A stretch of DNA of 64,000 nt from an uncultured Eubacteriales bacterium (GTDB lineage Bacteria > Bacillota > Clostridia > Oscillospirales > Acutalibacteraceae): the NCBI GenBank assembly GCA_964369405.1, contig CAYJGB010000001.1, positions 98,408 to 162,407 on the forward strand, written 5' to 3'. The notes under the pieces are model-generated. The model saw only the letters and a list, made by a program, of their open reading frames with translations, made no database searches and had not been told where the DNA came from. Position 1 is the stretch's first letter; the number at the start of each line of letters is the position of its first letter. This document shows, one piece after another, positions 1 to 64,000 of this stretch. Made by a program: the position numbers and the translations under genes.

Positions 1-188
1 CTTTTTTGAAGTGTTTTTGCTGTATGTATACATTCTAAATACATCGAATATAAAATAGCAATTCTGCGATTTGTTTCGCTAATAGATATATCATTTGATG
101 TTTTTAGCTGATGTTTTAGTGAAGATACTTTTTCTTTTAAAATTTGAGCCTCTTTAAAATATTCCTGTGACCACAAAGTATAGTTCAT
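1..188 (-). CDS. hypothetical protein, N-terminal 62 codons only (runs off left edge)
   Basis: Not in ORF track because it is partial. ATG at 188-186 with GGAGG at 199-195 (6-nt spacer). The frame is open to position 1 (MNYTLWSQEYFKEAQILKEK...). No family recognised. Confidence 0.4.
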   Translation of the reverse strand, partial: MNYTLWSQEYFKEAQILKEKVSSLKHQLKTSNDISISETNRRIAILYSMYLECIHTAKTLQK

Positions 189-428
189 AATTAACCTCCA
201 ATAGTATAGCATATGAACATTTTTTATTCTTGCTTAGCCGTCTAAAATTTTAAATTGCAGTGTTAAATTTAAATAGGAATATGACAATATACCAATCAAA
301 TTTGCCTTGCACTACAAAATTTTATTTCGACTATCCTAAGACAAATAAAAGTCCAAATGCCATAATTTAAAATTTTACCAAAGAGAGAATAATTTTATAT
401 GGCGGTATAAAAGATATTCTCTAGTGAT

Positions 429-458
429 ATAATATCACATTATCGAATGTATGTTCAA
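429..458 (-). promoter_or_regulatory. putative sigma-A type promoter reading toward lower coordinates
   Basis: Minus strand reads TTGAAC (458-453), an 18-nt spacer containing TG, then TATTAT (434-429). It is overlapped by a LexA-like box. Confidence 0.4.
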
Positions 459-480
459 TACGTTTGCGAACGTTCGTTCC
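444..480. promoter_or_regulatory. two LexA (Cheo) boxes
   Basis: CGAACGTTCGTTCC at 467-480 is a perfect GAAC-N4-GTTC. CGAATGTATGTTCA at 444-457 has one perfect half-site and one single-mismatch half-site. Confidence 0.6.
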
Positions 481-493
481 GAAAACAAACTTG

Positions 494-513
494 ATGTGTA
501 ATTTTTTACACAT
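494..513 (-). terminator. putative terminator of the Y-family polymerase gene
   Basis: ATGTGTAA-tttt-TTACACAT hairpin 30 nt beyond the stop. On the minus strand it is followed by a GTTTGTTTT stretch. Confidence 0.4.
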
Positions 514-542
514 ATATAGTGTTGTGATTTTGATTTTTGTAT

Positions 543-1811
543 TTAATTACAACTAAATCCTATAGGATGTATTATATGGTCCTCTTTAGGGTTGAACTTT
601 GAAAGCTTTTTATCTTTTAGTAGAGATGCATTAACTACTGAATAGTTACCAAATCTGTTTTTTATTTTATCGCACGTAACATCTAGTTTTTCTAAACGTG
701 TTTTTTTATTTTGAATACTTTCTGTTGTGTCGAATATAGAAAGCTGAATACCATGATTATTATGTGTTAAATCAGACAGACTAACGCTTAAACTTCTTAC
801 GCCATTATCTGCATTTATATTATAGTTTTCTTTAAATAATTTTAGAGAAACATCAAATATATTAGATGTTAGGTTAGTTGCACTTATAAGTGTTTGTTGC
901 CTGTTTATTGTTTGTAACTTTTTATTTCTTATTTGTATACTTACTGTTTTAGAAAATAACCCTTGTTCTCTAAGTCTTCTGCATACACTATCAGTTAAAA
1001 CTTGCAATATTATCTTTATATCATCTAAAGTTGTCAAATCTCTATGCGTTGTTGTTGAGTTGCCTATGGACTTAGGCTCTCTTATATAACTATTAAGAGC
1101 CACAGGGCTTGTATCTAGCCCATTTGCAAATGAGTATAATCTATAACCCCACTTGCCAAAGCATTTATTTAAAAGGGTTTTATCCATGTTAGCTATATCG
1201 CCAATTGTATAAATCCCAAGCCCTGCTAGTTTTTTACTTGTTGCACTGCCAACATAAAACAAGTCACGACAATCTAAAGGCCATACAACACTTTTATAAT
1301 TTCGAGGACTTATTATAGTTAAGGCATCTGGTTTTTTATAATCGCTTGCAAGCTTTGCGAATATTTTATTATAGCTCAATCCAATGCTTACAGTAACACC
1401 CACCTCATTTTTAATACGTTCTTTTATTTCCTTGGCAATATTTACACCATTACCAAATACTTTTCTGCTACTAGTAATATCTAACCATGCTTCATCAAGT
1501 CCAAAAGGCTCCACAAGGTCTGTATATTGGTTGTAAATATCTCTTATTTTATTTGAGTATTCAATATAACTTTTAAAATCTGGTTTTATATTTACAAGAT
1601 TAGGGCACTTTTTTTGTGCTTGCCAAATAGCCTCACCAGTAGAAACACCAAATTTCTTAGCAATATCATTTTTAGCAAGAATAATACCATGCCTGTCTTC
1701 AGTGTTACCAGAAACTGCAACAGGCAAATTACGTAATTTTGGATTTTTATGACATTCAACAGATGCATAAAAGCTATTACAATCACTATGAAGTATAATT
1801 TTATTAGACAT
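543..1811 (-). CDS. Y-family translesion DNA polymerase (UmuC/YqjW/UvrX-like, ImpB/MucB/SamB family)
   Basis: N-terminus MSNKIILHSDCNSFYASVE carries the DCNSFYAS motif of UmuC-like Y-family polymerases. 422 aa. AGGAGG RBS at 1823-1818. LexA boxes lie immediately upstream. Confidence 0.9.
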   Translation of the reverse strand: MSNKIILHSDCNSFYASVECHKNPKLRNLPVAVSGNTEDRHGIILAKNDIAKKFGVSTGEAIWQAQKKCPNLVNIKPDFKSYIEYSNKIRDIYNQYTDLVEPFGLDEAWLDITSSRKVFGNGVNIAKEIKERIKNEVGVTVSIGLSYNKIFAKLASDYKKPDALTIISPRNYKSVVWPLDCRDLFYVGSATSKKLAGLGIYTIGDIANMDKTLLNKCFGKWGYRLYSFANGLDTSPVALNSYIREPKSIGNSTTTHRDLTTLDDIKIILQVLTDSVCRRLREQGLFSKTVSIQIRNKKLQTINRQQTLISATNLTSNIFDVSLKLFKENYNINADNGVRSLSVSLSDLTHNNHGIQLSIFDTTESIQNKKTRLEKLDVTCDKIKNRFGNYSVVNASLLKDKKLSKFNPKEDHIIHPIGFSCN

Positions 1812-1824
1812 AAAAACCTCCTGT

Positions 1825-1861
1825 CGAACATATGTTTATTTAATTATAGAACAAACGTTCA
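1825..1861. promoter_or_regulatory. LexA (Cheo) boxes upstream of the polymerase gene
   Basis: CGAACATATGTTTA at 1825-1838 and AGAACAAACGTTCA at 1848-1861 (GAAC-N4-GTTC). An additional half-site-like CAAATATATGTTCG lies at 1881-1894. Confidence 0.7.
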
Positions 1862-1949
1862 TAAAAGTCAATAGAAAAAACAAATATATGTTCGATTATT
1901 TTTTTAATTTAAATATTGAAAATCTTTTTAAAAAATAATATCAAATTTA

Positions 1950-1978
1950 TTGACAATAAACTTACTTTAGAATATACT
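1950..1978 (+). promoter_or_regulatory. putative sigma-A promoter for the XRE-cupin regulator gene
   Basis: TTGACA (1950-1955), 17-nt spacer, TATACT (1973-1978). Confidence 0.5.
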
Positions 1979-2049
1979 GAAATATGTAAAATTGTTTATT
2001 GGTATATATGGCTTTTTTACATAAAAATGATTAAAAAGGAGAAAATATT

Positions 2050-2625
2050 GTGGAAAATAGAATTAAGGAAACTGCTAAAAGAGTAAAAGCATTAAGAGAA
2101 TTATTAGAAATTTCTATTGAAGAAATGGCAACAGCTACTGGCGTGTCTGCTCAAGAATACGAAAAATACGAAAACGGGGAATATGATTTAAGTTTTACTT
2201 TCTTATATAATTGTGCCGATAAATTTAATGTGGATATTATTGAGCTAGTTACTGGGGAAAATCCACATTTAATGTCTTATTCTGTTGTAAGAAAAGATGA
2301 AGGCTTAGTTATAAAAAGACGTCAAGGTTTTACATACCAACATTTAGGGTATAGATTTAAAAACAAAACAGCAGAAACATTTTTAGTAACAGCACCTTAT
2401 AATGAAGATGAACAAGATAAAGAAATAAAATTGTCTATTCACGAGGGTCAAGAGTTTGATTATGTTTTAGAGGGTAGTTTGAAAATAGTAATAGGTTCAA
2501 ATACAGAGATATTAAACGCTGGCGATAGTATTTATTATGACTCTAGTAATGGTCATGGTATGATAGCTATAAATGGCAAGGATTGTAAATTTTTAGCAGT
2601 AACGATACATCAACAAGATAATTAA
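2050..2625 (+). CDS. XRE-family HTH transcriptional regulator with C-terminal cupin domain
   Basis: N-terminal HTH-like segment (LRELLEISIEEMATATGVSAQEYEKYENG). C-terminal cupin-like segment (HEGQEFDYVLEGSL...GDSIYYDS..GHG). GTG start after GGAG. Confidence 0.8.
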   Translation: MENRIKETAKRVKALRELLEISIEEMATATGVSAQEYEKYENGEYDLSFTFLYNCADKFNVDIIELVTGENPHLMSYSVVRKDEGLVIKRRQGFTYQHLGYRFKNKTAETFLVTAPYNEDEQDKEIKLSIHEGQEFDYVLEGSLKIVIGSNTEILNAGDSIYYDSSNGHGMIAINGKDCKFLAVTIHQQDN

Positions 2626-2660
2626 AATATTAATTAAAGAATCGAAAGGAACTTAATATA

Positions 2661-4304
2661 ATGATAAATATTCATCAAAGATTTTGTGAAGAAACATTTG
2701 AAAACGGAGAATTAGTAGACTTTAAGATTAAGTATGAAGAAAATTTTAACTTTGCATATGATGTACTAGACGAAATTTCAAAAGCTGAACCTAAAAGAAG
2801 AGCTATGTTTTGGTGCAATGATAAAGGTGAAGAAAAAACTTTTACATTTGAAGATATGACACGTTATAGTAATATGGCTGCAAATATGTTTACAGATTTA
2901 GGCATTAAAAGAGGAGATACAGTTGTTTTAATACTTAAAAGACATTATCAATTTTGGACAGCATTATTAGGACTTCATAAAATTGGAGCAGTTGGAATAC
3001 CGGCTACCAATTTGCTTACAAAAAAAGATTTAGTATATAGATTTAACGCAGCAGATGTAAAAGCTGTAATTTGTACAACGCATGGAGATATAATTAAGCA
3101 TATCAACGAGTCTTTACCTGAGTCACCAACAGTTAAAGTTAAGATAAGTGTTAATGGTGAAGCAGACGGCTATGTAAATTATGATGAGCAATTAGAAAAA
3201 TACAGTGATAAACTTGACAGAATAGAAACATTATCATCAGACCCTATGTTACTTTACTTTACATCAGGTACAACAGGGCTTCCTAAAATGGTGTGGCACG
3301 AACAATCATACCCTTTAGCACATATAGTAACAGCTAAGTACTGGCACAATGTAGTACCAGACGGGTTGCATTTAACGCTTTCAGATACTGGTTGGATGAA
3401 GGCTATGTGGGGTAAACTTTATGGACAATGGTTAATGGAAGCTGGTATTTTTGTATGTGATTTCGACAAATTCACACCAACAGATTTATTAAAATTATTC
3501 TCAAAATATCAAATAACAAGTTTCTGTGCACCACCTACAATGTATAGATTTTTCATCAAAGAAGATTTAAGCCAATACGATTTATCAAGCATTAAACACG
3601 CAACAATTGCAGGAGAGCCACTAAACCCAGAAGTGTTTAATCAATTTTACAAAGCAACAGGCTTAAAACTTATGGAGGGTTTTGGACAAACAGAAACAAC
3701 TCTTACGCTATTTAACTTGATTGGAACAAACCCTAAACCTGGTTCAATGGGAAGACCATCACCTGCGTACAAAGTTGACTTAATAGACTTTGATGGTAAA
3801 TCTGTACAGCCTGGTGTAGTTGGAGAAATCGTTATAAGAACAGACGAAGGTAAAGTTTGTGGTATGTTTAATGGTTATTACAAAAACGAAGATTTAACTA
3901 AAAATGTTTGGGATAATGATATATATCATACTGGAGATACAGCGTGGAAAGATGAAGACGGTTATTACTGGTATGTAGGAAGAACAGACGATATAATTAA
4001 ATCATCTGGATACCGTATAGGACCATTCGAGATAGAGAGCGTAATAATGGAGCATCCATGTTGTTTAGAATGTGCGATAACAGGAGCACCAGACGAAATA
4101 AGAGGACAAGTGGTAAAAGCTACAATAGTATTAGCAAAAGGGTATGAACAAAGCGAAGAGTTAAAAAAAGAAATACAAGATTATGTTAAGAAACAAACAG
4201 CGCCATATAAATACCCACGAATAGTAGAATTTGTAGATGAACTACCAAAGACAATAAGTGGAAAGATACGCAGAACAGAAATAAGAGGAGATAAAAGAGA
4301 TTAA
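2661..4304 (+). CDS. AMP-dependent acyl-CoA synthetase/ligase (medium-chain/acetyl-CoA synthetase-like)
   Basis: AMP-binding signature YFTSGTTGLPKMV, plus GYYWYVGRTDDIIKSSGYRIGPFEIE and C-terminal PKTISGKIRR. 547 aa. Confidence 0.85.
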   Translation: MINIHQRFCEETFENGELVDFKIKYEENFNFAYDVLDEISKAEPKRRAMFWCNDKGEEKTFTFEDMTRYSNMAANMFTDLGIKRGDTVVLILKRHYQFWTALLGLHKIGAVGIPATNLLTKKDLVYRFNAADVKAVICTTHGDIIKHINESLPESPTVKVKISVNGEADGYVNYDEQLEKYSDKLDRIETLSSDPMLLYFTSGTTGLPKMVWHEQSYPLAHIVTAKYWHNVVPDGLHLTLSDTGWMKAMWGKLYGQWLMEAGIFVCDFDKFTPTDLLKLFSKYQITSFCAPPTMYRFFIKEDLSQYDLSSIKHATIAGEPLNPEVFNQFYKATGLKLMEGFGQTETTLTLFNLIGTNPKPGSMGRPSPAYKVDLIDFDGKSVQPGVVGEIVIRTDEGKVCGMFNGYYKNEDLTKNVWDNDIYHTGDTAWKDEDGYYWYVGRTDDIIKSSGYRIGPFEIESVIMEHPCCLECAITGAPDEIRGQVVKATIVLAKGYEQSEELKKEIQDYVKKQTAPYKYPRIVEFVDELPKTISGKIRRTEIRGDKRD

Positions 4305-4414
4305 TATTTCCCAAGAAATAAATATAGTATAAAATCTCAAGGGTTTATTTATAGCAAAAAACAGAGAGATAAATTGAAGAATAAAGTAGGATAATACAGT
4401 AGAATATTTAAAAA

Positions 4415-4449
4415 GGGAATCCACAGTTTATTAGTGGTTTCCCTTGTTT
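4415..4449 (+). terminator. rho-independent terminator after the acyl-CoA synthetase gene
   Basis: GGGAATCCAC (4415-4424) pairs with GTGGTTTCCC (4434-4443) with one mismatch, then TTGTTT. Confidence 0.6.
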
Positions 4450-4463
4450 CGTACAAAGTTAAT

Positions 4464-4541
4464 AAAATGAAAAATGAAAATCAAGATGAAAAATGAAAAT
4501 TGAAATGAAAATTAAAATGAAAAAATAAAAGTTAAAATGAA
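4464..4541. repeat. degenerate tandem ATGAAAA(T) microsatellite-like array
   Basis: ATGAAAAATGAAAAT-caag-ATGAAAAATGAAAAT-tga-AATGAAAAT-taa-AATGAAAAA ... ATGAAGAGG. At least 7 ATGAAA units lie directly upstream of the neopullulanase RBS. Confidence 0.7.
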
Positions 4542-4553
4542 GAGGTAGATTTT

Positions 4554-6305
4554 ATGCAACTAAATGCGATTAGTCACAAATCAAGCGAAAATATGAGTTA
4601 TCAGCTTAGTAAAGATGAGCTAGTAATAAGTATTAAAACAGGATATGATGTAGATAAAGTTATTATAGAGCATGGTGACCCGTTTCTATATGGTATAGCA
4701 GGTGACCTTACACAGTGGCACGGAACACGTGAAGAAATAACAGAAAAATACGAGCTAGATAACCACATATGGTGGACAATAAAATTAAAACCAGAATATA
4801 AAAGATTAAAATACTTTTTTGAATTACATTCAAAAGATGAAAGTATATATTACTTAGAAAGTGGATTTGCTACAGAGGAACAATATAACATTGCTGGTAA
4901 AAGACAAGAACTGTTTTATTTTCCATGGATGAACGAAATAGATATGTGCGTTACTCCACAATGGGTAAAGGATACAATATGGTATCAAATTTTCCCAGAG
5001 AGATTTTGCAATGGAGATAGCAGTATAAATCCAGACAACACTAGAGAGTGGAAAAGCGAAAAAATAAAATCTCCACATTGGCAGTACGGTGGAGATTTAC
5101 AAGGAATAATAAATAAATTAGAATATTTAAAAGACTTAGGTATTACAGGCATATATATGACACCTGTATTTGAGTCTACTTCTAACCATAAATATAATAC
5201 AGCAGACTATTACAAAATAGATAAACACTTTGGAAATAATGAAGTTATGAAAACACTTTGCGATACTGCACATAAACTAGGTATAAAAATTATGATAGAT
5301 GCAGTATATAATCATAGTGGGCAAAACTTTGCACCATGGGAAGATGTAGTTAAAAATGGTGAAAATTCAAAATATAAAGATTGGTTTATGGTAAATAAAT
5401 TTCCTCTAACTGATGCAAAAACTCACACAAAAGACGGAAGATACTATTCTTTTTCTTTTGCAGCATTTATGCCAAAATTAAACACTAATAACAAGGAAGT
5501 AATAGACTATCTATGTGAAGTTAGTGAATATTGGGTTTCTGATTATGGTGTAGATGGAATTAGGTTTGATGTTGGAAACGAAGTATCTCACCAGTTTTTA
5601 AAAGAGCTTAGAAAGCGTGTTAAGGCTGTAAATAAAGACGTATACTTGTTAGGAGAAATATGGCATAACTCTACACAGTGGTTACAAGGTGATGAGTATG
5701 ACTCAGTAATGAATTATCCATTAACAGCAGCAATATCAGAGTTTTGGCAAGATGAAAATGTAACTTCAAAAGATTTTGAGCATAATATAAATAGATGTAG
5801 ATTTATGTATCAAGAACAAGTAACAGATACTTTGTTTAATATGTTAGATTCACACGATACAGAAAGATTAATACATAGAGCAAACCACGAAGAAGATGTG
5901 TTTTATCAACAACTAACACTGTTATATACAATGCAAGGCACACCATGCGTATTTTATGGTACAGAAATAGCATTAGAGGGTGGAGGCGACCCAGATTGTA
6001 GAAGATGTATGCCATGGGATAAAATTGAAAATGGAGAATATGACGAAAAAATAAATAAGCTTAAAAAATTAATTGAGTTAAGAAAAACAAACAAAGCATT
6101 TTCAAGTGGAAAAATTTCTTTTGAGCATATATATGGTGATAGGGTTTTAAGTTATATAAAAACAGATGAAAAAGGAAATAAAGTAAAAGTTATATTAAAT
6201 GCAGAAGATAAAGAAATAGAATTACCAGAGGGAGAAATATTATTTTCAAACAATGTAGTAGGCACAAAAATACAAGAGTTTGGAACAGTGATATTAAAAA
6301 TATAG
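4554..6305 (+). CDS. GH13 neopullulanase / cyclomaltodextrinase / maltogenic alpha-amylase
   Basis: GH13 conserved regions DAVYNH, GIRFDVGNEV, GEIWH and LDSHDTERL, plus an N-terminal extension typical of cyclomaltodextrinases. 583 aa. Confidence 0.85.
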   Translation: MQLNAISHKSSENMSYQLSKDELVISIKTGYDVDKVIIEHGDPFLYGIAGDLTQWHGTREEITEKYELDNHIWWTIKLKPEYKRLKYFFELHSKDESIYYLESGFATEEQYNIAGKRQELFYFPWMNEIDMCVTPQWVKDTIWYQIFPERFCNGDSSINPDNTREWKSEKIKSPHWQYGGDLQGIINKLEYLKDLGITGIYMTPVFESTSNHKYNTADYYKIDKHFGNNEVMKTLCDTAHKLGIKIMIDAVYNHSGQNFAPWEDVVKNGENSKYKDWFMVNKFPLTDAKTHTKDGRYYSFSFAAFMPKLNTNNKEVIDYLCEVSEYWVSDYGVDGIRFDVGNEVSHQFLKELRKRVKAVNKDVYLLGEIWHNSTQWLQGDEYDSVMNYPLTAAISEFWQDENVTSKDFEHNINRCRFMYQEQVTDTLFNMLDSHDTERLIHRANHEEDVFYQQLTLLYTMQGTPCVFYGTEIALEGGGDPDCRRCMPWDKIENGEYDEKINKLKKLIELRKTNKAFSSGKISFEHIYGDRVLSYIKTDEKGNKVKVILNAEDKEIELPEGEILFSNNVVGTKIQEFGTVILKI

Positions 6306-6374
6306 AAATTAAACTACTTGTAATATTTAGTATAATATGCTATAATTAGTTAGAATAAAATAGGGGTGTGTTAT

Positions 6375-7004
6375 ATGGAAAAAATAAAAAGTAAGATAAA
6401 GCCGATAATAATTATAACAGTATCAGTTATAGTATTAATATCTGGAATATTTGTATATTTATTTAGAATAAACTATTTTAATATTTTAGAGATAATTGTA
6501 TCTCCAAATAATACGACAATTATTACAGTGTATGAAGATACATCTGCTGAGCTAGTTAGAGATGCATCAGGCAACAAAATAATGAGTAAATTTTATTACG
6601 ATGTTAAAGGTGATTTAAATTTTGACAATTATGGTTTATATACTTATAATGGAGTATATATATCACCTTGTCATGAAAACGTAGTTTTATCAACGATTGA
6701 TGATAACGGGAGAATTATTCTTGAAGTAGTTTATTCTTTGAATGATGTTCATTATGATTTAACAAATTCAATACGTCAGAGTATTATAAGTAGTAAAAAA
6801 ATTAAAGAGTTGTCTTATGCACTAGATTATAATATACAAGTCGATGTGATAAAATGGACTGATGTAAAAGATGTTATGACAGTTGAGTTTGAATACATAA
6901 ATAGCGAAGATAAAAAAACTGCAGGAACACTCGATTATAATTGTGTTACTGAAATGATTACTAATATTGATTATGAAACAGAAGTCGAAAGTGATGACGA
7001 ATAA
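6375..7004 (+). CDS. hypothetical membrane-anchored protein
   Basis: ATG at 6375 sits 7-8 nt after AGGGG, whereas the track start 6366 lies inside the RBS. N-terminal TM segment (PIIIITVSVIVLISGIFVYLF) and an acidic C-terminus. No family recognised. Confidence 0.55.
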   Translation: MEKIKSKIKPIIIITVSVIVLISGIFVYLFRINYFNILEIIVSPNNTTIITVYEDTSAELVRDASGNKIMSKFYYDVKGDLNFDNYGLYTYNGVYISPCHENVVLSTIDDNGRIILEVVYSLNDVHYDLTNSIRQSIISSKKIKELSYALDYNIQVDVIKWTDVKDVMTVEFEYINSEDKKTAGTLDYNCVTEMITNIDYETEVESDDE

Positions 7005-7040
7005 GAATAATGTTAACATTTAATATATACTGAATATCAA

Positions 7041-7079
7041 ACAACTGGGCTGTTGAATTAAAACAGCCCAGTTGTTTTC
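7041..7079 (+). terminator. rho-independent terminator
   Basis: ACAACTGGGCTGTT (7041-7054) pairs with AACAGCCCAGTTGT (7062-7075), followed by TTTT. Confidence 0.75.
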
Positions 7080-7156
7080 ATTGTAACAAAAAAAATTTAT
7101 AGTCATAAAATATATAAGAACATATTTTATGTAAAGGTAGGTGTAAATTTAAAATA

Positions 7157-7597
7157 ATGGACACCAGAGAACTTTTTGCAAGACTAATTAAGTGTGAAGC
7201 AGGTGGGGAAGGGTTAGACGGAATGCAAGCTGTTGCAACTGTAATAATGAATAGAGCCAATATTCCATATGGAGAATTTGCCAGAATAAGTAACGGTGGC
7301 GATATTCGAAATATTATTTTGCAAGATAGACAATTTGTATGTGCTAGAACAACTGTAGAAGGGCAGTATAATCCACAAAATTTATACAATATGGCGATAG
7401 AGCCAATAGATTATGAAGTTGCTGACTGGGCAATAGCTGGAAACGTTTTAAATGGTATAGGGAACTCATTGTTTTTCTTTAATCCGTATAGTGCTACTTG
7501 TCCACAGTTTTTTCCACCAAATGGAGTAGGTGCATTTTATGCAAGAGTAGGAGACCATTGTTTTTATGCACCTACTGAAAAATATAAAGACACATAA
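7157..7597 (+). CDS. cwlJ: CwlJ/SleB-family spore cortex-lytic cell wall hydrolase
   Basis: LFARLIKCEAGGEGLDGMQAVATVIMNRAN matches the SleB/CwlJ hydrolase domain. 146 aa, no signal peptide (CwlJ-like). A GerQ-like gene follows. Confidence 0.8.
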   Translation: MDTRELFARLIKCEAGGEGLDGMQAVATVIMNRANIPYGEFARISNGGDIRNIILQDRQFVCARTTVEGQYNPQNLYNMAIEPIDYEVADWAIAGNVLNGIGNSLFFFNPYSATCPQFFPPNGVGAFYARVGDHCFYAPTEKYKDT

Positions 7598-7612
7598 ATG
7601 GAGGGGCTATAA

Positions 7613-8251
7613 TTGAATAATTCAATAGATTTAGGTAGAATTTACGGATTTAATGATTGTAAAGATGGCAGTTGTTCATATACAGGAAACGTAGCACCAA
7701 ATATACCATCACTAGAAGAGATAGCATATTACAATATAGCAAGAGCAAATATTGATGCTCAAAATACACAAGAAGATTATAAAAGACAAGAGGAATTACA
7801 AAACACATTGCAGTCAGGTGGTTTTAGAGATAGAAGTCAAACTATGCCAGAGCAAGTAGTAGACAATATAACAGCAAGAGATATTTCTTATGGTGGTCTT
7901 AGTAGGAGTTATACTACAACAGAGCAAGGAAATGACTATACATTGACACCAAAACTACAAATACCAATGGATATGATGAATGATAACAGTAACTTGAATA
8001 TGATACCAGAATATAATCAACCGTACCCAGTAACAGCAGAAAGCATACAATATTTAAATGCTTTTATGAGAACTCAAGTTGGTAGAAGGGTAGAAGTTGA
8101 ATTTTTAATAGGTTCAGATGATTTAGTAAGTAAAACAGGATACTTGCTAGGGGTTGGAGCTAATTACATCTTAATAAATGAGCTAGGAACAGCAAATTTA
8201 ACATCTTGTGATTTTTATAATATAAAGTTCGTAACATATTTCTATGATTAA
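7613..8251 (+). CDS. gerQ: GerQ-like spore coat protein
   Basis: TTG start 8 nt after GGAGGGG. The C-terminal 70 aa (ESIQYLNAFMRTQVGRRVEVEFLIGSDDLVSKTGYLLGVGANYILINE...FYNIKFVTYF) resemble the GerQ/YwdL C-domain. Position directly after cwlJ matches Bacillus. Confidence 0.6.
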   Translation: MNNSIDLGRIYGFNDCKDGSCSYTGNVAPNIPSLEEIAYYNIARANIDAQNTQEDYKRQEELQNTLQSGGFRDRSQTMPEQVVDNITARDISYGGLSRSYTTTEQGNDYTLTPKLQIPMDMMNDNSNLNMIPEYNQPYPVTAESIQYLNAFMRTQVGRRVEVEFLIGSDDLVSKTGYLLGVGANYILINELGTANLTSCDFYNIKFVTYFYD

Positions 8252-9354
8252 TCATCAAAAAGAATAGAAGAGATTATGTAATTTGAGATTAAGAAACCTT
8301 TTTCAGTAAGATATAATCTATCGTTATCATTGCAAACAAAGCTAGTAAATTTAGGTTTGTTTGCATTTTTAATATATTTTTCTGGAAAAGAGCAATTAAA
8401 TCTCTCCTTGAATTTAACAAAAGAAATACCTTTTGTTAACCTTAAATTCATCATAATATATTCTTCTTCACTACCACCATTTCCATCATCAATAATAATA
8501 TTATTATAATAATCACTAAAATTGCTAGGAGAGTAAAATCGTTTATTATCTACATAGGAATGAGAGGCTACACCAAAACCTAAATATTCTTCACAGAGCC
8601 AATACTTTAAATTATGCTTGCTTTCAAAGTTAGGCTTGCAAAAATTAGATATTTCATACTGATTATAACCTAATGTCTTTAAGTATGTTATCATAAACAA
8701 GTATAAATCACTTACAGTGTCTTCATCTGGCAAATTTAAAGTATCTCTGATTTTGTTATACTTTGTTTTTTCTTCAATTTTTAATATGTATGCTGATATA
8801 TGAGGTACATCTAAACTCTTACAAAAATATAAAGTATCTTGTAAACTTTCTTTTGTTTGTTTAGAAATTCCTATCATTACATCTAATGAAATGTTTGTAA
8901 TACCAGATTTTTTAATTTTATCAACACAATTAATAATATCAAACTTTGTGTGTCCTCTACCTAATATCTCTAGTTCTAAATCGTTAGAAGATTGCATACC
9001 AAGCGAAATTCTATTCACTCCTGATGTGTGCAAAAGAGTAAAATCTAAATTTAGAGTGGAAGTAGGGTTTACTTCAATAGTAATTTCGGGATTGCTAACA
9101 GTATAATTATTATATATGCAATTTAATATTTTAATTATATTGTCAGTTCCTATAATGCTAGGCGTACCGCCTCCAAAGTAAATAGTATCAATTACTCTGT
9201 TGTTATATTTATAGGAATTATCTTTAATTTGATTACATAAAAAACTAATATATTCCTCTGACTTTTCGATACTGTATTTTCTTGAGAAAAAATCACAATA
9301 AGGACATTTTTTAATACAAAATGGTATATGTATATATATGGATAAAGGTTTCAT
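8248..9354 (-). CDS. hemW: radical SAM HemW (HemN-like, oxygen-independent coproporphyrinogen-III oxidase family) protein
   Basis: MKPLSIYIHIPFCIKKCPYCDF contains the CxxxCxxC radical-SAM motif in HemN/HemW context. 368 aa. Confidence 0.85.
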   Translation of the reverse strand: MKPLSIYIHIPFCIKKCPYCDFFSRKYSIEKSEEYISFLCNQIKDNSYKYNNRVIDTIYFGGGTPSIIGTDNIIKILNCIYNNYTVSNPEITIEVNPTSTLNLDFTLLHTSGVNRISLGMQSSNDLELEILGRGHTKFDIINCVDKIKKSGITNISLDVMIGISKQTKESLQDTLYFCKSLDVPHISAYILKIEEKTKYNKIRDTLNLPDEDTVSDLYLFMITYLKTLGYNQYEISNFCKPNFESKHNLKYWLCEEYLGFGVASHSYVDNKRFYSPSNFSDYYNNIIIDDGNGGSEEEYIMMNLRLTKGISFVKFKERFNCSFPEKYIKNANKPKFTSFVCNDNDRLYLTEKGFLISNYIISSILFDD

Positions 9355-9425
9355 AATTCACCAACTTTAATTTTATATGCTATAATATCCATTATACAAT
9401 AAATTATATAATTCTACAAATAAAA

Positions 9426-9592
9426 ATGGGGCTGTCGCTTTTAGAAAATTGTTCGTCATATTATACAATCCAGTTGTAGGGGCAAAATCCATTTTCGCCC
9501 GAAATTCTTCAAATTCAAAAAAATCGGGAGCATATGGAATGCTCCCCTACAAAGATTTGGTAATATTAACATTAGTGCGTAAGCCCCATCAC
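9426..9592 (+). repeat. structured intergenic repeat, family A, copy 1
   Basis: Reverse-complement copy at 13081-13250. Imperfect terminal inverted repeats (ATGGGGCTGTCGC / GCGTAAGCCCCAT). Internal hairpins at 9480-9500 and 9526-9546 are enclosed by TTGTAG/CTACAA. No ORF. Confidence 0.85.
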
Positions 9593-9606
9593 AGTAAGGT
9601 TAAATA

Positions 9607-10221
9607 TTATTTGCAGTTTTTATTGCAGTTATCATATGCAGGATTAAAAGCATAGAAATTTTTACTATTTAATTTATCTGTTGTAATTCGTAAGCCTTCG
9701 CCAAATCTTTGATAATGCACTACTTCTCTTTCTCTTAAAAATCTAATTGGGTCTATTACATCAGGGTCATCACAAAACCTTAAGATGTTTTCATAAGTTA
9801 CACGTGCTTTCTGTTCTGCTGACATATCATTGTGTAGGTCTGCTACTACATCACCCTTGCTTTGTATATAGCCTGCTGTAAACGGTGCACCAGATGCAGA
9901 AGTTGGGAAAATACCTGTTGTATGGTCTACAAAGTATGTGTCAAACCCACTTTCTCTTAACTCTTCTACACTTAGATTTTTCGTTAACTGATACACTATT
10001 GTTCCAATCATCTCTAAATGTCCTAATTCTTCTGTGCCTATATCTGTGAGTATTGCTTTAAGTTCTGGATATGGCATACTGTATCTTTGGCTTAGATATT
10101 GTAGAGAAGCTGATAATTCTCCATCAGGTCCTCCATATTGAGTAATTATAATTTTTGCAAGTTTTGGGTTAGTCTGTTTGATATTGACTGGATATTGTAA
10201 TTTCTTTTCATATACCCACAT
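9607..10221 (-). CDS. cotJC: spore coat protein CotJC (manganese catalase family)
   Basis: MWVYEKKLQYPV...YGGPDGELSASLQYLSQRY...EELGHLEMIG is the typical CotJC/Mn-catalase pattern. ATG at 10221 follows GGAGGA (track start 10230 lies inside the RBS). Confidence 0.9.
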   Translation of the reverse strand: MWVYEKKLQYPVNIKQTNPKLAKIIITQYGGPDGELSASLQYLSQRYSMPYPELKAILTDIGTEELGHLEMIGTIVYQLTKNLSVEELRESGFDTYFVDHTTGIFPTSASGAPFTAGYIQSKGDVVADLHNDMSAEQKARVTYENILRFCDDPDVIDPIRFLREREVVHYQRFGEGLRITTDKLNSKNFYAFNPAYDNCNKNCK

Positions 10222-10223
10222 GA

Positions 10224-10484
10224 TTAACACTCCTCCTTATAACTTGTATCCCAAGGCCATGGGTCAGCAATCCAACCCCATCTATTACCACCGTTTTCAT
10301 CAGTAGTTAAAGCACCATATTTTTCTTCGTACTCTGTAGTTAGTTTTTGGCTTTTTATACTATATTCCTCTAGCTTTTTAGCGATTTCAACATCATCTGG
10401 ATGAGTATCTAAATATAAATGTAAATCTGTTATTGCAAAATCTACAGATGTAATTTGTCTTAGTAACATTTCACGCTCTTTCAT
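10224..10484 (-). CDS. cotJB: spore coat protein CotJB
   Basis: 86 aa. LLRQITSVDFAITDLHLYLDTHPDD is the CotJB signature. Lies between the cotJA-like and cotJC genes. Confidence 0.8.
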   Translation of the reverse strand: MKEREMLLRQITSVDFAITDLHLYLDTHPDDVEIAKKLEEYSIKSQKLTTEYEEKYGALTTDENGGNRWGWIADPWPWDTSYKEEC

Positions 10485-10486
10485 AG

Positions 10487-10678
10487 TTATTCTCCTTCAC
10501 AACCAACAAAAGGTTTTTTTAGTACAGGGAACATAGTGCCAGATACAGCACCTTGTTCTGCTGAGAATGTTTTATTGCTTGTTTGATATGGCACATACGC
10601 CATAGCAACGCTTATATCGTCTGGAATAGCTTTTATTCCATATTCTTCCATTGTCATAGTATATAAATCATTTTCCAT
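10487..10678 (-). CDS. cotJA: spore coat-associated protein CotJA
   Basis: MAYVPYQTSNKTFSAEQGAVSGTMFPVLKKPF resembles CotJA. ATG at 10678 follows AGAGAGGAA; the longer track ORF (to 10744) has no RBS. Confidence 0.7.
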   Translation of the reverse strand: MENDLYTMTMEEYGIKAIPDDISVAMAYVPYQTSNKTFSAEQGAVSGTMFPVLKKPFVGCEGE

Positions 10679-10730
10679 AAATAAATTCCTCTCTCTAAAG
10701 TAACTATATTTAGTTATAAAATATAATATG

Positions 10731-10773
10731 CAAAAATAAAACAACTAGTGATTTTTAAATAATCACTAGTTGT
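10731..10773 (-). terminator. rho-independent terminator of tspO
   Basis: 13-bp perfect stem ACAACTAGTGATT (10741-10753) with AATCACTAGTTGT (10761-10773). A T-run follows on the minus strand (10740-10731). Confidence 0.7.
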
Positions 10774-10825
10774 CAGACCGTAACATAATTGAATAATAAC
10801 AGAATTTTAAATTTAATTATAATAT

Positions 10826-11314
10826 TTAATTAAGTATATAAATTGCTAGGTTTAAATACCCTGCAAAAGTCACCCATAAAATATAAGGGATTAATAAATA
10901 GCCAGCAGGCTTTGAAATGTTGTAAAACTTAATTGTAGTGATAATGATTAGTAATAACAAAATTATAAGCCATACAAATGCAAAAAGATAAAGTTCGAAA
11001 TTGAAAAAAATTATTGACCAAAAGAAATTGAAAATTAGTTGTAACCCGTAAAATTTAAGAGCAGATAATTTTTCTTTATCTGAGCTATTGGAAGTTAAAA
11101 CTAAGTAAGAGGCTATTCCCATTAAGATATATAGAATTGACCACATAATGGGGAATATAAAACCTGGTGGTGAAAGTGGTGGCTGATTAAGATTTTGAAA
11201 TTGTTCCATACTATTACTAGATATGAAACCAGCGAGCATACCAACAAGTAATGGGATAGCGATACAGATTATTAATGCTTTAAGATTTTTAATAGATTTT
11301 AAATGTTTTATCAT
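10826..11314 (-). CDS. tspO: TspO/MBR tryptophan-rich sensory protein
   Basis: Five TM segments and the W-rich pattern (PPGFIFPIMWSILYILMG, FNFFWSIIFF, ILWVTFAGYLN). ATG at 11314 follows GAAGGTG. Confidence 0.85.
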   Translation of the reverse strand: MIKHLKSIKNLKALIICIAIPLLVGMLAGFISSNSMEQFQNLNQPPLSPPGFIFPIMWSILYILMGIASYLVLTSNSSDKEKLSALKFYGLQLIFNFFWSIIFFNFELYLFAFVWLIILLLLIIITTIKFYNISKPAGYLLIPYILWVTFAGYLNLAIYILN

Positions 11315-11413
11315 AATTAACACCTTCTTTAATAGAAGTATATGCTAGTAAAATAAAATAATAACTGAATTTATAAGAAAAATCAAAAAACTTTAAAAAA
11401 AGTAAAATTTTGT

Positions 11414-11443
11414 TTGACAAACAAACGTAAAAAATAGTAAAAT
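11414..11443 (+). promoter_or_regulatory. putative promoter of prfC
   Basis: TTGACA (11414-11419), 18-nt spacer, TAAAAT (11438-11443). Confidence 0.35.
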
Positions 11444-11487
11444 AAGTAGTTGTGATATGTATTACAGATATTTTAGGAGGAATTATT

Positions 11488-13071
11488 TTGCCTGACTTTT
11501 TAAACGAGATAAGTAAAAGAAGAACTTTTGCAATTATATCTCACCCAGATGCCGGAAAAACAACTTTAACAGAGAAATTATTACTTTACAGTGGTGCGAT
11601 AAATGTTGCAGGAACAGTAAAAGGTAAAAAATCTTCAAAGCATGCAGTGTCTGACTGGATGGAAATAGAAAAACAAAGAGGTATTTCAGTAACATCATCT
11701 GTGCTACAATTTAAGTATGATGGATATTGTATTAATATACTAGACACACCAGGACATCAAGACTTTTCAGAAGACACATATAGAACTCTTATGGCAGCAG
11801 ATAGTGCAGTAATGGTTATTGATGCATCAAAAGGTGTAGAAGCACAAACTATAAAATTATTTAAAGTATGTTTGCTAAGAAATATACCAATTATAACATT
11901 TATAAATAAAATGGATAGGGAAGCAAAAAACCCATATGAATTGTTAGAAGATATAGAAAATGTACTAGGAATAAATACATATCCAATGAATTGGCCTATT
12001 GGATGTGGAAAAGAGTTTAAAGGTGTATATGATAGAAAAGAAGAAAGCATATTATCATTTACAGCAAACAATGGACAAAAAGAAGTAGAACAAAGAGAAT
12101 TAAAAGTAAATGATATTGACTTAGAAAATGAAATTGGCAAATTGTTTAAAGTGCAATTACTTGAAGATATAGAGCTTCTTGATATAGCGGGAGATGATTT
12201 TGATATAAATCAAGTAAGAGAAGGAAAGCTTACACCAGTATTTTTTGGTTCAGCACTAACAAATTTTGGAGTAGAACCATTTTTAAAAGAATTCTTAACA
12301 CTTACAACATCACCACTACCTAGAGAAACAAAAGATGAAGAAATAGAACCAACTGATGAACATTTTTCAGCATTTGTATTTAAAATACAAGCAAATATGA
12401 ACAAAGCACATAGAGATAGAATAGCATTTATGAGAATATGTTCAGGAAAATTTGAAAAGAATATGGAAGTATATCATGTTCAAGGTGGCAAAAAGATGAG
12501 GTTATCTCAACCACAACAAATTATGGCACAAGAAAGAGAAATAATAGAAGAAGCATATGCAGGAGATATAATTGGAGTGTTTGACCCAGGTATATTTTCT
12601 ATAGGAGATACAATATGTCTAGCAAATAAAAAAGTAGAGTTTAAAGGTATACCAACATTTGCACCAGAACATTTTTCATTAGTAAGACAAAAAGATACAA
12701 TGAAGAGAAAACAGTTTATAAAAGGTATATCACAAATTGCACAAGAGGGAGCAATACAAATATTCCAAGAACTAGGAGCTGGAATGGAAGAAGTAATTGT
12801 AGGAGTAGTAGGAACATTACAATTCGAAGTGTTGGAGTATAGACTTAAAAATGAATATAATGTAGATATTATAATGAGTGGATTGCCATATCAGTTTATA
12901 AGATGGATAGGCAATGAAGATATTGACCCTAAGACCTTAGATTTGTCATCAGATACAAAAAGAATACAAGATTTAAAAGGTAATTATTTATTATTGTTTA
13001 CTAGCCAGTGGACAATCAATTGGGCGTTAGAACATAATAAAGATTTAATTTTAAACGAATTTAGCGTGTAA
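11488..13071 (+). CDS. prfC: peptide chain release factor 3
   Basis: RRTFAIISHPDAGKTTLTEKLLL, DTPGHQDF and NKMD GTPase motifs in RF3 context. Likely TTG start at 11488, 7 nt after GGAGG and in frame with the track ORF that starts at 11452. Confidence 0.9.
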   Translation: MPDFLNEISKRRTFAIISHPDAGKTTLTEKLLLYSGAINVAGTVKGKKSSKHAVSDWMEIEKQRGISVTSSVLQFKYDGYCINILDTPGHQDFSEDTYRTLMAADSAVMVIDASKGVEAQTIKLFKVCLLRNIPIITFINKMDREAKNPYELLEDIENVLGINTYPMNWPIGCGKEFKGVYDRKEESILSFTANNGQKEVEQRELKVNDIDLENEIGKLFKVQLLEDIELLDIAGDDFDINQVREGKLTPVFFGSALTNFGVEPFLKEFLTLTTSPLPRETKDEEIEPTDEHFSAFVFKIQANMNKAHRDRIAFMRICSGKFEKNMEVYHVQGGKKMRLSQPQQIMAQEREIIEEAYAGDIIGVFDPGIFSIGDTICLANKKVEFKGIPTFAPEHFSLVRQKDTMKRKQFIKGISQIAQEGAIQIFQELGAGMEEVIVGVVGTLQFEVLEYRLKNEYNVDIIMSGLPYQFIRWIGNEDIDPKTLDLSSDTKRIQDLKGNYLLLFTSQWTINWALEHNKDLILNEFSV

Positions 13072-13080
13072 TACTTAAGG

Positions 13081-13250
13081 GTGATGGTGCTGTCTCACTA
13101 ATGTTAATATTCCCAAATCTTTGTAGGGGGGAGCATTCTATATGCTCCCTATTTTTTGTAAATTTGAAGAATTTTGTGCGAAAATGAATTTCGCTCCTAC
13201 AACTGGATTGTATAATATGACGAACAATTTTCTAAATGCGACAGCCCCAT
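13081..13250 (-). repeat. structured intergenic repeat, family A, copy 2 (inverted relative to copy 1)
   Basis: The reverse complement aligns to 9426-9592 along its whole length. The first ~55 nt differ at one position. It has the same internal hairpins (GGGAGCAT..ATGCTCCC, GCGAAA..TTTCGC). Confidence 0.85.
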
Positions 13251-13260
13251 ATATACGCTT

Positions 13261-13298
13261 AATGGCAGTAACAAACATAATCATTTGTTACTGCCATT
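13261..13298. terminator. strong hairpin between convergent prfC and GGGtGRT genes
   Basis: 15-bp perfect stem AATGGCAGTAACAAA (13261-13275) with TTTGTTACTGCCATT (13284-13298). The flanking U-run is weak. Confidence 0.55.
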
Positions 13299-13327
13299 TG
13301 TTATAGATATATATCTAATTTTTTAAA

Positions 13328-14332
13328 TTATTTGTTTAATCCTTCATAAACTGCTACTGCACAAGCAACTGTTGCACCAACCATTGGGTTATTACCCATT
13401 CCGATTAAGCCCATCATTTCTACGTGTGCTGGTACTGATGAAGAACCTGCAAATTGTGCATCTCCATGCATACGTCCCATTGAATCAGTTAAGCCGTATG
13501 ATGCAGGACCTGCTCCCATATTGTCAGGGTGAAGTGTACGTCCTGTACCACCACCACTTGCAACTGAGAAATATTTCACGTTATTTTCTAATGCCCATTT
13601 TTTATATGTTCCAGCTACTAAATGTTGGAAACGTGTAGGGTTTGTTGAGTTACCTGTAATAGATACATCAACGCCCTCTAAAGCCATTATTGCAACGCCT
13701 TCACGTACATCATTAGCACCATAACATTTTACTGCTGCTCTTTCTCCGTCTGAGAAAGCTCTTTCTTCTAATACTTTAACTTCACTTGTGAAGAAGTCAA
13801 ATTCAGTTTTTACATATGTAAAACCGTTTATTCTTGAAATGATATATGCAGCATCTTTTCCTAAACCATTTAAGATAACTCTTAATGGTTCTTTTCTTGC
13901 TTTATTTGCTGTTCTTGCAATACCAATTGCTCCTTCAGCTGCTGCAAAACTTTCGTGTCCTGCTAAAAATGCAAAACATTTAGTTTCATCTCTTAGTAAC
14001 ATTGCTCCTAGGTTACCATGTCCTAAACCTACTTTTCTTTGCTCTGCTACTGAACCTGGTATACAGAATGCTTCTAAGCCTACACCGATTAACTCAGCTG
14101 CTTGAGATGCTGTTGTTGCCTCTTTTTTAATTGCAATTGCACAACCTAATATATACGCCCATGCTGCATTTTCAAATGCGATTGGTTGTATACCTTTTAC
14201 TATTTCGTCTGCGTCTACGCCTTTTGCAAGACATATTTCTCTAGCCTCTTCAAGACTTGCTATACCATATTCGGCAAGGCACTTCTCTATTTTAGGCATT
14301 CTTCTTTCTTTGCTTTCAAAAACTACTGCCAT
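13328..14332 (-). CDS. GGGtGRT-family protein (conserved, function unknown)
   Basis: Contains the eponymous SGGGTGRTLHPDN motif and is glycine-rich (GLGHGNLGAMLL, MGLIGMGNNPMVGATV). 334 aa. Confidence 0.8.
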   Translation of the reverse strand: MAVVFESKERRMPKIEKCLAEYGIASLEEAREICLAKGVDADEIVKGIQPIAFENAAWAYILGCAIAIKKEATTASQAAELIGVGLEAFCIPGSVAEQRKVGLGHGNLGAMLLRDETKCFAFLAGHESFAAAEGAIGIARTANKARKEPLRVILNGLGKDAAYIISRINGFTYVKTEFDFFTSEVKVLEERAFSDGERAAVKCYGANDVREGVAIMALEGVDVSITGNSTNPTRFQHLVAGTYKKWALENNVKYFSVASGGGTGRTLHPDNMGAGPASYGLTDSMGRMHGDAQFAGSSSVPAHVEMMGLIGMGNNPMVGATVACAVAVYEGLNK

Positions 14333-14354
14333 TTTCGTGTCCTCCTTACCGATA

Positions 14355-15047
14355 TTATTCTTCTCTAGGGTCTATGTATTTAGCTGCGTTATCAAAACGT
14401 CCATACTGACCGATATTGTTTTTGTATGCTTCGTCTGGTGTCATACCATGACGAATATCTTCCATCATTTTACCGATTTTTACAAATTGGTAACCTGTTA
14501 CTTCATTGTTTTCGTCTAAAGCTGTTTTTAGTACATAGCCTTCTGCCATTTCCATAAAACGTACGCCTTTTGCTTTTGTACTAAACATTGTACCTACTTG
14601 TGAACGTAAGCCTTTTCCTAAATCTTCAAGGCCTGCTCCGATTGGTAAACCACCCTCAGAGAAAGCTGTTTGGCTTCTACCATAAACTAATTGTTCAAAA
14701 AGATTTTTCATAGCAACGTTTATAGCGTCACATACTAAGTCAGTATTTAAGCACTCTAAAAGAGTTTTACCAGGTAGTATTTCTGCTGCCATTGCTGCTG
14801 AGTGAGTCATACCTGAACAACCAATTGTTTCTACTAGAGCTTCTTCTACAATACCTTCTTTAACGTTTAATGTTAATTTACAGGCTCCTTGTTGTGGTGC
14901 ACACCAGCCTACTCCGTGAGATAGACCTGCTATGTCTTTGATTTCGTAAGATTTTACCCATTTTCCTTCTTCAGGAATTGGTGCTGGACCATGATTTGGT
15001 CCTTTCGCAACTATACACATATTTTCAACTTCATGTGAATAATTCAT
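14355..15047 (-). CDS. NifU/IscU N-terminal-like Fe-S scaffold-domain protein
   Basis: Cys-containing segments GVGWCAPQQGACKL, ETIGCSGMTHSAAMAAE and LVCDAI resemble the IscU/NifU N-domain. ATG at 15047 is 7 nt after AAGGAG. Confidence 0.65.
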   Translation of the reverse strand: MNYSHEVENMCIVAKGPNHGPAPIPEEGKWVKSYEIKDIAGLSHGVGWCAPQQGACKLTLNVKEGIVEEALVETIGCSGMTHSAAMAAEILPGKTLLECLNTDLVCDAINVAMKNLFEQLVYGRSQTAFSEGGLPIGAGLEDLGKGLRSQVGTMFSTKAKGVRFMEMAEGYVLKTALDENNEVTGYQFVKIGKMMEDIRHGMTPDEAYKNNIGQYGRFDNAAKYIDPREE

Positions 15048-15102
15048 ATACATGCTCCTTTCGCATTAGAATAGTATAACATAGTTTGTTTATACTGTTT
15101 AT

Positions 15103-15130
15103 ATTATATCAGTTTTAGGGATTTATGCAA
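15103..15130 (-). promoter_or_regulatory. putative promoter of the NifU-like/GGGtGRT operon
   Basis: Minus strand reads TTGCAT (15130-15125), 16-nt spacer, TGaTATAAT (TATAAT at 15108-15103). Confidence 0.5.
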
Positions 15131-15227
15131 GCAAATTAACGATAAATTTACACAATTTGTTAAATTATATTAAAAAAATTAGTATTTACTTATATGTTGA
15201 TAAAAATTGCTGAAAAGAAGTAGTACT

Positions 15228-15377
15228 CTTTATCTAAACTTACGGTCGCCCGCCATTCAAATCGAAGATTTGAATGAAGATGCACCAACACACTCCTTGT
15301 AAGGTTTAGGAAAGTGTTGGTGCATCTATGCTCGAAACTAAAGTTTCGAGTGCGGGCGACCGTAAGTTTAGATAAAG
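15228..15377. repeat. structured intergenic element, family B copy 1 (predicted four-way junction)
   Basis: P1 is a 26-bp perfect stem (15228-15253 with 15352-15377). P2 15254-15276. P3 15279-15291 with 15314-15326. P4 15331-15350. Second copy at 41068-41204. Confidence 0.85.
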
Positions 15378-15385
15378 GCCTACTT

Positions 15386-16669
15386 TTAATTTTTTTTCTT
15401 ACTATCTTCTATTAAACTCTCTTTTGCTACTGCAAGCATTAATTTAATTCTGTTTTCTTGATTAACTCTAGGTGCTCCTGGGTCATAGTCTATTGTAACT
15501 ATATTTGCACGCTCATCAATACTTTTTATTTTTCTTATCATACCTTTACCATTTATGTGGTTTGGTAAACAGCCAAATGGTTGAGTACATACAATGTTTG
15601 GGTATCCAGATTCTGCAAGCTCTAACATTTCAGCAGTTAAAAGCCAACCTTCACCCATCTTACTACCATAACCTACTACATCTTTTACTAATTCTTTAGT
15701 GTGTAAATAAGGCGATGGAGCAACAAAACCATATTTTTTGGCACTGTCTATTATTAAATTTTCCATTTTAGATAAATAGTTAAAGAATAATTTAACTATG
15801 TTAAATTTAATTTGATTACCACCATACAAGATAATATCTTCTGCTCTGTTATCTACCTTAAATAGCATAAAAGCCATTATTCCAGGTATACATACTTCAC
15901 AGTCTTGCTCTTCTAAAAACTTTTCTAAATTGTTGTTTCCAAGTTTAGCATATTTAACATATATTTCACCAACAATTCCAACTTTCACTTTTGGAACTAC
16001 ATTTAATTTAATCTCTGAAAAAGACTTAGCGATTTCATCTAAAATTATAGTTTGCTCTTTTACAGTAAAGCCTTTACCATTTTTAAATTTATCAGTAAGC
16101 TTATCAATCCAAGTTTGTACTAGTTTATTACTTTCACCTTTGTTTACTTCATAAGGTTTTGTTTGATTATTTAGAAGCATAAGAGTATCGCCATATACTA
16201 ATGCGCCAATAACTCTTCGCATCATAGGTAAAGTAAAGCTAAAACCACTATTTTTTTCAAGCCCTGAGAGGTTAAGTGAAATTACAGGAACTTTTTCAAA
16301 ACCAGCTTTTTTAAGAGCTTTTCTAAGTAAATGAATGTAATTAGAAGCTCTACAACCACCACCAGTTTGAGTAATCATTAAAGCAGTTTTATTAACATCA
16401 TAATTTCCACTTTGCAAAGCATGAATAAATTGACCAATTACAAGAAGGGCTGGATAACAAGTATCATTGTGAACATATTTTAAACCAACTTGAGCAATTT
16501 CAGGACCATCAGTATCTAGTAATATAGTTTTGTAATCAAACATATCAAATACATTTTTAATAAATGTAAAATGTATAGGTGCCATATTAGGTAGAAGTAT
16601 GGTGTATTCTTTTTTCATTTCTTTAGTAAATAGTAATCTACCAGTATTATCATATTGTAATTGTGCCAT
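15386..16669 (-). CDS. 2-hydroxyacyl-CoA dehydratase-family (HgdB/D-component-like) protein
   Basis: 427 aa with the CoA-dehydratase-like Cys pattern (DTCYPAL, GGGCRASNY, CTQPFGCLPNH). Immediately downstream of the double-activase gene. Confidence 0.7.
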   Translation of the reverse strand: MAQLQYDNTGRLLFTKEMKKEYTILLPNMAPIHFTFIKNVFDMFDYKTILLDTDGPEIAQVGLKYVHNDTCYPALLVIGQFIHALQSGNYDVNKTALMITQTGGGCRASNYIHLLRKALKKAGFEKVPVISLNLSGLEKNSGFSFTLPMMRRVIGALVYGDTLMLLNNQTKPYEVNKGESNKLVQTWIDKLTDKFKNGKGFTVKEQTIILDEIAKSFSEIKLNVVPKVKVGIVGEIYVKYAKLGNNNLEKFLEEQDCEVCIPGIMAFMLFKVDNRAEDIILYGGNQIKFNIVKLFFNYLSKMENLIIDSAKKYGFVAPSPYLHTKELVKDVVGYGSKMGEGWLLTAEMLELAESGYPNIVCTQPFGCLPNHINGKGMIRKIKSIDERANIVTIDYDPGAPRVNQENRIKLMLAVAKESLIEDSKKKN

Positions 16670-16702
16670 ATGCTTAAAAACTCCTATTTTTAAATTTGTT
16701 TA

Positions 16703-19612
16703 TTAATTATTATTTTTTTGCTCTTCAATAGCAGCAAGTAAACTTCTAACTCGAATTTTTACAGCTCCTAAGTTAGTTATTTCGTCAATTTTTATTTGAG
16801 TATATATTTTACCACTTTGCTCTAGTATATCACGCACTTCATCAGTAGTAATAGCATCAATACCACAACCAAAAGACACTAATTGAACTAAGTGCATATT
16901 AGGTTTATTAGAAATATATTTGGCAGCAGCATAAAGTCTTGAGTGATATGTCCATTGATTAAGTACACTTGTTCTAAAGTTAGCTACTTTATTACTAACA
17001 ACATCTTCTGAAATAATAGCAACATCAAAACTAGAAATTAATTTATCAATTCCTTTATTAATTTCAGGGTCAATATGATACGGTCTACCAGCTACAATAA
17101 ATATTTCTTTGTTGTTAGTTTCAGCTTCTTTTATAATTTCTTCACCTTTCATACGTACTTTAAATAAGAAATTATCATATTCATTATAAGCTTTATCACA
17201 AGCGATTTTAACGTCTTTTTTGTTGATATCTTTAAAATATTTAATTAGCATTTCATATGCTTTTTTAGTAAAGTCTTTTCTTCTGTGTATACCTAAATAA
17301 TCATTAATAAAAGTTATATTTTCTACATCTTTCATATTAGTGTTTATTACTTCAGGATAATAAGCGACTACTGGGCAGTTGTAATGATTATCACCTAATT
17401 TTTCATCGAAATTATAAGACATACAAGGATAAAAAATAGTATCGATACCATTATCAATTAAAGTTTGAACATGACCATGAATTAATTTTGCAGGATAACA
17501 AACAGTGTCAGAAGGTATAGTCTGTTGACCTTTTAAATATAGCTTAGTATCAGACACAGGAGAAGTAACACACTCAAACCCTAAACTAGTAAAGAAAGCA
17601 TGCCAGAAAGGTAAAAGTTCGTACATATTAAGCCCAAAAGGAAGACCTATTTTTCCACGAGTACCTTTAACTGGAATATATTCATTTAATAAGTTTAATT
17701 TATAATCATAAATATTTAGAGTTTGATTAGGTTTTTTATTAGTAATAGGACGCTCACATCTATTACCACCTATAAATTTTCTACCATCAGCAAATTTATT
17801 TATAGTTAATCTACAGTTGTTTTTACATAGGCCACAATTTGCAACTTTGATATCGTGTATAAAATCTTTAAAGCTGTCAGCTTTTAATAAAGAGCTTGTT
17901 TCTTGTGCATTAGCTTTTGCATAAAGCGAAGCACCAAACGCACCCATAAGACCAGAAATATCAGGTCTTACAACATCTACACCCATTTCTCGCTCGAAAG
18001 CACGTAAAACAGCGTCGTTTAAGAAAGTACCACCTTGTACTACTACTTTCTTACCTAAATCATCAGGGCTAGAGGCTCTAATAACTTTATACAAAGCATT
18101 TTTAACAACACTAATCGATAAACCAGCAGATATATCTTCAATAGTAGCACCGTCTTTTTGAGCTTGCTTTACAGAACTATTCATAAAAACAGTACATCTT
18201 GAACCAAGTTCAACAGGTAGTTTTGCAAAAATACCCATTTTAGCAAATTCTTCAATTGAATATCCCAAAGCGTTAGCAAAAGTTTGTAGGAAAGAACCAC
18301 AACCAGAAGAACAAGCCTCGTTTAAGAAGATGTTATCAATAGCACCGTTGTGAACTTTAAAACACTTAATATCTTGCCCACCTATATCAATAACGAACTC
18401 AACATCAGGCATAAAGTTTTTAGCAGCAGTAAAATGTGCAACAGTTTCAACAATACCAAAATCAGCACAAAAAGCATTTTTAATAAGTTCTTCACCATAG
18501 CCAGTAACAGCACTTGAAGCGATATTTATATTAGGAGAAATAGTATATAATTCCTCTAAAAAAGATTTTATTATAGGAACAGGGTTACCACTGTTCGGCA
18601 GATATTTAGAATGTAACAACTCGTTATTTTCGCCAATAACAACAGCTTTAACAGTTGTAGAACCAGCATCTATTCCAATATAAGTTTTGCCAGTATATTC
18701 ATTTAGAGGTTTTTTATCAATGGTAGCCTTTTGGTGTCTGCTAGTAAACTGATTATATTCATCTTCGCTATTAAAAAGAGGACTATTAAAAGCGAAATTA
18801 CCACTTCCATGGTACGAGTTAATTTTTTTGATTACATCACTAAAATTAATACTTTTCTCAGCACAAAGAGCAGCACCAGAAGCCACATAATAAAGCGAAT
18901 TGTCAGGAGAAATTCCTTTAGTATTAAGTACAGTATCAAACCTTTTTCTAAGTTGCGACATAAAAGTTAAAGGGCCACCTAAGTAAACAACATTACCAGA
19001 TATCTCTCTACCTTGAGCAAGCCCTGCAACAGTCTGATTAACAACAGCTAAAAAAATACTTTCAGCAATATCGCTTTTTCTAGCACCTTGATTTAATAGA
19101 GGTTGAATATCTGTTTTTGCAAATACTCCACATCTTGAAGCAATTGTGTAAGTTTTTTGATGTTCAGATGCTAGAGTATCCATATCTTCAAGAGGAACAT
19201 TTAAAAGAGTAGCCATTTGGTCGATAAATGCACCAGTACCACCAGCACAAGAGCCGTTCATACGTACCTCCATACCACCAGTTAAGAATAGTATTTTAGC
19301 ATCTTCGCCACCTAATTCAATAATAACATCAGTATTTGGAATAAATGTATTAGCAGAAACTCTAGTCGCATAAACTTCTTGAACAAAATCAATACCACAA
19401 GTTTCAGCAACACCCATACCAGCACTTCCAGATAAAGCAATATAGGCATTTTCACTACCTTTTATTTTGTCAGGTAAAATAGTAAGAATTTCAGAAATCT
19501 TATTAATAATTTGTGAGTAATGACGTTGATAAGTGCTATAAATTATATTGTTATCATCGTCTAATACAACGCATTTAATAGTTGTAGAGCCAACATCTAG
19601 TCCAATTCGCAT
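16703..19612 (-). CDS. double BcrAD/BadFG-type ATPase (2-hydroxyacyl-CoA dehydratase activase-like) fused to a dehydratase-related C-terminal domain
   Basis: Two activase repeats (MRIGLDVGSTTIKCVV... and YIGIDAGSTTVKAVV...), each followed by GGQDxK/CAAG-type segments. C-terminal ~380 aa is a Cys-rich domain (CGLCKNNCRL). ATG at 19612 follows GGGAG (track start 19651 has no RBS). Confidence 0.8.
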   Translation of the reverse strand: MRIGLDVGSTTIKCVVLDDDNNIIYSTYQRHYSQIINKISEILTILPDKIKGSENAYIALSGSAGMGVAETCGIDFVQEVYATRVSANTFIPNTDVIIELGGEDAKILFLTGGMEVRMNGSCAGGTGAFIDQMATLLNVPLEDMDTLASEHQKTYTIASRCGVFAKTDIQPLLNQGARKSDIAESIFLAVVNQTVAGLAQGREISGNVVYLGGPLTFMSQLRKRFDTVLNTKGISPDNSLYYVASGAALCAEKSINFSDVIKKINSYHGSGNFAFNSPLFNSEDEYNQFTSRHQKATIDKKPLNEYTGKTYIGIDAGSTTVKAVVIGENNELLHSKYLPNSGNPVPIIKSFLEELYTISPNINIASSAVTGYGEELIKNAFCADFGIVETVAHFTAAKNFMPDVEFVIDIGGQDIKCFKVHNGAIDNIFLNEACSSGCGSFLQTFANALGYSIEEFAKMGIFAKLPVELGSRCTVFMNSSVKQAQKDGATIEDISAGLSISVVKNALYKVIRASSPDDLGKKVVVQGGTFLNDAVLRAFEREMGVDVVRPDISGLMGAFGASLYAKANAQETSSLLKADSFKDFIHDIKVANCGLCKNNCRLTINKFADGRKFIGGNRCERPITNKKPNQTLNIYDYKLNLLNEYIPVKGTRGKIGLPFGLNMYELLPFWHAFFTSLGFECVTSPVSDTKLYLKGQQTIPSDTVCYPAKLIHGHVQTLIDNGIDTIFYPCMSYNFDEKLGDNHYNCPVVAYYPEVINTNMKDVENITFINDYLGIHRRKDFTKKAYEMLIKYFKDINKKDVKIACDKAYNEYDNFLFKVRMKGEEIIKEAETNNKEIFIVAGRPYHIDPEINKGIDKLISSFDVAIISEDVVSNKVANFRTSVLNQWTYHSRLYAAAKYISNKPNMHLVQLVSFGCGIDAITTDEVRDILEQSGKIYTQIKIDEITNLGAVKIRVRSLLAAIEEQKNNN

Positions 19613-19750
19613 AAAAATTATCTCCCGTACAATAAATATAAAATAAAACATTAAGTTTTTAAAATCTAATTAAATAAAATCACAACTTATAGTTTAGCAC
19701 ATATTAGGGTATAATGTAAAGTGTTAATTGCTATATGTTTAATAATGTTA

Positions 19751-19797
19751 AAAAATAAAAAAACAGCACGATTATTTAGAATAATTCTAAATATCGT
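19751..19797 (-). terminator. rho-independent terminator of acpP
   Basis: Hairpin 19768-19797 (ACGATATTTAGAA / TTCTAAATAATCGT on the minus strand, one bulge), followed on the minus strand by a GCTGTTTTTTTATTTTT run. Confidence 0.7.
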
Positions 19798-19829
19798 ACC
19801 ATTTAAAAAATTAGCATATTATAATAATA

Positions 19830-20057
19830 TTAAACATTTTTTTCAATAAATTCTACTAAGTTACCAACAGTTTTAATGTTTTCAACTTCTTCATCAGGAA
19901 CTTCGATTTCGAATTCATCTTCAATTGACATTATTAAATCTACAACGTCTAGTGAATCAGCACCTAAATCATCTTGAATAGTAGTTTCAGCAGTAATGCT
20001 ATCCTCGCTTGCATCGAATTGTTCTGATAAAATTGATTTAACTTTTTCCAGTACCAT
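19830..20057 (-). CDS. acpP: acyl carrier protein
   Basis: 75 aa with the phosphopantetheine-attachment motif LGADSLDVVDL. AGGAGG RBS. Confidence 0.9.
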   Translation of the reverse strand: MVLEKVKSILSEQFDASEDSITAETTIQDDLGADSLDVVDLIMSIEDEFEIEVPDEEVENIKTVGNLVEFIEKNV

Positions 20058-20314
20058 AAATAATTCCTCCTAAATAAATTCGTTTTAAAATCGTTAGATT
20101 TAAGATGTAGACAAAAATATATAATTTATGTTACAATAACCAAAAGCAATGTTTTGAAAAATCTAACCTAAAAAATTTTAGTACAAAAACATATTATTAG
20201 TTATTTGTAAATTTGTCAATATAGTTTTTGAATTTTTTTCAAAAAAAATACTAAAAAATGAAAATTTAGATATTTTGAACAGAATTTTAAAATATTTTTG
20301 TAGGAGTGTATCAT

Positions 20315-21163
20315 ATGAAAAGTAAACAATATGCAGTAATAGGACATCCAATAGGACATACTATGTCACCATTTATACATAAAAGGTTGTTTGACCTTGC
20401 ACAAATAGATGCAAAATATTCAGTATTAGATATTTCGCCAGAAAATTTAAAATTAGAATTTAATAATACATTAAAAAATTTAGATGGATTTAATATAACA
20501 ATACCACATAAAGAAAATATAATTAATTGTTTAAATGGATTAGATGAAAAAGCAAAATTATATGGCAGTGTAAATACAGTAGACAATAAAAATGGAATAT
20601 ACACAGGCTATACAACTGACCCAGATGGATTTATAAAAGCATTAGAAGCTTATGACATTCCGTTTGAAAATAATGTTATGATTTTAGGGACTGGTGGAGT
20701 AGCTAGAACTATGGCATACGAAGCAGTAAAAGCTAATTGCAATCTAACTATAGCAGTTAGAAAAGAAGATATAGAAATATCTAACAAGTTAATAAAAGAG
20801 ATAACAACAAATATTGAAGCAAGTAGTATTAAAACGTGCTTAATTAGTGAGATAGATAATTCACAAATAGATTTACTTATTAATGCAACACCTATTGGAA
20901 TGTATCCAAGAGTTGATAATTGCCCTGTAAGTGACAATATAATCAATAATTGTAAAAATGTATTTGATGCAGTATATAATCCACTGGAAACTATACTGGT
21001 TAAAAAGGCAAAGGCACAAGGAAGTAATGCAGTAGGTGGAATGTCAATGCTTGTATGGCAAGCAGTAGTAGCTCATAATATATGGGACGGCAGTATTTAT
21101 AATAAAGAAGATATAGACAAATTATGTACAGATAGTGCAAACGAACTTAAAAACAATTTTTAA
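20315..21163 (+). CDS. aroE: shikimate dehydrogenase
   Basis: YAVIGHPIGHTMSPFIH, NITIPHK, SVNTV and GTGGVAR motifs. ATG at 20315 is 9 nt after AGGAG. Confidence 0.9.
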   Translation: MKSKQYAVIGHPIGHTMSPFIHKRLFDLAQIDAKYSVLDISPENLKLEFNNTLKNLDGFNITIPHKENIINCLNGLDEKAKLYGSVNTVDNKNGIYTGYTTDPDGFIKALEAYDIPFENNVMILGTGGVARTMAYEAVKANCNLTIAVRKEDIEISNKLIKEITTNIEASSIKTCLISEIDNSQIDLLINATPIGMYPRVDNCPVSDNIINNCKNVFDAVYNPLETILVKKAKAQGSNAVGGMSMLVWQAVVAHNIWDGSIYNKEDIDKLCTDSANELKNNF

Positions 21164-21180
21164 AAGATAGAAGGGATAAT

Positions 21181-21696
21181 ATGTTAGAAAATAAAAATAT
21201 AGTGTTGTGTGGCTTTATGGGCTGTGGAAAATCTACAATAGGAAAACAATTAGCAAAAGAGCTTAACAGAGAGCTAATTGATTTAGATGATTATATAGAG
21301 CAAAAAGAAAAAATGAAAATAACAGAAATTTTTTCGCAATATGGAGAAGAACACTTTAGAGATTTAGAGCATATGGCAGTAAAAGAATTATCAAATAAAA
21401 ACGGTTTAGTGATAAGTTCAGGTGGAGGGACACTAATATTTGAGAGAAATGTAGAAATATTAAAAGAAAATAGTGTAATAATATATTTAGAGTCATCACT
21501 TGAAGAAATCAAAGATAGACTTAAAAATGACACAAAAAGACCTCTACTTCAAAAGCCAAATAAAGATGAAATAATGCAAGAGTTATACAATAAAAGAGTA
21601 CCAATTTATAAAAAATCAAGCGATTATACAGTGAATTCAGATAAAACTATAAAACTTATAGTGAAAGATATTTGTGAATTAATTGTAAATAAATAA
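21181..21696 (+). CDS. aroK: shikimate kinase
   Basis: Walker A GFMGCGKSTIG, then LIDLDDYIE and SSGGG. 171 aa. Confidence 0.9.
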   Translation: MLENKNIVLCGFMGCGKSTIGKQLAKELNRELIDLDDYIEQKEKMKITEIFSQYGEEHFRDLEHMAVKELSNKNGLVISSGGGTLIFERNVEILKENSVIIYLESSLEEIKDRLKNDTKRPLLQKPNKDEIMQELYNKRVPIYKKSSDYTVNSDKTIKLIVKDICELIVNK

Positions 21697-21704
21697 AAAA
21701 ACTG

Positions 21705-21733
21705 TTGACAAATAGAAATTATAGTATTATTAT
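21705..21733 (+). promoter_or_regulatory. sigma-A type promoter of the aroF operon leader
   Basis: TTGACA (21705-21710), 17-nt spacer, TATTAT (21728-21733). Confidence 0.6.
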
Positions 21734-21767
21734 AGTAAACAAGAAAAAAACAGATAGGGGTTAGGTC

Positions 21768-21884
21768 ATGCAAAAGCAAAGCAAGTTAACACAACGATTT
21801 ATAAGCTTTGTTTATTTCAACTATTTTTATTGGTTGGAATTATTTGTGTTGCCCTATACTTACACTAAATGTAGTGTAAATTGA
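21768..21884 (+). CDS. candidate leader peptide rich in Phe/Tyr/Trp (38 codons)
   Basis: MQKQSKLTQRFISFVYFNYFYWLELFVLPYTYTKCSVN*. 11 of 38 residues are aromatic (5 F, 5 Y, 1 W), and 8 of the 12 residues at positions 11-22. AGGGG lies 7 nt upstream. The ORF sits between the promoter and a terminator just before aroF. It is below the ORF-track size cutoff. Confidence 0.45.
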   Translation: MQKQSKLTQRFISFVYFNYFYWLELFVLPYTYTKCSVN

Positions 21885-21926
21885 ATTTTGTTTTTTGATG
21901 TTAATATAAAACATTTTAACAAATTT

Positions 21927-21965
21927 AAGCATAGGGCATTTAGAAAATGTCTTATGCTTTTTTTA
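21927..21965 (+). terminator. rho-independent terminator/attenuator 34 nt upstream of aroF
   Basis: AAGCATAGGGCAT (21927-21939) pairs with ATGTCTTATGCTT (21947-21959) over 13 bp including two G-U pairs, then TTTTT. The 5' arm can alternatively pair with TGCCCTAT at 21850-21857. Confidence 0.65.
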
Positions 21966-21998
21966 ATATTAAAAATAAATTATGAATGAGGTTAAATT

Positions 21999-23015
21999 AT
22001 GATTATCGTATTAAAATCAAAAGTTACGCAGGAAAAAATTAATAAATTTACAGAGCAACTAAAAGACACTTATGGTGTTAAAGTAAATGTATGGGAAGGT
22101 GTTCATAGCACTGTTTTGGGCTTGATTGGCGATACAACTAAAATCGATATCGACAATATCAAAGCACAAGCTATAGTAGAAAACGTAAGAAGAGTTCAAG
22201 AGCCATACAAAAAAGCAAATAGAAAATTCCACCCAGAAAATACAGTAGTAACACTTAAAAATGGTATAAAAATAGGTGATGGTAGCCTTCAAATTATGGC
22301 AGGACCTTGCTCAGTAGAGAGCGAAAGCCAAATAATAGAAATTGCAAAAAGTGCAAATGCAAGTGGTGCTTCAATGCTTAGAGGTGGTGCATTTAAACCT
22401 AGAACATCACCATATGCATTCCAAGGATTAAAAGCTGAAGGGCTTGACCTACTTAGCAAAGCAAAAGCTCAAACAGGTATGCCAATAGTTACAGAAATTA
22501 TGAGAACTTCTCATATTGAATTATGTGAAGATGTAGATATAATTCAAGTTGGAGCAAGAAATATGCAAAACTTTGAATTGTTAAAAGAATTAGGTAAAAT
22601 CGACACTCCAATACTTTTAAAAAGAGGACTTAGCAGCACGATTGAAGAAATGCTTATGAGTGCTGAATATATTATGGCTGGAGGCAACGAAAACGTTATC
22701 TTATGCGAAAGAGGTATAAGAACTTATGAAACAGCTACAAGAAACACACTTGATATTTCAGCTGTTCCAATTCTAAAAAAATTATCACACTTACCAGTAG
22801 TAATAGACCCTAGCCATGCAGGTGGATTATCATGGTTAGTAGAGTCATTATCAATGGCAGCAGTAGCAGTAGGTGCAGACGGACTTATGATAGAAGTTCA
22901 TAACGACCCTGCTAATGCATTGTCAGACGGAGCACAAAGTTTAACACCAGAACAATTTGATAAAGTAGCAAAAAAAGTATTTGCATTAAAAGAATACTTA
23001 ACAAATCAAGAATAA
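21999..23015 (+). CDS. aroF: 3-deoxy-7-phosphoheptulonate (DAHP) synthase, type I-beta with N-terminal ferredoxin-like regulatory domain
   Basis: KDO8P/DAHPS-like core (MAGPCSVES, GAFKPRTSPY, IDPSH) preceded by a ~65-aa N-terminal domain. 338 aa. Confidence 0.85.
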   Translation: MIIVLKSKVTQEKINKFTEQLKDTYGVKVNVWEGVHSTVLGLIGDTTKIDIDNIKAQAIVENVRRVQEPYKKANRKFHPENTVVTLKNGIKIGDGSLQIMAGPCSVESESQIIEIAKSANASGASMLRGGAFKPRTSPYAFQGLKAEGLDLLSKAKAQTGMPIVTEIMRTSHIELCEDVDIIQVGARNMQNFELLKELGKIDTPILLKRGLSSTIEEMLMSAEYIMAGGNENVILCERGIRTYETATRNTLDISAVPILKKLSHLPVVIDPSHAGGLSWLVESLSMAAVAVGADGLMIEVHNDPANALSDGAQSLTPEQFDKVAKKVFALKEYLTNQE

Positions 23016-23119
23016 AATAAAATTATATTGTCCCACCGATTAAATAATTATTTAGTCGGTGGCACTCTTAAAATTTTACAAATGTTCAAATTTATATTAC
23101 AATAGATTGGGTGGTTAAA

Positions 23120-23950
23120 ATGAATATAGTTGTAGTTGGTTTAGGAATAATAGGTGGTTCATACTGTAAAGCGATAAAAAAATACACTGAGCATAAAGTA
23201 ATAGGAATAACTAGAAGTAAAAAAACATTACAAGATGCTATAAAGTGTGGTGCAATTGATGAAATAGGTAATGAGCAATCACTAAAATCAGCAGATTTAA
23301 TTATTTTAGGACTTTATCCTCAATATGCTATTGATTTCATTGAGCAAAATGTAAGTAATATAAAAAAAGGTTGTATTGTTACAGATACATCTGGTATTAA
23401 ATTATCAATTTGTCCAAAACTTATGGAGCTTGCAAAAGCAAATGATTTTATTTTTATTGGAAGTCATCCTATGGCTGGTAAAGAAAAAAATGGTTTTGAA
23501 GTATCAGAAGCAGACCTGTTTAAAGGTGCTAGCTTTATAGTAGTGCCAAGTGGTGCAAATAGAGAAAGTGTTAACTTATTATGCAGATTTGCACTTAGCA
23601 TAGGTTTTGGAGAAATTAGAATAGCAACACCACAAGAACACGATGAAATGATTGCATTCACTTCACAGCTACCTCACGTATTAGCTTGCTCATATGTGTT
23701 AAGCCCAAAATGTAAAAACCATAAAGGCTTTTCAGCGGGAAGTTATAGAGATGTATCAAGAGTAGCTAACATAAATGCTACATTGTGGACTGAATTGTTT
23801 TTAGAAAATAGTAAGCCTTTAGCAGAAGAAATTGGTGTTTTAATAGAAAATTTAACTCAGATGAAAAACGCAATTGAAAAAGAAGATAGCGATAAAATAT
23901 ATGATATGTTAGAAAAGGGTAGAAAAATTAAAGAGGAGCTTTCAGAATGA
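23120..23950 (+). CDS. tyrA: prephenate dehydrogenase
   Basis: MNIVVVGLGIIGGS Rossmann motif, then GSHPMAGKE. The ATG at 23120 is preferred over the GTG at 23111. Confidence 0.85.
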   Translation: MNIVVVGLGIIGGSYCKAIKKYTEHKVIGITRSKKTLQDAIKCGAIDEIGNEQSLKSADLIILGLYPQYAIDFIEQNVSNIKKGCIVTDTSGIKLSICPKLMELAKANDFIFIGSHPMAGKEKNGFEVSEADLFKGASFIVVPSGANRESVNLLCRFALSIGFGEIRIATPQEHDEMIAFTSQLPHVLACSYVLSPKCKNHKGFSAGSYRDVSRVANINATLWTELFLENSKPLAEEIGVLIENLTQMKNAIEKEDSDKIYDMLEKGRKIKEELSE

Positions 23951-25005
23951 AAATTTTAGAGGTTAAAACAGGTAGACCGTATCAAATTATAATTGATAGA
24001 GATATAATCAGATATTGTGGTGAATATATATCAAAGATTAGTAAAGCTCAAAAAATCATGGTTATAACTGATAGCAATGTAGAGGCTATATATTATAGTA
24101 AAGTTAAAAAGTCATTAGAAGAAAAAGGATTTCAAGTATATAACTTTACCTTTGAAGCTGGTGAACAGTCAAAAAAATTGAGAACTGTAATGGCAGCTTA
24201 CAACGAATTAGCAAACTTATGTTTCTCAAGAAGTGATTTAATAGTTGCTTTAGGTGGAGGTGTAACTGGTGATATGGCTGGATTTATTGCAGCTACATAT
24301 CAAAGAGGTATAGAGTTTGTACAAATACCAACTTCACTGTTAGCACAAGTTGATTCTTCAGTAGGAGGAAAAACTGGAATAGACATAGCACAAGGTAAAA
24401 ACTTAGTTGGTGCATTTTGGCAACCGTCATTAGTGTTAATTGACATAGATACATTAGATACATTACCTAAAGCATATTTTGATGATGGAATGGCAGAGGT
24501 TATTAAATATGGTTGCATTAAAAGCAAAGATTTATTTGAGAAATTAGAAGAAAATAATGCACGCAATATTATAGAGCAAATAATATATGAGTGTGTTAAT
24601 ATAAAAAGACAAGTAGTTGAAAATGATGAAGAAGAAAAAGGCGAACGTATGTTACTTAATTTTGGGCATACATTTGGTCATTCACTAGAAAAAATATATA
24701 ACTACAGTACACTTTCTCATGGTCAAGCAGTAGCAATAGGTATGGTTATAGTTACAAAAGCATCCGAAAACAATAATATAACAGAAAAAGGAACTACAAA
24801 AAGACTTATAAAAATACTCAAAAAGTATAATCTGCCTACTAAAGATATTAATGATTTAAAAAATATAGTGGAAAATTCATTTAATGATAAAAAAAGTAGT
24901 GGAGATTATATTAATATAGTTTTAGTTGATAAAATAGGGCATAGTTTTATTAAGAAAATTTTAAAAGCAGAACTTTATAACTTTTGTACAGTTAAAGGAG
25001 AATAA
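23947..25005 (+). CDS. aroB: 3-dehydroquinate synthase
   Basis: GGGVTGDMAGF, VDSSVGGKTGI and NFGHTFGH motifs. Overlaps the tyrA stop (ATGA). Confidence 0.9.
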   Translation: MKILEVKTGRPYQIIIDRDIIRYCGEYISKISKAQKIMVITDSNVEAIYYSKVKKSLEEKGFQVYNFTFEAGEQSKKLRTVMAAYNELANLCFSRSDLIVALGGGVTGDMAGFIAATYQRGIEFVQIPTSLLAQVDSSVGGKTGIDIAQGKNLVGAFWQPSLVLIDIDTLDTLPKAYFDDGMAEVIKYGCIKSKDLFEKLEENNARNIIEQIIYECVNIKRQVVENDEEEKGERMLLNFGHTFGHSLEKIYNYSTLSHGQAVAIGMVIVTKASENNNITEKGTTKRLIKILKKYNLPTKDINDLKNIVENSFNDKKSSGDYINIVLVDKIGHSFIKKILKAELYNFCTVKGE

Positions 25006-25010
25006 ATTAT

Positions 25011-26273
25011 ATGAGTGAAGTATTAGTTTCTAGCAGTTTTTTAAGTGGAGAAGTAAATATACCACCATCTAAAAGCTGTGTACATAGAGCTATAATTTGT
25101 GCAAGTTTAGCTAAAGGAAAAAGTATAATTTCACCTATTGACTTTTCAAATGACATTAATGCGACTATAGATTGTATAAAGAGATTAGGTGCAAAAGTTA
25201 CAATTGAAAAAACATCAATTATAGTAGATGGTACAGATGTGTTTTCAAATAAACAAGCAACATTAAATTGCAAAGAGTCTGGCTCTACACTTAGGTTTTT
25301 AATTCCAGTAGCAAGTGTAGGAGGAGTAGAAACAACTTTTTTAGGAGAAGGTAGACTACCACAAAGACCAATTGGCACATACTTAGAATTGTTGCCAGAA
25401 TTTGGAGTTTCAATGGAAACATTAGGTGGGTTGCCACTAAATGTTAAAGGTGCTTTAAAATCTGGAGAATATAAAATAGCAGGAGATATTAGTTCTCAAT
25501 TTATTACAGGACTACTTTTTGCATTACCACTTTTAAAAGAAGATAGCAAAATAATATTAACATCTAATTTAGAATCAAAAGGCTATGTCGATATGACAAT
25601 AAATGTTATGAAAACTTTTGGAGTTGAAATTTCTGAAAAAGAATATGGATATTTTGTAAAGGGAAATCAATCCTACAAGGCGTGTAACTTCACAACGGAG
25701 GGCGACTGGTCACAAGTTGCATTTTTTATGGCAGCAGGTGCTATAAATGGAGATGTAACAATAAATGGAGTAGATTTTAATTCGGCACAAGGCGACAAAG
25801 AGTGTGTTGAAATATTTAAAAGATTTAATGCAGATGTGACAATTAATAAAAATAGCGTAAATGTAAAAAAAAGTAAATTAAAGGCAACTGAAATAGATGC
25901 AAGACAAATACCCGATTTAGTACCAATTTTAGCAGTTGTAGCAAGTTTTGCACAGGGAACAACTAAAATAAAAAATGCTCAAAGGCTTAGAATAAAGGAA
26001 AGCGACAGATTAAAAGCAATAAGTGATGGGCTTAATAAAATAGGTGCAGATGTTTTAGAAACAGAAGATGGACTTATAATAAACGGAAAAAAAGAGTTAA
26101 TAGGTGGAAATACACTAGGATATAACGACCATAGGATAGTTATGTCACTAAGTGTAGCTTCATTAGGCTGTAGAGAGTGTGTATCAATTACAGATAAAGA
26201 AAGTATAAATAAATCTTATCCAAATTTCTTTATAGATTATAAAAATTTGGGTGGTAAAGTAAAAGATAAATAA
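25011..26273 (+). CDS. aroA: 3-phosphoshikimate 1-carboxyvinyltransferase (EPSP synthase)
   Basis: PPSKSCVHRAI, LNCKESGSTLRF, LRIKESDRL and NDHRIVMS motifs. 420 aa. Confidence 0.9.
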   Translation: MSEVLVSSSFLSGEVNIPPSKSCVHRAIICASLAKGKSIISPIDFSNDINATIDCIKRLGAKVTIEKTSIIVDGTDVFSNKQATLNCKESGSTLRFLIPVASVGGVETTFLGEGRLPQRPIGTYLELLPEFGVSMETLGGLPLNVKGALKSGEYKIAGDISSQFITGLLFALPLLKEDSKIILTSNLESKGYVDMTINVMKTFGVEISEKEYGYFVKGNQSYKACNFTTEGDWSQVAFFMAAGAINGDVTINGVDFNSAQGDKECVEIFKRFNADVTINKNSVNVKKSKLKATEIDARQIPDLVPILAVVASFAQGTTKIKNAQRLRIKESDRLKAISDGLNKIGADVLETEDGLIINGKKELIGGNTLGYNDHRIVMSLSVASLGCRECVSITDKESINKSYPNFFIDYKNLGGKVKDK

Positions 26274-26293
26274 AGTTTTAAGGAGAATATAAG

Positions 26294-27364
26294 ATGTCAT
26301 CATACTGTGGAAGTAAAATACAAGTATCAATATTTGGAGAAAGCCATGGCAAAGCAATAGGTGTTAATATAGATAATTTACCTAGTGGTGTAAAAATAGA
26401 TATGGAAAAAGTGTTACTTCAAATGGGTAGAAGAGCTCCGGGAAAAGATAAAGCAGCAACGCCTAGAAAAGAAGCAGACACACCAATAATATTAAGTGGT
26501 ATGCTAGAAAATACTACGACAGGAGCACCACTTTGTGCGATTATAGAAAATACAAATACACGTTCAACTGACTATAGTAATTTAATGACATTACCACGCC
26601 CATCACATTCAGACTATCCAGCGTATATTAAATACCAAGGGTTTAACGATATTAGAGGTGGAGGACATTTTTCTGGTAGACTTACAGCCCCTTTAGTGTT
26701 TGCAGGTTCAGTATGTAGGCAGATTTTACAAAATGACGGTATAGAGATAGTATCTCACATAAATTCGATAAAGAATATAAGTGATGAAAGGTTTAATCAA
26801 ACTAATATAGATTTAGAACTTATTAAAAGATTAAATAATGAAAGTTTTCCAGTTATAAATAAAGAGATAGAAGCTCAAATGCGAAATGAAATTGAAACAG
26901 CTAGAATGGAACAAGATAGCGTAGGTGGCATTATAGAATGTGGTGTAGTAGGATTTAAAGCAGGTGTTGGTAGTCCTATGTTTATGGGTGTTGAAAATGT
27001 TATATCGTCCGTAATGTTTGGAGTTCCAGCAGTAAAAGGTATTGAGTTTGGCAGTGGATTTGATATAACTAAACTTAATGGTAGTCAAAGTAATGACGAG
27101 TATTTTATAGATAATGGGCAGATTAAAACTAAAACTAATCACAATGGTGGTGTTTTAGGTGGAATTACAAACGGTATGCCTATAATATGTAGAGTAGCTA
27201 TAAAGCCTACACCATCTATATCAAAAGAGCAAAACACAATAAATTTACAAAACAATCAAAACGAAAAATTAATTATAAATGGTAGACATGACCCATGCAT
27301 TTTATCAAGAGCAAGTGTAGTAGTAGAAAGTGCAATGGCTATTGCTTTAATAAATTTACTATAA
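26294..27364 (+). CDS. aroC: chorismate synthase
   Basis: FGESHG, GRRAPGKD, RPSHSDY, GGGHFSGR and GRHDPC motifs. 356 aa. Confidence 0.9.
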   Translation: MSSYCGSKIQVSIFGESHGKAIGVNIDNLPSGVKIDMEKVLLQMGRRAPGKDKAATPRKEADTPIILSGMLENTTTGAPLCAIIENTNTRSTDYSNLMTLPRPSHSDYPAYIKYQGFNDIRGGGHFSGRLTAPLVFAGSVCRQILQNDGIEIVSHINSIKNISDERFNQTNIDLELIKRLNNESFPVINKEIEAQMRNEIETARMEQDSVGGIIECGVVGFKAGVGSPMFMGVENVISSVMFGVPAVKGIEFGSGFDITKLNGSQSNDEYFIDNGQIKTKTNHNGGVLGGITNGMPIICRVAIKPTPSISKEQNTINLQNNQNEKLIINGRHDPCILSRASVVVESAMAIALINLL

Positions 27365-27386
27365 TTTAGAGTTAAGAGGGATAAAA

Positions 27387-28523
27387 ATGGCTGGATTAGA
27401 CTCAATAAGAAAAGAAATTAATGATATAGATGCACAGTTAATAGAACTATTCAAACAAAGAATGGATTGTGCAAAAAGAGTAGGGGAGTTTAAAAAAGAA
27501 AACAACTTACCTATACTTAACCAACAAAGAGAAAATGAAATTTTAGATGTAGTGGAAAAAGAAGGTCAAGAGTATGGTTATGCATCAAGACTTTTATTTT
27601 CTAATATAATGGAGTTAAGTCGTGACTTGCAACATGATATTGTGGGAAGCGGAAACGCACTAAAAAATACTATAGAAAGTGCTAAAAGTATATTTGATAG
27701 AGAAGATAGTAATTTAAAAATTGCATGTCAAGGGATAAGTGGAGCAAACTCTCATCAAGCATCTAAGTTGATTTTTACAAACTCTCAACCAGTATTTAAA
27801 AAAACTTGGGAAGATGTTTTTAAAGCAGTAGAGAGTGGAGAAGTAAACTATGGAGTGTTACCAGTTGAAAATTCAAGTGCAGGTTCAGTATCAGATGTTT
27901 ACGATTTAATGATAAAATATAAATTTTATGTTGTAGCGTCGCTAGACCTTAATATAAAACATTGTTTATGTGGGCTACAAAATAGCGAGCTTTCAGATAT
28001 AAAAGAAGTGTTGTCACACCCACAAGGGCTATCACAGTGTTCAAACTATATAAGTGATAATAACTTAAAACCAGTACCATTTGACAATACAGCAACAGCA
28101 GCGTATGCTATAAGAGAAAGAAAAGATATACATAGTGCAGCTATATGTTCACAAAAGGCAGCAGAGGAGTATGGATTAAAAATTCTTAAGAGAGATTTTC
28201 AAAATAGCTTAGATAATTGCACACGTTTTATAGTTATATCTAAAGAATTGTTTATTGAAAAAGATGCTAGTAAAATTAGTCTTTGTTTTTCTCTACCACA
28301 TACAAAAGGTTCACTTTATAATGCGTTAGGAAGATTTAGCACAAACGGGCTTAATTTAACAAAAATAGAGTCAAGACCAATAGTTAATAGAAATTTTGAA
28401 TATTTATTTTATTTAGATTTTAGTGGAAACGTTTTTAATGAAAAAACCAAAAAACTACTATGTGCATTATCAGAAGAAATGCCTAGTTTTAGTTTTTTTG
28501 GAAATTATAAAGATTTATATTAA
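27387..28523 (+). CDS. pheA: bifunctional chorismate mutase / prephenate dehydratase (P-protein)
   Basis: N-terminal CM (IRKEINDIDAQLIELFKQRMD), PDT core (GVLPVENSSAGSV), and C-terminal ACT (GSLYNALGRFSTNGLNLTKIESRP). Confidence 0.85.
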   Translation: MAGLDSIRKEINDIDAQLIELFKQRMDCAKRVGEFKKENNLPILNQQRENEILDVVEKEGQEYGYASRLLFSNIMELSRDLQHDIVGSGNALKNTIESAKSIFDREDSNLKIACQGISGANSHQASKLIFTNSQPVFKKTWEDVFKAVESGEVNYGVLPVENSSAGSVSDVYDLMIKYKFYVVASLDLNIKHCLCGLQNSELSDIKEVLSHPQGLSQCSNYISDNNLKPVPFDNTATAAYAIRERKDIHSAAICSQKAAEEYGLKILKRDFQNSLDNCTRFIVISKELFIEKDASKISLCFSLPHTKGSLYNALGRFSTNGLNLTKIESRPIVNRNFEYLFYLDFSGNVFNEKTKKLLCALSEEMPSFSFFGNYKDLY

Positions 28524-28547
28524 TTAAAAAAATCAAGAGGTGTAATC

Positions 28548-29267
28548 ATGAAAAAATTAGTAGTTATTACAGGAGCAAGTTCAGGGTTTGGTAAAGCATT
28601 AGCAGAAGAATTTAGTAAGGCTGGGTATCCATTGCTTTTATTAGCTAGAAGAATAGAACTCTTAGAAGCGATGAACTTAGAAAATGCAATGTGTAGAAAA
28701 GTAGATGTAAAAGACAAAGAAAGTTTTGAAAAAGCAGTAAGAGAAGCGGAAGAGAAATACGGTAAGACAGATTTAATAATTAATAACGCTGGCATAATGC
28801 TTTTAGGAAACATAGAAACTCAACAAGAGCAAGAGTGGAAAGATATGTTAGATACGAACGTGCTAGGAGTAGTAAATGGAATGCAAATTGTAATGAATGA
28901 TATGATAGAAAGAGAATGTGGAACGATAATAAACGTATCATCAGTAGCAGGTGTAGCACCGTTTGCAAATCATGCAGTATATTGTGCAACAAAGTATGGA
29001 GTAGTAGGATTAACAGAAGTAGCAAGAATGGAGATGGCAAAACATAATATACGTATAATGTCAATATGCCCAGGAGCAGTTAAGACAGAATTATTAGGAC
29101 ACACAACAAGTGAAGAGATAAAGAATAATTATACAAAATGGCAAGAAGATGAGGGAGTTACAAGTATAACTTCTGAAGATGTAGCTAAAACTATAAAATT
29201 TGCATATGAGCTACCACAAGGAGTATGCCTAAAGCAAATTCAAATAGTTGATACAAAACAAAGTTAA
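28548..29267 (+). CDS. SDR-family oxidoreductase
   Basis: VITGASSGFG, NNAG and YCATK motifs. 239 aa. Confidence 0.85.
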   Translation: MKKLVVITGASSGFGKALAEEFSKAGYPLLLLARRIELLEAMNLENAMCRKVDVKDKESFEKAVREAEEKYGKTDLIINNAGIMLLGNIETQQEQEWKDMLDTNVLGVVNGMQIVMNDMIERECGTIINVSSVAGVAPFANHAVYCATKYGVVGLTEVARMEMAKHNIRIMSICPGAVKTELLGHTTSEEIKNNYTKWQEDEGVTSITSEDVAKTIKFAYELPQGVCLKQIQIVDTKQS

Positions 29268-29280
29268 GTAAATTAAAATA

Positions 29281-29320
29281 AAAATGAGAAGAACGCAAGT
29301 TGTGTTCTTCTCATTTTTTA
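29281..29320. terminator. bidirectional rho-independent terminator (SDR gene / csoR convergent)
   Basis: ATGAGAAGAAC (29284-29294) pairs with GTTCTTCTCAT (29304-29314). An A-run lies upstream and a T-run downstream. Confidence 0.8.
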
Positions 29321-29337
29321 GTGATGTTAAGAATAAT

Positions 29338-29601
29338 TTATTTTAATAATTTTTCTATCACTTTAGTTAATTCTTGAGTTTTCTCATCTATATCGCCTTC
29401 TTCTACAGCGTTTTTTATGCAACATTCAATATGAGAAACTAATATTTCTTTATTTGCTCGTGCTATTATAGCTTGTGTTGCCATTAGCTGAGTAGATATA
29501 TCTATACAATATCTATCGTCATCTATCATACTTAAAATTCCATCTATTTGCCCTCTTGCTGTTTTGAGTAGGCGTGTAACTTGTGATTTATCTGCTTTCA
29601 T
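29338..29601 (-). CDS. csoR: CsoR-family copper-sensing repressor
   Basis: 87 aa. LKTARGQIDGILSMIDDDRYCIDISTQLMA...HIECC is the typical CsoR/DUF156 pattern with Cys/His ligands. Confidence 0.85.
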   Translation of the reverse strand: MKADKSQVTRLLKTARGQIDGILSMIDDDRYCIDISTQLMATQAIIARANKEILVSHIECCIKNAVEEGDIDEKTQELTKVIEKLLK

Positions 29602-29611
29602 AATATACCTC

Positions 29612-32143
29612 TCAATCGATAGAAATCACTTTATATCCTGCGATTGTAATTGTGTCAGTTAATACTTCGTCTGAAATTTCTTTTGTAAGTATAACTTCTG
29701 CTGATTTTGTATCAAGCGATACTGTAGCACTAACACCGTCAATAGCGTTTAACACTTCGTTTACTCTTCCAGTACAATGACTACACATCATTCCGTCTAT
29801 AACAATATTCTTTTTCATAAAAATCTCCTTTTTAATTTCTATATTATTATCTTCTGTTTTCTTATCTGATTTATAAGGTTTGAAAAATTTAAGCCTTAAT
29901 GCATTTGTCAATACGCATATTGAACTAAGACTCATAGCACCTGCTGCAATCATAGGATTTAATTTAAACCCTAATAGAGTGAAAAATATACCTGCTGCTA
30001 TTGGTATTCCAACACTGTTATAGAAAAATGCCCAAAATAGATTTTCTTTAATATTTTTTATAACTGCTTTTGATAGTTTTATAGCAGTAACAGCATCTAA
30101 TAAGTCACTTTTCATTAAAACCATATCGGCACTATCTATTGCAATATCCATACCAGCACCAATTGCAATACCTACATCTGCTCTTGCTAAAGCTGGGGCA
30201 TCGTTAATACCATCACCGACCATTGCTACTTTTTTGCCTTGGTTTTGAAGTTTTCGTATAACTGCCTCTTTATCTTGAGGAAGCACATCAGAAATTACAT
30301 CAGTTGTGTTTACTAGCTTAGCAATCGATTTTGCTGTCCTGTTGTTGTCGCCTGTAAGCATATAAACATCTAGTTTCATTTCTCTTAATAACGAAATTGC
30401 CTCTTTACTAGTTGCTTTAACTGTGTCGGCAACAGCTATTACACCTATTACTTTGTTGTCTTCACAAAAGAATAGAGGTGTTTTTCCATCGTTTGCAAGT
30501 GAAATAGACATATATTCTGCCCAATCATTTTTAAGAGAATACTCTTCTAAAAGTTTTAAATTTCCTGCTAAAATATGTTTGCTTTGAATGTCGCCTATAA
30601 TACCTTTACCAACAACTGCTCTGTAGTTTGAAACTTCAAGAGGAGTAATATTTAAACTTTTTGCATATTCGTTTATGGCTGATGATAAAGGATGCTCGGA
30701 GAAACGTTCGATAGTATATGCTTTTTCTAACAAGTAGCTTTTTGTAAATCCGTTAGTAGTTATAACATCTGTAACTTTAGGTTTACCCTCAGTTATAGTG
30801 CCGGTTTTATCTAGTACAACAGTATCAATATTATGAGCAATTTCAAGTGCTTCTCCAGATTTTATCAATATACCGTTAGAAGCACCTACACCAGTACCTA
30901 CCATAATAGCAACTGGTGTTGCAAGTCCTAATGCACAAGGGCAAGAGATAACAAGAACTGCAATTGCAATTGAGATAGCAAAAGAAAGAGTTTGACCAGC
31001 AAATATAAACCAATATATAAATGATATAAGTGAAATTATCATTACAACAGGGACAAATATACCACTTACCTTATCTGCAAGTTTTGATATAGGAGCTTTA
31101 CTATTTGAAGCCTCTTCAACCAGTTTTATAATTTGAGAAATTGTACTATTTTCACCGACTTTAGTAGCTTTTACTAGTAGAACACCATTTCCATTTGTAC
31201 TAGCAGATAAAACTTTATCGCCTGCTTGCTTTTCAACAGGTATACTCTCACCAGTTAAAGCAGATTCATCAATCGAAGAATAACCTTTTATAATAATACC
31301 ATCAACAGCTACTTTACTACCCGGTTTTATAACAATAATATCACCGATAGCAATTTCATCTATAGATACTACTTCTTCAACGTCGCCTACTAAACGAATT
31401 GCAGTTTTAGGAGCTAAATCCATAAGTTTTTTTATAGCTTGCGTAGTTTTTGCTTTTGAACGAGATTCAAAAAATTTACCTAGAGTAATCAAAGTTAAAA
31501 TAGTTGCAGCAGATTCAAAATAAATATCGTGCATATACTGATGAACCATATGTGAAAGCTCATAATTTTGACCATAAGTAATCATATAGATAGCCATAAT
31601 ACCATATAAAAAAGATGCACCTGAACCAACTGCAATAAGCGAATCCATATTAGGTTTACCTATTATAAGCTTTTTAAAACCTACTGTAAAATATTTTCTA
31701 TTGACAAATAAAATCGGTAAGCATAATAAAAATTGAGTAAATGTATTGATTATAGCATTTTTCTCACCTAAAAATATATCAAAAATTGGAAGTCCTATCA
31801 TAGGCCCCATGGAAATATACATAAGTGGTATTAAAAAAGCAAAAGAAATTATTAATCGAAATTTCATAGATTTACTTTCGTCTTGTATGTCATCATCAAG
31901 TGTTGTTCTGTCTTTAGAAGTATGCTTTAACTTTTGAGTAGTTTTATATCCAGCCTTAGTAGTAGCATTGCAAATTTCTAGACTACTAATAATTTCATCA
32001 TCAAACTCAACTTGCATACTATTAGATAAAAGTTGAACATTAACACTATTAACACCGTTTAACTTAGACACAGCAGAATTTACATGTGAAGAACAAGCAG
32101 AACAAGTCATACCAATTATGTTAAATTGTTGTTTTTGTATCAT
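29612..32143 (-). CDS. copA: copper-translocating P1B-type ATPase with N-terminal and C-terminal HMA domains
   Basis: N-terminal GMTCSACSSHV, CPC motif (SCPCALGLATP), DKTGT and GDGINDAP. An extra C-terminal HMA unit (GMMCSHCTGRV) starts at an internal RBS+ATG (29818). Confidence 0.9.
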   Translation of the reverse strand: MIQKQQFNIIGMTCSACSSHVNSAVSKLNGVNSVNVQLLSNSMQVEFDDEIISSLEICNATTKAGYKTTQKLKHTSKDRTTLDDDIQDESKSMKFRLIISFAFLIPLMYISMGPMIGLPIFDIFLGEKNAIINTFTQFLLCLPILFVNRKYFTVGFKKLIIGKPNMDSLIAVGSGASFLYGIMAIYMITYGQNYELSHMVHQYMHDIYFESAATILTLITLGKFFESRSKAKTTQAIKKLMDLAPKTAIRLVGDVEEVVSIDEIAIGDIIVIKPGSKVAVDGIIIKGYSSIDESALTGESIPVEKQAGDKVLSASTNGNGVLLVKATKVGENSTISQIIKLVEEASNSKAPISKLADKVSGIFVPVVMIISLISFIYWFIFAGQTLSFAISIAIAVLVISCPCALGLATPVAIMVGTGVGASNGILIKSGEALEIAHNIDTVVLDKTGTITEGKPKVTDVITTNGFTKSYLLEKAYTIERFSEHPLSSAINEYAKSLNITPLEVSNYRAVVGKGIIGDIQSKHILAGNLKLLEEYSLKNDWAEYMSISLANDGKTPLFFCEDNKVIGVIAVADTVKATSKEAISLLREMKLDVYMLTGDNNRTAKSIAKLVNTTDVISDVLPQDKEAVIRKLQNQGKKVAMVGDGINDAPALARADVGIAIGAGMDIAIDSADMVLMKSDLLDAVTAIKLSKAVIKNIKENLFWAFFYNSVGIPIAAGIFFTLLGFKLNPMIAAGAMSLSSICVLTNALRLKFFKPYKSDKKTEDNNIEIKKEIFMKKNIVIDGMMCSHCTGRVNEVLNAIDGVSATVSLDTKSAEVILTKEISDEVLTDTITIAGYKVISID

Positions 32144-32181
32144 AGCAGTATCCTTTCTTAATATAGTAACACAGTACAGTC

Positions 32182-32209
32182 ATAACACCCCACAGGGGTA
32201 TGGTGTTAT
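32182..32209. promoter_or_regulatory. CsoR-type operator upstream of copA
   Basis: ATAACACCCCACAGGGGTATGGTGTTAT: a G/C-tract pseudo-palindrome (CCCC-N3-GGGG) flanked by the inverted ATAACACC/GGTGTTAT, 40-65 nt upstream of the copA start. Confidence 0.6.
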
Positions 32210-32306
32210 ATTAACACATAATTATATAATTGTCAACTTTATCTACAAACGTGTTTTACATATAAATTAAATTGTGATAAAATATTTGTATAGAGGAGTG
32301 ACATAA

Positions 32307-33017
32307 ATGAGTGAATTTTTAAGAACGGAAATGCTTATTGGTAGGGAAAATGTGGAAACATTGAAAAACTCAAGAGTAGCAGTGTTTGGAATAGGTGGAG
32401 TAGGGTCATATGTGTGCGAGGGTTTAGCAAGAAGTGGAGTATCGAACTTTATTTTAGTAGACAACGATACAGTAGACATAACAAATATAAATAGGCAATT
32501 AATAGCAAATCACAATACAATAGGGAAGTACAAAACTGATATTATGAGAGATAGAATAATTAGTATAAACCCTAATGCAAAAGTTGAATGTCATAACATA
32601 TTTTACACAAGTGAAAATATGCATAATATAAATTTATTACAGTGTGATTATATAGTTGATGCGATAGATACAGTTACATCTAAATTGATACTAATAAAAT
32701 ATGCATATGAAAATGAGATAAAGATTATTAGTAGTATGGGTACAGGTAATAAGTTAAATCCAATGGAGTTAGAAATTTCTGATATAAATAAAACTTCTGT
32801 ATGTCCACTAGCAAGAGTAATGAGAAAAGAATTGAAAGACAGAGGGATAAAAAAACTAAAAGTATTGTATTCTAAAGAACAGCCAAAAACACCATTGTTT
32901 TCACCAGAAAACAAAAAAGATAATAGAAGAAGTACACCGGCTAGTGTAGCGTTTGTACCGTCAGTAGCAGGGCTGATAATTTCTAGTGAAGTTATAAAAG
33001 ACATTTGCAAGTTATAA
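32307..33017 (+). CDS. tcdA: tRNA threonylcarbamoyladenosine dehydratase (ThiF/MoeB-like E1 family)
   Basis: VAVFGIGGVGSYVCEGLARSGV..ILVDNDTVDITNINRQ. 236 aa. Confidence 0.8.
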   Translation: MSEFLRTEMLIGRENVETLKNSRVAVFGIGGVGSYVCEGLARSGVSNFILVDNDTVDITNINRQLIANHNTIGKYKTDIMRDRIISINPNAKVECHNIFYTSENMHNINLLQCDYIVDAIDTVTSKLILIKYAYENEIKIISSMGTGNKLNPMELEISDINKTSVCPLARVMRKELKDRGIKKLKVLYSKEQPKTPLFSPENKKDNRRSTPASVAFVPSVAGLIISSEVIKDICKL

Positions 33018-33137
33018 AAAAGATAAGGCAATAAAATGTAATATAATTTTTATTTATATTACTATTAATTAGTAGAATGTTGTAAAATAAATTGATTGTT
33101 TACTAGTAATCAATTAGCTATTTATATAGAATTCTTA

Positions 33138-33177
33138 AGGGCTTTTTTAAATGAGTTATCTCATTTAAAAAAGCCCT
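33138..33177. terminator. strong hairpin between convergent tcdA and dehydrogenase genes
   Basis: 18-bp stem AGGGCTTTTTTAAATGAG (33138-33155) with CTCATTTAAAAAAGCCCT (33160-33177). Confidence 0.6.
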
Positions 33178-33195
33178 CTTCTACTCGATTATCTA

Positions 33196-34236
33196 TCAAA
33201 AACAACGTCCATTTATTTTGTTTTCACAATCTGTTGTCACTTCTCCTGTAACACAGTGATAACATACTTCGTTTATTAACTCTTTATTTTCAAAGAAATC
33301 TATCAAATTATTGATTGTTATTTCTGCTATATTTTTAAGTGCTTCTTGTGTTAAAAATGCTTGATGTGATGTAACTATTACATTTGGCATAGATACTAGT
33401 AGTGATAATACGTCATCTTGTATTATTGTGCTTGAAAAATCTTCAAAAAACAGTTCTGATTCTTCTTCGTAAACATCAAGCCCTGCACCACCAATTTTTT
33501 TGGTTTTCAAACCATTTAGTAGTGATTGACTTTCTATTAATGCTCCTCTTGAAGTGTTTAAGATATATACTCCATCTTTCATAATAGAAATACTATCTCT
33601 ATTAATTATATGCTTTGTCTGCTCTGTTAATGGACAATGCAGTGATATCACATCACTTGACTTGAATAATGTTTTTAAATCTACATATTTTATATCACTG
33701 TTTGGAATAGGGAACAAGTCATAAGCTAGTATATTCATTCCAAAGCCCTTGCATATATCTATAAACACTTGACCTATTTTGCCTGTTCCTATAACACCAA
33801 CTGTTTTACCGTGTAGGTCAAAGCCTGTAAGCCCATTTAAGCTAAAATTGTAATCTCTAGTCCTGTTATAAGCTTTGTGTAAATGTCTATTCAAGCTGAG
33901 TAAAAGTGCCATTGAATGTTCTGCTACTGCATATGGTGAATACTTTGGAACACGTACAATGTTGATTTTTTTATATGCTGATTTAAAATCTATATTATTA
34001 TAACCAGAGCATCGCATTGCAAGAACTTTAACACCGTTTTCATACATTTGCTCTATGGTGCTTTTGTCTATGTCGTCGTTTACAAATGCTACAACACCAT
34101 CATAACCTTTAGTAAGGGCGGCTGAATCACTAGTTAGCTTATGCTCAAAATACGTAAATTTTAATTTATCGTGATTAATTTTGTCAAACCATATTTTGTC
34201 ATATGGTTTTGTATCAAAAAATGCAATTTTATACAT
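33196..34236 (-). CDS. ldhA: D-isomer-specific 2-hydroxyacid (D-lactate) dehydrogenase
   Basis: MYKIAFFDTKPYD, GVIGTGKIGQ, NTSRG and TSHQAF motifs. 346 aa with an extra Cys-rich C-terminal tail. Confidence 0.8.
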   Translation of the reverse strand: MYKIAFFDTKPYDKIWFDKINHDKLKFTYFEHKLTSDSAALTKGYDGVVAFVNDDIDKSTIEQMYENGVKVLAMRCSGYNNIDFKSAYKKINIVRVPKYSPYAVAEHSMALLLSLNRHLHKAYNRTRDYNFSLNGLTGFDLHGKTVGVIGTGKIGQVFIDICKGFGMNILAYDLFPIPNSDIKYVDLKTLFKSSDVISLHCPLTEQTKHIINRDSISIMKDGVYILNTSRGALIESQSLLNGLKTKKIGGAGLDVYEEESELFFEDFSSTIIQDDVLSLLVSMPNVIVTSHQAFLTQEALKNIAEITINNLIDFFENKELINEVCYHCVTGEVTTDCENKINGRCF

Positions 34237-34309
34237 AAATAAATATCTCCTTTAAATAGTAATAACTATATTATGAGTAAATATAATAATATTATTTGCT
34301 TTATAATTT

Positions 34310-35128
34310 TTATTTAATTTCTGTATCATTTTCGATTTGTGGAATGAATTGAGATGCAAACTTACTTTTACCCTTTGATTTAACATAGAAAAAACCTATA
34401 AATGAAAATACTACTGCACCTACAAAATTTACAAATAAATCTTCCATAGTATCTAGTAGTCCTATATCTAAATAACCCTCTAATGTGTACTTAACACCGT
34501 CTTTTGTTACGATAATTGTTTCTGTAATATCATTTATACTTATTACACTGTTTTCATTATCAGGATTGATAAGAACAGAATTTATAGTATGGATTATAGT
34601 ATCTTTTTGCATATCAATATTTAATATCATATCTGCACTAAATTCTAAAAACTCCCACAATACGCCAATTGTCATAGAAAAACAAAAGGCAACAAACGCT
34701 AAATATACTGGAGATAAAGAAAATTTCATTTTTTCGTTTCTATTAAATATATCCACTAGTGAAAAACCGATAGCAGCCATTAAAAAGCCATTCAAAGTGT
34801 GTAGCATAGTGTCCCAATGTTTAAATATAATATAAAATTCATTTATTTCACCTAATATCTCAGCTGAAAATATAAATAATATGATTATCACTTCTAGCAC
34901 GTTAGGTATATTAATATGCATTCTTTTTTCTATAATTGATGGTATAAGAAGTAAAACTAATGTCAAAACACAAATAAATGCACTTTCGTAGTTTTGAGTT
35001 ATAATTTCTTCGATTAATATTCCGACTACAATTAATCTTATTATCAGATAAAAGACAAATGTTGACCTCTGGTGTTTTACTACTTCTTTAAGAGTTGTAT
35101 GCTCTGGTATTGGTTTAAATAATTTCAT
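34310..35128 (-). CDS. integral membrane protein, family not recognised
   Basis: ATG at 35128 follows GGAGG (track start 35182 has no RBS). About 7 hydrophobic segments. Confidence 0.6.
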   Translation of the reverse strand: MKLFKPIPEHTTLKEVVKHQRSTFVFYLIIRLIVVGILIEEIITQNYESAFICVLTLVLLLIPSIIEKRMHINIPNVLEVIIILFIFSAEILGEINEFYIIFKHWDTMLHTLNGFLMAAIGFSLVDIFNRNEKMKFSLSPVYLAFVAFCFSMTIGVLWEFLEFSADMILNIDMQKDTIIHTINSVLINPDNENSVISINDITETIIVTKDGVKYTLEGYLDIGLLDTMEDLFVNFVGAVVFSFIGFFYVKSKGKSKFASQFIPQIENDTEIK

Positions 35129-35163
35129 ATGTAAGCCTCCGATTAGATTATAATTAATAAAAT

Positions 35164-35196
35164 AAAGGTCGTTAATTTGCAAATTTAACGACCTTT
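35164..35196 (-). terminator. rho-independent terminator of the SEDS-PBP operon
   Basis: AAAGGTCGTTAA (35164-35175) pairs with TTAACGACCTTT (35185-35196). A T-rich run follows on the minus strand. Confidence 0.6.
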
Positions 35197-35212
35197 GAAT
35201 TTTTGCGTTTGT

Positions 35213-36601
35213 TTAACTTTCTCTTATTGCTTTTGCACTAGCCTCCATTGCAGCTACTGCTACTGGTCCTGCTGTAGAATATCCAAATTCTCCATCTTCT
35301 ACTACTACTGCAAAGGCAAGTGGTGCATCTTCATCACGTGAAAAACCTACCATCCACGCATCGTTTTTATCACCGTCTGATACTTCTGCTGTTCCCGTTT
35401 TTGCACATACTTCTAAATCTGCAAACATAGAATCACCGTAATTTGAAGTTACATCATATCTTAACATATCATTAAGCACAGAAGCCGTAGAACTGCTTAA
35501 AAGTTCCTTACCATAAGTAGGTGAGGAACTACTTACTGGATAAAATTCATTAGTAGATTTATTAGCTAATATATATGGTTCAATGCTAGTTCCGTCTGTT
35601 GCTATTGCCCCCATTAATATAGCCATTTGCATAGGGTTTACAAGGTCTGTATATTGTCCTATTCCTGACCACCCTAACTGAGCATCATCTGCATCAAGTA
35701 CTGCATAATTGCCTAAAGCAGTTGAAATGTTTCCTACATCAAAACTAGACATAATTCCCATTTCTTCAGCTGTTTTTTGCATTTCTTCAGCGCCTACTTC
35801 AACTGCTATTTGAGCAAACGTTGCATTGCATGACTGAGCTAGTGCATCATTAAATCCGATTGTTCCATGGTGTGATAAGCAAGATATAAATTGTCCATTT
35901 ATATATGTGCCACCCTCGCATTGGTAAGTTTTGCTCTCTATGTCTGGTATATTTTCTATCGCTGCTGCGGCTGTCACTATTTTAAAAATTGAACCTGGTG
36001 TATACGACGAGGATAATACTCTATCCAGATATGCTCCGTCATATTCGCTTTCGTTCTCCTCTGTTATTTCTGGTGGGTTTTGTGGGTCGTAAGTTGTATT
36101 GCTTACACTGCATATTACTTCTCCTGTTTCGTAGTTCATCACAACTACTGCACCTCTTCTATCTCCTAGTGCTTCATATGCTGCGTTACAAGCATCAGCA
36201 TCTATTGTTAATGTTAAATTGTTTTCTTGTTTAAAAGAATCAGGTAGTTCTAATCCCCAGATATAATTAAAACTAGTAAGGTCTGACCTATAAGTACTTT
36301 GTATAGCTGTAGATATATTTAAACTGTTATCTCCAACTACATGTAAAGTCGATTTTCTTGTAGTTTCATCTTCGTTATATATTCGCTCACCATCTATTGA
36401 TTGAGCTAAGATTTCGCCATCTCTATCATATATCTTACCAGCTTGTGCTAAACCGTATGAGCCAGATATATGTCCATTATACTCTTGCTGTACCCACATA
36501 TCAGCATTTACAAAAATTCTATACGTGAATAGACCGAGTCCAAATATAAAAGCAAAACTTATTATTGCTATAAATATTGAGCGTGATAATGTTCTTTTCA
36601 T
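35213..36601 (-). CDS. class B penicillin-binding protein (transpeptidase), PbpA/PBP2-like
   Basis: N-terminal TM segment. Catalytic motifs SIFK (SxxK), SCN (SxN) and KTGTA (KTG). 462 aa. Confidence 0.85.
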   Translation of the reverse strand: MKRTLSRSIFIAIISFAFIFGLGLFTYRIFVNADMWVQQEYNGHISGSYGLAQAGKIYDRDGEILAQSIDGERIYNEDETTRKSTLHVVGDNSLNISTAIQSTYRSDLTSFNYIWGLELPDSFKQENNLTLTIDADACNAAYEALGDRRGAVVVMNYETGEVICSVSNTTYDPQNPPEITEENESEYDGAYLDRVLSSSYTPGSIFKIVTAAAAIENIPDIESKTYQCEGGTYINGQFISCLSHHGTIGFNDALAQSCNATFAQIAVEVGAEEMQKTAEEMGIMSSFDVGNISTALGNYAVLDADDAQLGWSGIGQYTDLVNPMQMAILMGAIATDGTSIEPYILANKSTNEFYPVSSSSPTYGKELLSSSTASVLNDMLRYDVTSNYGDSMFADLEVCAKTGTAEVSDGDKNDAWMVGFSRDEDAPLAFAVVVEDGEFGYSTAGPVAVAAMEASAKAIRES

Positions 36602-36620
36602 AATTTATATACACATCCTT

Positions 36621-38327
36621 TTATGAACTTTTTGAGTAAGTACGTTCATCAGCAGCCTTAATAAATGCTAGTAGTCCCCAACAAGCAACCATACTTGAGC
36701 CTCCAACACTTACAAAAGGTAGGGTAACACCTGTAAGAGGGAGTATATCTGTAGCGCCAAAAATGTTTAGTGAAGATTGTAGGACTAAAAGACCAGCAGC
36801 ACAACAAGCTGTAATTGAGTAGAATGTTGAACGGCTTCTAGTGGTGATTGCACGAGCGTAAAAGAATAGACCAACTATGCAAATAGCTACAGTTAATGCT
36901 AAAATTAAGCCGTATTCTTCGCACATCAGACCAAATACTAAATCGCTTTCAGAGGCTCCAACATATTTTAAATATCCATTACCAAGACCGACACCGAAAA
37001 GTCCTCCACTTGCAGCGTACGTTAAAACCCTTGCTTGTTGATAACCTAAGTCGTTAGCATGCTCAAAAACGTGCCCCCAAGCTGAAAAACGATTAGCTAT
37101 ATATGGGCGATACCTTAAAATGAAAGCACCACCTAAAACTGCTGAAACTAAAGCAAGAATAACAGTTTTAAAGTCCCCAGAACGCATAAATGATATCATT
37201 AAGAAAGTACCAAAGAAAATTAAAGCAGTACCGAAGTCGCTCATAAGGAAGAGAGCACCAACACATAAAATAGAATATATTACGAATTGGATTAAATTTT
37301 TACGTCTTTGCAGTTCGTCCAAAGCAGAAGCACCCACAAATATGAAAGCTATTTTAACAAATTCTGATGGCTGAATAGAAATTCCACCGATAGAAATCCA
37401 GTTAGCAGCACCGTATGTGATTTGCCCTAAAACTATACTAGTGCATAAAAAACCTAACGATAAAATCATTACAGGTACACGTAAACGCTCAACTCTATCA
37501 GGGTTTTTAATTATTCTAATAATAATACAAAACATAACCATACCAATACCAGCAGTTAAAACTTGCATATATGTTTGGCTTATTTCTTGCCTAACAGATA
37601 GCATAATACCTATTCCTGTTAGGAAAATAGCTAGGCTTTCAAGTTCAAAGTAAGTTCTTCCTAGTATCTTTGTACTAACAAAATAAAACGTCCAAGATAA
37701 ACCCATATAAATACCTAAAAACATTAAAGGTACGAGGTCTGTTGCTTCGTGACTTACACAAGCACTAACAGCTAAAAAAGTCATAAAAATAGTAATTAAT
37801 AGCATAAGACTAAAAGGCGATATACCAGGTCTGTTGCCTTTTTTCTTAAAAAACCAAGAAGAACTAATATCAACAAAATCTTCAGCACGTTCAAGTGTTA
37901 ATGTAGTTTCGCCCAAAGTTATTTCATCATTTATATATATTTGAGTTCTTTGAGTGATTTTTTCTCCGTTAAGATATGTTCCAAATTTTGAGCCTGTATC
38001 ATTTATAAACCAGCCATCTTCTCTTCTAAGTAATGCACAGTGTTCTCTTGAAATAGTCATATCATCATCTATAACAATATCATTACTTTTTGACCTTCCT
38101 AAAGAGTTTTCCCAAGACACAACTGGTAAACAATCTCCTGTTTCATCGTTTACAAGCATAACTAAGGCTTTTTCTTCTCTTCTTTGACGTCTAAGTGAAG
38201 AGTATATTTGATAGACAATTATAATACCTAAAATTGGAATTAATATTCTTAAAACCATAATCGCTAAATCTGTAGCTATTGGAATGTTTAAAGATTCTAA
38301 AAAAGCGTCCAAATATAATACCCCCAT
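36621..38327 (-). CDS. FHA-domain fused FtsW/RodA/SpoVE (SEDS) family protein
   Basis: TM segment, then FHA (LGRSKSNDIVIDDDMTISREHCAL...GSKFGTYLNGEKI), then a ~400-aa multi-TM SEDS domain. Start is uncertain: ATG 38327 has no RBS, while TTG 38312 follows GGGGG. Confidence 0.8.
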   Translation of the reverse strand: MGVLYLDAFLESLNIPIATDLAIMVLRILIPILGIIIVYQIYSSLRRQRREEKALVMLVNDETGDCLPVVSWENSLGRSKSNDIVIDDDMTISREHCALLRREDGWFINDTGSKFGTYLNGEKITQRTQIYINDEITLGETTLTLERAEDFVDISSSWFFKKKGNRPGISPFSLMLLITIFMTFLAVSACVSHEATDLVPLMFLGIYMGLSWTFYFVSTKILGRTYFELESLAIFLTGIGIMLSVRQEISQTYMQVLTAGIGMVMFCIIIRIIKNPDRVERLRVPVMILSLGFLCTSIVLGQITYGAANWISIGGISIQPSEFVKIAFIFVGASALDELQRRKNLIQFVIYSILCVGALFLMSDFGTALIFFGTFLMISFMRSGDFKTVILALVSAVLGGAFILRYRPYIANRFSAWGHVFEHANDLGYQQARVLTYAASGGLFGVGLGNGYLKYVGASESDLVFGLMCEEYGLILALTVAICIVGLFFYARAITTRSRSTFYSITACCAAGLLVLQSSLNIFGATDILPLTGVTLPFVSVGGSSMVACWGLLAFIKAADERTYSKSS

Positions 38328-38450
38328 TTTATTTTTATTTTATTTAACTTGATAATATAATGATATTGAGAAAATGTCAAGAATTATGAATTGATTGTAA
38401 CCAAATTTCGTTAATATTATAAATTTAATGAAGTTTACAAGTGAATATTA

Positions 38451-38478
38451 TTGAAAAAAGTAAAAAATATGATATAAT
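38451..38478 (+). promoter_or_regulatory. putative promoter of the cyclase/lipoprotein genes
   Basis: TTGAAA (38451-38456), 16-nt spacer, extended -10 TGaTATAAT (TATAAT at 38473-38478). Confidence 0.5.
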
Positions 38479-38538
38479 ATACTAAAATTAGAAAAAATGT
38501 TTTGATTTATTTTATTAAATTTGAGAGGGTTGCGTATT

Positions 38539-39129
38539 TTGTATATTATTGATATTTCAAGAGATATTTTTAAATCACCAGTTTATAAAGGTGACCCAGA
38601 GCCAGAATATGAATGGATTACTAAAATTGAATATGGTGAAGATGTAGATATTTCTTATATAAAAATGTGTACTCATACTGGAACTCATATAGATGCACCT
38701 GCTCATTATATTAAAGGTGGTGCAACTGTTGACCAATTACCTTTATCAAAGTTTTATGGTGATTGTACGGTTGTTACTATTTCAGGAGTTTTGACTGGTG
38801 AGGATATGGAAACTATCTTACCATTTTGTAAGAAAAAGTTAATCTTGAAAGGTGAGGGTAATGCATATTTATCACCTAGTGCAGCAATTGTAATTGCAGA
38901 TTATCAACTAGACTTAATTGGCACTGACGGAATGTCAATTTGTGATATGGAAGATGATTATGTTGTACATAGAACTTTATTGCTTGAAAATATAGTGATA
39001 TTAGAGGGGTTAGACCTTACAGGTATTGAAGATGGGAATTATAAAATATCTGCTTTTCCATTAAAATTAGTTGGTCTTGAAGCTTCTCCTGTAAGAGCGA
39101 TTTTATTTAAACAGGAGTATGGTATATAA
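38539..39129 (+). CDS. cyclase-family protein (kynurenine formamidase-like)
   Basis: HTGTHIDAPAHY is the cyclase-family motif. TTG at 38539 is 9 nt after GAGAGGG (the track ORF starts at 38521, in frame). Confidence 0.75.
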   Translation: MYIIDISRDIFKSPVYKGDPEPEYEWITKIEYGEDVDISYIKMCTHTGTHIDAPAHYIKGGATVDQLPLSKFYGDCTVVTISGVLTGEDMETILPFCKKKLILKGEGNAYLSPSAAIVIADYQLDLIGTDGMSICDMEDDYVVHRTLLLENIVILEGLDLTGIEDGNYKISAFPLKLVGLEASPVRAILFKQEYGI

Positions 39130-39153
39130 TTTATTTAGTTTGGAGTGTTATAA

Positions 39154-41043
39154 TTGAAAACATCAGTTAAAATTGTGTTGTTTTTAGCAGTTATTTTTTC
39201 ATGTGTCTTTTTATTTACTTCTTGTGAAGAAAAATCTGTAGACGTTGAAAATGTTGTTAGCTTTAATGATAAATTTGAGGGTGACAGAACTATTACTTTG
39301 CACGTTGGCCAGTTGTTAAGTGGTAGAGATGATTTAAAGGCTCAGTTAGATGAGATTATAGATAATAATACACCTTCTGTTTTTGAAACTTCGATTGATG
39401 AAACAGAAGAGGGACTTAAATATAATTTTAAATTAAGCTTTACATCTGAAAAAGATTACGAAAATAAAATTAGTTCCGTTCTCGGGCAAGAAACTGATGT
39501 GCAGTTAAGCACACCAGACAATACACTTACTAAAGGTTGGCGTTATGTCGAAGATTTTGACGGTATGGAATTAATTTCATTTATTGCTAATGCAGCAGTA
39601 GAAAGCAATTACAAAGACTTATTAGTCACTTATAATAGTATTTCTAATGTAGTAAACTTTGATGGTAAAGTGAAAATTAGTGATACTAGTATAGTCGACA
39701 TTAGTGATGTGTCAGGTTTTTCAGTTACTGATATTTCTATTGATACTACAAATAATAAACAAGATAGCTATGATAGACGATTTACAATCACTTTTCCACA
39801 AACAACTTACGACAAAATGGGTGAGGATTTATTAACTCTTATGGAAGAAAGAACAGATGAGTTAGCAGATTATAGCGGTTGGACTCAACAAGGAAATAAT
39901 CAAGAGTTTCAAGTGTTTTACAAAGGTGTAAGTCTTGTCGAATTGCAAGCAGTTACTTCTAAGTTTTTAGATTGCGATAGCCAATATTTATATTATGGAG
40001 ATGAAAATAATAGTAGTACTCCACTTGCTGAGCAGTTAGTTTTTGAAGAAAGATTTAACTTATTAAGCTTTATATCTGTAGATGGAAAAACTGTACCTAT
40101 AACTTATAAATATTCACTACCGATTAAAACTACATATGGTGATGGTTTAGTGCTTGAAGATGGTTCATGGGATAAAAACGGCAAGTGGATAGACGGGGTA
40201 TATACTTTAAGTAGCTCCAATGAGAGCGTTGCTGTAAGAGTGCCTGACGGTATGCAATATAAAATAGACGGAGTAGCTGTAACTGTTGAAAATTTGGGTG
40301 ATAACAAATTTGTGCGTGAATTCGACTTTTTATATGATAAGAACAGTGGTGTAGATGGTTGCAATTATGCAAGTAATTATTTTCAACAGCAAGGAGTAAA
40401 AGCTACAGTTACTAAAAATGATGTAAATTTGATATGTTCAGTAAAAGAAGAGGGAACAACACAAGAGATAGATAAGTTTTTTAAAGAGTTATTAGGTGAA
40501 GATAACGAGTTTTTACGAACAGAGAATACAAGTGCTATGGCAGTTGTAACTGATTTGAAATTAGTAGACTCAGTAAATATAACAAATATGCTTAACGAAG
40601 AAAATATGAACATAACATATAAATACACAATGAAAAATAAAGGGCAAGAAAATATAATTTCATTAGATGGACAAGATAACAGCGAAGATGGAGAAAAAGT
40701 TTCATCACAACTAGATAAGAATGGTGATTATGTTATAGAGCTACAAGGTGGAGAAAATACTATAGAGCTTATATCAACAGTGCCATATCAAGATGGTATA
40801 ATTACATATAGTGTTATAGCAGGAGTAATGTTATTGTTAACTGGTGTGGCTATAGTGTTATTGTTAAGGAAATCAAAAGGATTAAAGATATTTGCTTTTA
40901 ATAAAAAGAATGGTGCAACAGATGAAAGTGCAAATGAAGATAAAGAAGATGATGTTGAGCAGATAACAGACGAAAATATAAAAGATAATGATAACGAAGA
41001 TGATACATTGTATAAGTATTATGATGATGAAGATTTATTATAG
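39154..41043 (+). CDS. predicted lipoprotein with C-terminal TM anchor and acidic tail, function unknown
   Basis: Signal peptide with a lipobox-like LFTSC. The C-terminal TM segment (VIAGVMLLLTGVAIVLLL) is followed by a D/E-rich tail. 629 aa. Confidence 0.65.
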   Translation: MKTSVKIVLFLAVIFSCVFLFTSCEEKSVDVENVVSFNDKFEGDRTITLHVGQLLSGRDDLKAQLDEIIDNNTPSVFETSIDETEEGLKYNFKLSFTSEKDYENKISSVLGQETDVQLSTPDNTLTKGWRYVEDFDGMELISFIANAAVESNYKDLLVTYNSISNVVNFDGKVKISDTSIVDISDVSGFSVTDISIDTTNNKQDSYDRRFTITFPQTTYDKMGEDLLTLMEERTDELADYSGWTQQGNNQEFQVFYKGVSLVELQAVTSKFLDCDSQYLYYGDENNSSTPLAEQLVFEERFNLLSFISVDGKTVPITYKYSLPIKTTYGDGLVLEDGSWDKNGKWIDGVYTLSSSNESVAVRVPDGMQYKIDGVAVTVENLGDNKFVREFDFLYDKNSGVDGCNYASNYFQQQGVKATVTKNDVNLICSVKEEGTTQEIDKFFKELLGEDNEFLRTENTSAMAVVTDLKLVDSVNITNMLNEENMNITYKYTMKNKGQENIISLDGQDNSEDGEKVSSQLDKNGDYVIELQGGENTIELISTVPYQDGIITYSVIAGVMLLLTGVAIVLLLRKSKGLKIFAFNKKNGATDESANEDKEDDVEQITDENIKDNDNEDDTLYKYYDDEDLL

Positions 41044-41067
41044 ATGAAATTTTAATATTTAGAAAAA

Positions 41068-41204
41068 CTTAGGGGCACCCGCCCATTCAAATCAAAGATT
41101 TGAATGATAAGGCACCGACACAACAAAGGTTATGATTTATAAGAATGTTGGACGGTGCCTTAAATGAGCGAAACTTTCAGTTTCGCTTGGCGGGTGCCCC
41201 GAAG
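41068..41204. repeat. structured intergenic element, family B copy 2 (predicted four-way junction)
   Basis: P1 41068-41083 with 41189-41204. P2 41084-41106 is near-identical to copy 1. P3 41109-41124 with 41147-41161. P4 41167-41187. Architecture and linkers match 15228-15377. Confidence 0.85.
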
Positions 41205-41434
41205 ACTTTGTATAAAGCATATAATAATGGCTAGTTACGCAATATAATTTATAGTTTAATGTTAAAGCAGATACTGAACTTACAAATGTTTATTTGAAAT
41301 TGATTAATAAATTAGTAATTATTAATATAAAATTATTTAAAACTTATATAATATTTAAAAAAATTTAAAAAACACTACTATTCTGATAAAAAATGTGTTA
41401 TTATACTATAAATAAATATGAAAGTGGTAGATTT

Positions 41435-42151
41435 ATGCTTAAATATGTTTTATTTGATTTAGACGGTACATTACTTCCTATGAATCAAGAGGAATTTGTA
41501 AACTGTTATTTTAAGTTATTATGTAAAAGTTTAAAGCCTCATTATCCAGATAGCCAAAAACTTATTAAAAGTGTCTGGGCTGGAACAAATGAAATGATGA
41601 ACAATGATGGCACAAAATTAAACTCAGAAGTGTTTTGGGAAAAAATGACTCAAATTTATGGTGACAATGTTTTAGAAGATAAACACTTGTTTGATAGTTT
41701 TTATAAAAACGAATTTAATTTAGCAAAAGAAGCGACTAAACCAAATAAACTAGTTTATGAGTGTATAGAGTTGTTAACTAATAAAGGATATAAACTTATT
41801 TTAGCCACTAATCCGATATTTCCTTTAATAGCTACACAAAACAGAATTAAATGGGCTGGGTTATCATCAGATATGTTTGACTATATTACTTCTTATGAAA
41901 ATTCATCTTTTTCAAAAAGCAGTATAAACTACTATAAAGAAGTATTATCTAAAATCGGAGCAGAAGCTACAGAATGTTTGATGGTTGGAAATGACGTCTT
42001 AGAAGATATGAAAGTATCGCAAATAGGTATGGATACATATTTAATTAAAGATTGTATAATTAATAGTAATAATATAGATATTTCAAAATTTAAACAAGGG
42101 GATTTTGAAGGATTTAAAGAGTACATATTAAACTTACCAGATTTAAAGTAA
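41435..42151 (+). CDS. HAD-superfamily hydrolase
   Basis: MLKYVLFDLDGTLLP (DxDGT motif I) and a GNDVLEDM-type motif IV. The ATG at 41435 is preferred. Confidence 0.8.
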   Translation: MLKYVLFDLDGTLLPMNQEEFVNCYFKLLCKSLKPHYPDSQKLIKSVWAGTNEMMNNDGTKLNSEVFWEKMTQIYGDNVLEDKHLFDSFYKNEFNLAKEATKPNKLVYECIELLTNKGYKLILATNPIFPLIATQNRIKWAGLSSDMFDYITSYENSSFSKSSINYYKEVLSKIGAEATECLMVGNDVLEDMKVSQIGMDTYLIKDCIINSNNIDISKFKQGDFEGFKEYILNLPDLK

Positions 42152-42189
42152 TTTAATATTTTAAAAAAATTTTGAAAGGTATAACAATC

Positions 42190-44061
42190 ATGAAAAAGAT
42201 TTCACCAAGAAAATTGGTTTTAGTTTTATCAGATATGTTTATAATTAGTATAAGTGTTTTGTTATCAAACCATCTATTAGGTTATTTTGACTTAAACGCA
42301 TTATCAGATACTAACTTAGATATATTTTGTGTATTATCGATTTTTTTATGTTTCGCAGCTTTATATATGTCTGGTGCATATTCAAAGATGTGGAGATATT
42401 TTAATTATAAAGATTATTTATCATGCATAGCAGGTATGATAATAGGTTCGGGAATAGCTACAGTAATAACGTATTTTATATATAGAAGTTTACATTGGGA
42501 ATTTGTTTTACTACAGGTTTCATTAGGTACAATAGGAATAATCTTATTTAGATTTGTATTTAGAAAAACTTTTTTAGTTTTAATAGACTCAAGTAATGAT
42601 AAGTATAAAAAAAGAACACTTATAATTGGTGCAGGCGAAGCATGCAAAATCATCTTAAAAGAAATTGAAAATTCAAGAACAGATGTAGATAGCTCAACAT
42701 ATGAATATTTACCAGTAGGTATTATAGATGATAATCCACAAAAGTTAAAAACAGGGCTGAGAGGCGTTAGAGTTTTAGGCAATAGTGAAGATATTATAAG
42801 GATATGCAAAGAAAAAGAAATAGATATAATCATATTTGCAATACCATCGTGTACAGAGTCAGAAAAAAGATATATATTAGATTTGTGTTCTGAAACATCA
42901 TGTAAAATCAAGATAGTACCATCAATTAGTAAAATGCTTGATGAAAAAGACAGCAAAGAGTTAATATCACAGATTAACGATATCAAAGTAGAAGACTTGT
43001 TAGGTAGAGAACCTATCACGTTTACAAGTAAAGATACAAGAGAGTTTATTAATGAAAAAATTTGTATGATAACAGGTGGAGGTGGCTCAATAGGAAGTGA
43101 GTTAACACGACAAATAGCAAAATACAATCCAGCACAAATTATCATATTAGATATTTACGAAAATAATGCATACGATATACAGCAGGAACTAGTTATGGAG
43201 TATGGAAGTAAATTAAATATAGTTACACTTATAGCCTCAGTTAGAGATTATGAAAAAATGGAAAAAGTATATATTGAATATAAACCAAACATTGTTTTTC
43301 ACGCAGCAGCTCATAAGCACGTACCATTAATGGAAACATCACCAGAAGAAGCTGTTAAAAATAATATTATAGGGACATATAATATGGCTGTTTTAGCAAA
43401 AAAATATAATGTTGAAAAGTTTGTTATGATATCAACAGATAAGGCAGTTAACCCTACGAATGTAATGGGAGCATCAAAACGTTGTTGTGAGATGATAATG
43501 GAATATGTTTCTCAAGATGAAAACAGCAAAACTGAATTTGTTACTACAAGATTTGGTAATGTTTTAGGTTCTAACGGTTCTGTTATCCCACTATTTAAAA
43601 GACAAATTGAAAACGGAAAAGAGATAACAGTAACTCACCCAGAAATAATAAGATATTTTATGACCATACCAGAGGCAGTATCGTTAGTTCTTCAAGCAGC
43701 ATCAATGGCACATGGAGGAGAAATCTTTGTACTAGATATGGGAGCACCTGTAAAAATATTAACATTAGCAGAGAATTTAATTAGAATGTATGGAAAAGTT
43801 CCATATAAAGATATTAAAATTAAATTCACAGGACTTAGACCAGGAGAAAAGCTGTACGAAGAACTTTTAATGAACGAAGAAGGACTAACAGCAACAAAAA
43901 ACAAAAAAATATTTATTGGAAAGCAAATTCCATTAGATGTTGATATATTTGTTCAAAAATTAGACTGTCTAAGAGAGTGTGCAAAGGTGAATAATTCCGA
44001 TGATACAATTAAAGCTTTAAATGATATAGTACCAACATTTCATCATCAAACGAATAATTGA
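42190..44061 (+). CDS. membrane-bound CapD/WbpM/PglF-like NDP-sugar 4,6-dehydratase (polysaccharide biosynthesis protein)
   Basis: N-terminal TM segments, a central Rossmann fold (IIGAGEA), and an SDR domain (ITGGGGSIGSEL, YGASK-like MGASKR). About 624 aa. Confidence 0.85.
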   Translation: MKKISPRKLVLVLSDMFIISISVLLSNHLLGYFDLNALSDTNLDIFCVLSIFLCFAALYMSGAYSKMWRYFNYKDYLSCIAGMIIGSGIATVITYFIYRSLHWEFVLLQVSLGTIGIILFRFVFRKTFLVLIDSSNDKYKKRTLIIGAGEACKIILKEIENSRTDVDSSTYEYLPVGIIDDNPQKLKTGLRGVRVLGNSEDIIRICKEKEIDIIIFAIPSCTESEKRYILDLCSETSCKIKIVPSISKMLDEKDSKELISQINDIKVEDLLGREPITFTSKDTREFINEKICMITGGGGSIGSELTRQIAKYNPAQIIILDIYENNAYDIQQELVMEYGSKLNIVTLIASVRDYEKMEKVYIEYKPNIVFHAAAHKHVPLMETSPEEAVKNNIIGTYNMAVLAKKYNVEKFVMISTDKAVNPTNVMGASKRCCEMIMEYVSQDENSKTEFVTTRFGNVLGSNGSVIPLFKRQIENGKEITVTHPEIIRYFMTIPEAVSLVLQAASMAHGGEIFVLDMGAPVKILTLAENLIRMYGKVPYKDIKIKFTGLRPGEKLYEELLMNEEGLTATKNKKIFIGKQIPLDVDIFVQKLDCLRECAKVNNSDDTIKALNDIVPTFHHQTNN

Positions 44062-44110
44062 CACTATATAAACTTAGAAAATGAACAACACAGTAGAATA
44101 AGAAATAATG

Positions 44111-44141
44111 CACCCGTCTGAGCTGTAATGCAAGACGGGTG
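44111..44141 (+). terminator. terminator hairpin after the capD-like gene
   Basis: CACCCGTCT (44111-44119) pairs with AGACGGGTG (44133-44141). The T-run is weak. Confidence 0.5.
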
Positions 44142-44166
44142 AGAATTTATAAAAAGGGATATGAAT

Positions 44167-44922
44167 ATGATAAGGAAAGCAAGTTGTATTATTAGCTTAT
44201 TAATATTTTTGCTAGTTAGTCAAATGAATGTACATGCCACAGAAAGCAAATTTGATTACAAGATTGAAATTCCTACTGTAATTGAATACAATAGAACAAT
44301 TGAAGTTGATATGAAAATCGATAGTAATAATATAGAATTAGCTGGAGGCGTGTTTGTACTATCGTTTGATAGCGAACTTATAAATTTTAAAGGTGTGACT
44401 TTTACAAATAAAAATAGTGAAAGAACAATAGATTTTTATGAGATTAATAATACAGTAAGAGTTGCATTTTTAGCATTAGACAGCATACATACAAATCAGT
44501 TTGAAAGTGCTTTTAAAATTGAATTTACACCTAAAGAGGTTGTTGCAAATACTGAGTTTTCTGTATATTTTGAGCAAGCAGGAAGTATTGAAGAAGAATT
44601 CTTAGATTTTAATAACGCAATAGTTTATGATATAGAAGTAAGTAAAAATGAGACTAGTCAAACATTTGCAAGTGGGGAAGAAGTAAGTGATGTAGAACAA
44701 GAAAAACTTAAGGAGCTTCAAGAAGAGAATGTTAAAGATTTTGAAGAAGAGCAAACAAATTCAGATGAAAATTTAGTAGATAACAATAATATAATAATAG
44801 AAGATAATTCAGATAACAGTAATATAGTAACAATATTTATATTAGGAATTATAGCGTGTTGTGTTATGTTTATTGGAGTGTTTTTAATGCTGAAATATTT
44901 TAAAGACAGAAAAACAGAATGA
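44167..44922 (+). CDS. secreted, C-terminally membrane-anchored protein with cohesin-like domain
   Basis: Signal peptide. A ~130-aa segment (IEVDMKIDSNNIELAGGVFVLSFDSELINFKGV...) resembles cohesin folds. Acidic linker, then a C-terminal TM segment. Confidence 0.5.
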   Translation: MIRKASCIISLLIFLLVSQMNVHATESKFDYKIEIPTVIEYNRTIEVDMKIDSNNIELAGGVFVLSFDSELINFKGVTFTNKNSERTIDFYEINNTVRVAFLALDSIHTNQFESAFKIEFTPKEVVANTEFSVYFEQAGSIEEEFLDFNNAIVYDIEVSKNETSQTFASGEEVSDVEQEKLKELQEENVKDFEEEQTNSDENLVDNNNIIIEDNSDNSNIVTIFILGIIACCVMFIGVFLMLKYFKDRKTE

Positions 44923-44941
44923 ATATAAAAGGTGTGATTTT

Positions 44942-45403
44942 ATGAAAAATTTTGCAGTTTATGAAAACAAATTAGGATATTTTAAAATTGAATACGAAAA
45001 TGATGTAGTAACATATTTAAAAAAATTAAATATAGAAGTTAAAGATTTTGGCAAAAAAGATGAGTTTACAGATTTAGTTTTTAAGGAAATAGAAGAATAT
45101 GTTAATGGAATAAGAAAAGAGTTTGATTTTAAATATAAATTAATAGGAACTGATTTTCAATTGAAAGTATGGAAAGCGTTATGCGATATTCCATATGGAG
45201 AAACTAGAAGTTACAAAGATATTGCTATAGCAATAGGTAATGAAAAGGCTAGCAGAGCCATTGGAATGGCTAATAATAAAAATCCTATTACAATTGCTGT
45301 GCCATGCCATAGAGTAATTGGCAGTAGTGGCAAGCTAGTAGGTTATGCTGGAGGAGTAGATATGAAAGAGTATTTGCTAAATATGGAAAAAGAAAATAAA
45401 TAG
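44942..45403 (+). CDS. ogt: methylated-DNA-protein-cysteine methyltransferase
   Basis: Active-site PCHRVIGSSG, plus YGETRSYKDIA. 153 aa. Confidence 0.9.
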   Translation: MKNFAVYENKLGYFKIEYENDVVTYLKKLNIEVKDFGKKDEFTDLVFKEIEEYVNGIRKEFDFKYKLIGTDFQLKVWKALCDIPYGETRSYKDIAIAIGNEKASRAIGMANNKNPITIAVPCHRVIGSSGKLVGYAGGVDMKEYLLNMEKENK

Positions 45404-45435
45404 TATATTTGATAAAATAAGTAGAGGTTTTTAAA

Positions 45436-46125
45436 ATGTATAATAAAGAAATTGAAGTGCGTAATAAGTTAGAAGAATTATCGGAAGTAAAGTACAAAGA
45501 ATTTTCTGAAAAATTAATTCCAAATTGTGAAAATATAATCGGTGTGCGAATACCTTCAATTAGAAAGATAGCAAAAGAAATAACAAAGGATAATCCGCTA
45601 GAATATTTAAGTGAAGCAGAGGATATTTATTTTGAAGAAACTATGTTAAAAGGGTTAATAATAGGAAATTTAAAAGAAGATATACATATAGTTATAAATC
45701 AAATAGAGTTGTTTTTACCAAAGGTAACTAATTGGTCGCTGTGCGATAGTTTATGTTGTGAGTTAAAAATAACAAAAAAACATATGGAAGAAATGTGGGA
45801 TTTTTTAGAAAAATGCATAAATACAGAAAAAACATATTACATAAGATTTGCAGTAGTAATGATGCTTGATTTTTATGTGAATGAAAAATATTTAAATGAA
45901 TTATTCAAAGTTTTTGATAGTATAAAAAACGAAGATTACTATGTTAAAATGGCTGTTGCATGGGCAATATCAAAATGTTTTACTACATATGAACAAGAAA
46001 CTATGAAATATCTTATAAAAACTAAAATAGATGACGAAACATATAACAAAGCACTACAAAAAATCAGGGAATCACTTAAAGTAAGTAAAGAAATGAAAGA
46101 AAAAATTAAACTTATGAAGAGATAA
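45436..46125 (+). CDS. DNA alkylation repair protein (AlkD-like HEAT-repeat family)
   Basis: About 229 aa of helical repeats; NWSLCDSLC and YYVKMAVAWAIS are typical of the family. Adjacent to ogt. Confidence 0.7.
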   Translation: MYNKEIEVRNKLEELSEVKYKEFSEKLIPNCENIIGVRIPSIRKIAKEITKDNPLEYLSEAEDIYFEETMLKGLIIGNLKEDIHIVINQIELFLPKVTNWSLCDSLCCELKITKKHMEEMWDFLEKCINTEKTYYIRFAVVMMLDFYVNEKYLNELFKVFDSIKNEDYYVKMAVAWAISKCFTTYEQETMKYLIKTKIDDETYNKALQKIRESLKVSKEMKEKIKLMKR

Positions 46126-46131
46126 AAAAAG

Positions 46132-46160
46132 GGGCTGTCACATTGATTTTGTGACAACCC
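46132..46160. terminator. bidirectional terminator between alkD-like and abgT genes
   Basis: GGGCTGTCAC (46132-46141) pairs with GTGACAACCC (46151-46160) with one mismatch. An A-run lies upstream and a T-run downstream. Confidence 0.65.
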
Positions 46161-46178
46161 TAATATTTTTTTTACTTG

Positions 46179-47744
46179 TTAAGTAAGCATTATTGGAGCG
46201 TGTGGACCTAGTGGAATACCGAGCAACATCCATATAACTAACATAATAGACCAACCAACTAAAAATACAATTGTATACGGTAACATGGTAGATATAACAG
46301 TACCCATACCAATTTTTTTATCATATTGTTGAGCGAATACAATAATCATCGCAAAATACGCCATAATCGGAGAAATAATATTAGTTGAAGAATCACCAAT
46401 ACGGTAAGCTACTTGCACTAATTCAGGAGAATATCCAACAGACATAAACATAGGGATAAATATTGGAGCTAAAATAGCCCATTTAGCACCAGCCGAGCCC
46501 ATAACTAAGTTTATAATAGCAGAGAGAATAATAAATATAATTATTACTACAAAACCATTTATTCCAGAAGATTTTAAAATATCAGCACCATAAATGGCGA
46601 TGATAGTACCTAAATTAGAATAAGAAAAATAAGCTGCAAATTGAGCACAAACAAATACAAGAGCAATAAAAGGACCCATAGTAGACATAGTTTTTCCCAT
46701 TTGAGTAGCTATATCTTTTTCACTTTTAAATGTTTTAGAAACTTTGCCATATACAACAGATGGTATAAAAAACATTATAGATAGTATGACAATAATTGAG
46801 GACATAAATGGAGAATTTTCAGTTATTGAACCTGTATCAGGATTTCTTAAAAATGATTCAGGAGGTAGTAATACTGCTAAAAGTAAAACGACCAAACCTA
46901 AAAGAGTAAGGTTAGCCCATTTAAGAGCTTTTTTTTCAAGAGGAGTTATTACCTTTAAATTCATTGTGTTAGCATCTAGCCTAGCATGTTCAGTATTATA
47001 TTTACCTAGTCTAGGTTCGATTATTTTATTTGTAACTATTGTTCCGAGTATTGTGATTAGAAAAGTTGATACAAACATAAAATACCAATTTGAAGTTGCA
47101 TTTACAGTATAGTTTGGATCTATAATTCTAGCGGCTTCAGTGCTAATACCTGCAAGAGTTGGGTCGATAGTACCAATAATTAGATTGGCACTAAATCCAC
47201 CAGAAACGCCAGCGAAAGCAGCAGCAAGACCTGCGATAGGGTGTCTGCCACACGTTAAGAATATTAGAGCACCAAGTGGAACAAGTATAACATAGCCAGC
47301 ATCAGAAGCGATATTTGACATAATACCTAAAAATACAACCATAGGAGTAATTAGTTTTGCAGGTGTTAAGGCAATAGCTTTTTTAAGTAAAGTTGAAATG
47401 TAACCACTGCCTTCAGCTAAGCCAATACCAAACATAGATACAAGAACGACACCTAGTGGAGCAAATTCAATAAAATTACTTATAGCAGTTGTAAGCATAT
47501 AAACAATACCATCTGGGCTTAATAAACTTACAACATTGATAGTTTGCGTTTCTAATTTATGAGTTTCAGAGTTAATCATATCACCAGTTACACTAAAATC
47601 AAATGCAGCTAATATAGCTGATAGTACAATGATTATTAAACATAAAATAGCAAAAATTGTAATAGGGTGAGGTAACTTATTACCTGTTTTTTCAATAATA
47701 TTAAGAAATGACATTGTTTTCGTCTGTTTTTTCTTCTTTTCCAT
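46179..47744 (-). CDS. abgT: AbgT-family transporter (p-aminobenzoyl-glutamate/antimetabolite efflux family)
   Basis: 521 aa, polytopic. N-terminus FLNIIEKTGNKLPHP is typical of AbgT. GGAGG RBS. Confidence 0.8.
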   Translation of the reverse strand: MEKKKKQTKTMSFLNIIEKTGNKLPHPITIFAILCLIIIVLSAILAAFDFSVTGDMINSETHKLETQTINVVSLLSPDGIVYMLTTAISNFIEFAPLGVVLVSMFGIGLAEGSGYISTLLKKAIALTPAKLITPMVVFLGIMSNIASDAGYVILVPLGALIFLTCGRHPIAGLAAAFAGVSGGFSANLIIGTIDPTLAGISTEAARIIDPNYTVNATSNWYFMFVSTFLITILGTIVTNKIIEPRLGKYNTEHARLDANTMNLKVITPLEKKALKWANLTLLGLVVLLLAVLLPPESFLRNPDTGSITENSPFMSSIIVILSIMFFIPSVVYGKVSKTFKSEKDIATQMGKTMSTMGPFIALVFVCAQFAAYFSYSNLGTIIAIYGADILKSSGINGFVVIIIFIILSAIINLVMGSAGAKWAILAPIFIPMFMSVGYSPELVQVAYRIGDSSTNIISPIMAYFAMIIVFAQQYDKKIGMGTVISTMLPYTIVFLVGWSIMLVIWMLLGIPLGPHAPIMLT

Positions 47745-47987
47745 TTTAACGCCTCCATACGTTTCGAGCTTATAAAGTAAACTATATCAAAAATTGCAAT
47801 AAAAAGCAATTTTTTTTTAGAAAAATGTAAATTTTGAAAAAAATTTATAAAACAAACAATATGTTTTTTAAAAATTATGCAATATATATAAAACACAGAC
47901 AGCTTAAATGTTCTTTTTTCACGTTGTATCAACAATATATGTATATATAAAAAAATCGGAATTATTAAATTAAAAATAATAAAATGC

Positions 47988-48016
47988 TTGACAGTGACTT
48001 CTTTTTGTGATAAAAT
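47988..48016 (+). promoter_or_regulatory. promoter of the tRNA operon
   Basis: TTGACA (47988-47993), 17-nt spacer with TGtGa, TAAAAT (48011-48016), 30 nt before the first tRNA. Confidence 0.65.
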
Positions 48017-48046
48017 ATAATCCGTCGCTAGAAGATGACATTATTT

Positions 48047-48120
48047 GCGGATGTAGTTTAGTGGTAGAACTTCAGCCTTCCAAGCTGATCGTGTGGGTTC
48101 GATTCCCATCATCCGCTCCA
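48047..48120 (+). tRNA. tRNA-Gly (anticodon TCC)
   Basis: Acceptor GCGGATG/CATCCGC. Anticodon arm TCAGC-CTTCCAA-GCTGA. T-loop GGTTCGATTCC. Encoded CCA. Confidence 0.9.
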
Positions 48121-48151
48121 AAAGATTTTAATTTAATAATCTTAAACTTAT

Positions 48152-48228
48152 GTGCCAATAGCTCAGCCGGATAGAGCAACTGCCTTCTAAGCAGTAGGTC
48201 AGGGGTTCGAATCCCTTTTGGCACGCCA
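48152..48228 (+). tRNA. tRNA-Arg (anticodon TCT)
   Basis: Acceptor GTGCCAA/TTGGCAC. Anticodon arm ACTGC-CTTCTAA-GCAGT. T-loop GGTTCGAATCC. Encoded CCA. Confidence 0.9.
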
Positions 48229-48266
48229 ATGGTGACTAAGAATTTTATTCTTAATCACCATTATAT

Positions 48267-48344
48267 GGTGGATATAGCTTAGTCGGTTAAAGCGCCAGTT
48301 TGTGGCACTGGAGATCGTCGGTTCGAATCCGATTATCCACCCCA
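48267..48344 (+). tRNA. tRNA-His (anticodon GTG)
   Basis: Extra 5' G(-1) then GTGGATA/TATCCAC. Anticodon arm CCAGT-TTGTGGC-ACTGG. Encoded CCA. Confidence 0.9.
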
Positions 48345-48347
48345 TAT

Positions 48348-48423
48348 GATTCATTAGCTCAGCTGGCAGAGCACTTGACTTTTAATCAAGGTGTCCGGAG
48401 TTCGATTCTCCGATGAGTCACCA
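48348..48423 (+). tRNA. tRNA-Lys (anticodon TTT)
   Basis: Acceptor GATTCAT/ATGAGTC (one G-U pair). Anticodon arm CTTGA-CTTTTAA-TCAAG. Encoded CCA. Confidence 0.9.
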
Positions 48424-48455
48424 TTAGACGGACAAGTATAAACTTGTCCGTCTAA
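48424..48455 (+). other. strong hairpin inside the tRNA cluster (processing site or internal terminator)
   Basis: 14-bp perfect stem TTAGACGGACAAGT/ACTTGTCCGTCTAA starting immediately after tRNA-Lys. A weaker hairpin lies at 48231-48259 after tRNA-Arg. Confidence 0.5.
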
Positions 48456-48475
48456 TCAAAATTTATTATTAATAT

Positions 48476-48550
48476 TGGGCTATCGCCAAGCGGTAAGGCA
48501 ACGGACTTTGACTCCGTCAGTCGCTAGTTCGAATCTAGCTAGCCCAGCCA
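48476..48550 (+). tRNA. tRNA-Gln (anticodon TTG)
   Basis: Acceptor TGGGCTA/TAGCCCA. Anticodon arm ACGGA-CTTTGAC-TCCGT. Encoded CCA. Confidence 0.9.
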
Positions 48551-48553
48551 AAG

Positions 48554-48599
48554 AAAACACTTAGTAGATGAATTTATCTTTCGTTTACTAAGTGTTTTT
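48554..48599. terminator. terminator after the tRNA operon (also 3' of the convergent ADH gene)
   Basis: AAAACACTTAGTA (48554-48566) pairs with TACTAAGTGTTTT (48587-48599). Confidence 0.7.
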
Positions 48600-48672
48600 A
48601 TTATATATTAATATATTTTAATTATATTTTGAATATAGGAAATTGTTCACTACATATAATTAAAAAGAATAA

Positions 48673-49839
48673 CTAATTATTCGCCATTGTGTAAATGTTT
48701 TTAATATCTTCTTTGTTTAAAGTCTTGAAATATCCAATAGTACGGTCTGCATATGCACAATTTTCACTTAATTCATTAATTTGATTTTCTGTTAGTGTAA
48801 AACTTAACAAATTTGGAATATTTATTGGCATTTCAATTTCTATAAAGTAATTTTCCATAGCTTCAATACCTTTAATTGCACTCTCAAGAGTGGTTATATC
48901 AAATATTTCTTTTGCAAATTTTTCAAAACGTTCTGGCTTTTCTTTATATACATATCTTGCCCAACTGCCCCAAACTGCTGATAATCCAGCACCGTGAGCA
49001 ACATCAAACATACCAGAAAGCTCATGTTCTAATTGATGAGTTGACCAATCTGAGTTTATACCTAAACCGGTAAGGCTGTTGTGAGATATGCTACCTGCCC
49101 ACATAATTTCAGCACGTGCATTATAATTATTTGGATTGTTCATTAATATTCTGCCATTGTGAATTACAGTTTTAAGTACACTTTGTGCTATTGTGTCTGT
49201 AATCATCATAGTATCATCTGTAGTGAAATATCTCTCTAAAGTGTGCATAATAATATCAACTATTCCACAGCTTGTTTGATATTTTGGTAGTGAATATGTA
49301 AGTTCTGGATTTAGAATTGAAAATTTTGGTCTGATTAAAGGACTACTATATCCTCTTTTTATCATACCTTCATCTTTTGTAATAACACTACTGTCGCTCA
49401 TTTCACTACCTGCAGCAGAAAGTGTTAATATAGAAGCTACAGGTAAAGCATTAGTTGCTACAGTCGATTTATTATAGAAATCCCATACATCATTGTCGTA
49501 GTATACACCTATAGCAATAGCTTTAGCTGAATCTATAACACTACCACCACCTACAGCCAAGATAAAATCAACATTTTCAGTTTTACAAATTTCTATTCCA
49601 ATATTTACAAGAGATAGGCGAGGATTTGGAACAACTCCACCTAACTCAACAAATTTTATATTGTTGTTTGTAAGACATTTTTTAACTGTTGATAACAACC
49701 CAGATTTATCAGCACTAGCACCACCGAAATGTAGCAATACTTTAGTGGCATTGTATTTTTTTAGTAATGTTCCAACTTGATTTTCAGTATTTGCACCAAA
49801 AACTATTTCAGTAGGAGCATAAAAAGTGAAATTATTCAT
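48673..49839 (-). CDS. iron-containing alcohol dehydrogenase (butanol dehydrogenase-like)
   Basis: FGGASADKSG, AVGGGSVIDSAK, and a His-rich metal site (HxxxH: HQLEHELSGMFDVAHGAG). 388 aa. Confidence 0.85.
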   Translation of the reverse strand: MNNFTFYAPTEIVFGANTENQVGTLLKKYNATKVLLHFGGASADKSGLLSTVKKCLTNNNIKFVELGGVVPNPRLSLVNIGIEICKTENVDFILAVGGGSVIDSAKAIAIGVYYDNDVWDFYNKSTVATNALPVASILTLSAAGSEMSDSSVITKDEGMIKRGYSSPLIRPKFSILNPELTYSLPKYQTSCGIVDIIMHTLERYFTTDDTMMITDTIAQSVLKTVIHNGRILMNNPNNYNARAEIMWAGSISHNSLTGLGINSDWSTHQLEHELSGMFDVAHGAGLSAVWGSWARYVYKEKPERFEKFAKEIFDITTLESAIKGIEAMENYFIEIEMPINIPNLLSFTLTENQINELSENCAYADRTIGYFKTLNKEDIKNIYTMANN

Positions 49840-50164
49840 ATGCTTTCTCCTTGTTAAAGTTATTTATAATTATTATAATTCTAAAAATATAAATTATCAA
49901 GTAAAAACAATAAAATACATTAAATTTTGAATAAATTTTATAAAAAAATAGATGGTTTTACAAAAAAATTGCTTATTTTACTATAATGTGATATAATAAT
50001 GTATAAGTAAATACTTAGGGGTGGATTTAATAAAAAACTATTAAAGAAAGTAGTACTTTCTAATTCAATTTGTTTATTATAAGTAAATAGGAGGCATATA
50101 TATTTGTTTTATAGGTTAATATAAACAAATTGAAAAATTTTTTATTATAAATTTACAAAAAATA

Positions 50165-50193
50165 TTGCAAGTATTGAGTAGATATGCTATTAT
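50165..50193 (+). promoter_or_regulatory. putative promoter upstream of the Pel-like locus
   Basis: TTGCAA (50165-50170), 17-nt spacer, TATTAT (50188-50193). Confidence 0.3.
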
Positions 50194-50331
50194 ATATTTA
50201 AATTTGACTTTTTTAGGTTTGAATTATTGTATATAATCACTAAATGTTTGTTATATTTTAATAGAAAAGTATTTTTACATAATCGTTAAGATGGTTTTTA
50301 AAATTTTCTAGTATATATGGGGGTATATAAT

Positions 50332-50736
50332 ATGAACATATTTATCACATTAGTCGCTGTAATTGTTGGAATATTCATTATTTTTTGGGTAACAAGAGCA
50401 ACAAAAAATAAACAAATGAACGAAATATATGCACTGGTTTGGATAATTGGTGGAGTTGGTATTATTATTTTAGGTATTCAACCACATATACTTAATTGGT
50501 TTGCTGAACTATTAGGTATTTTCTGGCCTCCTTCAGTTTTAATTTTCTTCTTGTTAGTTTTAGTGTTTTTAATGTTATTTAATCATTCTAAAACTGCTTC
50601 TACATTAACTAATCAAGTTACTGAACTTACAATTCAAGTATCGTTATTAAAAAGTGAAAATGAAAAATTAAAAGAGAAAATCTCTAATAAATATGACGAT
50701 TTTGATAATTTGTTAGATGATGATATTTTAGATTAA
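50332..50736 (+). CDS. small membrane protein, DUF2304-like (usually partnered with a GT2)
   Basis: Three or four TM segments followed by a coiled-coil tail (LTNQVTELTIQVSLLKSENEKLKEK). ATG at 50332 follows GGGGG. The DUF assignment is from memory of the family pattern. Confidence 0.55.
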   Translation: MNIFITLVAVIVGIFIIFWVTRATKNKQMNEIYALVWIIGGVGIIILGIQPHILNWFAELLGIFWPPSVLIFFLLVLVFLMLFNHSKTASTLTNQVTELTIQVSLLKSENEKLKEKISNKYDDFDNLLDDDILD

Positions 50737-50821
50737 ATATTTATTTTTAAATTATATACATTATATTGTATATAATAATGTAATGGGGTTCTTAATGAAT
50801 AATTAAGTTGGGTGAATTTAT

Positions 50822-52996
50822 TTGAATATTTTAGTATGTAGTAGAAATAATGAATTTCTTTCTAATCTGGCACATAGATTAAAAAATGAAAATCATGAAA
50901 TATACTTGCTTACTGGTGAACATGTTGTTAAAGATAGGCGTATACCTAAAGTTTTCCAAAAATATGATTTTACGTACAGTGATGAAAACGTTGTAAAGGT
51001 TATGAATAACATATCGATTGATTTACTAGTTATTGCAGGTTACATGGATTTTGATTTTACGGAAGAAAGCTCACAAAAAAAATCAATTGAATATATAACA
51101 GGAATGACCAATTTAATTTTGAGTGCGAAGTCTGCCAATGTAAAAAGAGTTATTTATTGTTCTAGCTTACGAATTTTTGAAGACAATGTTGAAGAGTATA
51201 TTTCTAAAGACACTAGACCAGTAACTAATAGCTTTGAAAGTGGTGCATTATCTCAGATAGATGCATTTATAACATCTTGTCGCGAAGAGGGTGAGTTTGA
51301 TGTTGTAAATATTAGATTTCCAGAAATATATGGTAACTTTTCTTATGACCAATTTACTGATGATTTTTGTACAAATATGATTTTAAATCGTGTTGATAAT
51401 AAAACAGTAAAGTACAATCCCAACGCTAAACATATGGTTTTAGGCGTTCAAGATGCGGTTCATGCATTGATTAATGCAATAAGTAGTGAAGAGAAAAATG
51501 AACTTTATCATATAGAAGGTGAAGTCTGCAGAGAAGTAGATATTGCAAATATTGTAGTTAAACAAGGTAAGGGTAAAAATAATGTACCAGAAGAAGTAGT
51601 AGGAAGAACGCCAGATAAATTATTTCCACTAAGTGTATTAGAGGCTGATAATAAAAAGTTGCATTTAAAATCAAAATATACACTTGCAGAAGAAGTACCT
51701 CAAATATACAAAAAAATTAGTAAGTATAGAGAAAATTTAACTGAAAAGAAAGAACAATCTTCTTTAAAAAAAGTTATTAGAACAATTTTAGAAACTTCTG
51801 TATTTTTCTTATTAGTTGTTTTCTTAGAATATCTAGTATATTCTTTAGCATTAGAAATTGACATCAATTTTTACCTTTTATTTGTTATTATTGTTGCTGT
51901 TATTTATGGTGTTAGTTATGCTATGTTTGCTACAGTGCTATCGGTACTTGGAAACATATTCTTTGTTGTATCAGATTTAGTCATAACGTCCTCAAATGTA
52001 GGTTATGATTTATTTATACAAGTCTTGCAATTAGTATTATGTGGTGTAATTGTTGGACTAATGCGAGATAATTATAAAAGAAAAAACTTGAATTTAGAAG
52101 AAATTAATCAATACAACGTTGAACAACTAGCTGATGTTACTAGGATTAACGAGAGTAATGTGTATGTTAAAAATATTTATGAAAAAAGAATTTCTGCTTA
52201 TAGTAACAACTTAGCTAGAATGTATCATATTATTAGCCAATTAAGTTTTTTAGATGCAAGAAAAGTTATATTCCAAACAGCAAAAGTTGTAAGCGAGTTT
52301 ATAGAAACAGAACACGTTGCAATTTATGTTTCAAGTAAAAACTCAAATATGTATAGACTAGCAGCACATACATCATCAAAAGGCGTAGAAATGGGAAAGT
52401 CTTTACGAGTAGATGATTCTTCATTTTTCTTTGATGCAATGAATAATCATGAAGTTTATATGAATAGACATTTTGATGTTGAATATCCTTCATATGTAAG
52501 TGCTATTTATGGCGAAGGAGAAAAAGTTGATGCTATTATTATGATATGGGCAATGCGACTTGATCAAATTAGCTTGTATCAAAGTACAATTATATCAATT
52601 CTTAGTAGACTGGTCGAAAAAACAATGATTAGTGCAGTTCAATACGAGAACTTGTATTTTGATAATTCGTATATTAAAAATACTAGAATCATGAATATTG
52701 ATGCATTTAAAGAAAAAATAGAAGTATATCAAAACGGGTATGAAATGGGATTGATTTCTTATACTATAATCAAACCTTATCCTCCTAAGGGTAAAAAAGT
52801 AGAAGATATATTTGAACAGGCTCAAAAATTAGTTAGAGATACAGACTATCTTGGTAGCGATATGGAAAATTTATATATAATTTTATCTAATTCAGATTTA
52901 AATGATACTAAATTCGTTACAGATAGATTTAATAGTAATGATATTTTTGTTGAGATTATTGAAAAAGATGTATTAGTGGGGGAAAAAATTGAATGA
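50822..52996 (+). CDS. pelD: PelD-like c-di-GMP receptor: degenerate SDR/epimerase domain + 4 TM + GAF-like + degenerate GGDEF domain
   Basis: The N-terminal Rossmann-like fold lacks a Gly motif (MNILVCSRNNEF). 4 TM segments at about aa 320-415. In the C-terminal domain RDTD (52835-52846) lies 5 residues before MENLY (52862-52876), which occupies the GGDEF position. Followed by pelE/F/G-like genes. Confidence 0.65.
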   Translation: MNILVCSRNNEFLSNLAHRLKNENHEIYLLTGEHVVKDRRIPKVFQKYDFTYSDENVVKVMNNISIDLLVIAGYMDFDFTEESSQKKSIEYITGMTNLILSAKSANVKRVIYCSSLRIFEDNVEEYISKDTRPVTNSFESGALSQIDAFITSCREEGEFDVVNIRFPEIYGNFSYDQFTDDFCTNMILNRVDNKTVKYNPNAKHMVLGVQDAVHALINAISSEEKNELYHIEGEVCREVDIANIVVKQGKGKNNVPEEVVGRTPDKLFPLSVLEADNKKLHLKSKYTLAEEVPQIYKKISKYRENLTEKKEQSSLKKVIRTILETSVFFLLVVFLEYLVYSLALEIDINFYLLFVIIVAVIYGVSYAMFATVLSVLGNIFFVVSDLVITSSNVGYDLFIQVLQLVLCGVIVGLMRDNYKRKNLNLEEINQYNVEQLADVTRINESNVYVKNIYEKRISAYSNNLARMYHIISQLSFLDARKVIFQTAKVVSEFIETEHVAIYVSSKNSNMYRLAAHTSSKGVEMGKSLRVDDSSFFFDAMNNHEVYMNRHFDVEYPSYVSAIYGEGEKVDAIIMIWAMRLDQISLYQSTIISILSRLVEKTMISAVQYENLYFDNSYIKNTRIMNIDAFKEKIEVYQNGYEMGLISYTIIKPYPPKGKKVEDIFEQAQKLVRDTDYLGSDMENLYIILSNSDLNDTKFVTDRFNSNDIFVEIIEKDVLVGEKIE

Positions 52997-53933
52997 GTTT
53001 TTAGAAATTGTTGACCAGTATTGGCAAGTAATAGACACATTTTTAATTTTTGTGATAGTAAATGCTATAATTGCTGTTTTATGCTATATTTTATATAGAT
53101 TTAAACGCAATAAACATAAGGCAATAACAGTGTCTTTATTTATTTTGTTTGCTCCGATGATAGGAATATTATGTATAATATTAGCTCAACTATATAACTT
53201 TATATTTTATAGAAAAAATGCTAAGGATTTAAGCATTGACGAGCTAAGTATGAGCTTAGACAGAGTAAAAGAAGTTGTTGATATTGATATACAAAAAGAG
53301 GCAGACAGAATACCATTAAAAGAAGCTATGTTGGTATCTGACAGCAAAAACAGACGTAAAGTATTGCTTGAAATTCTTAAAAGAGAGAAAGACCCAGCAG
53401 TACTAAGTATTATTAAAGAGGCGACTAAAGATGAAGATACAGAAGTATCTCATTATGCTATTACTTTTATTACAGATACTTTAACATCTTACAGAAAAAA
53501 AGAAGAAGAAGCACTGTATTTTTTAGAAGACCACCCAAGCACAGTTGCTAGAATTAAATATATTGACTGTCTGTGCGAGATACTTCAACCAGGTTATTTT
53601 ACTGATTTTGAACAAGAAAAATATACGATAAGTTTAGATGAACAGATTGAAATTTTAAGAAAAGAAGATAAAAATGCTGTTGACGGTAAGCTTATAAAAA
53701 ATATTGTAGAACTGTGGTATCAGCTAGACAATATGCCGAAAGTAGATGAATATATAGCATTAGCTAAAGAAATTTCCACAAAAGACTTAGTAGCAGCTAA
53801 AATATGTTTAAGGTATTATTACTTAAATCAAAATAGAGAAGAATTTACAAAATTACTACTTGAGATTAAAGTATCGACAATGGAAATTGATAGTGAAGTG
53901 CTTGACTGGATAAGATTTTTTAATATTATTTAA
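52989..53933 (+). CDS. pelE: PelE-like protein (2 TM + helical-repeat domain)
   Basis: TTG start overlaps the pelD stop by 8 nt, after GTGGGGGA. Two N-terminal TM helices, then an all-helical TPR-like region. Assigned by position and architecture only. Confidence 0.45.
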   Translation: MNEFLEIVDQYWQVIDTFLIFVIVNAIIAVLCYILYRFKRNKHKAITVSLFILFAPMIGILCIILAQLYNFIFYRKNAKDLSIDELSMSLDRVKEVVDIDIQKEADRIPLKEAMLVSDSKNRRKVLLEILKREKDPAVLSIIKEATKDEDTEVSHYAITFITDTLTSYRKKEEEALYFLEDHPSTVARIKYIDCLCEILQPGYFTDFEQEKYTISLDEQIEILRKEDKNAVDGKLIKNIVELWYQLDNMPKVDEYIALAKEISTKDLVAAKICLRYYYLNQNREEFTKLLLEIKVSTMEIDSEVLDWIRFFNII

Positions 53934-53966
53934 AATAAAAAGATATATACTGAGGAGGTAAAAGTT

Positions 53967-54710
53967 ATGAGGAAAGATATATTGTTAATATTACCAGCAT
54001 ATAATGAAGGAAAAAACATTGGCAAAGTTATTGATAATTTAAAAAATAATAATGTTTTTAATAAAATGGATGTTTTAATTATTAATGATGGTTCTGCTGA
54101 CGATACAGAGGAAGTAGTAAAATCTAAAGGTGTAGAAATTATTTCTCAAGTATATAATTTAGGGTATGGAGCAACACTCCAAACAGGATATAAATACGCT
54201 GACGAGAAGGGCTATAAGTATTTACTACAAATGGACGCTGATGGTCAACATGACGTTAAAAACTTAGATAGAATAATAGATAAATTGATTAACAGTAACT
54301 CGAATTCTAAAAAACCAAATATTGTTATTGGTACGAGATTTTTAAAAGGTAGCGAGTCGTTTTATATATCAAAATTAAAATTATCGGCTATAAAACTATT
54401 TAGATATGTAATTAAAGTTTCTACCGGATATGTTTTAACTGACCCTACAAGTGGCTTAATGGGATTAGACCGTGATGCTTTCTCTTATTATTCAAAATAC
54501 ATGCATTTCGATACAAAATATCCTGATTTAAATATGATAGTACAGATGATTTTATTAGGATTTCATATAGAAGAAATACCAGCAATTATGCATAAAAGAG
54601 AAGAGGGTCAATCAATGCACGATGGACTATTTAATGTTGGTAAATATATGCTAGTTATGTCACTTAGTACATTTAATGCATACATAAGGTTTAGAAAAGT
54701 TTCTAAATAA
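53967..54710 (+). CDS. family 2 glycosyltransferase (polyprenol-phosphate sugar synthase-like)
   Basis: ILPAYNEGKNIGKVI, INDGSADDT and MDADGQHD (DxD) motifs. 247 aa. GAGGAGG RBS. Confidence 0.85.
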   Translation: MRKDILLILPAYNEGKNIGKVIDNLKNNNVFNKMDVLIINDGSADDTEEVVKSKGVEIISQVYNLGYGATLQTGYKYADEKGYKYLLQMDADGQHDVKNLDRIIDKLINSNSNSKKPNIVIGTRFLKGSESFYISKLKLSAIKLFRYVIKVSTGYVLTDPTSGLMGLDRDAFSYYSKYMHFDTKYPDLNMIVQMILLGFHIEEIPAIMHKREEGQSMHDGLFNVGKYMLVMSLSTFNAYIRFRKVSK

Positions 54711-54746
54711 ATTGGTAAACATTTACTTTTTTAGAAAATTTTGTTT

Positions 54747-54775
54747 TTGTATCAATATATTTACTTGTCTATAAT
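54747..54775 (+). promoter_or_regulatory. putative internal promoter within the Pel-like locus
   Basis: TTGTAT (54747-54752), 17-nt spacer, TATAAT (54770-54775). Lies in a 318-bp non-coding gap. Confidence 0.4.
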
Positions 54776-55028
54776 TTCTATTGATTAATTTTTAATGAGA
54801 TGATAAAATGAAGAAAATCAGAGAGTGATTTATAACTTTATAAAAATATAAAAAAGTGAAGTTTACAAGTTATACGTGATTATTAGCTAGAGCACTGCCT
54901 TCAATTCAACTGAGTGCAGATATGCACTTGATACATCGTTTTTCTAGGAGATGTTTGACTATTTTATAATAAAATAAGTTAAAAAACTAAGTAAATGGCT
55001 TAGTAATTGGTATATGTAATTCTAATAT

Positions 55029-56720
55029 TTGAGTATATTATGGAAATTAGTGTTATATGAAAGAAGGATTATTTTGAAGAATAAAGGGGTAAAATTAAAA
55101 ATAAGCACTTATGTTTATTTGCTTATTACATTTGCTATAATGTTTGTAGCGTTTTTAGCTTTTATGCAAATTGATGATTTTGTGTCTTATAGTGCTACAA
55201 TAAATAATGAGGAAATAAACAAACAAATCCAAGAAGTTTTTAATGAACAAAATGAAGAGATTTTTGTAAGCGGAACAGCTTATGAAAAACATAAAGAAAC
55301 AAGAGACAGGCAAACTGTAATTATCGGCGATAAAAGTAGTAATATTACAGCTTTAGTTACAACGCAGTTATCACATTTAAGAGAATCTTATTATATCGTG
55401 GAAAATATTTCTGAAATAAAAGAGAGTGAATATGATAAAATAGATGTATACATTGTTACTGATACGAACATATCTGCTGGTGATGTTGTAGAACTTGATG
55501 AAATTGATAATGAAGATAAAACTATTTTATTTATGAATGATTTAACATCAAGACTTTTAGGAAATAGTGCATATCAAGATGTTGTAGGAATATATGACTA
55601 TTTAGGTGATAAAGAGTTTGAAGGATACAGAATTTCTTCTGACTTAGCGTTTAACACCATGGAAGAGCTAGACGAAGTTAAATATGATGCAAGTCACGTT
55701 GTATTAACACATCAAACAAAAACATATGCATCAGCTTTACTAGAAGACGAAGAAGTGAAAAACGAATACTTGCCACCACTTATGTGGAGATATATATCCG
55801 ATAATAGTAGGGTTTATGTGTGTAATGGAGAATTATTTGATAGTCCGTTAGGATATTCATTTATAACACAAGTATATACTGAACTTCAAGACACATATAT
55901 ATATCCGATTGTTAATGCGTATATGTTCTTAGTAGATGGTATGCCTTATGTAGAAAATTTTGAATCTGATTATCTTTTAGAATTATATAACAGAGATGCA
56001 TTAGGTATGCAAAATTCTTTGTTTTTTCCACAATTTAACTCTTCAGCAGATAGATATGATGCAAAAATTACTTGGTATTCGCCAGAATATGATAAAGTTA
56101 TGAGCTCTAATGATGAAGATATAAAATATTATGTTCAAGAATCAGATATGTTAAATAATGAGATTGCAAAAAATGAAGATGATAAATTAATATCCGATAA
56201 AGATTTAATAAGCAATGCAGTACTTTGGAGTGATACATTTAGTTTTGTAGATGATGAAAACAAAGAAATTAATATACCTATTATGATTGAATCAGATGAG
56301 TTTGATATTGAAAAAATAAATTCTAGTTCAATGGCGAAAAGTGTAGGACTTATGTCACTATATGTAGATGTGTCTGAATTTTTGACTGATAATGATAAAG
56401 ACTGGGTTGAGTTTTGTTTAGATTATGAAAGTATACTTGGTTATGATAAAGTAATGTACCCATGGATTGATAGGGTTAATGCTAGCGAGGCTACAAAAAG
56501 AATAACAGCGTTTCTGTCTATTGAGCCAACATACATTTTTGAAGAAGATAGAGCAATTATAGATATTGGTAACTTTAATAGCGAAGCTCACTTTATAATG
56601 CATACTAGAGAAGAAATAAAAGAAGTAAAAAATGCAGAGTTTGAAGAGATTGGAAATGATTTATATTTAATTGAAGCAAAAGCAGAAACTGTAGAAGTTT
56701 ATTATGAGGATAATATATGA
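55029..56720 (+). CDS. membrane-anchored protein in the PelA position (possible PelA-deacetylase-like/DUF2194-like)
   Basis: N-terminal TM segment (YVYLLITFAIMFVAFLAF) and a large extracytoplasmic domain. Stop overlaps the pelF start (ATGA). Function inferred from gene order only. An alternative TTG start at 55074 follows GAAGGA. Confidence 0.4.
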   Translation: MSILWKLVLYERRIILKNKGVKLKISTYVYLLITFAIMFVAFLAFMQIDDFVSYSATINNEEINKQIQEVFNEQNEEIFVSGTAYEKHKETRDRQTVIIGDKSSNITALVTTQLSHLRESYYIVENISEIKESEYDKIDVYIVTDTNISAGDVVELDEIDNEDKTILFMNDLTSRLLGNSAYQDVVGIYDYLGDKEFEGYRISSDLAFNTMEELDEVKYDASHVVLTHQTKTYASALLEDEEVKNEYLPPLMWRYISDNSRVYVCNGELFDSPLGYSFITQVYTELQDTYIYPIVNAYMFLVDGMPYVENFESDYLLELYNRDALGMQNSLFFPQFNSSADRYDAKITWYSPEYDKVMSSNDEDIKYYVQESDMLNNEIAKNEDDKLISDKDLISNAVLWSDTFSFVDDENKEINIPIMIESDEFDIEKINSSSMAKSVGLMSLYVDVSEFLTDNDKDWVEFCLDYESILGYDKVMYPWIDRVNASEATKRITAFLSIEPTYIFEEDRAIIDIGNFNSEAHFIMHTREEIKEVKNAEFEEIGNDLYLIEAKAETVEVYYEDNI

Positions 56721-58135
56721 GAGTTTGTATAATTGTTGAGGGTGCTTATCCGTATGTAACTGGTGGAGTGTCCAGTTGGTTACACCAGTTGATACAAAAT
56801 ATGCCAGAGGTAGAATTTGTTATTCAGGTAATTTCTGCAAAACGTGATGACACAAGACAATTTAAGTATCAAATGTGTGATAATGTTGTAGAAGTTAGAG
56901 AAGTTTACTTGTTTGATGATATAATAGAATATTTTACTAAAGATAAGATTAAACTTAAGAAAAAAGATTATAAGTCTTTTGAGTCACTTCTGTTTGGTAA
57001 CGAAGTTGATTGGGACTCTATTTTAACTTATTTTGCTAAAAACAAAGTGTCTATAGATGCAGTACTAGCTGGAAGTGATTTTTTTGAAATAGTTGCAGAT
57101 TATCACGAAGCTAACTTTGCGGGTATTCCATTTACAGATTTTTTATGGAGTATGCGTTCTATGTATTTACCGTTGTTTGCTGTGTTAACGGCACAACCTA
57201 TAAAAGCAGATGTATATCATGCAGTAGCATCAGGCTATTCTGCGATTATAGGTAGTATGCAGAAAGTATTATACAATAAACCGTTTTTCTTAACGGAGCA
57301 TGGTATTTATACTAGGGAACGAGAAGAAGAAATTATTAGAGCTGGTTGGGTTGATGGTATATACAAAGATTTATGGATAAAACAATTTGCTAAAATCGGT
57401 ATATGTGGATATGAATATGCAGATGTTGTATCATCATTGTTCGAAGATGCAAGAAAATTTCAAATTGAACTAGGTTGTAATAAAGATAAGACTATGGTAA
57501 TTCCAAATGGTGTAGATGTAAAAAGGTACGAGGCTATACCGTTAAAAGAGCCTGATGACAAATTTATTAATGTAGGTGCTATTGTAAGGGTAACTCAGAT
57601 TAAAGATATTAAAACGATGATAACAGCGTTTAGTGCTGCTAAAGAGAAGAATAACAAATTAAAATTATGGATTATGGGACCGCAAGAGGAAGACCCTGAG
57701 TATGCTGATGAATGTGAAAAATTAATTGAAAGATTAAGAGTAGAAGATATTGTGTTCACAGGTTCAATTAATGTGTTAGAATATATTGGTAGAATGGATG
57801 TACTTTTGCTGAGTAGTATTAGTGAGGGTCAACCACTTGTAATATTAGAGGCATTTGCAGCTAAAAAACCATTTATAGCAACAAATGTAGGAAACTGCAG
57901 AGGTCTTATAGAAGGTGAGTTTGATACAGATGGAAAAGCAGGATATGTAGTACCTGTTGCAGGTTCTACTCAGATGGCATATGCAATTTTAAGTGTTGTA
58001 GAAAATGAAGAAGAACGTGTTCACATGGGTATGATAGGTTATCATAGAGCTATAAAGTTTTATGATAAAGAAGATATTTATAATAGGTATTTAGATGTGT
58101 ATAAAAAGCTTGATGAAAAGTACCAGAAAGGATAA
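56717..58135 (+). CDS. pelF: PelF-like GT4 glycosyltransferase
   Basis: N-terminus MRVCIIVEGAYPYVTGGVSSWLHQLI closely matches the PelF N-terminal signature (EG.YPYV.GGVSSW). C-terminal GT4 EX7E region (SSISEGQPLVILEAFAAKKP). Confidence 0.85.
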   Translation: MRVCIIVEGAYPYVTGGVSSWLHQLIQNMPEVEFVIQVISAKRDDTRQFKYQMCDNVVEVREVYLFDDIIEYFTKDKIKLKKKDYKSFESLLFGNEVDWDSILTYFAKNKVSIDAVLAGSDFFEIVADYHEANFAGIPFTDFLWSMRSMYLPLFAVLTAQPIKADVYHAVASGYSAIIGSMQKVLYNKPFFLTEHGIYTREREEEIIRAGWVDGIYKDLWIKQFAKIGICGYEYADVVSSLFEDARKFQIELGCNKDKTMVIPNGVDVKRYEAIPLKEPDDKFINVGAIVRVTQIKDIKTMITAFSAAKEKNNKLKLWIMGPQEEDPEYADECEKLIERLRVEDIVFTGSINVLEYIGRMDVLLLSSISEGQPLVILEAFAAKKPFIATNVGNCRGLIEGEFDTDGKAGYVVPVAGSTQMAYAILSVVENEEERVHMGMIGYHRAIKFYDKEDIYNRYLDVYKKLDEKYQKG

Positions 58136-58137
58136 TT

Positions 58138-59577
58138 ATGGCTGGAATAGGGTTTGAACTTAAAAAGATATATAAAGAAAACAACATATCTAACTTGGCA
58201 ATGGGAGCAGCTTACAGTTCTATGGTATCAGTAGGGCCTACATTGCTAATTGTTGCTATGTTGATTTTGATGTATATTGCTTTAGGATTTAACTATGTGG
58301 GAGTTGCACAAAGAGAGTTATTGTCATCAACTATTTTGTATATTTTTATTTTTTGTGGTATAATTATTTCTCCGTTAAACTCAGTGTTTTCGAGATATAT
58401 TGCAGATAAAATATATCAAAGAAAAGGAGAAGATATATTACCCTCATACTATACAGGGTTATGTATAGTTTGTGGTGTTAGTACCCTTGCTTGTATTCCA
58501 ATGATGTATAGATTATTATTTTTAGGAAATATAGATGTACCATTTGTTATGGCGGCATACGTTTTTTGGATATCTATGATTATATTATTTTTTTCAACCA
58601 TATATATTCATGCAACTAAAAACTATAAAACTATATTTGTGTTTTACGTTATTGGAATGGGAGCAGCTTTTCTTTTAGCTTGGGTTTTACTGAATTTTAC
58701 AGATGTAATACATGCTCTAATATATGGGCTTGCTACTGGATTTTTTATAATCGCATTTTTGCAAGTTGCTCAAGTTAAACGTTGGTTTAAAAGTAGTGGT
58801 ACAAATTACACAGAATGCATAAGATATCTTTGGGAGTTTAAAAGATTGTTTTTAGCAAACGGACTGTACACATTAGGTATATATATACACATTTTTATGT
58901 TCTGGCAAACAGAGGGTAGTATGGTTGTTGCGCAAACATATTTAAGTCATCCTATGTATGATATGGCAACATGTATTGCTATGTTTTCTAATATTTCAAC
59001 TTCAATCATATTTATAGTTATGGCAGAAACTCAATTTCACGATGAATATCAAAATTATATGCAATCTGTTATTGGTGGTACTTATAGATTAATTCTTAAA
59101 AATAAAAATGTTATGCTTAGAACTTTAGGACAACAAATTTTACGATTAGTAGCAATTCAAAGTATGATTACTGCTGTACTGTTTTTAATTGCAGTTACAT
59201 TTTTACCTCAACTTTCATTTAGTTCTATGATTATAGATATGTACCCTGTATTGTCAGTTGGATATTTTATATTATTTTTGATGTATTGTTTAATTATATA
59301 TTTATACTACTTTAATGACCAAAATGGTTGTGTAATACTATCGTTTATATTTTGTGTTACAACTGTAATAGGAACTTATTTCTCAACTGATTTCGAGATA
59401 CCTTATCATGGTTTAGGGTTTGTATTTGGTTCATTATGTGGCTTTACATTTGGTTTTTTTAGAATCAGATATGTAGGGATAAAATTAAATAAACATATAT
59501 TCTGTGATGGTATAACTGTAATGCAAACGAAGAGAGCTAAAAAGGATAATGTTGCTTATAAAAGACCTAATAAATGA
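58138..59577 (+). CDS. pelG: PelG-like polytopic membrane protein (exopolysaccharide export/MOP-like)
   Basis: N-terminus MAGIGFELKKI matches the PelG start (MAGIGFEL). About 12 TM segments. 479 aa. Confidence 0.8.
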   Translation: MAGIGFELKKIYKENNISNLAMGAAYSSMVSVGPTLLIVAMLILMYIALGFNYVGVAQRELLSSTILYIFIFCGIIISPLNSVFSRYIADKIYQRKGEDILPSYYTGLCIVCGVSTLACIPMMYRLLFLGNIDVPFVMAAYVFWISMIILFFSTIYIHATKNYKTIFVFYVIGMGAAFLLAWVLLNFTDVIHALIYGLATGFFIIAFLQVAQVKRWFKSSGTNYTECIRYLWEFKRLFLANGLYTLGIYIHIFMFWQTEGSMVVAQTYLSHPMYDMATCIAMFSNISTSIIFIVMAETQFHDEYQNYMQSVIGGTYRLILKNKNVMLRTLGQQILRLVAIQSMITAVLFLIAVTFLPQLSFSSMIIDMYPVLSVGYFILFLMYCLIIYLYYFNDQNGCVILSFIFCVTTVIGTYFSTDFEIPYHGLGFVFGSLCGFTFGFFRIRYVGIKLNKHIFCDGITVMQTKRAKKDNVAYKRPNK

Positions 59578-59608
59578 TTGACTATAACACATAGCAAAGG
59601 AATACTTT

Positions 59609-61114
59609 ATGAATCAAAACGAAGCGACTAAGAAGAGAAATGTAAAATTCAACTTAATAACATCAATAATTGCTCAAGGTTTAGTTATAATAGTAAATCT
59701 ATTCATTAAAGCAGAGATAAATATAAACTTAGGGTTTGATTATTTAGGTTTACAAACAGTTTATTCGAATTTTTGTGATATTTTCACTTTTGCTTTTTTA
59801 GGTACTTCTATAGCTTTTTTATATAGTTTATATGAACCTCTTGAAAAAAATGACTATATTAAAATTATTGCTAACCATAGATTTTTTGAAAAAATATATA
59901 AATACATGTCACTATGTGTGTTAGGAGTAGGGCTAGTATCTACATTTTTAGTTTTATTTGTTATTGATGACACAATACCAAACTTGCAAATAATAATTAC
60001 ATATACAACATATCTGTTTTCTATAATTATATTTAATAGAGGTGCTGTAAGACAGTATTTTATTATAGCAAACAATAGACATTATATCGTTTGGATTATC
60101 ACAATTATTGTTGAAATAGTTTTCTTTATTCTCCAAATTTATTTTTTAAATACTACTCAAAGTTTTTATATTTACATAATAATTTTCCTATTTAAAAATT
60201 TAGCCTATAACTTGTCCTTTACATTCTTTTTAAAGAAAAAATATAAATACTTATATACAAGAGAAAAAATAGATTATCAAGTAGATAAAAAATTTATATA
60301 TAGTAATATTAAAGATTTAATTATTACTAGAGTAGGTATGGTTCTTATAAATAATACAGATAGTATTGTTACATCTGTTTTTGTTAGCACTGCTGTTAGT
60401 GGTTTGTATGCAAATTACTTATTTGTATATATGGGTGTAGTTTCAATTTTACTAATTTATTTCCAAGCATTAACAGCAAGGATTGGAAACTTTATTGTTT
60501 TACATAATAAAGAAGAAATTTTTAAGCATTTTTGGAATAATTCTATTGTTAATGTTTGTATTGTTGGTTTTTGTACAACTGCATTTTATTTGTTAATTCA
60601 AGATTTTATTACTATTTGGATTGGCGAAGATGGTTTATTATCTCAGCAAATTGTAATATTAGTTTCACTTAATGTGTTTTTATATGGTATGCGTACTGTA
60701 ACATCATCTTACAGAAATGCTGCAGGTTTATTTAGTAAAATAAGCAAATTATTTATTATTAGAGGAGTAGTAAACTTAATATTATCACTTATTGGTGGTT
60801 ATTACTTTGGAGTTGTTGGTATATTAGTAGCTACAGTTGTAGCAAATCTAACCATAGGTTATATTTATGAGGCAAAAGTTGTCTATAAATATTTTGAAAA
60901 GTCGATGAAAAATGAATTGTTGTATCAAGTATTAGGAATATCTAGCACACTGCTATGTATTACTTTTACAGGATTTATAATTTCTTTTGTATCAACAACC
61001 GGCTATCTTGGATTCACTATTAAAACTTTATTATGTGTATTTAGTATAGGTGCATTTTATAGTGTTTTTTATGGTGCGTATATTTTAATTAAAAAAAATA
61101 GAAAGGGTGCATAA
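59609..61114 (+). CDS. Wzx-like oligosaccharide flippase (MOP superfamily polysaccharide biosynthesis protein)
   Basis: 501 aa, about 12-14 TM segments, located upstream of tandem GT2 genes. Family assigned by topology and context. Confidence 0.6.
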   Translation: MNQNEATKKRNVKFNLITSIIAQGLVIIVNLFIKAEININLGFDYLGLQTVYSNFCDIFTFAFLGTSIAFLYSLYEPLEKNDYIKIIANHRFFEKIYKYMSLCVLGVGLVSTFLVLFVIDDTIPNLQIIITYTTYLFSIIIFNRGAVRQYFIIANNRHYIVWIITIIVEIVFFILQIYFLNTTQSFYIYIIIFLFKNLAYNLSFTFFLKKKYKYLYTREKIDYQVDKKFIYSNIKDLIITRVGMVLINNTDSIVTSVFVSTAVSGLYANYLFVYMGVVSILLIYFQALTARIGNFIVLHNKEEIFKHFWNNSIVNVCIVGFCTTAFYLLIQDFITIWIGEDGLLSQQIVILVSLNVFLYGMRTVTSSYRNAAGLFSKISKLFIIRGVVNLILSLIGGYYFGVVGILVATVVANLTIGYIYEAKVVYKYFEKSMKNELLYQVLGISSTLLCITFTGFIISFVSTTGYLGFTIKTLLCVFSIGAFYSVFYGAYILIKKNRKGA

Positions 61115-61116
61115 CT

Positions 61117-62190
61117 ATGACTGATATTGTATTGAGTTTTATTATACCAATTTATAATGCTGAAAAAAATATAAAAAATTGTATCAATTCCATTGTTAGA
61201 GAGAATGAAAACAATTATGAAATAATTTTAATTAATGACGGTTCAACTGACAAAAGTAAAGAAGTTTGTGATGAAATAGTAAGTTCATACAACAATATAA
61301 AAGTTATGCATACTGTTAATAACGGTCAAGGTAAAGCTAGAAACTTAGGTTTAGATATTGCTTGCGGAAAGTATGTAATGTTTGTTGATATAGATGACGA
61401 AATTATATTAAGTGGAGTAAATAATATGTTAGATATCGCTTTAAAAGGAGATTATGACATAGTGTGTTCTACTTATTACAGAATAGAAAATTCTGGAGAA
61501 AACTTAGTTTTAAATGATTTCAAATCAGGCGAAGTTACAGCAAAAGGTACTTTAGAAGATAGAGATAGGTATAATAAGATAAAAAACAAAAGCGTTTTTG
61601 GGTATTTGTGGAATAAAGTTATAAAAACAAGTTTTATAACCCAAAATGGAGTAAGATTAGATAACGAAAGAAAAGTTTTTATGGAGGATTTCATTTTTAA
61701 CTTAAAATTATGGCTAAATAATCCAAGATATTATTATACGCAAACGCCATCTTATAGGTTTGATGTAAGATATAATTCTACGACAAGACAAAATGATGAG
61801 TTCATCGCAGAAAAAACTATTAAAACTATCGAAAATTTTTATAGTTATATGAATGATAATAACTTGTACATTGATAATTTGGAAATAATTATACCAATGT
61901 CCATAAGAATACTAGCATACGCATTAATTAAAAATATTCCATATGAAGGATTATCATTTAAAAAGTTAATGAGTAGAATAAATTTATATGCAAATTCATT
62001 TGCTTATAAATCTATAGTAAATACTGAAAATGCTAGCAAAAGCTTTAAAAGTTTACAGTCATTACCAGAAAAAGTACTGTATAAATACTGCTTGTTTTGT
62101 TTAAAACACAAGTTGAAAGGTTTAATAGCATTGTTGTTTTTCGTGTTTTATCCTGTGTTTAAAATATATTTAACTAAAAATGTTAAGTAA
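61117..62190 (+). CDS. family 2 glycosyltransferase
   Basis: LSFIIPIYNAEKNIKNCINSI, LINDGSTDKS and FVDIDDE (DxD) motifs. 357 aa. Confidence 0.85.
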   Translation: MTDIVLSFIIPIYNAEKNIKNCINSIVRENENNYEIILINDGSTDKSKEVCDEIVSSYNNIKVMHTVNNGQGKARNLGLDIACGKYVMFVDIDDEIILSGVNNMLDIALKGDYDIVCSTYYRIENSGENLVLNDFKSGEVTAKGTLEDRDRYNKIKNKSVFGYLWNKVIKTSFITQNGVRLDNERKVFMEDFIFNLKLWLNNPRYYYTQTPSYRFDVRYNSTTRQNDEFIAEKTIKTIENFYSYMNDNNLYIDNLEIIIPMSIRILAYALIKNIPYEGLSFKKLMSRINLYANSFAYKSIVNTENASKSFKSLQSLPEKVLYKYCLFCLKHKLKGLIALLFFVFYPVFKIYLTKNVK

Positions 62191-62235
62191 TGATTAAGGT
62201 TTATATTATTTTTATTGTGTTAGGAAGTGCTGAAT

Positions 62236-63222
62236 ATGAATGAAAAAATTAGTGTAATTGTTCCTGTATATAAGGTTGAAAAGTTTTTGGATAGGTGTGT
62301 AAAGTCATTAATCGAGCAAACTTATACAAATCTTGAAATAATATTAGTTGATGATGGCTCACCAGATAGTTGTCCACAAATGTGTGATAAATGGGCAAAA
62401 AAAGATGATAGAATAATTGTAATACATCAAACAAATAAAGGGTTAAGTGAGGCAAGAAATTCTGGAATGGATATAGCGACAGGGGACTATATAGCATTTC
62501 TTGATAGTGATGATTATGTGTTTCCAGATATGTATGAAAAATTATATACCGCACTAAAAGCTAACAATGTAGATTTGGTTGCTTGTGGTTATGTTGATGT
62601 AGATGAATACGGTAATTTGATTAAGAGAAATGTATTCAAAGGTAATGAATTTAAGTATGAAAAAGTTTATTCTGGCAAAGAATATGCATCATTTTTTTTC
62701 AGTAATTTAAGTATAAGTATAGTTTGGGATAAACTATATAGTAAAGAGATAATAGGTGATAATCGTTTTAAACCAGGAGTAGCGTGTGAAGATATTTTGT
62801 TTTTATCTAATATTATTAATAACCAAGTAAGCATGGTATTTATAGAAGATAGTTTATATTATTATACAGTGCGAAAAAATAGTATAACATATGGCTTTAA
62901 TGAAAAGTTTTACTTTGATAGAGTTAAAAATGTTTTTGATGGAAGTTTGATGGTGGAACAAAAAATAACTGGAATGAAAAAATATACCAGAATAGCACAG
63001 TTTAGAGCAATATCATCATTTTTGTTTTTTATGCCTTCTGAATATATCAAAAATAAAAATAAAGCATATTTATTTACGTTAAATAAATTAGAAGAAAATA
63101 AACAATATATAGCTAAGACGGATTTAGAATTTTCTTTAAAAATATTGCTTCGAATGTTTTTGATATCAAAGAGGTTTGCAAAATTTATATTTAAAGTGAT
63201 TAATAAGGTATATATTAAATAA
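62236..63222 (+). CDS. family 2 glycosyltransferase
   Basis: ISVIVPVYKVEKFLDRCVKSL, LVDDGSPDS and FLDSDDY motifs. ATG at 62236 follows AGGAAG. Confidence 0.85.
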   Translation: MNEKISVIVPVYKVEKFLDRCVKSLIEQTYTNLEIILVDDGSPDSCPQMCDKWAKKDDRIIVIHQTNKGLSEARNSGMDIATGDYIAFLDSDDYVFPDMYEKLYTALKANNVDLVACGYVDVDEYGNLIKRNVFKGNEFKYEKVYSGKEYASFFFSNLSISIVWDKLYSKEIIGDNRFKPGVACEDILFLSNIINNQVSMVFIEDSLYYYTVRKNSITYGFNEKFYFDRVKNVFDGSLMVEQKITGMKKYTRIAQFRAISSFLFFMPSEYIKNKNKAYLFTLNKLEENKQYIAKTDLEFSLKILLRMFLISKRFAKFIFKVINKVYIK

Positions 63223-63261
63223 TGATTAATATGTAGTAATTATAGTAAAGGAGGGAGAAAT

Positions 63262-64000
63262 TTGGTTAGTATAATTATACCTATATATAATACAAAAGAT
63301 TATTTAGAAAGATGTATAAGAAGTGTAGTTCAGCAGTCTTATTCAGATATAGAAATAATTTTAGTAAATGATGGCTCTACAGATAATTGTCTTATTATAT
63401 GTGAAAAATGGGCTAAAAGAGATAATAGAATAAAAATTATTAATCAAGAAAATAGAGGAGTGGCAGAAGCAAGGAATTCTGGAATTAAGGTTGCTAAAGG
63501 TGAGTACATTTGCTTTGTAGATAGTGACGATTATGTTAACAGAGATTATATTAAAAGGCTATATGAAGTTATTATTGCTAATAACATCGATATTGTATGT
63601 TGTGGAAATTTATATGTAAACATAAACGACCAACAAATTATGAAAACTTCACATAGAATACATGGATTTAATTATGATGAAGTACATACTGGTAGAGAAT
63701 TACTAACTATGCTTTTAGAAGATAAAACTATACCAGTAGTATGGAATAAAATATATAGAAAAGATATAGTACTGAAAAATTTGTTTAAGCAAGACGAATT
63801 ATGTGTCGATTGTTATTTTTTGGCAAATATATTAGACAATGATACTTCGATTATGTACATAGATGATGTTCTATATTTTTTCACAGTAAGAGAAAATGCA
63901 TTTGAATATAGATTTCATAAAGACTACTATCTTAAAATGATTAAATATCTATGTTCATTAGATAATTTTTTAGTAGATAGATTCGATGAAGAGATAATTA
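63262..64000 (+). CDS. family 2 glycosyltransferase, C-terminally truncated by window edge
   Basis: Not in the ORF track because it is partial. TTG at 63262 follows GGAGGGAG. Translation VSIIIPIYNTKDYLERCIRSV...LVNDGSTDN...FVDSDDY is open to position 64000. Paralogous to the preceding GT2. Confidence 0.75.
   Translation, partial: MVSIIIPIYNTKDYLERCIRSVVQQSYSDIEIILVNDGSTDNCLIICEKWAKRDNRIKIINQENRGVAEARNSGIKVAKGEYICFVDSDDYVNRDYIKRLYEVIIANNIDIVCCGNLYVNINDQQIMKTSHRIHGFNYDEVHTGRELLTMLLEDKTIPVVWNKIYRKDIVLKNLFKQDELCVDCYFLANILDNDTSIMYIDDVLYFFTVRENAFEYRFHKDYYLKMIKYLCSLDNFLVDRFDEEII

Follow-up and report, generated by a model that had tools for sequence, protein, structure and literature searches.

Nested-palindrome intergenic repeats with a three-hairpin interior in an Acutalibacteraceae-like lineage of uncultured Clostridia

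Gene Context of the Two Elements

The window, which is the whole 64-kb stretch of DNA analysed here (30% GC), comes from the chromosome of an uncultured, Acutalibacteraceae-like clostridial bacterium; homologues of its proteins are labelled Acutalibacteraceae, Clostridia or Ruminococcus in database records. Two of its intergenic regions are occupied by related palindromic elements, E1 and E2 (Table 1). E1 lies 8 nt past the stop codon (15386–15388) of the minus-strand gene 15386–16669, which is 2-hydroxyacyl-CoA dehydratase-like in database records and adjoins its activase, and the next minus-strand gene is found 174 nt beyond E1. E2 starts 16 nt past the stop codon of the plus-strand gene 39154–41043, and a HAD hydrolase gene follows about 180 nt on. 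Along the upstream gene's direction of transcription, the inner hairpins come in the order P4-P3-P2 in E1 and P2-P3-P4 in E2; the two copies thus have opposite orientations to transcription. The interval 15228–15377 is not overlapped by any ORF of 60 aa or more, and neither a sigma-70-like promoter nor a canonical terminator was scored at E1 or E2. The about 38 window ORFs scanned are ordinary housekeeping genes, among which no transposase, integrase, RAYT or reverse transcriptase was found; mobilising enzymes are also absent from the called genes beside the elements of related genomes.

Table 1. Coordinates of E1 and E2 in the window and of the related elements in loci of relatives
Feature	Location	Length or sequence	Description
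E1	15228–15377	150 bp	Nested palindrome: closing stem P1 enclosing hairpins P2, P3 and P4
E1 outer extension, left	15217–15222	AAGTAG	Pairs with CTACTT at 15380–15385 across a small internal loop
E1 P1, left arm	15228–15253	CTTTATCTAAACTTACGGTCGCCCGC	AT-rich outer part; inner core CGGTCGCCC common to elements of relatives
E1 P2	15254–15276	CATTCAAATC-GAA-GATTTGAATG	Perfect 10-bp hairpin, C-GAA-G triloop
E1 P3	15279–15326 (arms 15279–15291 and 15314–15326)		Perfect 13-bp stem, 22-nt loop; variable hairpin
E1 P4	15331–15350	CTCGAAACT-AA-AGTTTCGAG	Hairpin
E1 P1, right arm	15352–15377		Complementary to the left arm at 26 of 26 positions
E1 outer extension, right	15380–15385	CTACTT	Partner of AAGTAG; between the element and the stop codon 15386–15388
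E2, including degenerate outer arms	41060–41212		Arms 41060–41083 and 41189–41212 complementary at 83%
E2 P1 core, left arm	41072–41083	GGGGCACCCGCC	
E2 P2	41084–41106		Stem identical to E1 P2, loop AAA
E2 P3	41108–41162		9-bp base, internal loop, 5-bp upper stem, variable apex
E2 P4	41167–41187	GCGAAACT-TTC-AGTTTCGC	
E2 P1 core, right arm	41189–41200	GGCGGGTGCCCC	
E1′	L008 / L022 3996–4118		Behind the orthologous gene in the closest relative
E3	L009 3262–3392	131 nt	Closing-stem core ACGGTCGCCC, identical to E1
E4	L009 13061–13164	104 nt	Subfamily common to E5
E5	L009 16139–16242	104 nt	Subfamily common to E4
E6	L021 8383–8555	173 nt	
E7	L009 21145–21270		Found by covariance model as the eighth element

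Architecture and Predicted Fold

In a preliminary description, E1 was proposed to fold as a four-way junction and to have a second copy in the window. The sequences and coordinates given there for E1 were all correct on re-examination, including the uninterrupted P1 stem and the AAGTAG/CTACTT pairing, and the second copy is present and built like E1. The four-way junction itself is the minimum free energy (MFE) fold of E1 on both strands and with DNA parameters. The folding energies are −106.3 kcal/mol for the plus-strand RNA (z −17.1, with 0 of 200 shuffles as stable), −104.6 kcal/mol for the minus-strand RNA (z −18.3) and −67.5 kcal/mol for DNA (z −16.3). The junction linkers of E1 are 0, 2, 4 and 1 nt in length. 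The core of E2 (41072–41200) shows the same architecture and fold as E1 with RNA and with DNA parameters, and the two elements fold alike whichever strand is taken and whether treated as RNA or DNA, with z of about −11 to −18. A covariance model scores E1 at 151 bits on the plus strand and 73.5 bits on the minus strand.

P2 and P4 each occur only twice in the window, in E1 and E2, for a chance expectation of about 0, and the four P1 arms of the two elements are the sole GC-rich non-coding islands of the window. No third copy was found in the window by an unfiltered covariance-model search. A weak match at 13121–13202 (E 0.015) was rejected as an ordinary terminator region. The P3 arms, considered as guide or target sequences, have no other match within the window.

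A Related Element Behind the Orthologous Gene

The closest relative, whose dehydratase-like protein is 89% identical, is represented by the locus L008 and by L022 from a second sample. It carries an element, E1′, directly past the stop codon of the orthologous gene, with the same hairpin order relative to the gene as E1. The P2 and P4 stems of E1′ and E1 are identical at 38 of 38 nt, whereas the synonymous third positions of the adjoining gene and its window orthologue are only 64% identical. Because the adjacent synonymous third positions have diverged so far, a purely selfish palindrome does not explain the invariant P2 and P4 stems; the invariance points to sequence-specific recognition or gene conversion.

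The other helices of the pair have changed without losing their pairing. P1 differs by three compensatory pairs and by a shift of 2 nt at the junction end. In P3, 8 of 13 pairs are doubly substituted with no mismatch, and the apex is different and longer in E1′. Of these double changes in P3, half are transversion pairs and cannot have passed through a wobble intermediate. The P2 triloop, in turn, is inverted on an identical stem, such that the gene-sense strand has GAA in E1′ but TTC in E1.

Sites orthologous to those of the window are not always occupied. The E1 site is without an element in relatives at 84% and 82% identity, and the E2 site is without one in L020 and L021, which carry the orthologue of the 629-aa gene, the flanks at the compared E1 and E2 sites being too diverged for a clean empty site. 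The genes downstream of E1 and E1′ share only 23% identity, and in L020 the gene order changes past the 629-aa gene; the elements are therefore placed where synteny ends.

The Wider Family

Loci of relatives were scanned for GC-rich inverted repeats 35–220 nt apart with an interior folding into hairpins, which revealed E3, E4, E5 and E6, alike in architecture to the window elements but with other inner sequences. An unfiltered covariance model built from E1 only also finds E3, E4, E5 and E7, with E values from 6e-11 to 8e-6. The family sample comprises eight copies (seven distinct) from three related genomes of about 30% GC, with two copies in the window, six more in related genomes and a length range of 104–173 bp. 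Every strong branched element of the ~30%-GC loci contains exactly three inner hairpins, and no elements were found in relatives at 38–48% GC. The preliminary description had allowed that more copies might show the helices not to be maintained; in the elements of relatives they are maintained, via compensatory change.

The arms of the closing stem are homologous across the subfamilies (..ACAA..CTT(C)-GGGG/CGGT-YNR-CCC..), a homology that covers E1, E2, E1′, E3, E4/E5 and E7, whereas the interiors differ. The GC core is preceded by CTTAC, CTTAG, CTTTC or CTAC, and thus by no conserved tag. A GCACAA hexamer, considered as a common recognition motif, was discarded: it is enriched in the L009 elements only and absent from E1, E2 and E6. 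At the ends of seven elements, neither a target-site duplication nor a consistent direct repeat was found.

All eight elements are intergenic and no ORF is interrupted. Six of them (E1′, E6, E1, E2, E3 and E7) start 0–19 nt past a stop codon, and the other two, E4 and E5, are found 95–149 nt past a stop codon, just behind ordinary terminator hairpins. Two ordinary terminator-like hairpins come after E1′, which is the sole element with a T-run immediately behind its stem (TTTTGTG). E3 lies between the genes for DAHP synthase and prephenate dehydrogenase, with 41 nt left to the next start codon, and E7 is located between convergent genes. It could be deduced from the ordinary terminators beside E4, E5 and E1′, from the position of E3 and from the T-run at E1′ alone that the elements are not simply the terminators of the genes.

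Pairing and Loop Signature

Pair counts were taken from a helix-by-helix comparison and from a model-fitted alignment; an alignment of three close copies by MAFFT and RNAalifold mis-registered the 3′ half, and its pair counts were excluded. The MFE folds of seven elements contain 382 Watson-Crick pairs and, per strand, 2–3 G-T pairs, all of which are in doubtful apical mini-stems. In the model-fitted alignment of 12 hits, which was fitted to the structure and includes both strands of five elements, standard pairing is seen in 98.2% of 493 pair cells, double changes occur at 41 of 43 pairs (176 cells), and a one-sided change, a G-U, is present in one cell. The covariation score is 0.92, as against 0.20 for shuffled data (0 of 500 reach 0.92) and at most 0.10 for slid partners. 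The same behaviour is visible over a short distance between E4 and E5, whose seven differing positions make up three compensated pairs, including an adjacent dinucleotide, and one unpaired position, with no uncompensated change.

A motif is usually assigned to RNA, and to one strand, by G-U pairs and by GNRA or UUCG tetraloops (PMC2864571). No GNRA or UUCG tetraloop is present in the elements. Their hairpin loops are mostly of 3 nt. Of 11 independent cases, 7 show a GNA loop on one strand, and C-G closes five of these; the other perfect triloop hairpins of these loci include only 3 such loops among 29 (Fisher p 0.0015). Loops of the d(GNA) type with C-G closure form exceptionally stable DNA mini-hairpins (PMC3201870, PMC13037366). 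Neither the loops nor the junction linkers (0–6 nt) show conservation across the elements.

Searches Against Known Families and Sequence Collections

At the gathering threshold of Rfam 15, the window yields five tRNAs alone, and E1 and E2 fall into no family, in agreement with the earlier view that they cannot be assigned to a named RNA family. When the limit was relaxed to E ≤ 10, the best models over E1 and E2 were miRNA and snoRNA models at 13–22 bits, against thresholds of 38–195, and these are regarded as chance matches. Rfam gave no matches in the relatives' loci L009, L021, L022 and L020. A tRNA-like origin was rejected with ARAGORN, which reports just the five true tRNAs.

Searches by blastn with E1, and with six joined elements, against phage and plasmid collections returned nothing. 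A scan for exact P2 stems with any triloop (CATTCAAATC-NNN-GATTTGAATG) retrieved only unrelated simple palindromes, 7 from the genome collection and 9 from the metagenome collection, and nothing (0) from the viral collection. The closing-stem motif has six chance matches in viral contigs, in GC-rich coding DNA, and arms of the E4 type have none.

Comparison With Known Systems

The closest described analogue of the elements is bcr1, a repeat of the Bacillus cereus group that was compared with them by description only. These Group A repeats are about 155 bp in length, non-coding, multi-copy and transcribed, and their positions are not conserved between close relatives; their cruciform-like fold is kept by compensatory changes, and they are considered non-autonomous mobile sequences of a special class (PMC3184786, PMC6542083). 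The elements similarly have a cruciform-like fold with compensatory changes, are of similar size and multi-copy, and occur in Firmicutes. However, bcr1 forms two independent stem-loops, whereas the elements have three perfect hairpins, and it shows 5-bp direct repeats and a TTTAT motif, whereas the elements are without direct repeats and carry CTTTAT/ATAAAG in inverted arrangement within the E1 stem. The host lineages are also different, being Acutalibacteraceae-like Clostridia in the case of the elements. Copies of bcr1 have been reported on plasmids of the B. cereus group (PMC6542083); for the elements, blastn found no match among 72,556 plasmid records.

REP and REPIN sequences are extragenic palindromes behind genes that form single-strand hairpins and do not duplicate their target; each lineage has families of its own, which evolve inside the genome (PMC3116915, PMC8266576, PMC3733652). 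Extragenic palindromy, predicted hairpins in single strands, the lack of a detected target duplication and lineage specificity are shared by the elements. REPs, however, are imperfect hairpins of 20–40 nt tagged with GTAG or CGTC at one end, and REPINs consist of two inverted REPs in one long hairpin; by contrast, the elements are branched four-way junctions of 100–170 nt that have no conserved tag, and no RAYT gene is present within the 64-kb window.

Bacterial MITEs such as Correia/NEMIS, ERIC, RUP, EFAR and Nezha are 70–300 bp in length with terminal inverted repeats of 15–30 bp and no coding capacity, and they are inserted beside genes, co-transcribed and capable of robust RNA folds (PMC3733652). 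The elements are comparable in size, lack of coding capacity, multiple copies, terminal inverted repeats (26 of 26 in P1 of E1) and location. As in mobile repeats, there is also insertion polymorphism, the E1 site being occupied at 89% and empty at 84% and 82%. MITEs, however, are flanked by target-site duplications, have ends like those of a parent IS and hold no fixed multi-hairpin architecture in their interiors; for the elements, neither a duplication nor, among the about 38 window ORFs, a parent IS was found.

The GC-rich closing stem just past stop codons and the T-rich flanks at E1 and E1′ are reminiscent of intrinsic terminators, bidirectional ones included. Unlike these, which have a loop of 3–8 nt and a T-run, the closing stem encloses about 100 nt and three hairpins, and most copies have no T-run; the copies moreover co-occur with ordinary terminators, and E3 stands 41 nt ahead of the next ORF.

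Signals that act as folded single-stranded DNA include the sso of rolling-circle replicons, priming sites of the G4 type and the attC sites of integrons, with structural analogies in parvovirus ITRs and Streptomyces telomere folds. Similar to these signals, the elements are multi-hairpin, conserve structure above sequence, possess GNA mini-hairpin loops and show a flip/flop-like loop inversion. Whereas such signals are carried by plasmids, phages or integrons or located at the ends of replicons, and are served by dedicated enzymes, the elements are dispersed among chromosomal housekeeping genes, where no such partner was seen. In contrast to riboswitches, ribozymes and sRNAs, the elements have no conserved unpaired nucleotides, no fixed strand and no fixed gene class. 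In contrast to an inverton, they have no internal promoter-like site or recombinase gene in the window, and the hairpin order is equal in E1 and E1′. Given their differences from bcr1, MITEs and REP/REPIN sequences, the elements are filed as small structured palindromic intergenic repeats of no named family.

Proposed Maintenance and Alternative Explanations

On balance, we lean towards the interpretation that E1 and E2 are lineage-restricted, non-coding nested-palindrome repeats of a REPIN-, MITE- or bcr1-like kind, which are maintained at the DNA level and do not constitute an RNA gene; any RNA effect of the elements is probably secondary. Maintenance at the DNA level is favoured because the fold is formed by both strands, the stems are limited to Watson-Crick pairs, double substitutions appear without intermediates and the P2 loop is inverted, and further because the triloops are of DNA type, the orientation is inconsistent, the distribution is patchy and conserved terminal inverted repeats surround variable interiors. 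The preliminary description is upheld insofar as it recognised a real, repeated multi-helix element, with helices kept by compensatory change and a complexity beyond that of a terminator. The structured RNA that it implied is not, in view of the lack of conserved unpaired nucleotides, the near absence of G-U pairs on either strand, the opposite orientation of the copies, the P2 loop inversion, the presence or absence of elements among relatives and the failure to find an adjacent promoter or canonical terminator. The outcome reached is instead close to one that it had named as contrary to its own reading, a species-specific palindromic DNA repeat, although the repeat is specific to a lineage.

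In the proposed mechanism, three short perfect palindromes are enclosed by a closing stem of conserved terminal inverted repeats, whose outer part is AT-rich and whose core is GC-rich and CGGTCGCCC-like. In single-stranded phases of either strand, as could arise in replication, repair or transcription-driven supercoiling, the element would adopt a compact four-way junction that may be stabilised by the C-GNA-G mini-hairpin loops. Quasi-palindromes are subject to template-switch mutagenesis, from which the correction of the stems is inferred. Intrastrand template switching, combined with selection for the fold, could convert a change in one arm into a change on both arms, and template switching could likewise invert a loop. 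Copies might spread or exchange among intergenic sites behind genes, without target duplication, via an enzyme. The mechanism of DNA-level maintenance, the mobility and any RNA effect are all proposed by inference, the mobility solely from how the copies are distributed.

If co-transcribed, an element would introduce a very stable, orientation-independent structure into a 3′UTR or an intercistronic RNA. As with REP, ERIC and Correia sequences, such a structure may impede 3′ exonucleases or recruit RNase III, an effect taken here as a by-product. By analogy with small repeats of the MITE/REP type, for which influences on RNA decay or processing have been reported (PMC3733652, PMC3184786), an effect of this kind may be a by-product or the reason why copies are tolerated behind genes.

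It is possible, although we regard it as doubtful, that a cis-acting RNA is the selected function itself, with the elements setting the stability of the upstream mRNA as a 3′-exonuclease barrier, an RNase III site or a weak terminator. This could account for the uniformly intergenic positions (six copies 0–19 nt and two copies 95–149 nt past a stop codon, with no ORF interrupted), the extremely stable folds, the TTTTGTG directly after E1′, the placement of E7 between convergent genes and the intercistronic E3, where differential mRNA decay would make sense; known repeats of the MITE/REP type also behave in this way (PMC3733652, PMC3184786). However, the orientation relative to transcription varies, and a single change of G-U type stands against 176 double changes, half of those in P3 being transversion pairs that offer no wobble route. 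GNRA and UUCG tetraloops (PMC2864571) are absent and DNA-stabilising GNA triloops are enriched instead; moreover, the T-run is missing in most copies, and E4, E5 and E1′ adjoin ordinary terminators.

It is unlikely, though worth stating, that the elements are structure-specific DNA elements of a class not described before, in which a single-stranded DNA 'cloverleaf', marked by its conserved closing stem and its C-GNA-G mini-hairpins, is recognised by a junction enzyme. Such an enzyme could be of the HUH type, Holliday-junction-resolvase-like, or a primase or primosome. If true, junction recognition would explain the constant three-hairpin architecture despite freely changing inner sequences, and would represent either a new way of moving small palindromes without target duplication or a single-strand signal used by the host. 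A long-standing question would be opened only if a junction-specific enzyme turns up.

A function of the folded single strand in the service of the host or of a mobile element, either as a priming or single-strand-initiation site or as the substrate of a structure-specific nuclease or recombinase acting on the junction and closing stem, appears similarly unlikely. It would fit the Watson-Crick-only stems on both strands, the enrichment of C-GNA-G mini-hairpin loops (PMC13037366), the conservation of architecture and closing-stem core with interiors free to vary, and the invariant P2 and P4 stems, which suggest sequence-specific recognition. On the other hand, neither an associated gene nor a connection with plasmid, phage or conjugative DNA was found, and the strand bearing the GNA loops is inconsistent relative to the genes.

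We consider it very improbable that the palindromes are protein sites in double-stranded DNA, with P2 and P4 as operators for dimeric regulators or P1 as the inverted repeats of an invertible switch. P2 is indeed a perfect 10-3-10 palindrome conserved in three copies, and the 26-bp arms of P1 form an inverted repeat around 98 bp. Other subfamilies, however, keep the architecture with quite different inner palindromes, and compensatory change preserves pairing and not sequence; there is no promoter-like site in or beside the elements and no recombinase or regulator gene nearby, and E1 and its counterpart E1′ share their hairpin order relative to the gene. The least credible explanation is that the four-way junction forms the core of a riboswitch, a ribozyme or a structured non-coding RNA with a gene of its own: the stable multi-helix fold and strong covariation would suit such an RNA, possibly a new one as no known family matches, but the linkers of 0–6 nt are not conserved and thus leave no candidate ligand-binding or catalytic core, the helices are all perfect without internal loops, no promoter or terminator frames the element, and the orientation to flanking genes is inconsistent, with neighbouring genes that are functionally unrelated.

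Conclusions

If the interpretation as DNA-level repeats is right, the elements represent a new and unusually regular branch of the small structured repeats of bacteria, in which the architecture and the closing stem are conserved and the inner sequence is not. Their signature of double substitutions only, loop inversion and mini-hairpin loops of DNA type comes close to that of pure DNA, and would also make them a clean natural case for the question of how palindromes stay perfect, by template switching or by selection. For the discovery of RNA motifs, they serve as a warning that extreme covariation statistics can arise without an implied RNA function. In the uncultured gut Clostridia lineage that carries them, the elements mark variable points of gene order.

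Sequence features of the elements

The hexamer GCACAA/TTGTGC occurs three to four times in and just beside each of the four-way-junction elements of L009, a locus from a relative (regions 3237-3417, 13036-13189, and 16114-16267), and the outer arms of these elements are among its positions; its background is 1.55 per kb. It is not present in the window's two elements, E1 and E2, or in E6 of locus L021. This hexamer may be a recognition motif specific to a subfamily. The closing stem of E7, also from L009, contains a G-T wobble at 21149 / 21266 (CGGTTGCCC against GGGCGACCG), the sole such pair among the core helices of all the elements, which may reflect a recent C-to-T change that has not yet been 'corrected'.

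Other intergenic sites

In the window, the DAHP synthase gene is separated from the prephenate dehydrogenase gene by a stretch with a simple hairpin (CCCACCGA...TCGGTGG) at 23019-23076, and the same intergenic site in L009 is occupied by E3, a four-way element of 131 nt. The window hairpin might be a conventional terminator or attenuator, or could represent the type of site that four-way elements occupy. A weak match of the covariance model built from E1 (17.9 bits, E 0.015) was obtained at window 13121-13202, between convergent genes and downstream of the prfC-like one. It was rejected as a family member, since the stretch folds into small hairpins and a GC-rich terminator of the ordinary type.

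Gene neighborhoods

Features of the window and of the close relative's locus L022
Feature	Location	Strand	Remarks
Gene downstream of E1	window 14355-15053	(-)	no Pfam match
Gene at corresponding position in 89% relative	L022 4329-5045		
Terminator-like hairpin 1	L022 4146-4180		AGGTATGGCGAA..TTCGCCATACCT+TTT; ordinary type
Terminator-like hairpin 2	L022 4211-4235		CACAGAT..ATCTGTG+T-run; ordinary type
629-aa protein gene	window 39154-41043	(+)	no Pfam domain
Five-tRNA-gene cluster	window 48047-48550		Gly-TCC, Arg-TCT, His-GTG, Lys-TTT, Gln-TTG

The 629-aa protein has nearest homologues of only 59-61% identity, though the adjoining genes are well conserved, and a distant homologue carries the name 'outer membrane protein assembly factor' in one source. 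Its C-terminus is acidic and of low complexity.

Both terminator-like hairpins of L022 come immediately after E1', the element at the orthologous gene of the close relative, and no counterpart of the two is found after E1 in the window. The protein encoded downstream of E1 shares only 23% identity with its positional counterpart in L022, and the gene that comes next codes for a GGGtGRT protein in the window and for one of PqqD-like type in L022. Synteny between the window and the relative stops at the element, and the region may be a variable small-peptide/maturation locus.

Follow-up and report, generated by a model that had tools for sequence, protein, structure and literature searches.

The locus raises the question of how the shikimate operon aroF–tyrA–aroB–aroA–aroC–pheA is controlled by the short segment that precedes it, and to which amino acids this control would respond. 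The segment was analyzed within the window, i.e., the whole 64,000-nt stretch of DNA, and all of the features described below lie on its forward (+) strand. Sequence comparison and folding models make it likely that the segment is a leader acting as a ribosome-mediated transcription attenuator, which would make expression of the operon depend on how much charged tRNA-Phe and tRNA-Tyr is available.

Organization of the Locus

The promoter consisted of TTGACA (21705–21710), a 17-nt spacer and TATTAT (21728–21733). This sigma-70-type element (21705–21733) matched 11 of the 12 consensus positions and was the top-scoring promoter within 21000–23000. The leader ORF (21768–21884) was located 34 nt downstream of the promoter, comprised 38 codons and a TGA stop codon, and read MQKQSKLTQRFISFVYFNYFYWLELFVLPYTYTKCSVN (38 aa). 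The Shine–Dalgarno (SD)-like AGGGG (21757–21761) was positioned 6 nt 5′ of the leader ATG, and the SD region ATAGGGG (21755–21761) aligned with the GGAG/AGGA of related leaders. The sequence of the SD region resembled the ATAGGGC of the terminator 5′ arm. The putative regulatory codons were those of residues 11–22 (21798–21833), which read FISFVYFNYFYW and included 4 F, 3 Y and 1 W, i.e., 8 aromatic codons; the whole peptide had 11 aromatic residues among 38 (5 F, 5 Y and 1 W). The aromatic run was opened by the Arg–Phe codon pair CGA–TTT (21795–21800). According to the Pfam assignments and the ORF list, the genes 3′ of the leader were aroF (with an FXD domain), tyrA, aroB, aroA, aroC and pheA (CM+PDT). 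These genes, which spanned 21999–28523 with the aroF ATG at 21999, are proposed to be regulated by the leader. The promoter, the 38-codon ORF with its ribosome binding site and aromatic run, and the gene order had all been given in a preliminary description of the locus and were confirmed here.

Predicted Alternative Structures of the Leader Transcript

In a scan of 2 kb, the intrinsic terminator (21927–21966) was the sole terminator-like site. Its stem–loop (21927–21959) contained 15 pairs (13 Watson–Crick and 2 G–U) and a 3-nt loop, had a predicted energy of −16.2 kcal/mol, and was followed by T7 (21960–21966); the distance from the end of the terminator to the aroF ATG was 33–34 nt. The 5′ arm of the terminator (21926–21938) was common to a putative antiterminator. 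The alternative pairing of this arm with 21850–21862 extended over 13 nt with 92% complementarity and had the core TGCCCTAT/ATAGGGCA. The duplex between 21849–21863 and 21924–21941 reached −16.1 kcal/mol, compared with −7.9 kcal/mol for the shuffled upstream sequence (z = −4.0, 0/200 shuffles). The antiterminator 5′ arm, or region 2 (TTGCCCTATACTTAC, 21849–21863), corresponded to codons 28–32 of the leader ORF and began 15 nt past the last codon of the aromatic run.

At the end of the ORF, an 8-bp hairpin (21860–21879) was obtained by pairing search and folding; it would form one branch of the antiterminator three-way junction, and an A/U-rich spacer hairpin (21881–21928) was predicted as the second branch in the nascent-transcript fold. 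Hairpin P1 (21812–21840) was predicted within the ORF both by folding and by the RNAalifold consensus, with a register ambiguous by 1 nt. The Tyr19–Phe20–Tyr21 codons (21822–21830) were in or adjoining the P1 loop. The terminator, the core of the alternative pairing and the hairpin at 21860–21879 corresponded to the structures that the preliminary description had claimed.

The pairing between regions 1 and 2 was also explored. In the window, it was no better than in shuffles, either for the Arg–Phe codons (p = 0.9) or for any upstream partner including the SD region (p = 0.19), whereas it was significant (p about 0.03) in L001 and L081, the nearest relatives. In both of them, the antiterminator arm likewise lay 54 nt after the CGA and had an A–U to G–C change. 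The stop codon lay 19 nt past the antiterminator arm in the window and 6–9 nt past the arm in L001 and L081. When the full leader was folded to minimum energy, the SD region was paired with 21853–21856, a pairing that did not stand out from shuffles (p = 0.19).

Proposed Mechanism of Attenuation

Transcription would start about 7 nt past the end of the −10 box at 21733. A ribosome would load at the SD region and the ATG at 21768 and translate the 38-codon leader as RNA polymerase advanced. When Phe-tRNA or Tyr-tRNA was scarce, the ribosome would stall in codons 11–22 (21798–21833), opening P1 and covering the RNA only to about 21848. The segment 21849–21863 would remain free and could then pair with the nascent 21926–21938 and close the three-way junction, in which the terminator 5′ arm would be sequestered and the polymerase would read into aroF. 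When both amino acids were plentiful, the ribosome would pass 21849–21863 and move toward the stop codon at 21882 while the terminator was being made; no junction would be formed, and the hairpin 21927–21959 with its U-run would end transcription. This core reading of the preliminary description, in which translation of the aromatic codons would set the choice between antiterminator and terminator, is strongly supported by the comparative evidence given below.

At equilibrium, the full window leader favoured the terminator fold over the antiterminator fold by about 7 kcal/mol, whichever ribosome state was modelled. Equilibrium folding was thus uninformative, and the switch would have to be kinetic. 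The antiterminator was favoured only in the nascent-transcript fold. In the modelled nascent transcripts, the probability of sequestration of the terminator 5′ arm was 0.65 with a ribosome stalled in the run, 0.33 with the ribosome at the stop codon and 0.48 with no ribosome, the comparison of the stalled and stop states being biased because the stop state leaves less RNA to pair. The direction was as expected in 53/60 loci relative to the stop state, with the same bias, and in 47/60 loci relative to the state with no ribosome. The corresponding values for the window itself were 0.65 (stalled), 0.04 (at the stop codon, again with less RNA left to pair) and 0.65 (no ribosome).

One step of the earlier scheme requires correction. 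A ribosome at the stop codon had been expected to occlude the antiterminator arm, but with 21882 in the A site, a ribosome would cover roughly 21867–21897 and miss 21849–21863. The outcome of the plentiful state would therefore hang on timing or on the re-pairing of the arm with upstream RNA. In L001 and L081, a ribosome at the stop codon would indeed occlude the arm. Furthermore, Tyr codons 30 and 32 sit inside the antiterminator arm of the window, so a stall there would favour termination.

Conservation of the Leader Upstream of aroF

Aromatic richness alone was weak evidence for a leader because 14 other ATG mini-ORFs in the window (30% GC) reached 6 aromatic residues in 12, and 3 others reached 8. 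The case for the leader rests on comparative data, for which a mini-ORF was defined as an ATG ORF containing 6 or more aromatic residues within 12, located at most 300 nt upstream of aroF. Such a mini-ORF was found at 51/79 genome aroF loci and in 0/79 reverse complements. The mean aromatic score was 5.8 for the observed sequences and 2.2 for dinucleotide shuffles, and 0/50 shuffles reached the observed value at 40 loci. With the genome and metagenome aroF loci of other Clostridia taken together, the mini-ORF was present at 87/151 loci; the genome GC of the loci ranged from 0.30 to 0.70. The 64/151 aroF loci without a mini-ORF included several of the closest AroF relatives (L003, L004 and L082–L085). 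The nearest relatives belonged to Oscillospiraceae, Ruminococcaceae and other Clostridia, and the closest AroF identity was 78% among genomes and 81% among metagenomes, no record being identical to the AroF of the window.

An intrinsic terminator was located between the mini-ORF and aroF in nearly all of the loci with a mini-ORF. The search for an aromatic mini-ORF plus a terminator in related aroF leaders, which the preliminary description had suggested, was thus successful. Moreover, the terminator 5′ arm had an upstream partner better than shuffles (p ≤ 0.05) in 19/60 loci, where 3 were expected (Wilcoxon 1.6e-8). This partner started at a median of 16.5 nt past the run and ended at a median of 7 nt before the end of the ORF. 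The homologous peptides were 14 to about 60 aa in length; the run length and spacing varied freely, and the C-termini were unrelated.

The window's own subgroup comprised 19 leaders from genomes with GC of 0.28–0.70. The ATG, the SD and the CGATTT (Arg–Phe) were invariant in the alignment of these leaders. The spacing from ATG to CGA was 15, 21, 24 or 27 nt and was a multiple of 3 in 19/19 leaders, and this constancy of frame points to a coding constraint. A TTGACA-17-TATNAT promoter occurred 29–78 nt before the leader ATG in 18/19 leaders. In the MAFFT alignment, the 5′ half of the leaders aligned well and the 3′ half did not. P1 and the terminator were the only structures that RNAalifold recovered from this alignment, and the terminator stem had compensatory changes. 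Because the 3′ half was poorly aligned, the antiterminator was scored for each sequence by its duplex energy relative to shuffles, and the pairing reached p ≤ 0.05 in 8/19 loci (Fisher 4e-7). For P1, 69% of the cells were paired across the 19 leaders, and changes on both sides numbered 18, compared with 9.0 ± 2.3 in shuffles (0/500). Only about 3 relatives were close enough to examine fine-scale covariation in the helices of the window itself.

A covariance model built from the subgroup, R1, found one copy only in the window (73.7 bits), with no second copy such as a uORF-12-like leader before a transporter. R1 also matched the aroF leader of Clostridium ganghwense (L068) with 29.3 bits and an E value of about 1e-4. 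No further members of the window's clade were found among the remaining metagenome loci.

Amino Acids Probably Sensed by the Leader

The aromatic residues in the 87 runs were 342 F (54%), 281 Y (44%) and 16 W (2.5%), and the codons were TTT (284), TTC (58), TAT (159) and TAC (122). Since F and Y dominated the runs, the supported reading is that the family senses Phe and Tyr and that Trp is incidental. The content of the operon, which has tyrA and pheA and lacks trp genes, matches this F/Y composition. The preliminary description had proposed that Phe, Tyr and Trp are all sensed; the assignment to Phe and Tyr was supported, and that to Trp was not.

Chorismate is also the precursor for Trp synthesis, and the single Trp codon of the window, W22, might add a response to Trp starvation and make the leader a three-input attenuator. 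W22 ends the run and is well placed for a productive stall, and W was present in 7/19 leaders of the subgroup. These W residues, however, did not fall in one conserved peptide position, and W was present in only 15/87 leaders of the family, with 72 having none. The W22 codon (21831–21833) coincides with the start of the G-rich 3′ arm of P1, which also speaks against this role, as does the lack of trp genes in the operon. A third input from Trp was hence judged unlikely.

The leaders of the subgroup might also be something other than plain sensors of tRNA charging. CGA–UUU and the Tyr–Phe codons of the P1 loop could represent a programmed pause or a nascent-peptide element, or else two stall sites acting as a Phe AND/OR Tyr gate, although we regard such an elaboration as quite doubtful. 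A programmed pause, if true, might synchronise the ribosome with RNA polymerase, and either variant would be an attenuation type not described for classical leaders.

Readings Without a Regulatory Peptide

The T-box is the usual amino-acid sensor of Firmicutes. T-box leaders occupy the same genomic niche as the window leader and make the same choice between antiterminator and terminator, but they need no ORF. When the whole 64-kb window was searched with Rfam 15 at the gathering score, no T-box, riboswitch or other family was detected. A search of 21600–22100 with 4227 Rfam 15 families at E ≤ 10 gave no relevant match, including to the T-box and the leader-peptide families. The latter represent the enterobacterial Phe, Trp, His, Leu and Thr leaders and the Lactococcus leu/phe leader. 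No T-box or other family was found upstream of aroF in 20 related loci, and the sole T-box was located elsewhere, in L027. A T-box, riboswitch or other known RNA family was rejected on these results, in agreement with the earlier statement that no T-box core was seen.

A switch that is independent of translation was also considered. A TRAP-like protein or a small ligand might bind the U/A-rich triplet repeats or ACGAUUUAC/P1, with the ORF being a by-product. The CGATTT was kept as nucleotides, with no other Arg codon used over GC values of 0.28–0.70, and P1 was a conserved hairpin with some covariation, both of which indicate that the RNA as such is constrained. The invariant ATG and SD and the multiples of 3 in all of the ATG–CGATTT indels nevertheless speak against such a switch. 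The runs varied between T and C at the third codon position and between A and T at the second, which preserved the class of amino acid rather than an RNA word, and their length and spacing differed freely among the leaders. No matching Rfam family was found, and no candidate regulator gene lay beside the leader in the window. A switch of this type is therefore improbable.

The preliminary description had also mentioned that the 38-aa product might be a stable small hydrophobic membrane peptide or type I toxin-like product. The terminator would then be the end of its gene. The hydrophobicity of the core FISFVYFNYFYWLELFVLPY would suffice for a membrane helix. However, the peptide had no Pfam match, and its homologues, which differed several-fold in length as given above, had in common only the aromatic run and, in the subgroup, the Arg–Phe pair. 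A folded protein is argued against because nothing else was conserved. Moreover, the element was always directly 5′ of aroF on the same strand, the terminator 5′ arm had a conserved alternative partner inside the ORF, and no antisense RNA features were seen. A membrane or toxin-like product is thus very improbable. Chance formation of an ORF and a hairpin in AT-rich intergenic DNA, in which TTT and TAT are common at 30% GC and other aromatic-rich mini-ORFs do occur, was refuted by the comparative data and has a negligible likelihood, given that the element was kept in genomes of up to 70% GC, that reverse complements did not qualify and shuffles seldom reached the observed values, that the frame, start codon, promoter and terminator were all conserved, and that R1 found exactly one copy in the window.

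Comparison With Known Attenuators

The attenuator reading was compared with the systems described previously. Stav et al. 2019 (BMC Microbiol 19:66, PMC6429828, Additional files 1 and 3) described uORF-12 and uORF-13 of Firmicutes as "aromatic amino acid attenuators". F/Y-rich attenuator uORFs 5′ of aroF and other shikimate genes were reported there for >1,500 Firmicutes loci (PMC6429828). Ribosome-mediated attenuation had been regarded in the preliminary description as rarely reported in Firmicutes, and a mixed leader on the common pathway as unusual. Neither view can be kept, in consideration of these loci and of an F-Y-F leader on aroF in Corynebacterium glutamicum.

uORF-13 is represented by 336 examples, about half of which are upstream of aroF (DAHP synthase), with tyrA being the next commonest gene; its type example is that of Clostridium novyi NT (NC_008593.1/2309418-2308872), and it occurs in Firmicutes including Clostridiales and was proposed to act like the trp attenuator (PMC6429828). 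uORF-13 has a short ORF, a conserved F-Y-F in the P1 loop and then a terminator stem. The same arrangement was found in the window, with Y19-F20-Y21 at the P1 loop, and the position of the window leader upstream of aroF–tyrA agrees with the niche of uORF-13 (aroF, tyrA and shikimate genes of Firmicutes). By contrast, the invariant Arg–Phe (CGATTT) start and the longer, 12-residue run of the window's subgroup are unmentioned in the text of PMC6429828. As judged from the described features and the R1 link to the Clostridium leader L068, the window leader fits the description of uORF-13. It is most likely a new, divergent member of the class predicted in 2019 for Firmicutes. uORF-12 is likewise an F/Y-rich uORF with an associated structure in Firmicutes and is mostly upstream of amino-acid transporters (PMC6429828). 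Some of its examples are 5′ of shikimate and Phe/Tyr biosynthesis genes, like the window leader; the difference is that the run of the window spans the P1 loop.

Phe-dependent attenuation has been proposed for uORFC-13-1 of Acholeplasma aroF (Brewer et al. 2021, RNA Biol 18:2417, PMC8632094). As compared by description, uORFC-13-1 and the window leader both have a promoter, a ribosome binding site, a start codon, a Phe-coding U-run and an adjacent intrinsic terminator before aroF. uORFC-13-1 differs in being confined to Acholeplasma and environmental sequences (24 examples) and in being described with "at least one" Phe and no emphasis on Tyr.

According to the summary of Neshat et al. 2014 in PMC11802643, the aroR leader peptide of Corynebacterium glutamicum is an F-Y-F leader on aroF, and ribosome stalling under Phe limitation raises transcription. 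No other mixed F/Y leader on the common pathway is known to have been studied by experiment. The aroR leader comes from Actinobacteria, and the availability of Tyr is given there as having no effect on the Corynebacterium operon (PMC11802643), which calls for caution in assuming that Tyr is sensed in the window.

The enterobacterial pheL–pheA and trpL–trp systems (Yanofsky model; PMC3082878) follow the same logic as the window leader, i.e., an ORF with regulatory codons and mutually exclusive antiterminator and terminator, and the stall site is about 15 nt upstream of the antiterminator 5′ arm in both. They have no sequence or Rfam relationship to it; pheL contains regulatory codons for Phe only, and the enteric leaders govern terminal branches instead of the common pathway. 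Moreover, the 1:2 hairpin is not demonstrable in the window, and its stop codon is too far downstream to mask region 2.

The finding is solid, though ordinary: this type of element had already been predicted in 2019, and Corynebacterium offers a mechanistic precedent, so that current understanding is left as it was. With this leader, an uncultured-type, low-GC member of the Oscillospiraceae/Ruminococcaceae group probably sets its whole shikimate flux via the charging of Phe- and Tyr-tRNA and not through a T-box or repressor. Among gut and rumen Clostridia, such leaders are widespread. For the Firmicutes class uORF-12/uORF-13, the literature consulted contained no functional test, and the window leader, with its strong promoter, long run and well-defined antiterminator, would be a handy test case and possibly a Phe/Tyr-responsive part for anaerobes. 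In agreement with the attenuator reading, a premature termination event, for which no riboregulator is known, has been mapped in the aroF 5′ UTR of Clostridioides difficile (PMC8237595).

Leader Elements in the Window

All elements of the leader lay on the plus strand. The sigma-70-like promoter (TTGACA at 21705-21710, 17-nt spacer, TATTAT at 21728-21733) matched at 11/12 positions and was the top site in 21000-23000. The leader ORF (21768-21884) encoded MQKQSKLTQRFISFVYFNYFYWLELFVLPYTYTKCSVN, in which F and Y each occurred five times and W once; the aromatic run FISFVYFNYFYW occupied residues 11-22. The intrinsic terminator (21927-21959 followed by T7; 15 pairs, 3-nt loop, -16.2 kcal/mol) was the sole terminator-like site in the scanned 2 kb. 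An alternative pairing connected 21850-21862 with 21926-21938 (13 nt, 92% complementary), and an 8-bp hairpin was formed by 21860-21879. These elements were found where the preliminary description had placed them, and its absence of a T-box agreed with the Rfam search, T-box included, which gave zero matches at the leader even at E <= 10.

Conservation of the Aromatic Mini-ORF

The GC content of the window was 30%, and 14 other ATG mini-ORFs with at least 6/12 aromatic residues were present. ATG mini-ORFs with 8/12 aromatic residues at 12316-12363 (minus strand), 17075-17167 (plus strand) and 43237-43314 (minus strand) show that such ORFs arise easily at this GC content. Hence, aromatic richness alone was unremarkable, and a comparison was needed to settle the question. 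The aroF loci for the comparison were drawn from two sources, contigs representing one genome per species and metagenomes, with 80 loci from each. The AroF of the window itself was absent from the searched records, and the closest AroF proteins were only 78-81% identical to it. The relatives belonged to Oscillospiraceae, Ruminococcaceae, Acutalibacteraceae, Lachnospiraceae, Acetobacterium, Christensenellaceae and one Clostridium. A mini-ORF was counted when it had an ATG start, lay within 300 nt 5' of aroF and included a 12-residue segment with 6 or more aromatic residues.

Such a mini-ORF occurred in 51/79 genome loci vs. 0/79 reverse complements. The aromatic score of the 79 genome loci was 5.8, whereas the mean in dinucleotide-preserving shuffles was 2.2, and in 40 of them the observed score was unmatched by any of 50 shuffles. 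The GC content of the genomes ranged from 30% to 70%; base composition therefore did not explain the excess. For genomes and metagenomes together, 87 of the 151 usable loci carried the mini-ORF, and an intrinsic terminator followed nearly every one, 15-110 nt 5' of aroF. This comparison of related leaders, which the preliminary description had proposed, supported its core reading of a leader-peptide attenuator before aroF.

The mini-ORF was missing in 64/151 loci (among them L003, L004, L082-L085 and L093), and some of these ranked among the nearest to the window by AroF. No known Rfam element was detected 5' of aroF in the 20 of these loci that were scanned. The metagenome-assembled genome ERR1190762-bin.8 had two aroF paralogues, one with an F-rich leader (locus L022) and one without (locus L027); a T-box leader (L027:5259-5503) was located approximately 1.3 kb downstream of the latter aroF.

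Codon-Level Conservation in the Arg-Phe Subgroup

The run opened with Arg-Phe in 19 leaders, namely that of the window and those of the aroF loci L001, L006, L007, L009-L013, L016, L050, L051, L054, L081, L086, L095, L096, L100 and L105. Their alignment had invariant columns at the ATG, at the hexamer CGATTT and in part of the run. Each ATG was preceded by a GGAG-like SD, and a TTGACA-17-TATNAT promoter lay 29-78 nt 5' of the ATG in 18/19 leaders. The ATG-to-CGA spacing was 15, 21, 24 or 27 nt, a multiple of 3 in 19/19, which is expected by chance about once in 3^18. CGA-TTT (21795-21800 in the window) was nucleotide-invariant over a genome GC of 0.28-0.70, despite the six Arg codons. The wobble position in the runs was variable (TTT 284, TTC 58, TAT 159, TAC 122), and Phe and Tyr were exchanged via the second codon position. 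This pattern is expected of selection on the amino-acid class, not on an RNA word.

A covariance model of the leader 5' half hit the window exactly once, at 21754-21859 (73.7 bits), with no match to the three 8/12 mini-ORFs. The same model matched leaders beyond its training set, among them the Clostridium ganghwense leader (L068, 29.3 bits). In L001 and L081, but not in the window, the segment TTTACAGG adjoining CGA-TTT paired with the antiterminator arm. The motif CGATTT(T)AC occurred twice, 24 nt apart, in L007:2728-2826, L096:1242-1340 and L154:695-793 (peptide GRFTKYFSTRFY), and looks from its sequence like an internal duplication of the run start.

RNA Structures and Alternative Pairing

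Compensatory changes were present in the terminator stem across the subgroup. The hairpin P1 (21812-21840 in the window) was inside the ORF, with Tyr-Phe(-Tyr) codons in its loop. In the subgroup, 69% of P1 cells were paired, and both-side changes occurred in 18 cells vs. 9.0 +/- 2.3 in shuffles (0/500); the register was uncertain by one nucleotide, as a slide of -1 gave a similar score.

The antiterminator was not alignable between clades and was therefore tested per sequence. The upstream partner of the terminator 5' arm was stabler than in shuffled leaders in 19/60 loci at p <= 0.05, vs. 3 expected. Over the 60 loci, the mean z was -1.3 (Wilcoxon 1.6e-8), and the window (z = -4.0) was among the best cases. 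The partner started at a median of 16.5 nt past the last aromatic codon, just outside the leading edge of a stalled ribosome, and ended at a median of 7 nt ahead of the ORF end. The arm position, 54 nt past CGA, was common to the window, L001 and L081, and the pairing showed an A-U to G-C exchange among them (CCCUAU:AUAGGG vs. CCCUGU:ACGGGG). In the FAAEYFYFYF... leader subfamily, the classical four regions were discernible by eye: TTTGCAGC and the run paired with AAAGTAA...TTTGCTGC, a segment similar to the terminator 3' arm CTGCGG. No helix between regions 1 and 2 in the window was significant vs. shuffles.

The leader SD region (21755-21761, ATAGGGG) nearly repeated the terminator 5' arm (21931-21937, ATAGGGC); masking of the leader SD through pairing with the antiterminator arm CCCTAT is therefore conceivable as well. 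This pairing was predicted in the full-leader minimum-energy fold, yet it was no better than shuffles (p = 0.19).

Proposed Mechanism in the Window

The fold of 21834-21943, from which the terminator 3' arm was absent, had a minimum-energy structure that paired 21850-21857 with 21931-21938. This helix closed a three-way junction with the branches 21860-21879 and 21881-21928 (-25.3 kcal/mol). When the A site is at any of codons 17-22, the ribosome footprint would extend to approximately 21848 at most and leave the arm free, which would represent the read-through state. An undelayed ribosome would traverse the arm and unwind the branch hairpins during synthesis of 21927-21966, and the terminator would form. 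In a simple nascent-transcript model applied to 60 aroF loci, the predicted probability of terminator 5' arm sequestration was 0.65 for a ribosome stalled in the run, 0.33 for one at the stop and 0.48 without a ribosome; the comparison of 0.65 with 0.33 is length-biased, whereas that of 0.65 with 0.48 is unbiased. The terminator fold was approximately 7 kcal/mol better at equilibrium in every modelled ribosome state, so the choice must be kinetic.

Masking of the arm by a ribosome at the stop codon, as previously proposed, did not fit the geometry. With the A site at 21882, about 21867-21897 would be covered, and the arm would lie outside. In L001 and L081, 6-9 nt separated the arm from the stop downstream of it. 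Tyr codons 30 and 32 of the leader fell within the antiterminator arm.

Amino Acids Probably Sensed

The run residues in the 87 leaders were 342 F, 281 Y and 16 W; W was absent from 72 of these leaders. In the subgroup, W occurred in 7/19 leaders at variable peptide positions; the W codon of the window (21831-21833) lay where the P1 3' arm starts. The operon contained tyrA and pheA and no trp genes. According to these results, the leader family is a putative Phe/Tyr sensor, and the Trp sensing of the preliminary description was not upheld. A Trp contribution by the lone W22 of the window, a residue without comparative support, is conceivable. Tyr sensing is only predicted for the window leader; the F-Y-F leader aroR of Corynebacterium glutamicum responds to Phe limitation but not to Tyr limitation (PMC11802643).

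Relation to Known Attenuator Classes

Two aromatic amino acid attenuators were described by Stav et al. (2019; PMC6429828), who analysed Clostridium novyi NT. The uORF-12 motif (1258 examples) is mainly 5' of amino-acid transporters, and its F/Y-rich peptide is coded just ahead of P1. The uORF-13 motif (336 examples; Bacillales, Clostridiales, Thermoanaerobacterales, Negativicutes) has a short ORF, a conserved F-Y-F in the P1 loop and then a terminator stem; about half of the examples are 5' of aroF, with tyrA second. For both, trp-like attenuation was proposed, and both are distinct from the Actinobacteria aroR (PMC6429828). The motif uORFC-13-1, 5' of aroF in Acholeplasma, was added by Brewer et al. 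(2021; PMC8632094). Premature termination was mapped in the C. difficile aroF 5' UTR, with no known riboregulator (Fuchs et al., 2021; PMC8237595), and regular leader peptides in Firmicutes had already been reported (Naville and Gautheret, 2010; PMC2965389).

The window leader had all described uORF-13 features, compared by description because Rfam 15 has no entry for this motif. Judged by its sequence, it is a new, rather divergent member of this published, predicted attenuator class. The observations and core reading of the preliminary description stood; Trp sensing and stop-codon masking did not, nor did rarity in Firmicutes, given the published uORF-12 and uORF-13 examples.

Genes Around the Leader

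The six genes of the expected operon, aroF, tyrA, aroB, aroA, aroC and pheA, were all present downstream of the leader in this order on the plus strand. The aroF product was a DAHP synthase with a ferredoxin-like N-domain, and that of pheA combined chorismate mutase and prephenate dehydratase. Directly upstream, on the same strand, were aroE (20306-21163) and aroK (21181-21696). The leader promoter began 9 nt after the aroK stop, with no terminator-like site between them; possibly, the aro genes belong to one supra-operon, and the attenuated promoter is an internal one. A short-chain dehydrogenase/reductase gene (28548-29267, same strand), 24 nt past pheA, may be the last operon gene. A five-tRNA gene cluster was located at 48047-48547 on the plus strand (Rfam tRNA, 65-72 bits).

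Follow-up and report, generated by a model that had tools for sequence, protein, structure and literature searches.

The 64-kb window (the whole stretch of DNA that was analysed) carries two copies of a previously undescribed, lineage-restricted repeat that diverges in sequence by changes that preserve its pairing. We favour, with a probability of roughly 0.55, the view that the family consists of dispersed DNA palindromes whose arms are kept complementary mainly by template switching, with co-option as a terminator at some loci. On the best reading the element is primarily a DNA-level, non-autonomous dispersed repeat and not a dedicated RNA gene.

Architecture of the element

Copy 1 (15227–15378) and copy 2 (41072–41200) each fold as a four-way junction, in which the closing stem P1 and the hairpins P2, P3 and P4 are arranged as follows:

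15227–15378, copy 1: P1 of 27 bp (15227–15253 / 15352–15378), P2 at 15254–15276, P3 at 15278–15327, P4 at 15331–15350
41058–41071, copy 2, outer 5' part of the closing inverted repeat, TTTAGAAAAACTTA; homologous to 15229–15242 of copy 1, with partial pairing to 41201–41217
41072–41083, copy 2, P1 5' arm, GGGGCACCCGCC; 12 bp of perfect pairing with 41189–41200
41084–41106, copy 2, P2 hairpin, CATTCAAATC-AAA-GATTTGAATG; stem shared with copy 1 and its ortholog in L024, not with the L025/L009 genome
41108–41162, copy 2, P3 long hairpin; base helix TAAGGCACCG/CGGTGCCTTA, inner CAACA/TGTTG, AT-rich tip
41167–41187, copy 2, P4 hairpin, AGCGAAACT-TTC-AGTTTCGCT; flanked by G41166 and T41188
41189–41200, copy 2, P1 3' arm, GGCGGGTGCCCC; partner of 41072–41083
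41201–41217, copy 2, outer 3' part of the closing inverted repeat, GAAGACTTTGTATAAAG, degenerate; resembles the 3' ends of copy 1 and L025b (GCCCCGAAGATTTGTA)

Copy 2 folds at −76.8 kcal/mol on the plus strand (z = −11.7) and at −75.8 kcal/mol on the minus strand (z = −12.2), and on either strand 0 of 200 shuffles is as good. Copy 1, which has an additional 8-bp flank helix (15216–15223 paired with 15380–15387), reaches −106.3 kcal/mol (z = −18.3). No other 150-nt stretch of the window, the tRNA cluster included, is as stable as these two copies, and the P2 pattern is found there exactly twice, against an expected count of 0.01.

A preliminary description had placed copy 2 at 41068–41204. The element reported there is real, but alignment and flank comparison show that the homology with copy 1 is wider, running from about 41058 (TTTAGAAAAACTTA) to about 41217 (TTTGTATAAAG), and that P1 of copy 2 is degenerate in its outer part. 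Re-reading of the P1–P4 arms in both copies bears out all of that description's sequence statements on copy 2, including the single T linker behind P4, the ATG ahead of P4 and the AAGGTT in the P3 loop.

Helix by helix, the base pairs of the two copies compare as follows:

P1: 8 the same, 3 double changes still paired, 1 broken
P2: 10 the same, 0 double changes, 0 broken
P3: 6 the same, 4 double changes still paired, 0 broken
P4: 7 the same, 2 double changes still paired (adjacent), 0 broken

The totals are nine pair-preserving double changes and one paired indel, the latter an extra C:G at the P1/P2 junction. P2 is almost identical, as had been noted, in that all ten stem pairs agree and the loop is AAA in copy 2 and GAA in copy 1 (15254–15276). 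The two base pairs said to be swapped on both sides in P4 (AGCGAAACT/AGTTTCGCT in copy 2 versus CTCGAAACT/AGTTTCGAG in copy 1) and the paired substitutions in P3 (base arms TAAGGCACCG/CGGTGCCTTA in copy 2 versus AGATGCACCAACAC/GTGTTGGTGCATCT in copy 1) are likewise present and leave no pair broken. We agree that no recent duplication produced the two copies; one architecture has been kept through pair-preserving changes.

Members, distribution and conservation

The family has eight members at seven sites in three related uncultured Acutalibacteraceae genomes, namely the NCBI MAG of the window, ENA ERZ23500064 and ENA ERZ27277072. Beyond the window copies there are six members, which belong to two related genomes:

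6547–6669, L024 copy, at the site orthologous to that of copy 1
3262–3392, L025a copy
13045–13172, L025b copy
16123–16254, L025c copy
21146–21272, L025d copy
2383–2555, L009 copy

Members are intergenic and about 105–175 bp long, lie in AT-rich genomes (27–33% GC) and are extreme MFE outliers in each locus. L025b and L025c, duplicates with 93% identity, occupy unrelated loci of one genome. The L024 contig stops about 80 nt beyond its element.

In 8/8 copies P1 is an inverted repeat of 10–27 bp around three perfect hairpins. Its length ranges from 10 to 27+8 bp and its outermost ends vary in both length and sequence, family-wide conservation being limited to the inner P1 core, GGTCGCCC/GGGCGACC or the variant GGGGCA[A/C]CCG. 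An end motif, GTTAGCACAA/TTGTGC, recurs in L024, L025a, L025b and L025c. The P2 hairpin, which had been called invariant, is not so across the family, as its stem is shared by the three window-lineage copies alone (copy 1, copy 2 and L024) and is of other sequence in L025a, L025d and L009.

Because P2 varies between genomes, scans with it say little about the distribution of the family. The P2 pattern gives 7 matches in genome contigs and 14 in metagenomes, all of them unrelated simple palindromes, and viral contigs give 0 matches either with P2 or with P4 plus the junction. P1-core scans of viral contigs return chance matches only, mostly in GC-rich phage, and the lower-GC ones lack the four-way fold. 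No match was obtained by blastn against plasmids and phages.

Comparison of the window and L024 genomes indicates where sequence as well as pairing is retained. Four-fold degenerate sites are 53–59% identical between these genomes, while the P2 and P4 stems and the P1 core agree at 54/54 positions; P3 of L024 has been rewritten, yet forms a perfect 19-bp stem. Identity of these three parts over near-saturated synonymous sites points to a real sequence-level constraint, of function or recognition, which template switching alone does not explain.

Genomic placement

Every one of the seven sites (7/7) lies 3' of a gene and their orientation is mixed, which upholds the earlier proposal that the element sits at gene 3' ends in either orientation. 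The distance to the stop codon is 0–28 nt at 5/7 sites, and in spacers between co-directional genes the element is closer to the upstream stop than to the downstream start in 6/6. Relative to the upstream gene, copy 2 is sense, and copy 1/L024, L025a and L009 are antisense. The genes beside the window copies are as follows:

15386–16669, minus strand, gene beside copy 1, DUF2229 / 2-hydroxyacyl-CoA dehydratase-like; stop 7 nt from copy 1
39154–41043, plus strand, gene upstream of copy 2, 629-aa predicted lipoprotein with no Pfam domain; stop 14–28 nt before the element
41435–42151, plus strand, gene downstream of copy 2, HAD-family hydrolase; ORF opens at 41393, likely start at 41435

The upstream gene ends in a TAG at 41041–41043, in agreement with the earlier statement that copy 2 begins 25 nt past a stop codon. 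The neighbours of the elements are syntenic housekeeping genes. In the relative L009/L173 the copy 2 site is empty, with the cyclase, the lipoprotein gene and the HAD-family hydrolase gene kept and a 112-nt spacer in place of the element. At the copy 1 site no element is present in relatives whose flanking protein is 81–84% identical; an ordinary terminator stands there, or the spacer is bare.

A general role as a terminator or insulator, activities for which a test had been suggested, does not fit several of the sites. Copy 2 has no T-run behind P1, where the sequence is GAAGACTTTGTAT, and a terminator scan of 40800–41600 is negative; such scanning finds nothing at either window copy. Two members, L025b and L025c, are downstream of canonical terminators, and L025a lies within an aro gene cluster, with the next start codon only 42 nt further on. 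A stem followed directly by a run of Ts (P1 then TTTT) is seen in L024, and copy 1 and L025a are only loosely terminator-like, so that intrinsic termination is not a family-wide property. Ahead of the window copies there is no promoter-like site (0/2).

We found no transposase gene adjoining any element in the 64-kb window and about 140 kb of relatives. The sole recombinase in the vicinity, a phage-type integrase, belongs to a prophage-like region of L173. With a slack of ±4 nt per end, a search for target-site duplications yields only short, inconsistent, AT-rich direct repeats, the true ends being uncertain and a same-species empty site being absent from the comparison. The preliminary description had held that flanking target-site duplications would indicate a simple MITE; with the ends as placed here no consistent one was found, and nothing therefore calls for that identification. 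Within species, no presence/absence polymorphism of the element was seen. A 142-nt difference between L031 and L032, considered as an insertion polymorphism, proved to be a scaffold gap of Ns in a tandem-repeat coding region.

Pairing and strand symmetry

Helices were aligned by hand and analysed in Python, as MAFFT did not bring them into register between copies. Among the six copies whose hairpins follow a short-long-short order, 270/272 hand-defined helix pairs are Watson-Crick, with one G·T and one mismatch, a fraction that is inflated because hand-delimited helices are paired runs. The count from MFE structures is less affected and gives 4 G·U among 449 pairs on the plus strand and 3 among 447 on the minus strand (G·U <1%). 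The wider alignment thus repeats the compensatory pattern reported for copies 1 and 2, with helix sequences that are largely unrelated between genomes. The energies of the two strands differ by 0.3–6 kcal/mol only, and both strands fold equally well. We see none of the usual marks of a structured RNA that is selected at the RNA level, namely tolerance of G·U, a better-folding transcribed strand and a fixed orientation.

Adjacent multi-base double changes occur in P4 (CT to AG, copy 1 versus copy 2) and in the long hairpin (TA to AG, L025b versus L025c), and paired indels occur at the P1 junction both between copies 1 and 2 and between copy 1 and L024. In addition, the P2 loop is inverted between orthologs, being GAA in copy 1 and TTC in L024, with identical 10-bp arms. 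Such signatures have been published for template switching between inverted-repeat arms, which makes compensatory changes in one step without RNA selection (PMC8794818, PMC8604942). Perfect stems can be created and maintained in this way (Mönttinen and Löytynoja 2022, PMC8794818), and inversions of 3-nt spacers, including GAA to TTC, between arms of 10–11 bp are documented (Abraham and Hazkani-Covo 2021, PMC8604942), which the flip of the P2 loop between copy 1 and L024 matches exactly. Homogenisation of this quasipalindrome type explains the perfect arms, the multi-base "compensatory" changes and the inverted P2 loop. It is, however, a mutational mechanism and not an element family, and it leaves unexplained how the copies were dispersed and why the P2 and P4 stems and the P1 core are so strictly conserved between species. 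Selection on structure had been put forward as the simplest reading of this element. The pair-preserving divergence on which it was based stands, but given the few G·U pairs, the strand symmetry, the multi-base changes and the loop inversion, such selection is neither the sole nor the simplest reading.

Discussion

Our preferred explanation is that replication-associated template switching between the arms acts as the main keeper of complementarity, such that a change in one arm would be either erased or copied onto the other. Copying between arms would give rise to one-step multi-base double changes, paired indels, outward growth of P1 and an occasional loop inversion. Copies no longer able to fold would be lost, and copies would survive only where they do little harm, just behind stop codons or terminators. 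Read-through from the upstream gene would generate an extremely stable four-way RNA in either orientation, and at L024, and probably at copy 1, the P1 stem with a T-run appears to have replaced an intrinsic terminator or 3'-end protector. At some loci the RNA may thus act as a terminator or 3' stabiliser, though not in general. Template switching and selection at the RNA level are not mutually exclusive, and the sample is of eight copies only. Movement of the element between sites would fit its dispersal, although we saw neither polymorphism, nor a consistent target-site duplication, nor a partner transposase. What the sequences establish is the fold and the membership of the family, where it occurs, its divergence with pairing kept, the symmetry of the strands and its position behind genes; upkeep by template switching, movement and adoption as a terminator are inferred from these.

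An alternative that we regard as unlikely is that the element is a structured RNA in the 3' UTR of the upstream gene, acting as a branched terminator, as an insulator against read-through or as a barrier to 3' exonucleases, and kept by selection on the RNA fold. The constant position 3' of a gene, within 28 nt of the stop at most sites, would be expected of such an RNA, as would the extreme stability of the fold, the strong conservation of the P2 and P4 stems and of the P1 core where synonymous sites are saturated, the ordinary intrinsic terminators that stand at the copy 1 site in relatives, and the TTTT behind P1 in L024; moreover, there is no other hairpin between either window upstream gene and the next gene. 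Yet copy 2 lacks a T-run and the scan is negative at both window copies, L025b and L025c stand behind canonical terminators, L025a precedes a start codon in the aro gene cluster, and the orientation to transcription is mixed. The virtual absence of G·U and the equally good antisense fold would be unusual under RNA-only selection, and no Rfam family accounts for the element: at the gathering score Rfam finds five tRNAs only in the window, at E<=10 it finds nothing better than E about 1 in 40900–41400, and it has no matches in L025, L009 and L024. A retron ncRNA was rejected, as no reverse transcriptase gene adjoins either window copy, and so was a self-cleaving four-way-junction ribozyme, as the element has neither internal loops nor a conserved unpaired core nor an Rfam match. 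The stems are far too long for a tRNA-like or SINE origin, and there is no array of the sort that a CRISPR repeat would form.

The remaining readings concern how the element might move. It seems to us distinctly unlikely that it is a classical MITE, a deleted IS mobilised in trans by a transposase that recognises P1 as its TIRs, with the internal hairpins incidental. The inverted-repeat ends of 10–27 bp do share sequence between copies at unrelated loci, the end motif recurs in four members, L025b and L025c are near-identical at two loci of one genome, and presence or absence differs among related genomes. However, conservation peaks at the inner end of P1 and is lowest at its outer termini, which is the opposite of a transposase-recognised TIR; P1 also varies widely in length, no target-site duplication of consistent length or sequence was found, no transposase gene adjoins the element, plasmids and phages offer nothing similar, and incidental hairpins would not be expected to stay perfect through complete sequence turnover. 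We think it very unlikely that the element is a folded single-stranded DNA or cruciform site, read by its shape and copied or moved by an integron-integrase-like tyrosine recombinase, an HUH/Y1 enzyme or a junction-resolving enzyme; in such a site the enzyme would recognise the P1 core as its box, with the variable hairpins as spacers. In attC sites, and in IS200/IS605 and REP hairpins, structure is kept and a short box at the base is conserved. The present family resembles them in its retained architecture, its largely free stem sequence and its conserved short box at the junction base, and its helices, strictly Watson-Crick on both strands, directly behind stop codons, would suit recognition by shape; but no candidate enzyme gene lies beside any element in a non-exhaustive survey of about 200 kb (the window and related loci), there are no extrahelical bases or strand-marking asymmetry, and the flanks are syntenic housekeeping genes rather than cassettes.

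In broad kind the family stands with BOX, MITE and REP elements and with the palindromic GC clusters of mitochondria. BOX elements are small interspersed intergenic repeats of Firmicutes in which boxA and boxC pair and internal modules fold alone (Croucher et al. 2011, PMC3049150). The present family is like BOX in having a closing stem around independently folding internal hairpins, a likeness in general layout only. It does not have the boxA-(boxB)n-boxC composition, as the three internal hairpins of each copy differ, with no tandem repeats; BOX has tandem identical boxB modules where here three unlike hairpins stand in a fixed four-way arrangement, and its stems are imperfect and sequence-conserved where here perfect stems undergo complete sequence turnover between genomes. 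The hosts differ as well, being pneumococcal and streptococcal for BOX and Acutalibacteraceae here. Small repeats are tolerated mainly downstream of genes, and for SPRITE, a terminator-like repeat enriched near the 3' ends of coding sequences, co-option as a terminator has been proposed (PMC3049150). MITE-type repeats are 100–200 bp long, highly paired in prediction, multi-copy and intergenic, have inverted-repeat ends and vary in presence among relatives, and in these respects the element is like them; terminal inverted repeats and multiple dispersed copies with presence/absence differences are indeed both found. Compensatory changes are also reported for bcr1. The element differs from MITEs in that no consistent target-site duplication and no cognate IS were found, in its least-conserved outer termini, and in being GC-rich within an AT-rich genome, MITEs having been characterised as AT-rich (PMC3049150).

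The mitochondrial GC clusters of yeast and other fungi share with the family their dispersal as GC-rich palindromes in AT-rich intergenic DNA. They have no known transposase (Wu and Hao 2015, PMC4478555), turn over rapidly, merge and shuffle hairpin units into composites and take substitutions mostly in their loops (PMC4478555), but they are much shorter single hairpins of about 18–60 bp, for which no fixed four-way architecture has been described. A REP or BIME is a short imperfect palindrome of about 20–40 nt with a conserved head motif, frequently found in clusters and linked to a RAYT transposase, and the elements here are 105–175 nt long with four helices and no recurrent short head motif. 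In attC sites the fold rather than the sequence is conserved, with a short box at the stem base and a variable, sometimes branched, distal part. Our element resembles attC in its position directly behind the stop codon of a gene; it has no GTTRRRY/RYYYAAC box at the base of P1, no bulged bases, and perfect stems that are strand-symmetric, and it flanks syntenic housekeeping genes, with no cassette arrays and no integron integrase seen.

A more speculative possibility, which we consider improbable, is that the four-way fold is itself the unit of recognition, and that the junction and the P1 core are read by an RNA-binding factor or a structure-specific enzyme which is largely indifferent to the sequence of the hairpins. 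If so, gut Clostridia would harbour a new class of mobile or regulatory elements defined by shape, for which template switching would serve as a built-in proof-reading.

The preferred reading, that of palindromes kept mainly by template switching, carries a caution. Many double substitutions without broken pairs are usually taken as proof of a functional RNA; here the strand symmetry, the scarcity of G·U, the multi-base changes and the flipped loop speak rather for homogenisation of arms at the DNA level, so that the family offers a natural example of a trap for covariation-based RNA discovery. It adds a new repeat family from uncultured Acutalibacteraceae, and its elements at sites where relatives have ordinary terminators are a possible case of the co-option of a repeat as a terminator. 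If abundant genome-wide, the family would break assemblies and could be used as a strain marker.

Two four-way palindromes in the window

Copy 2, the element at 41068-41204, is predicted to fold as the preliminary description held from sequence alone, with a closing helix, P1, around three hairpins, P2 to P4:

41072-41083 / 41189-41200, P1 of copy 2, closing helix
41084-41106, P2 of copy 2, hairpin
41108-41162, P3 of copy 2, hairpin
41167-41187, P4 of copy 2, hairpin

The predicted energy is -76.8 kcal/mol (z = -11.7) for the plus strand and -75.8 kcal/mol (z = -12.2) for the reverse complement, and the fold is unchanged under DNA parameters. Copy 1 (15227-15378) is built alike and reaches -106.3 kcal/mol (z = -18.3). 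In a sliding 150-nt scan these are the most stable loci of the entire window (29.9% GC), ahead of five clustered plus-strand tRNA genes (48047-48547). The tRNA genes are the sole Rfam matches in the window, and neither copy matches an Rfam family, whether the cut-off is the gathering score or E<=10. Chance would give 0.01 occurrences of the P2 pattern in the window; there are exactly two.

Between the two copies nine pairs have changed on both sides and are still Watson-Crick (P1 has three of these, P3 four, P4 two and P2 none). A paired insertion at the P1/P2 junction also separates them, and the single broken position lies at the outer edge of P1. Their homology reaches past the coordinates first assigned to copy 2, to about 41058-41217, and the outer P1 of copy 2 is decayed. 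By its flanking proteins the window belongs to the genome of an uncultured, Acutalibacteraceae-like member of the Clostridia; the 629-aa protein encoded upstream of copy 2 has closest relatives that are just 59-61% identical.

The window also holds an unrelated 170-nt repeat, for which Rfam has no match. Its copies, 13081-13250 (plus strand) and 9426-9592 (minus strand), are 90% identical, lie about 3.5 kb apart in inverted orientation, and in both a T-run comes after the hairpin GGGAGCAT-loop-ATGCTCCC (9526-9546; 13129-13149).

Family members in related genomes

Relatives' contigs, about 140 kb in total, were chosen by close homologues of the flanking genes, and together with the window they give eight copies in about 200 kb. 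The closest relative (ENA ERZ23500064, contig L024; dehydratase-like protein 89% identical) has an element at 6547-6669, the site orthologous to copy 1, lying 2 nt past the stop codon and oriented relative to the gene as copy 1 is. It reads GGGGGTCGCCC-g-CTCGAAACTtttAGTTTCGAG-ca-AGAATACCCACTGTATCAGttgtaattttaCTGATACAGTGGGTATTCT-a-CATTCAAATCgaaGATTTGAATG-GGGCGACCCCC, then TTTT. It shares its P2 and P4 stems unchanged with copy 1; P1 lacks two base pairs at the junction, in both arms, as well as its outer part, and P3 differs in sequence and still pairs perfectly over 19 bp. Another relative (ENA ERZ27277072) adds five members within about 58 kb, detected as extreme minimum-free-energy (MFE) outliers and as GC-rich inverted 9-mers:

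L025 3262-3392, L025a, short-long-short layout
L025 13045-13172, L025b, hairpin order short-short-long
L025 16123-16254, L025c, hairpin order short-short-long
L025 21146-21272, L025d, short-long-short layout
L009 2383-2555 (the same place as L173 8383-8555), L009 element, short-long-short layout

L025a, L025d and L009 thus share the four-way layout of the window copies, with P2, P3 and P4 sequences entirely unlike theirs. L025b and L025c are duplicates, 93% identical, at unrelated loci. All three element-carrying genomes have 27-33% GC; none was found in a relative with 42% GC (16 kb covered), in one with 48% GC or in an 84% relative (a 2.4-kb contig).

What is common to all copies is the inner P1 (ACGGTCGCCC[G/A]CC, GGTTGCCCAC, CTCGCCC, or the variant GGGGCA[A/C]CCG[T/C]C), with weaker traces in a C/A-rich 5' arm of P3 (CACCAACAC, CACAACA) and an outer end motif (GTTAGCACAA/TTGTGC). 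Because P2 has other sequence in L025a, L025d and L009, its invariance, proposed earlier from the window copies, is confined to the window lineage. Scans probed with P2, and so with a part invariant only in that lineage, gave 7 matches in genome contigs and 14 in metagenomes, all of them isolated palindromes from unrelated taxa without the surrounding architecture, and no match in viral contigs.

Some hairpins resemble one another across elements. The P3 arm of L025a (L025 3294-3329; AACCTC--TTGCCC) matches the P1 arm of L025d (L025 21139-21158; AACCTCGGTTGCCC), and the P3 core of copy 1 (GCACCAACAC) matches P4 of L025a (GCACAACAC) save for a paired deletion of one base. By analogy with mitochondrial GC clusters (PMC4478555), shuffling or nesting of hairpin modules among elements is possible. 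L025b is flanked by an inverted repeat, TTTGTTTTGGTGG on the left (L025 13012-13024) and CCACCAAACAAA on the right (L025 13186-13197), of the same sequence as the arms of its internal hairpin (CCACCAAAC/GTTTGGTGG); its sister L025c lacks this repeat. This points to an exchange of sequence between the flanks and internal hairpins, or to an older copy that is nested or partial.

At orthologous sites without an element we find ordinary hairpins or nothing:

Copy 1 site, L025 relative (82%): plain intrinsic terminator
Copy 1 site, L027 relative (81%): plain intrinsic terminator
Copy 1 site, L028 relative (84%): bare 131-nt spacer, both flanking genes the same
Copy 2 site, L009/L173 (cyclase, 604-aa homologue, downstream HAD-family hydrolase gene): 112-nt spacer with a small hairpin
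L025a site (DAHP synthase to prephenate dehydrogenase; protein 81% identical), window 23031-23066: simple hairpin only

Such filled and empty sites indicate that elements are gained or lost at individual intergenic sites. The hairpin at 23031-23066, GTCCCACCGA-ttaaataattatttag-TCGGTGGCAC, has arms resembling the L025a P1 core (GTCGCCCACC/GGTGGGCGAC) and 2 nt shorter each; the family may have left it here as a collapsed "solo-P1" remnant, or the likeness may be due to chance. A 142-nt length difference between L031 and L032, two assemblies of the same species, was considered as an insertion polymorphism and rejected, as it is a run of Ns (L032 5924-6023) at a scaffold gap in a tandem-repeat coding region.

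Pairing, strand symmetry and mode of change

The hand-delimited helices of the six copies with the short-long-short order comprise 272 pairs, of which 270 are Watson-Crick; the other two are a G·T and a mismatch. More than one pair type occurs in 42 of 50 aligned pair columns, the same pair-preserving pattern as between the window copies. Shuffling the 3' partners among sequences lowers pairing from 99.6%, a figure inflated by construction because the helices were delimited as paired runs, to a mean of 64% and a maximum of 72% (2000 shuffles). Less affected by this bias, the MFE structures of all eight elements contain 4 G·U among 449 pairs on the plus strand and 3 among 447 on the minus strand, and the energies of the two strands are 0.3-6 kcal/mol apart. 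Under selection on RNA only, G·U pairs are normally tolerated and the two strands come to differ; a strand-symmetric, G·U-poor pattern is what constraint on a DNA palindrome would give.

Many changes are adjacent and multi-base, such as CT/AG to AG/CT in P4 (copy 1 versus copy 2) and TA/TA to AG/CT in the long hairpin (L025b versus L025c). Indels in P1 come as matched pairs in both arms, and in several copies P1 is lengthened by non-homologous outer helices:

15216-15223 / 15380-15387, outer P1 helix of copy 1
TGCAC/GTGCA, outer P1 helix of L025a

In P2 (15254-15276 in copy 1, 6634-6656 in L024) the 3-nt loop is GAA in copy 1 and TTC, in the same register, in its L024 orthologue; the 10-bp arms are identical. 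The loop is inverted relative to the remainder of the element, which is the mark of intermolecular template switching that inverts the spacer; 3-nt spacers flanked by arms of 10-11 bp are on record as inverted from GAA to TTC (PMC8604942). Polymerase template switching between short inverted repeats leads to arm homogenisation, multi-nucleotide changes and spacer inversion (PMC8604942, PMC8794818), and can create and maintain perfect stems, mimicking compensatory evolution (PMC8794818).

Template switching is not the whole story, because the P2 stem, P4 stem and P1 core are identical at 54 of 54 positions between the window and L024, genomes merely 53-59% identical at four-fold degenerate sites. 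These parts are either under real sequence constraint in the window lineage or rewritten again and again from a conserved source; the sequence of P3 drifts freely.

Placement relative to genes

All seven sites lie on the 3' side of a gene, as first noted for the window copies, and the neighbouring genes are housekeeping genes. Orientation is mixed (sense to the upstream gene for copy 2; antisense for copy 1/L024, L025a and L009). At five sites the element is 0-28 nt past the stop codon; L025b and L025c are just downstream of canonical terminators and L025d is between convergent genes. In all six co-directional spacers the upstream stop is closer to the element than the downstream start, and at L025a, inside an aro gene cluster, the next start codon is just 42 nt downstream. 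A T-run directly follows P1 in L024, loosely so in copy 1 and L025a, and is missing in copy 2, L025b, L025c and L009. No promoter-like site precedes copy 1 or copy 2.

The L024 contig stops about 80 nt past the element, and this end (6670-6748) contains another hairpin, ordinary and resembling a bidirectional terminator (AAAAAAGGTATGGCGAATGTTCGCCATACCTTT); the assembly may be broken here by the repeat.

Nature of the family

The best-supported reading is that the family consists of lineage-restricted, dispersed DNA palindromes, which belong broadly with the BOX, SPRITE, MITE and REP repeats and with mitochondrial GC clusters. Streptococcal BOX elements likewise have a boxA/boxC closing stem around independently folding internal modules, and the terminator-like SPRITE repeat is enriched at coding-sequence 3' ends (PMC3049150); in AT-rich yeast mitochondria, the hairpin units of palindromic GC clusters are merged and shuffled (PMC4478555). 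Unlike these analogues, the present elements have a fixed four-way layout with three different perfect hairpins, complete turnover of hairpin sequence between genomes with pairing still perfect, conservation centred on the junction-proximal P1 core, and no recognisable target-site duplication.

Bacterial MITEs are among the closest analogues, but a classical MITE is argued against by the fact that no target-site duplication consistent among copies was found, by the outer termini being the least conserved part, and by the lack of a transposase gene adjoining any element. A dedicated RNA would be a natural reading of the paired changes, yet it is argued against by the mixed orientation, the lack of promoter-like sites before the window copies, the virtual absence of G·U pairs (4/449, 3/447), a terminator signature that is not general and the absence of an Rfam family. 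It is possible, by analogy with attC-like or HUH-like logic, that the palindromes are recombination or transposition sites recognised by shape.

On the reading as dispersed DNA palindromes, arm-to-arm template switching would be the main keeper of the perfect nested hairpins, and copies would survive only at gene 3' ends, where harm is small. At some loci P1 and its T-run seem to stand in place of the native terminator, as in L024, and probably do so at copy 1. A read-through transcript in either orientation would carry a very stable four-way RNA, and effects on 3'-end stability are therefore plausible. The structure-preserving changes reported in the preliminary description are real, and selection on structure gives way, as their cause, to a DNA mutational mechanism as the most likely one. 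The family is of value mainly as a case study, since what looks like textbook "compensatory covariation" here comes most likely from a DNA mutational mechanism and not from RNA selection.
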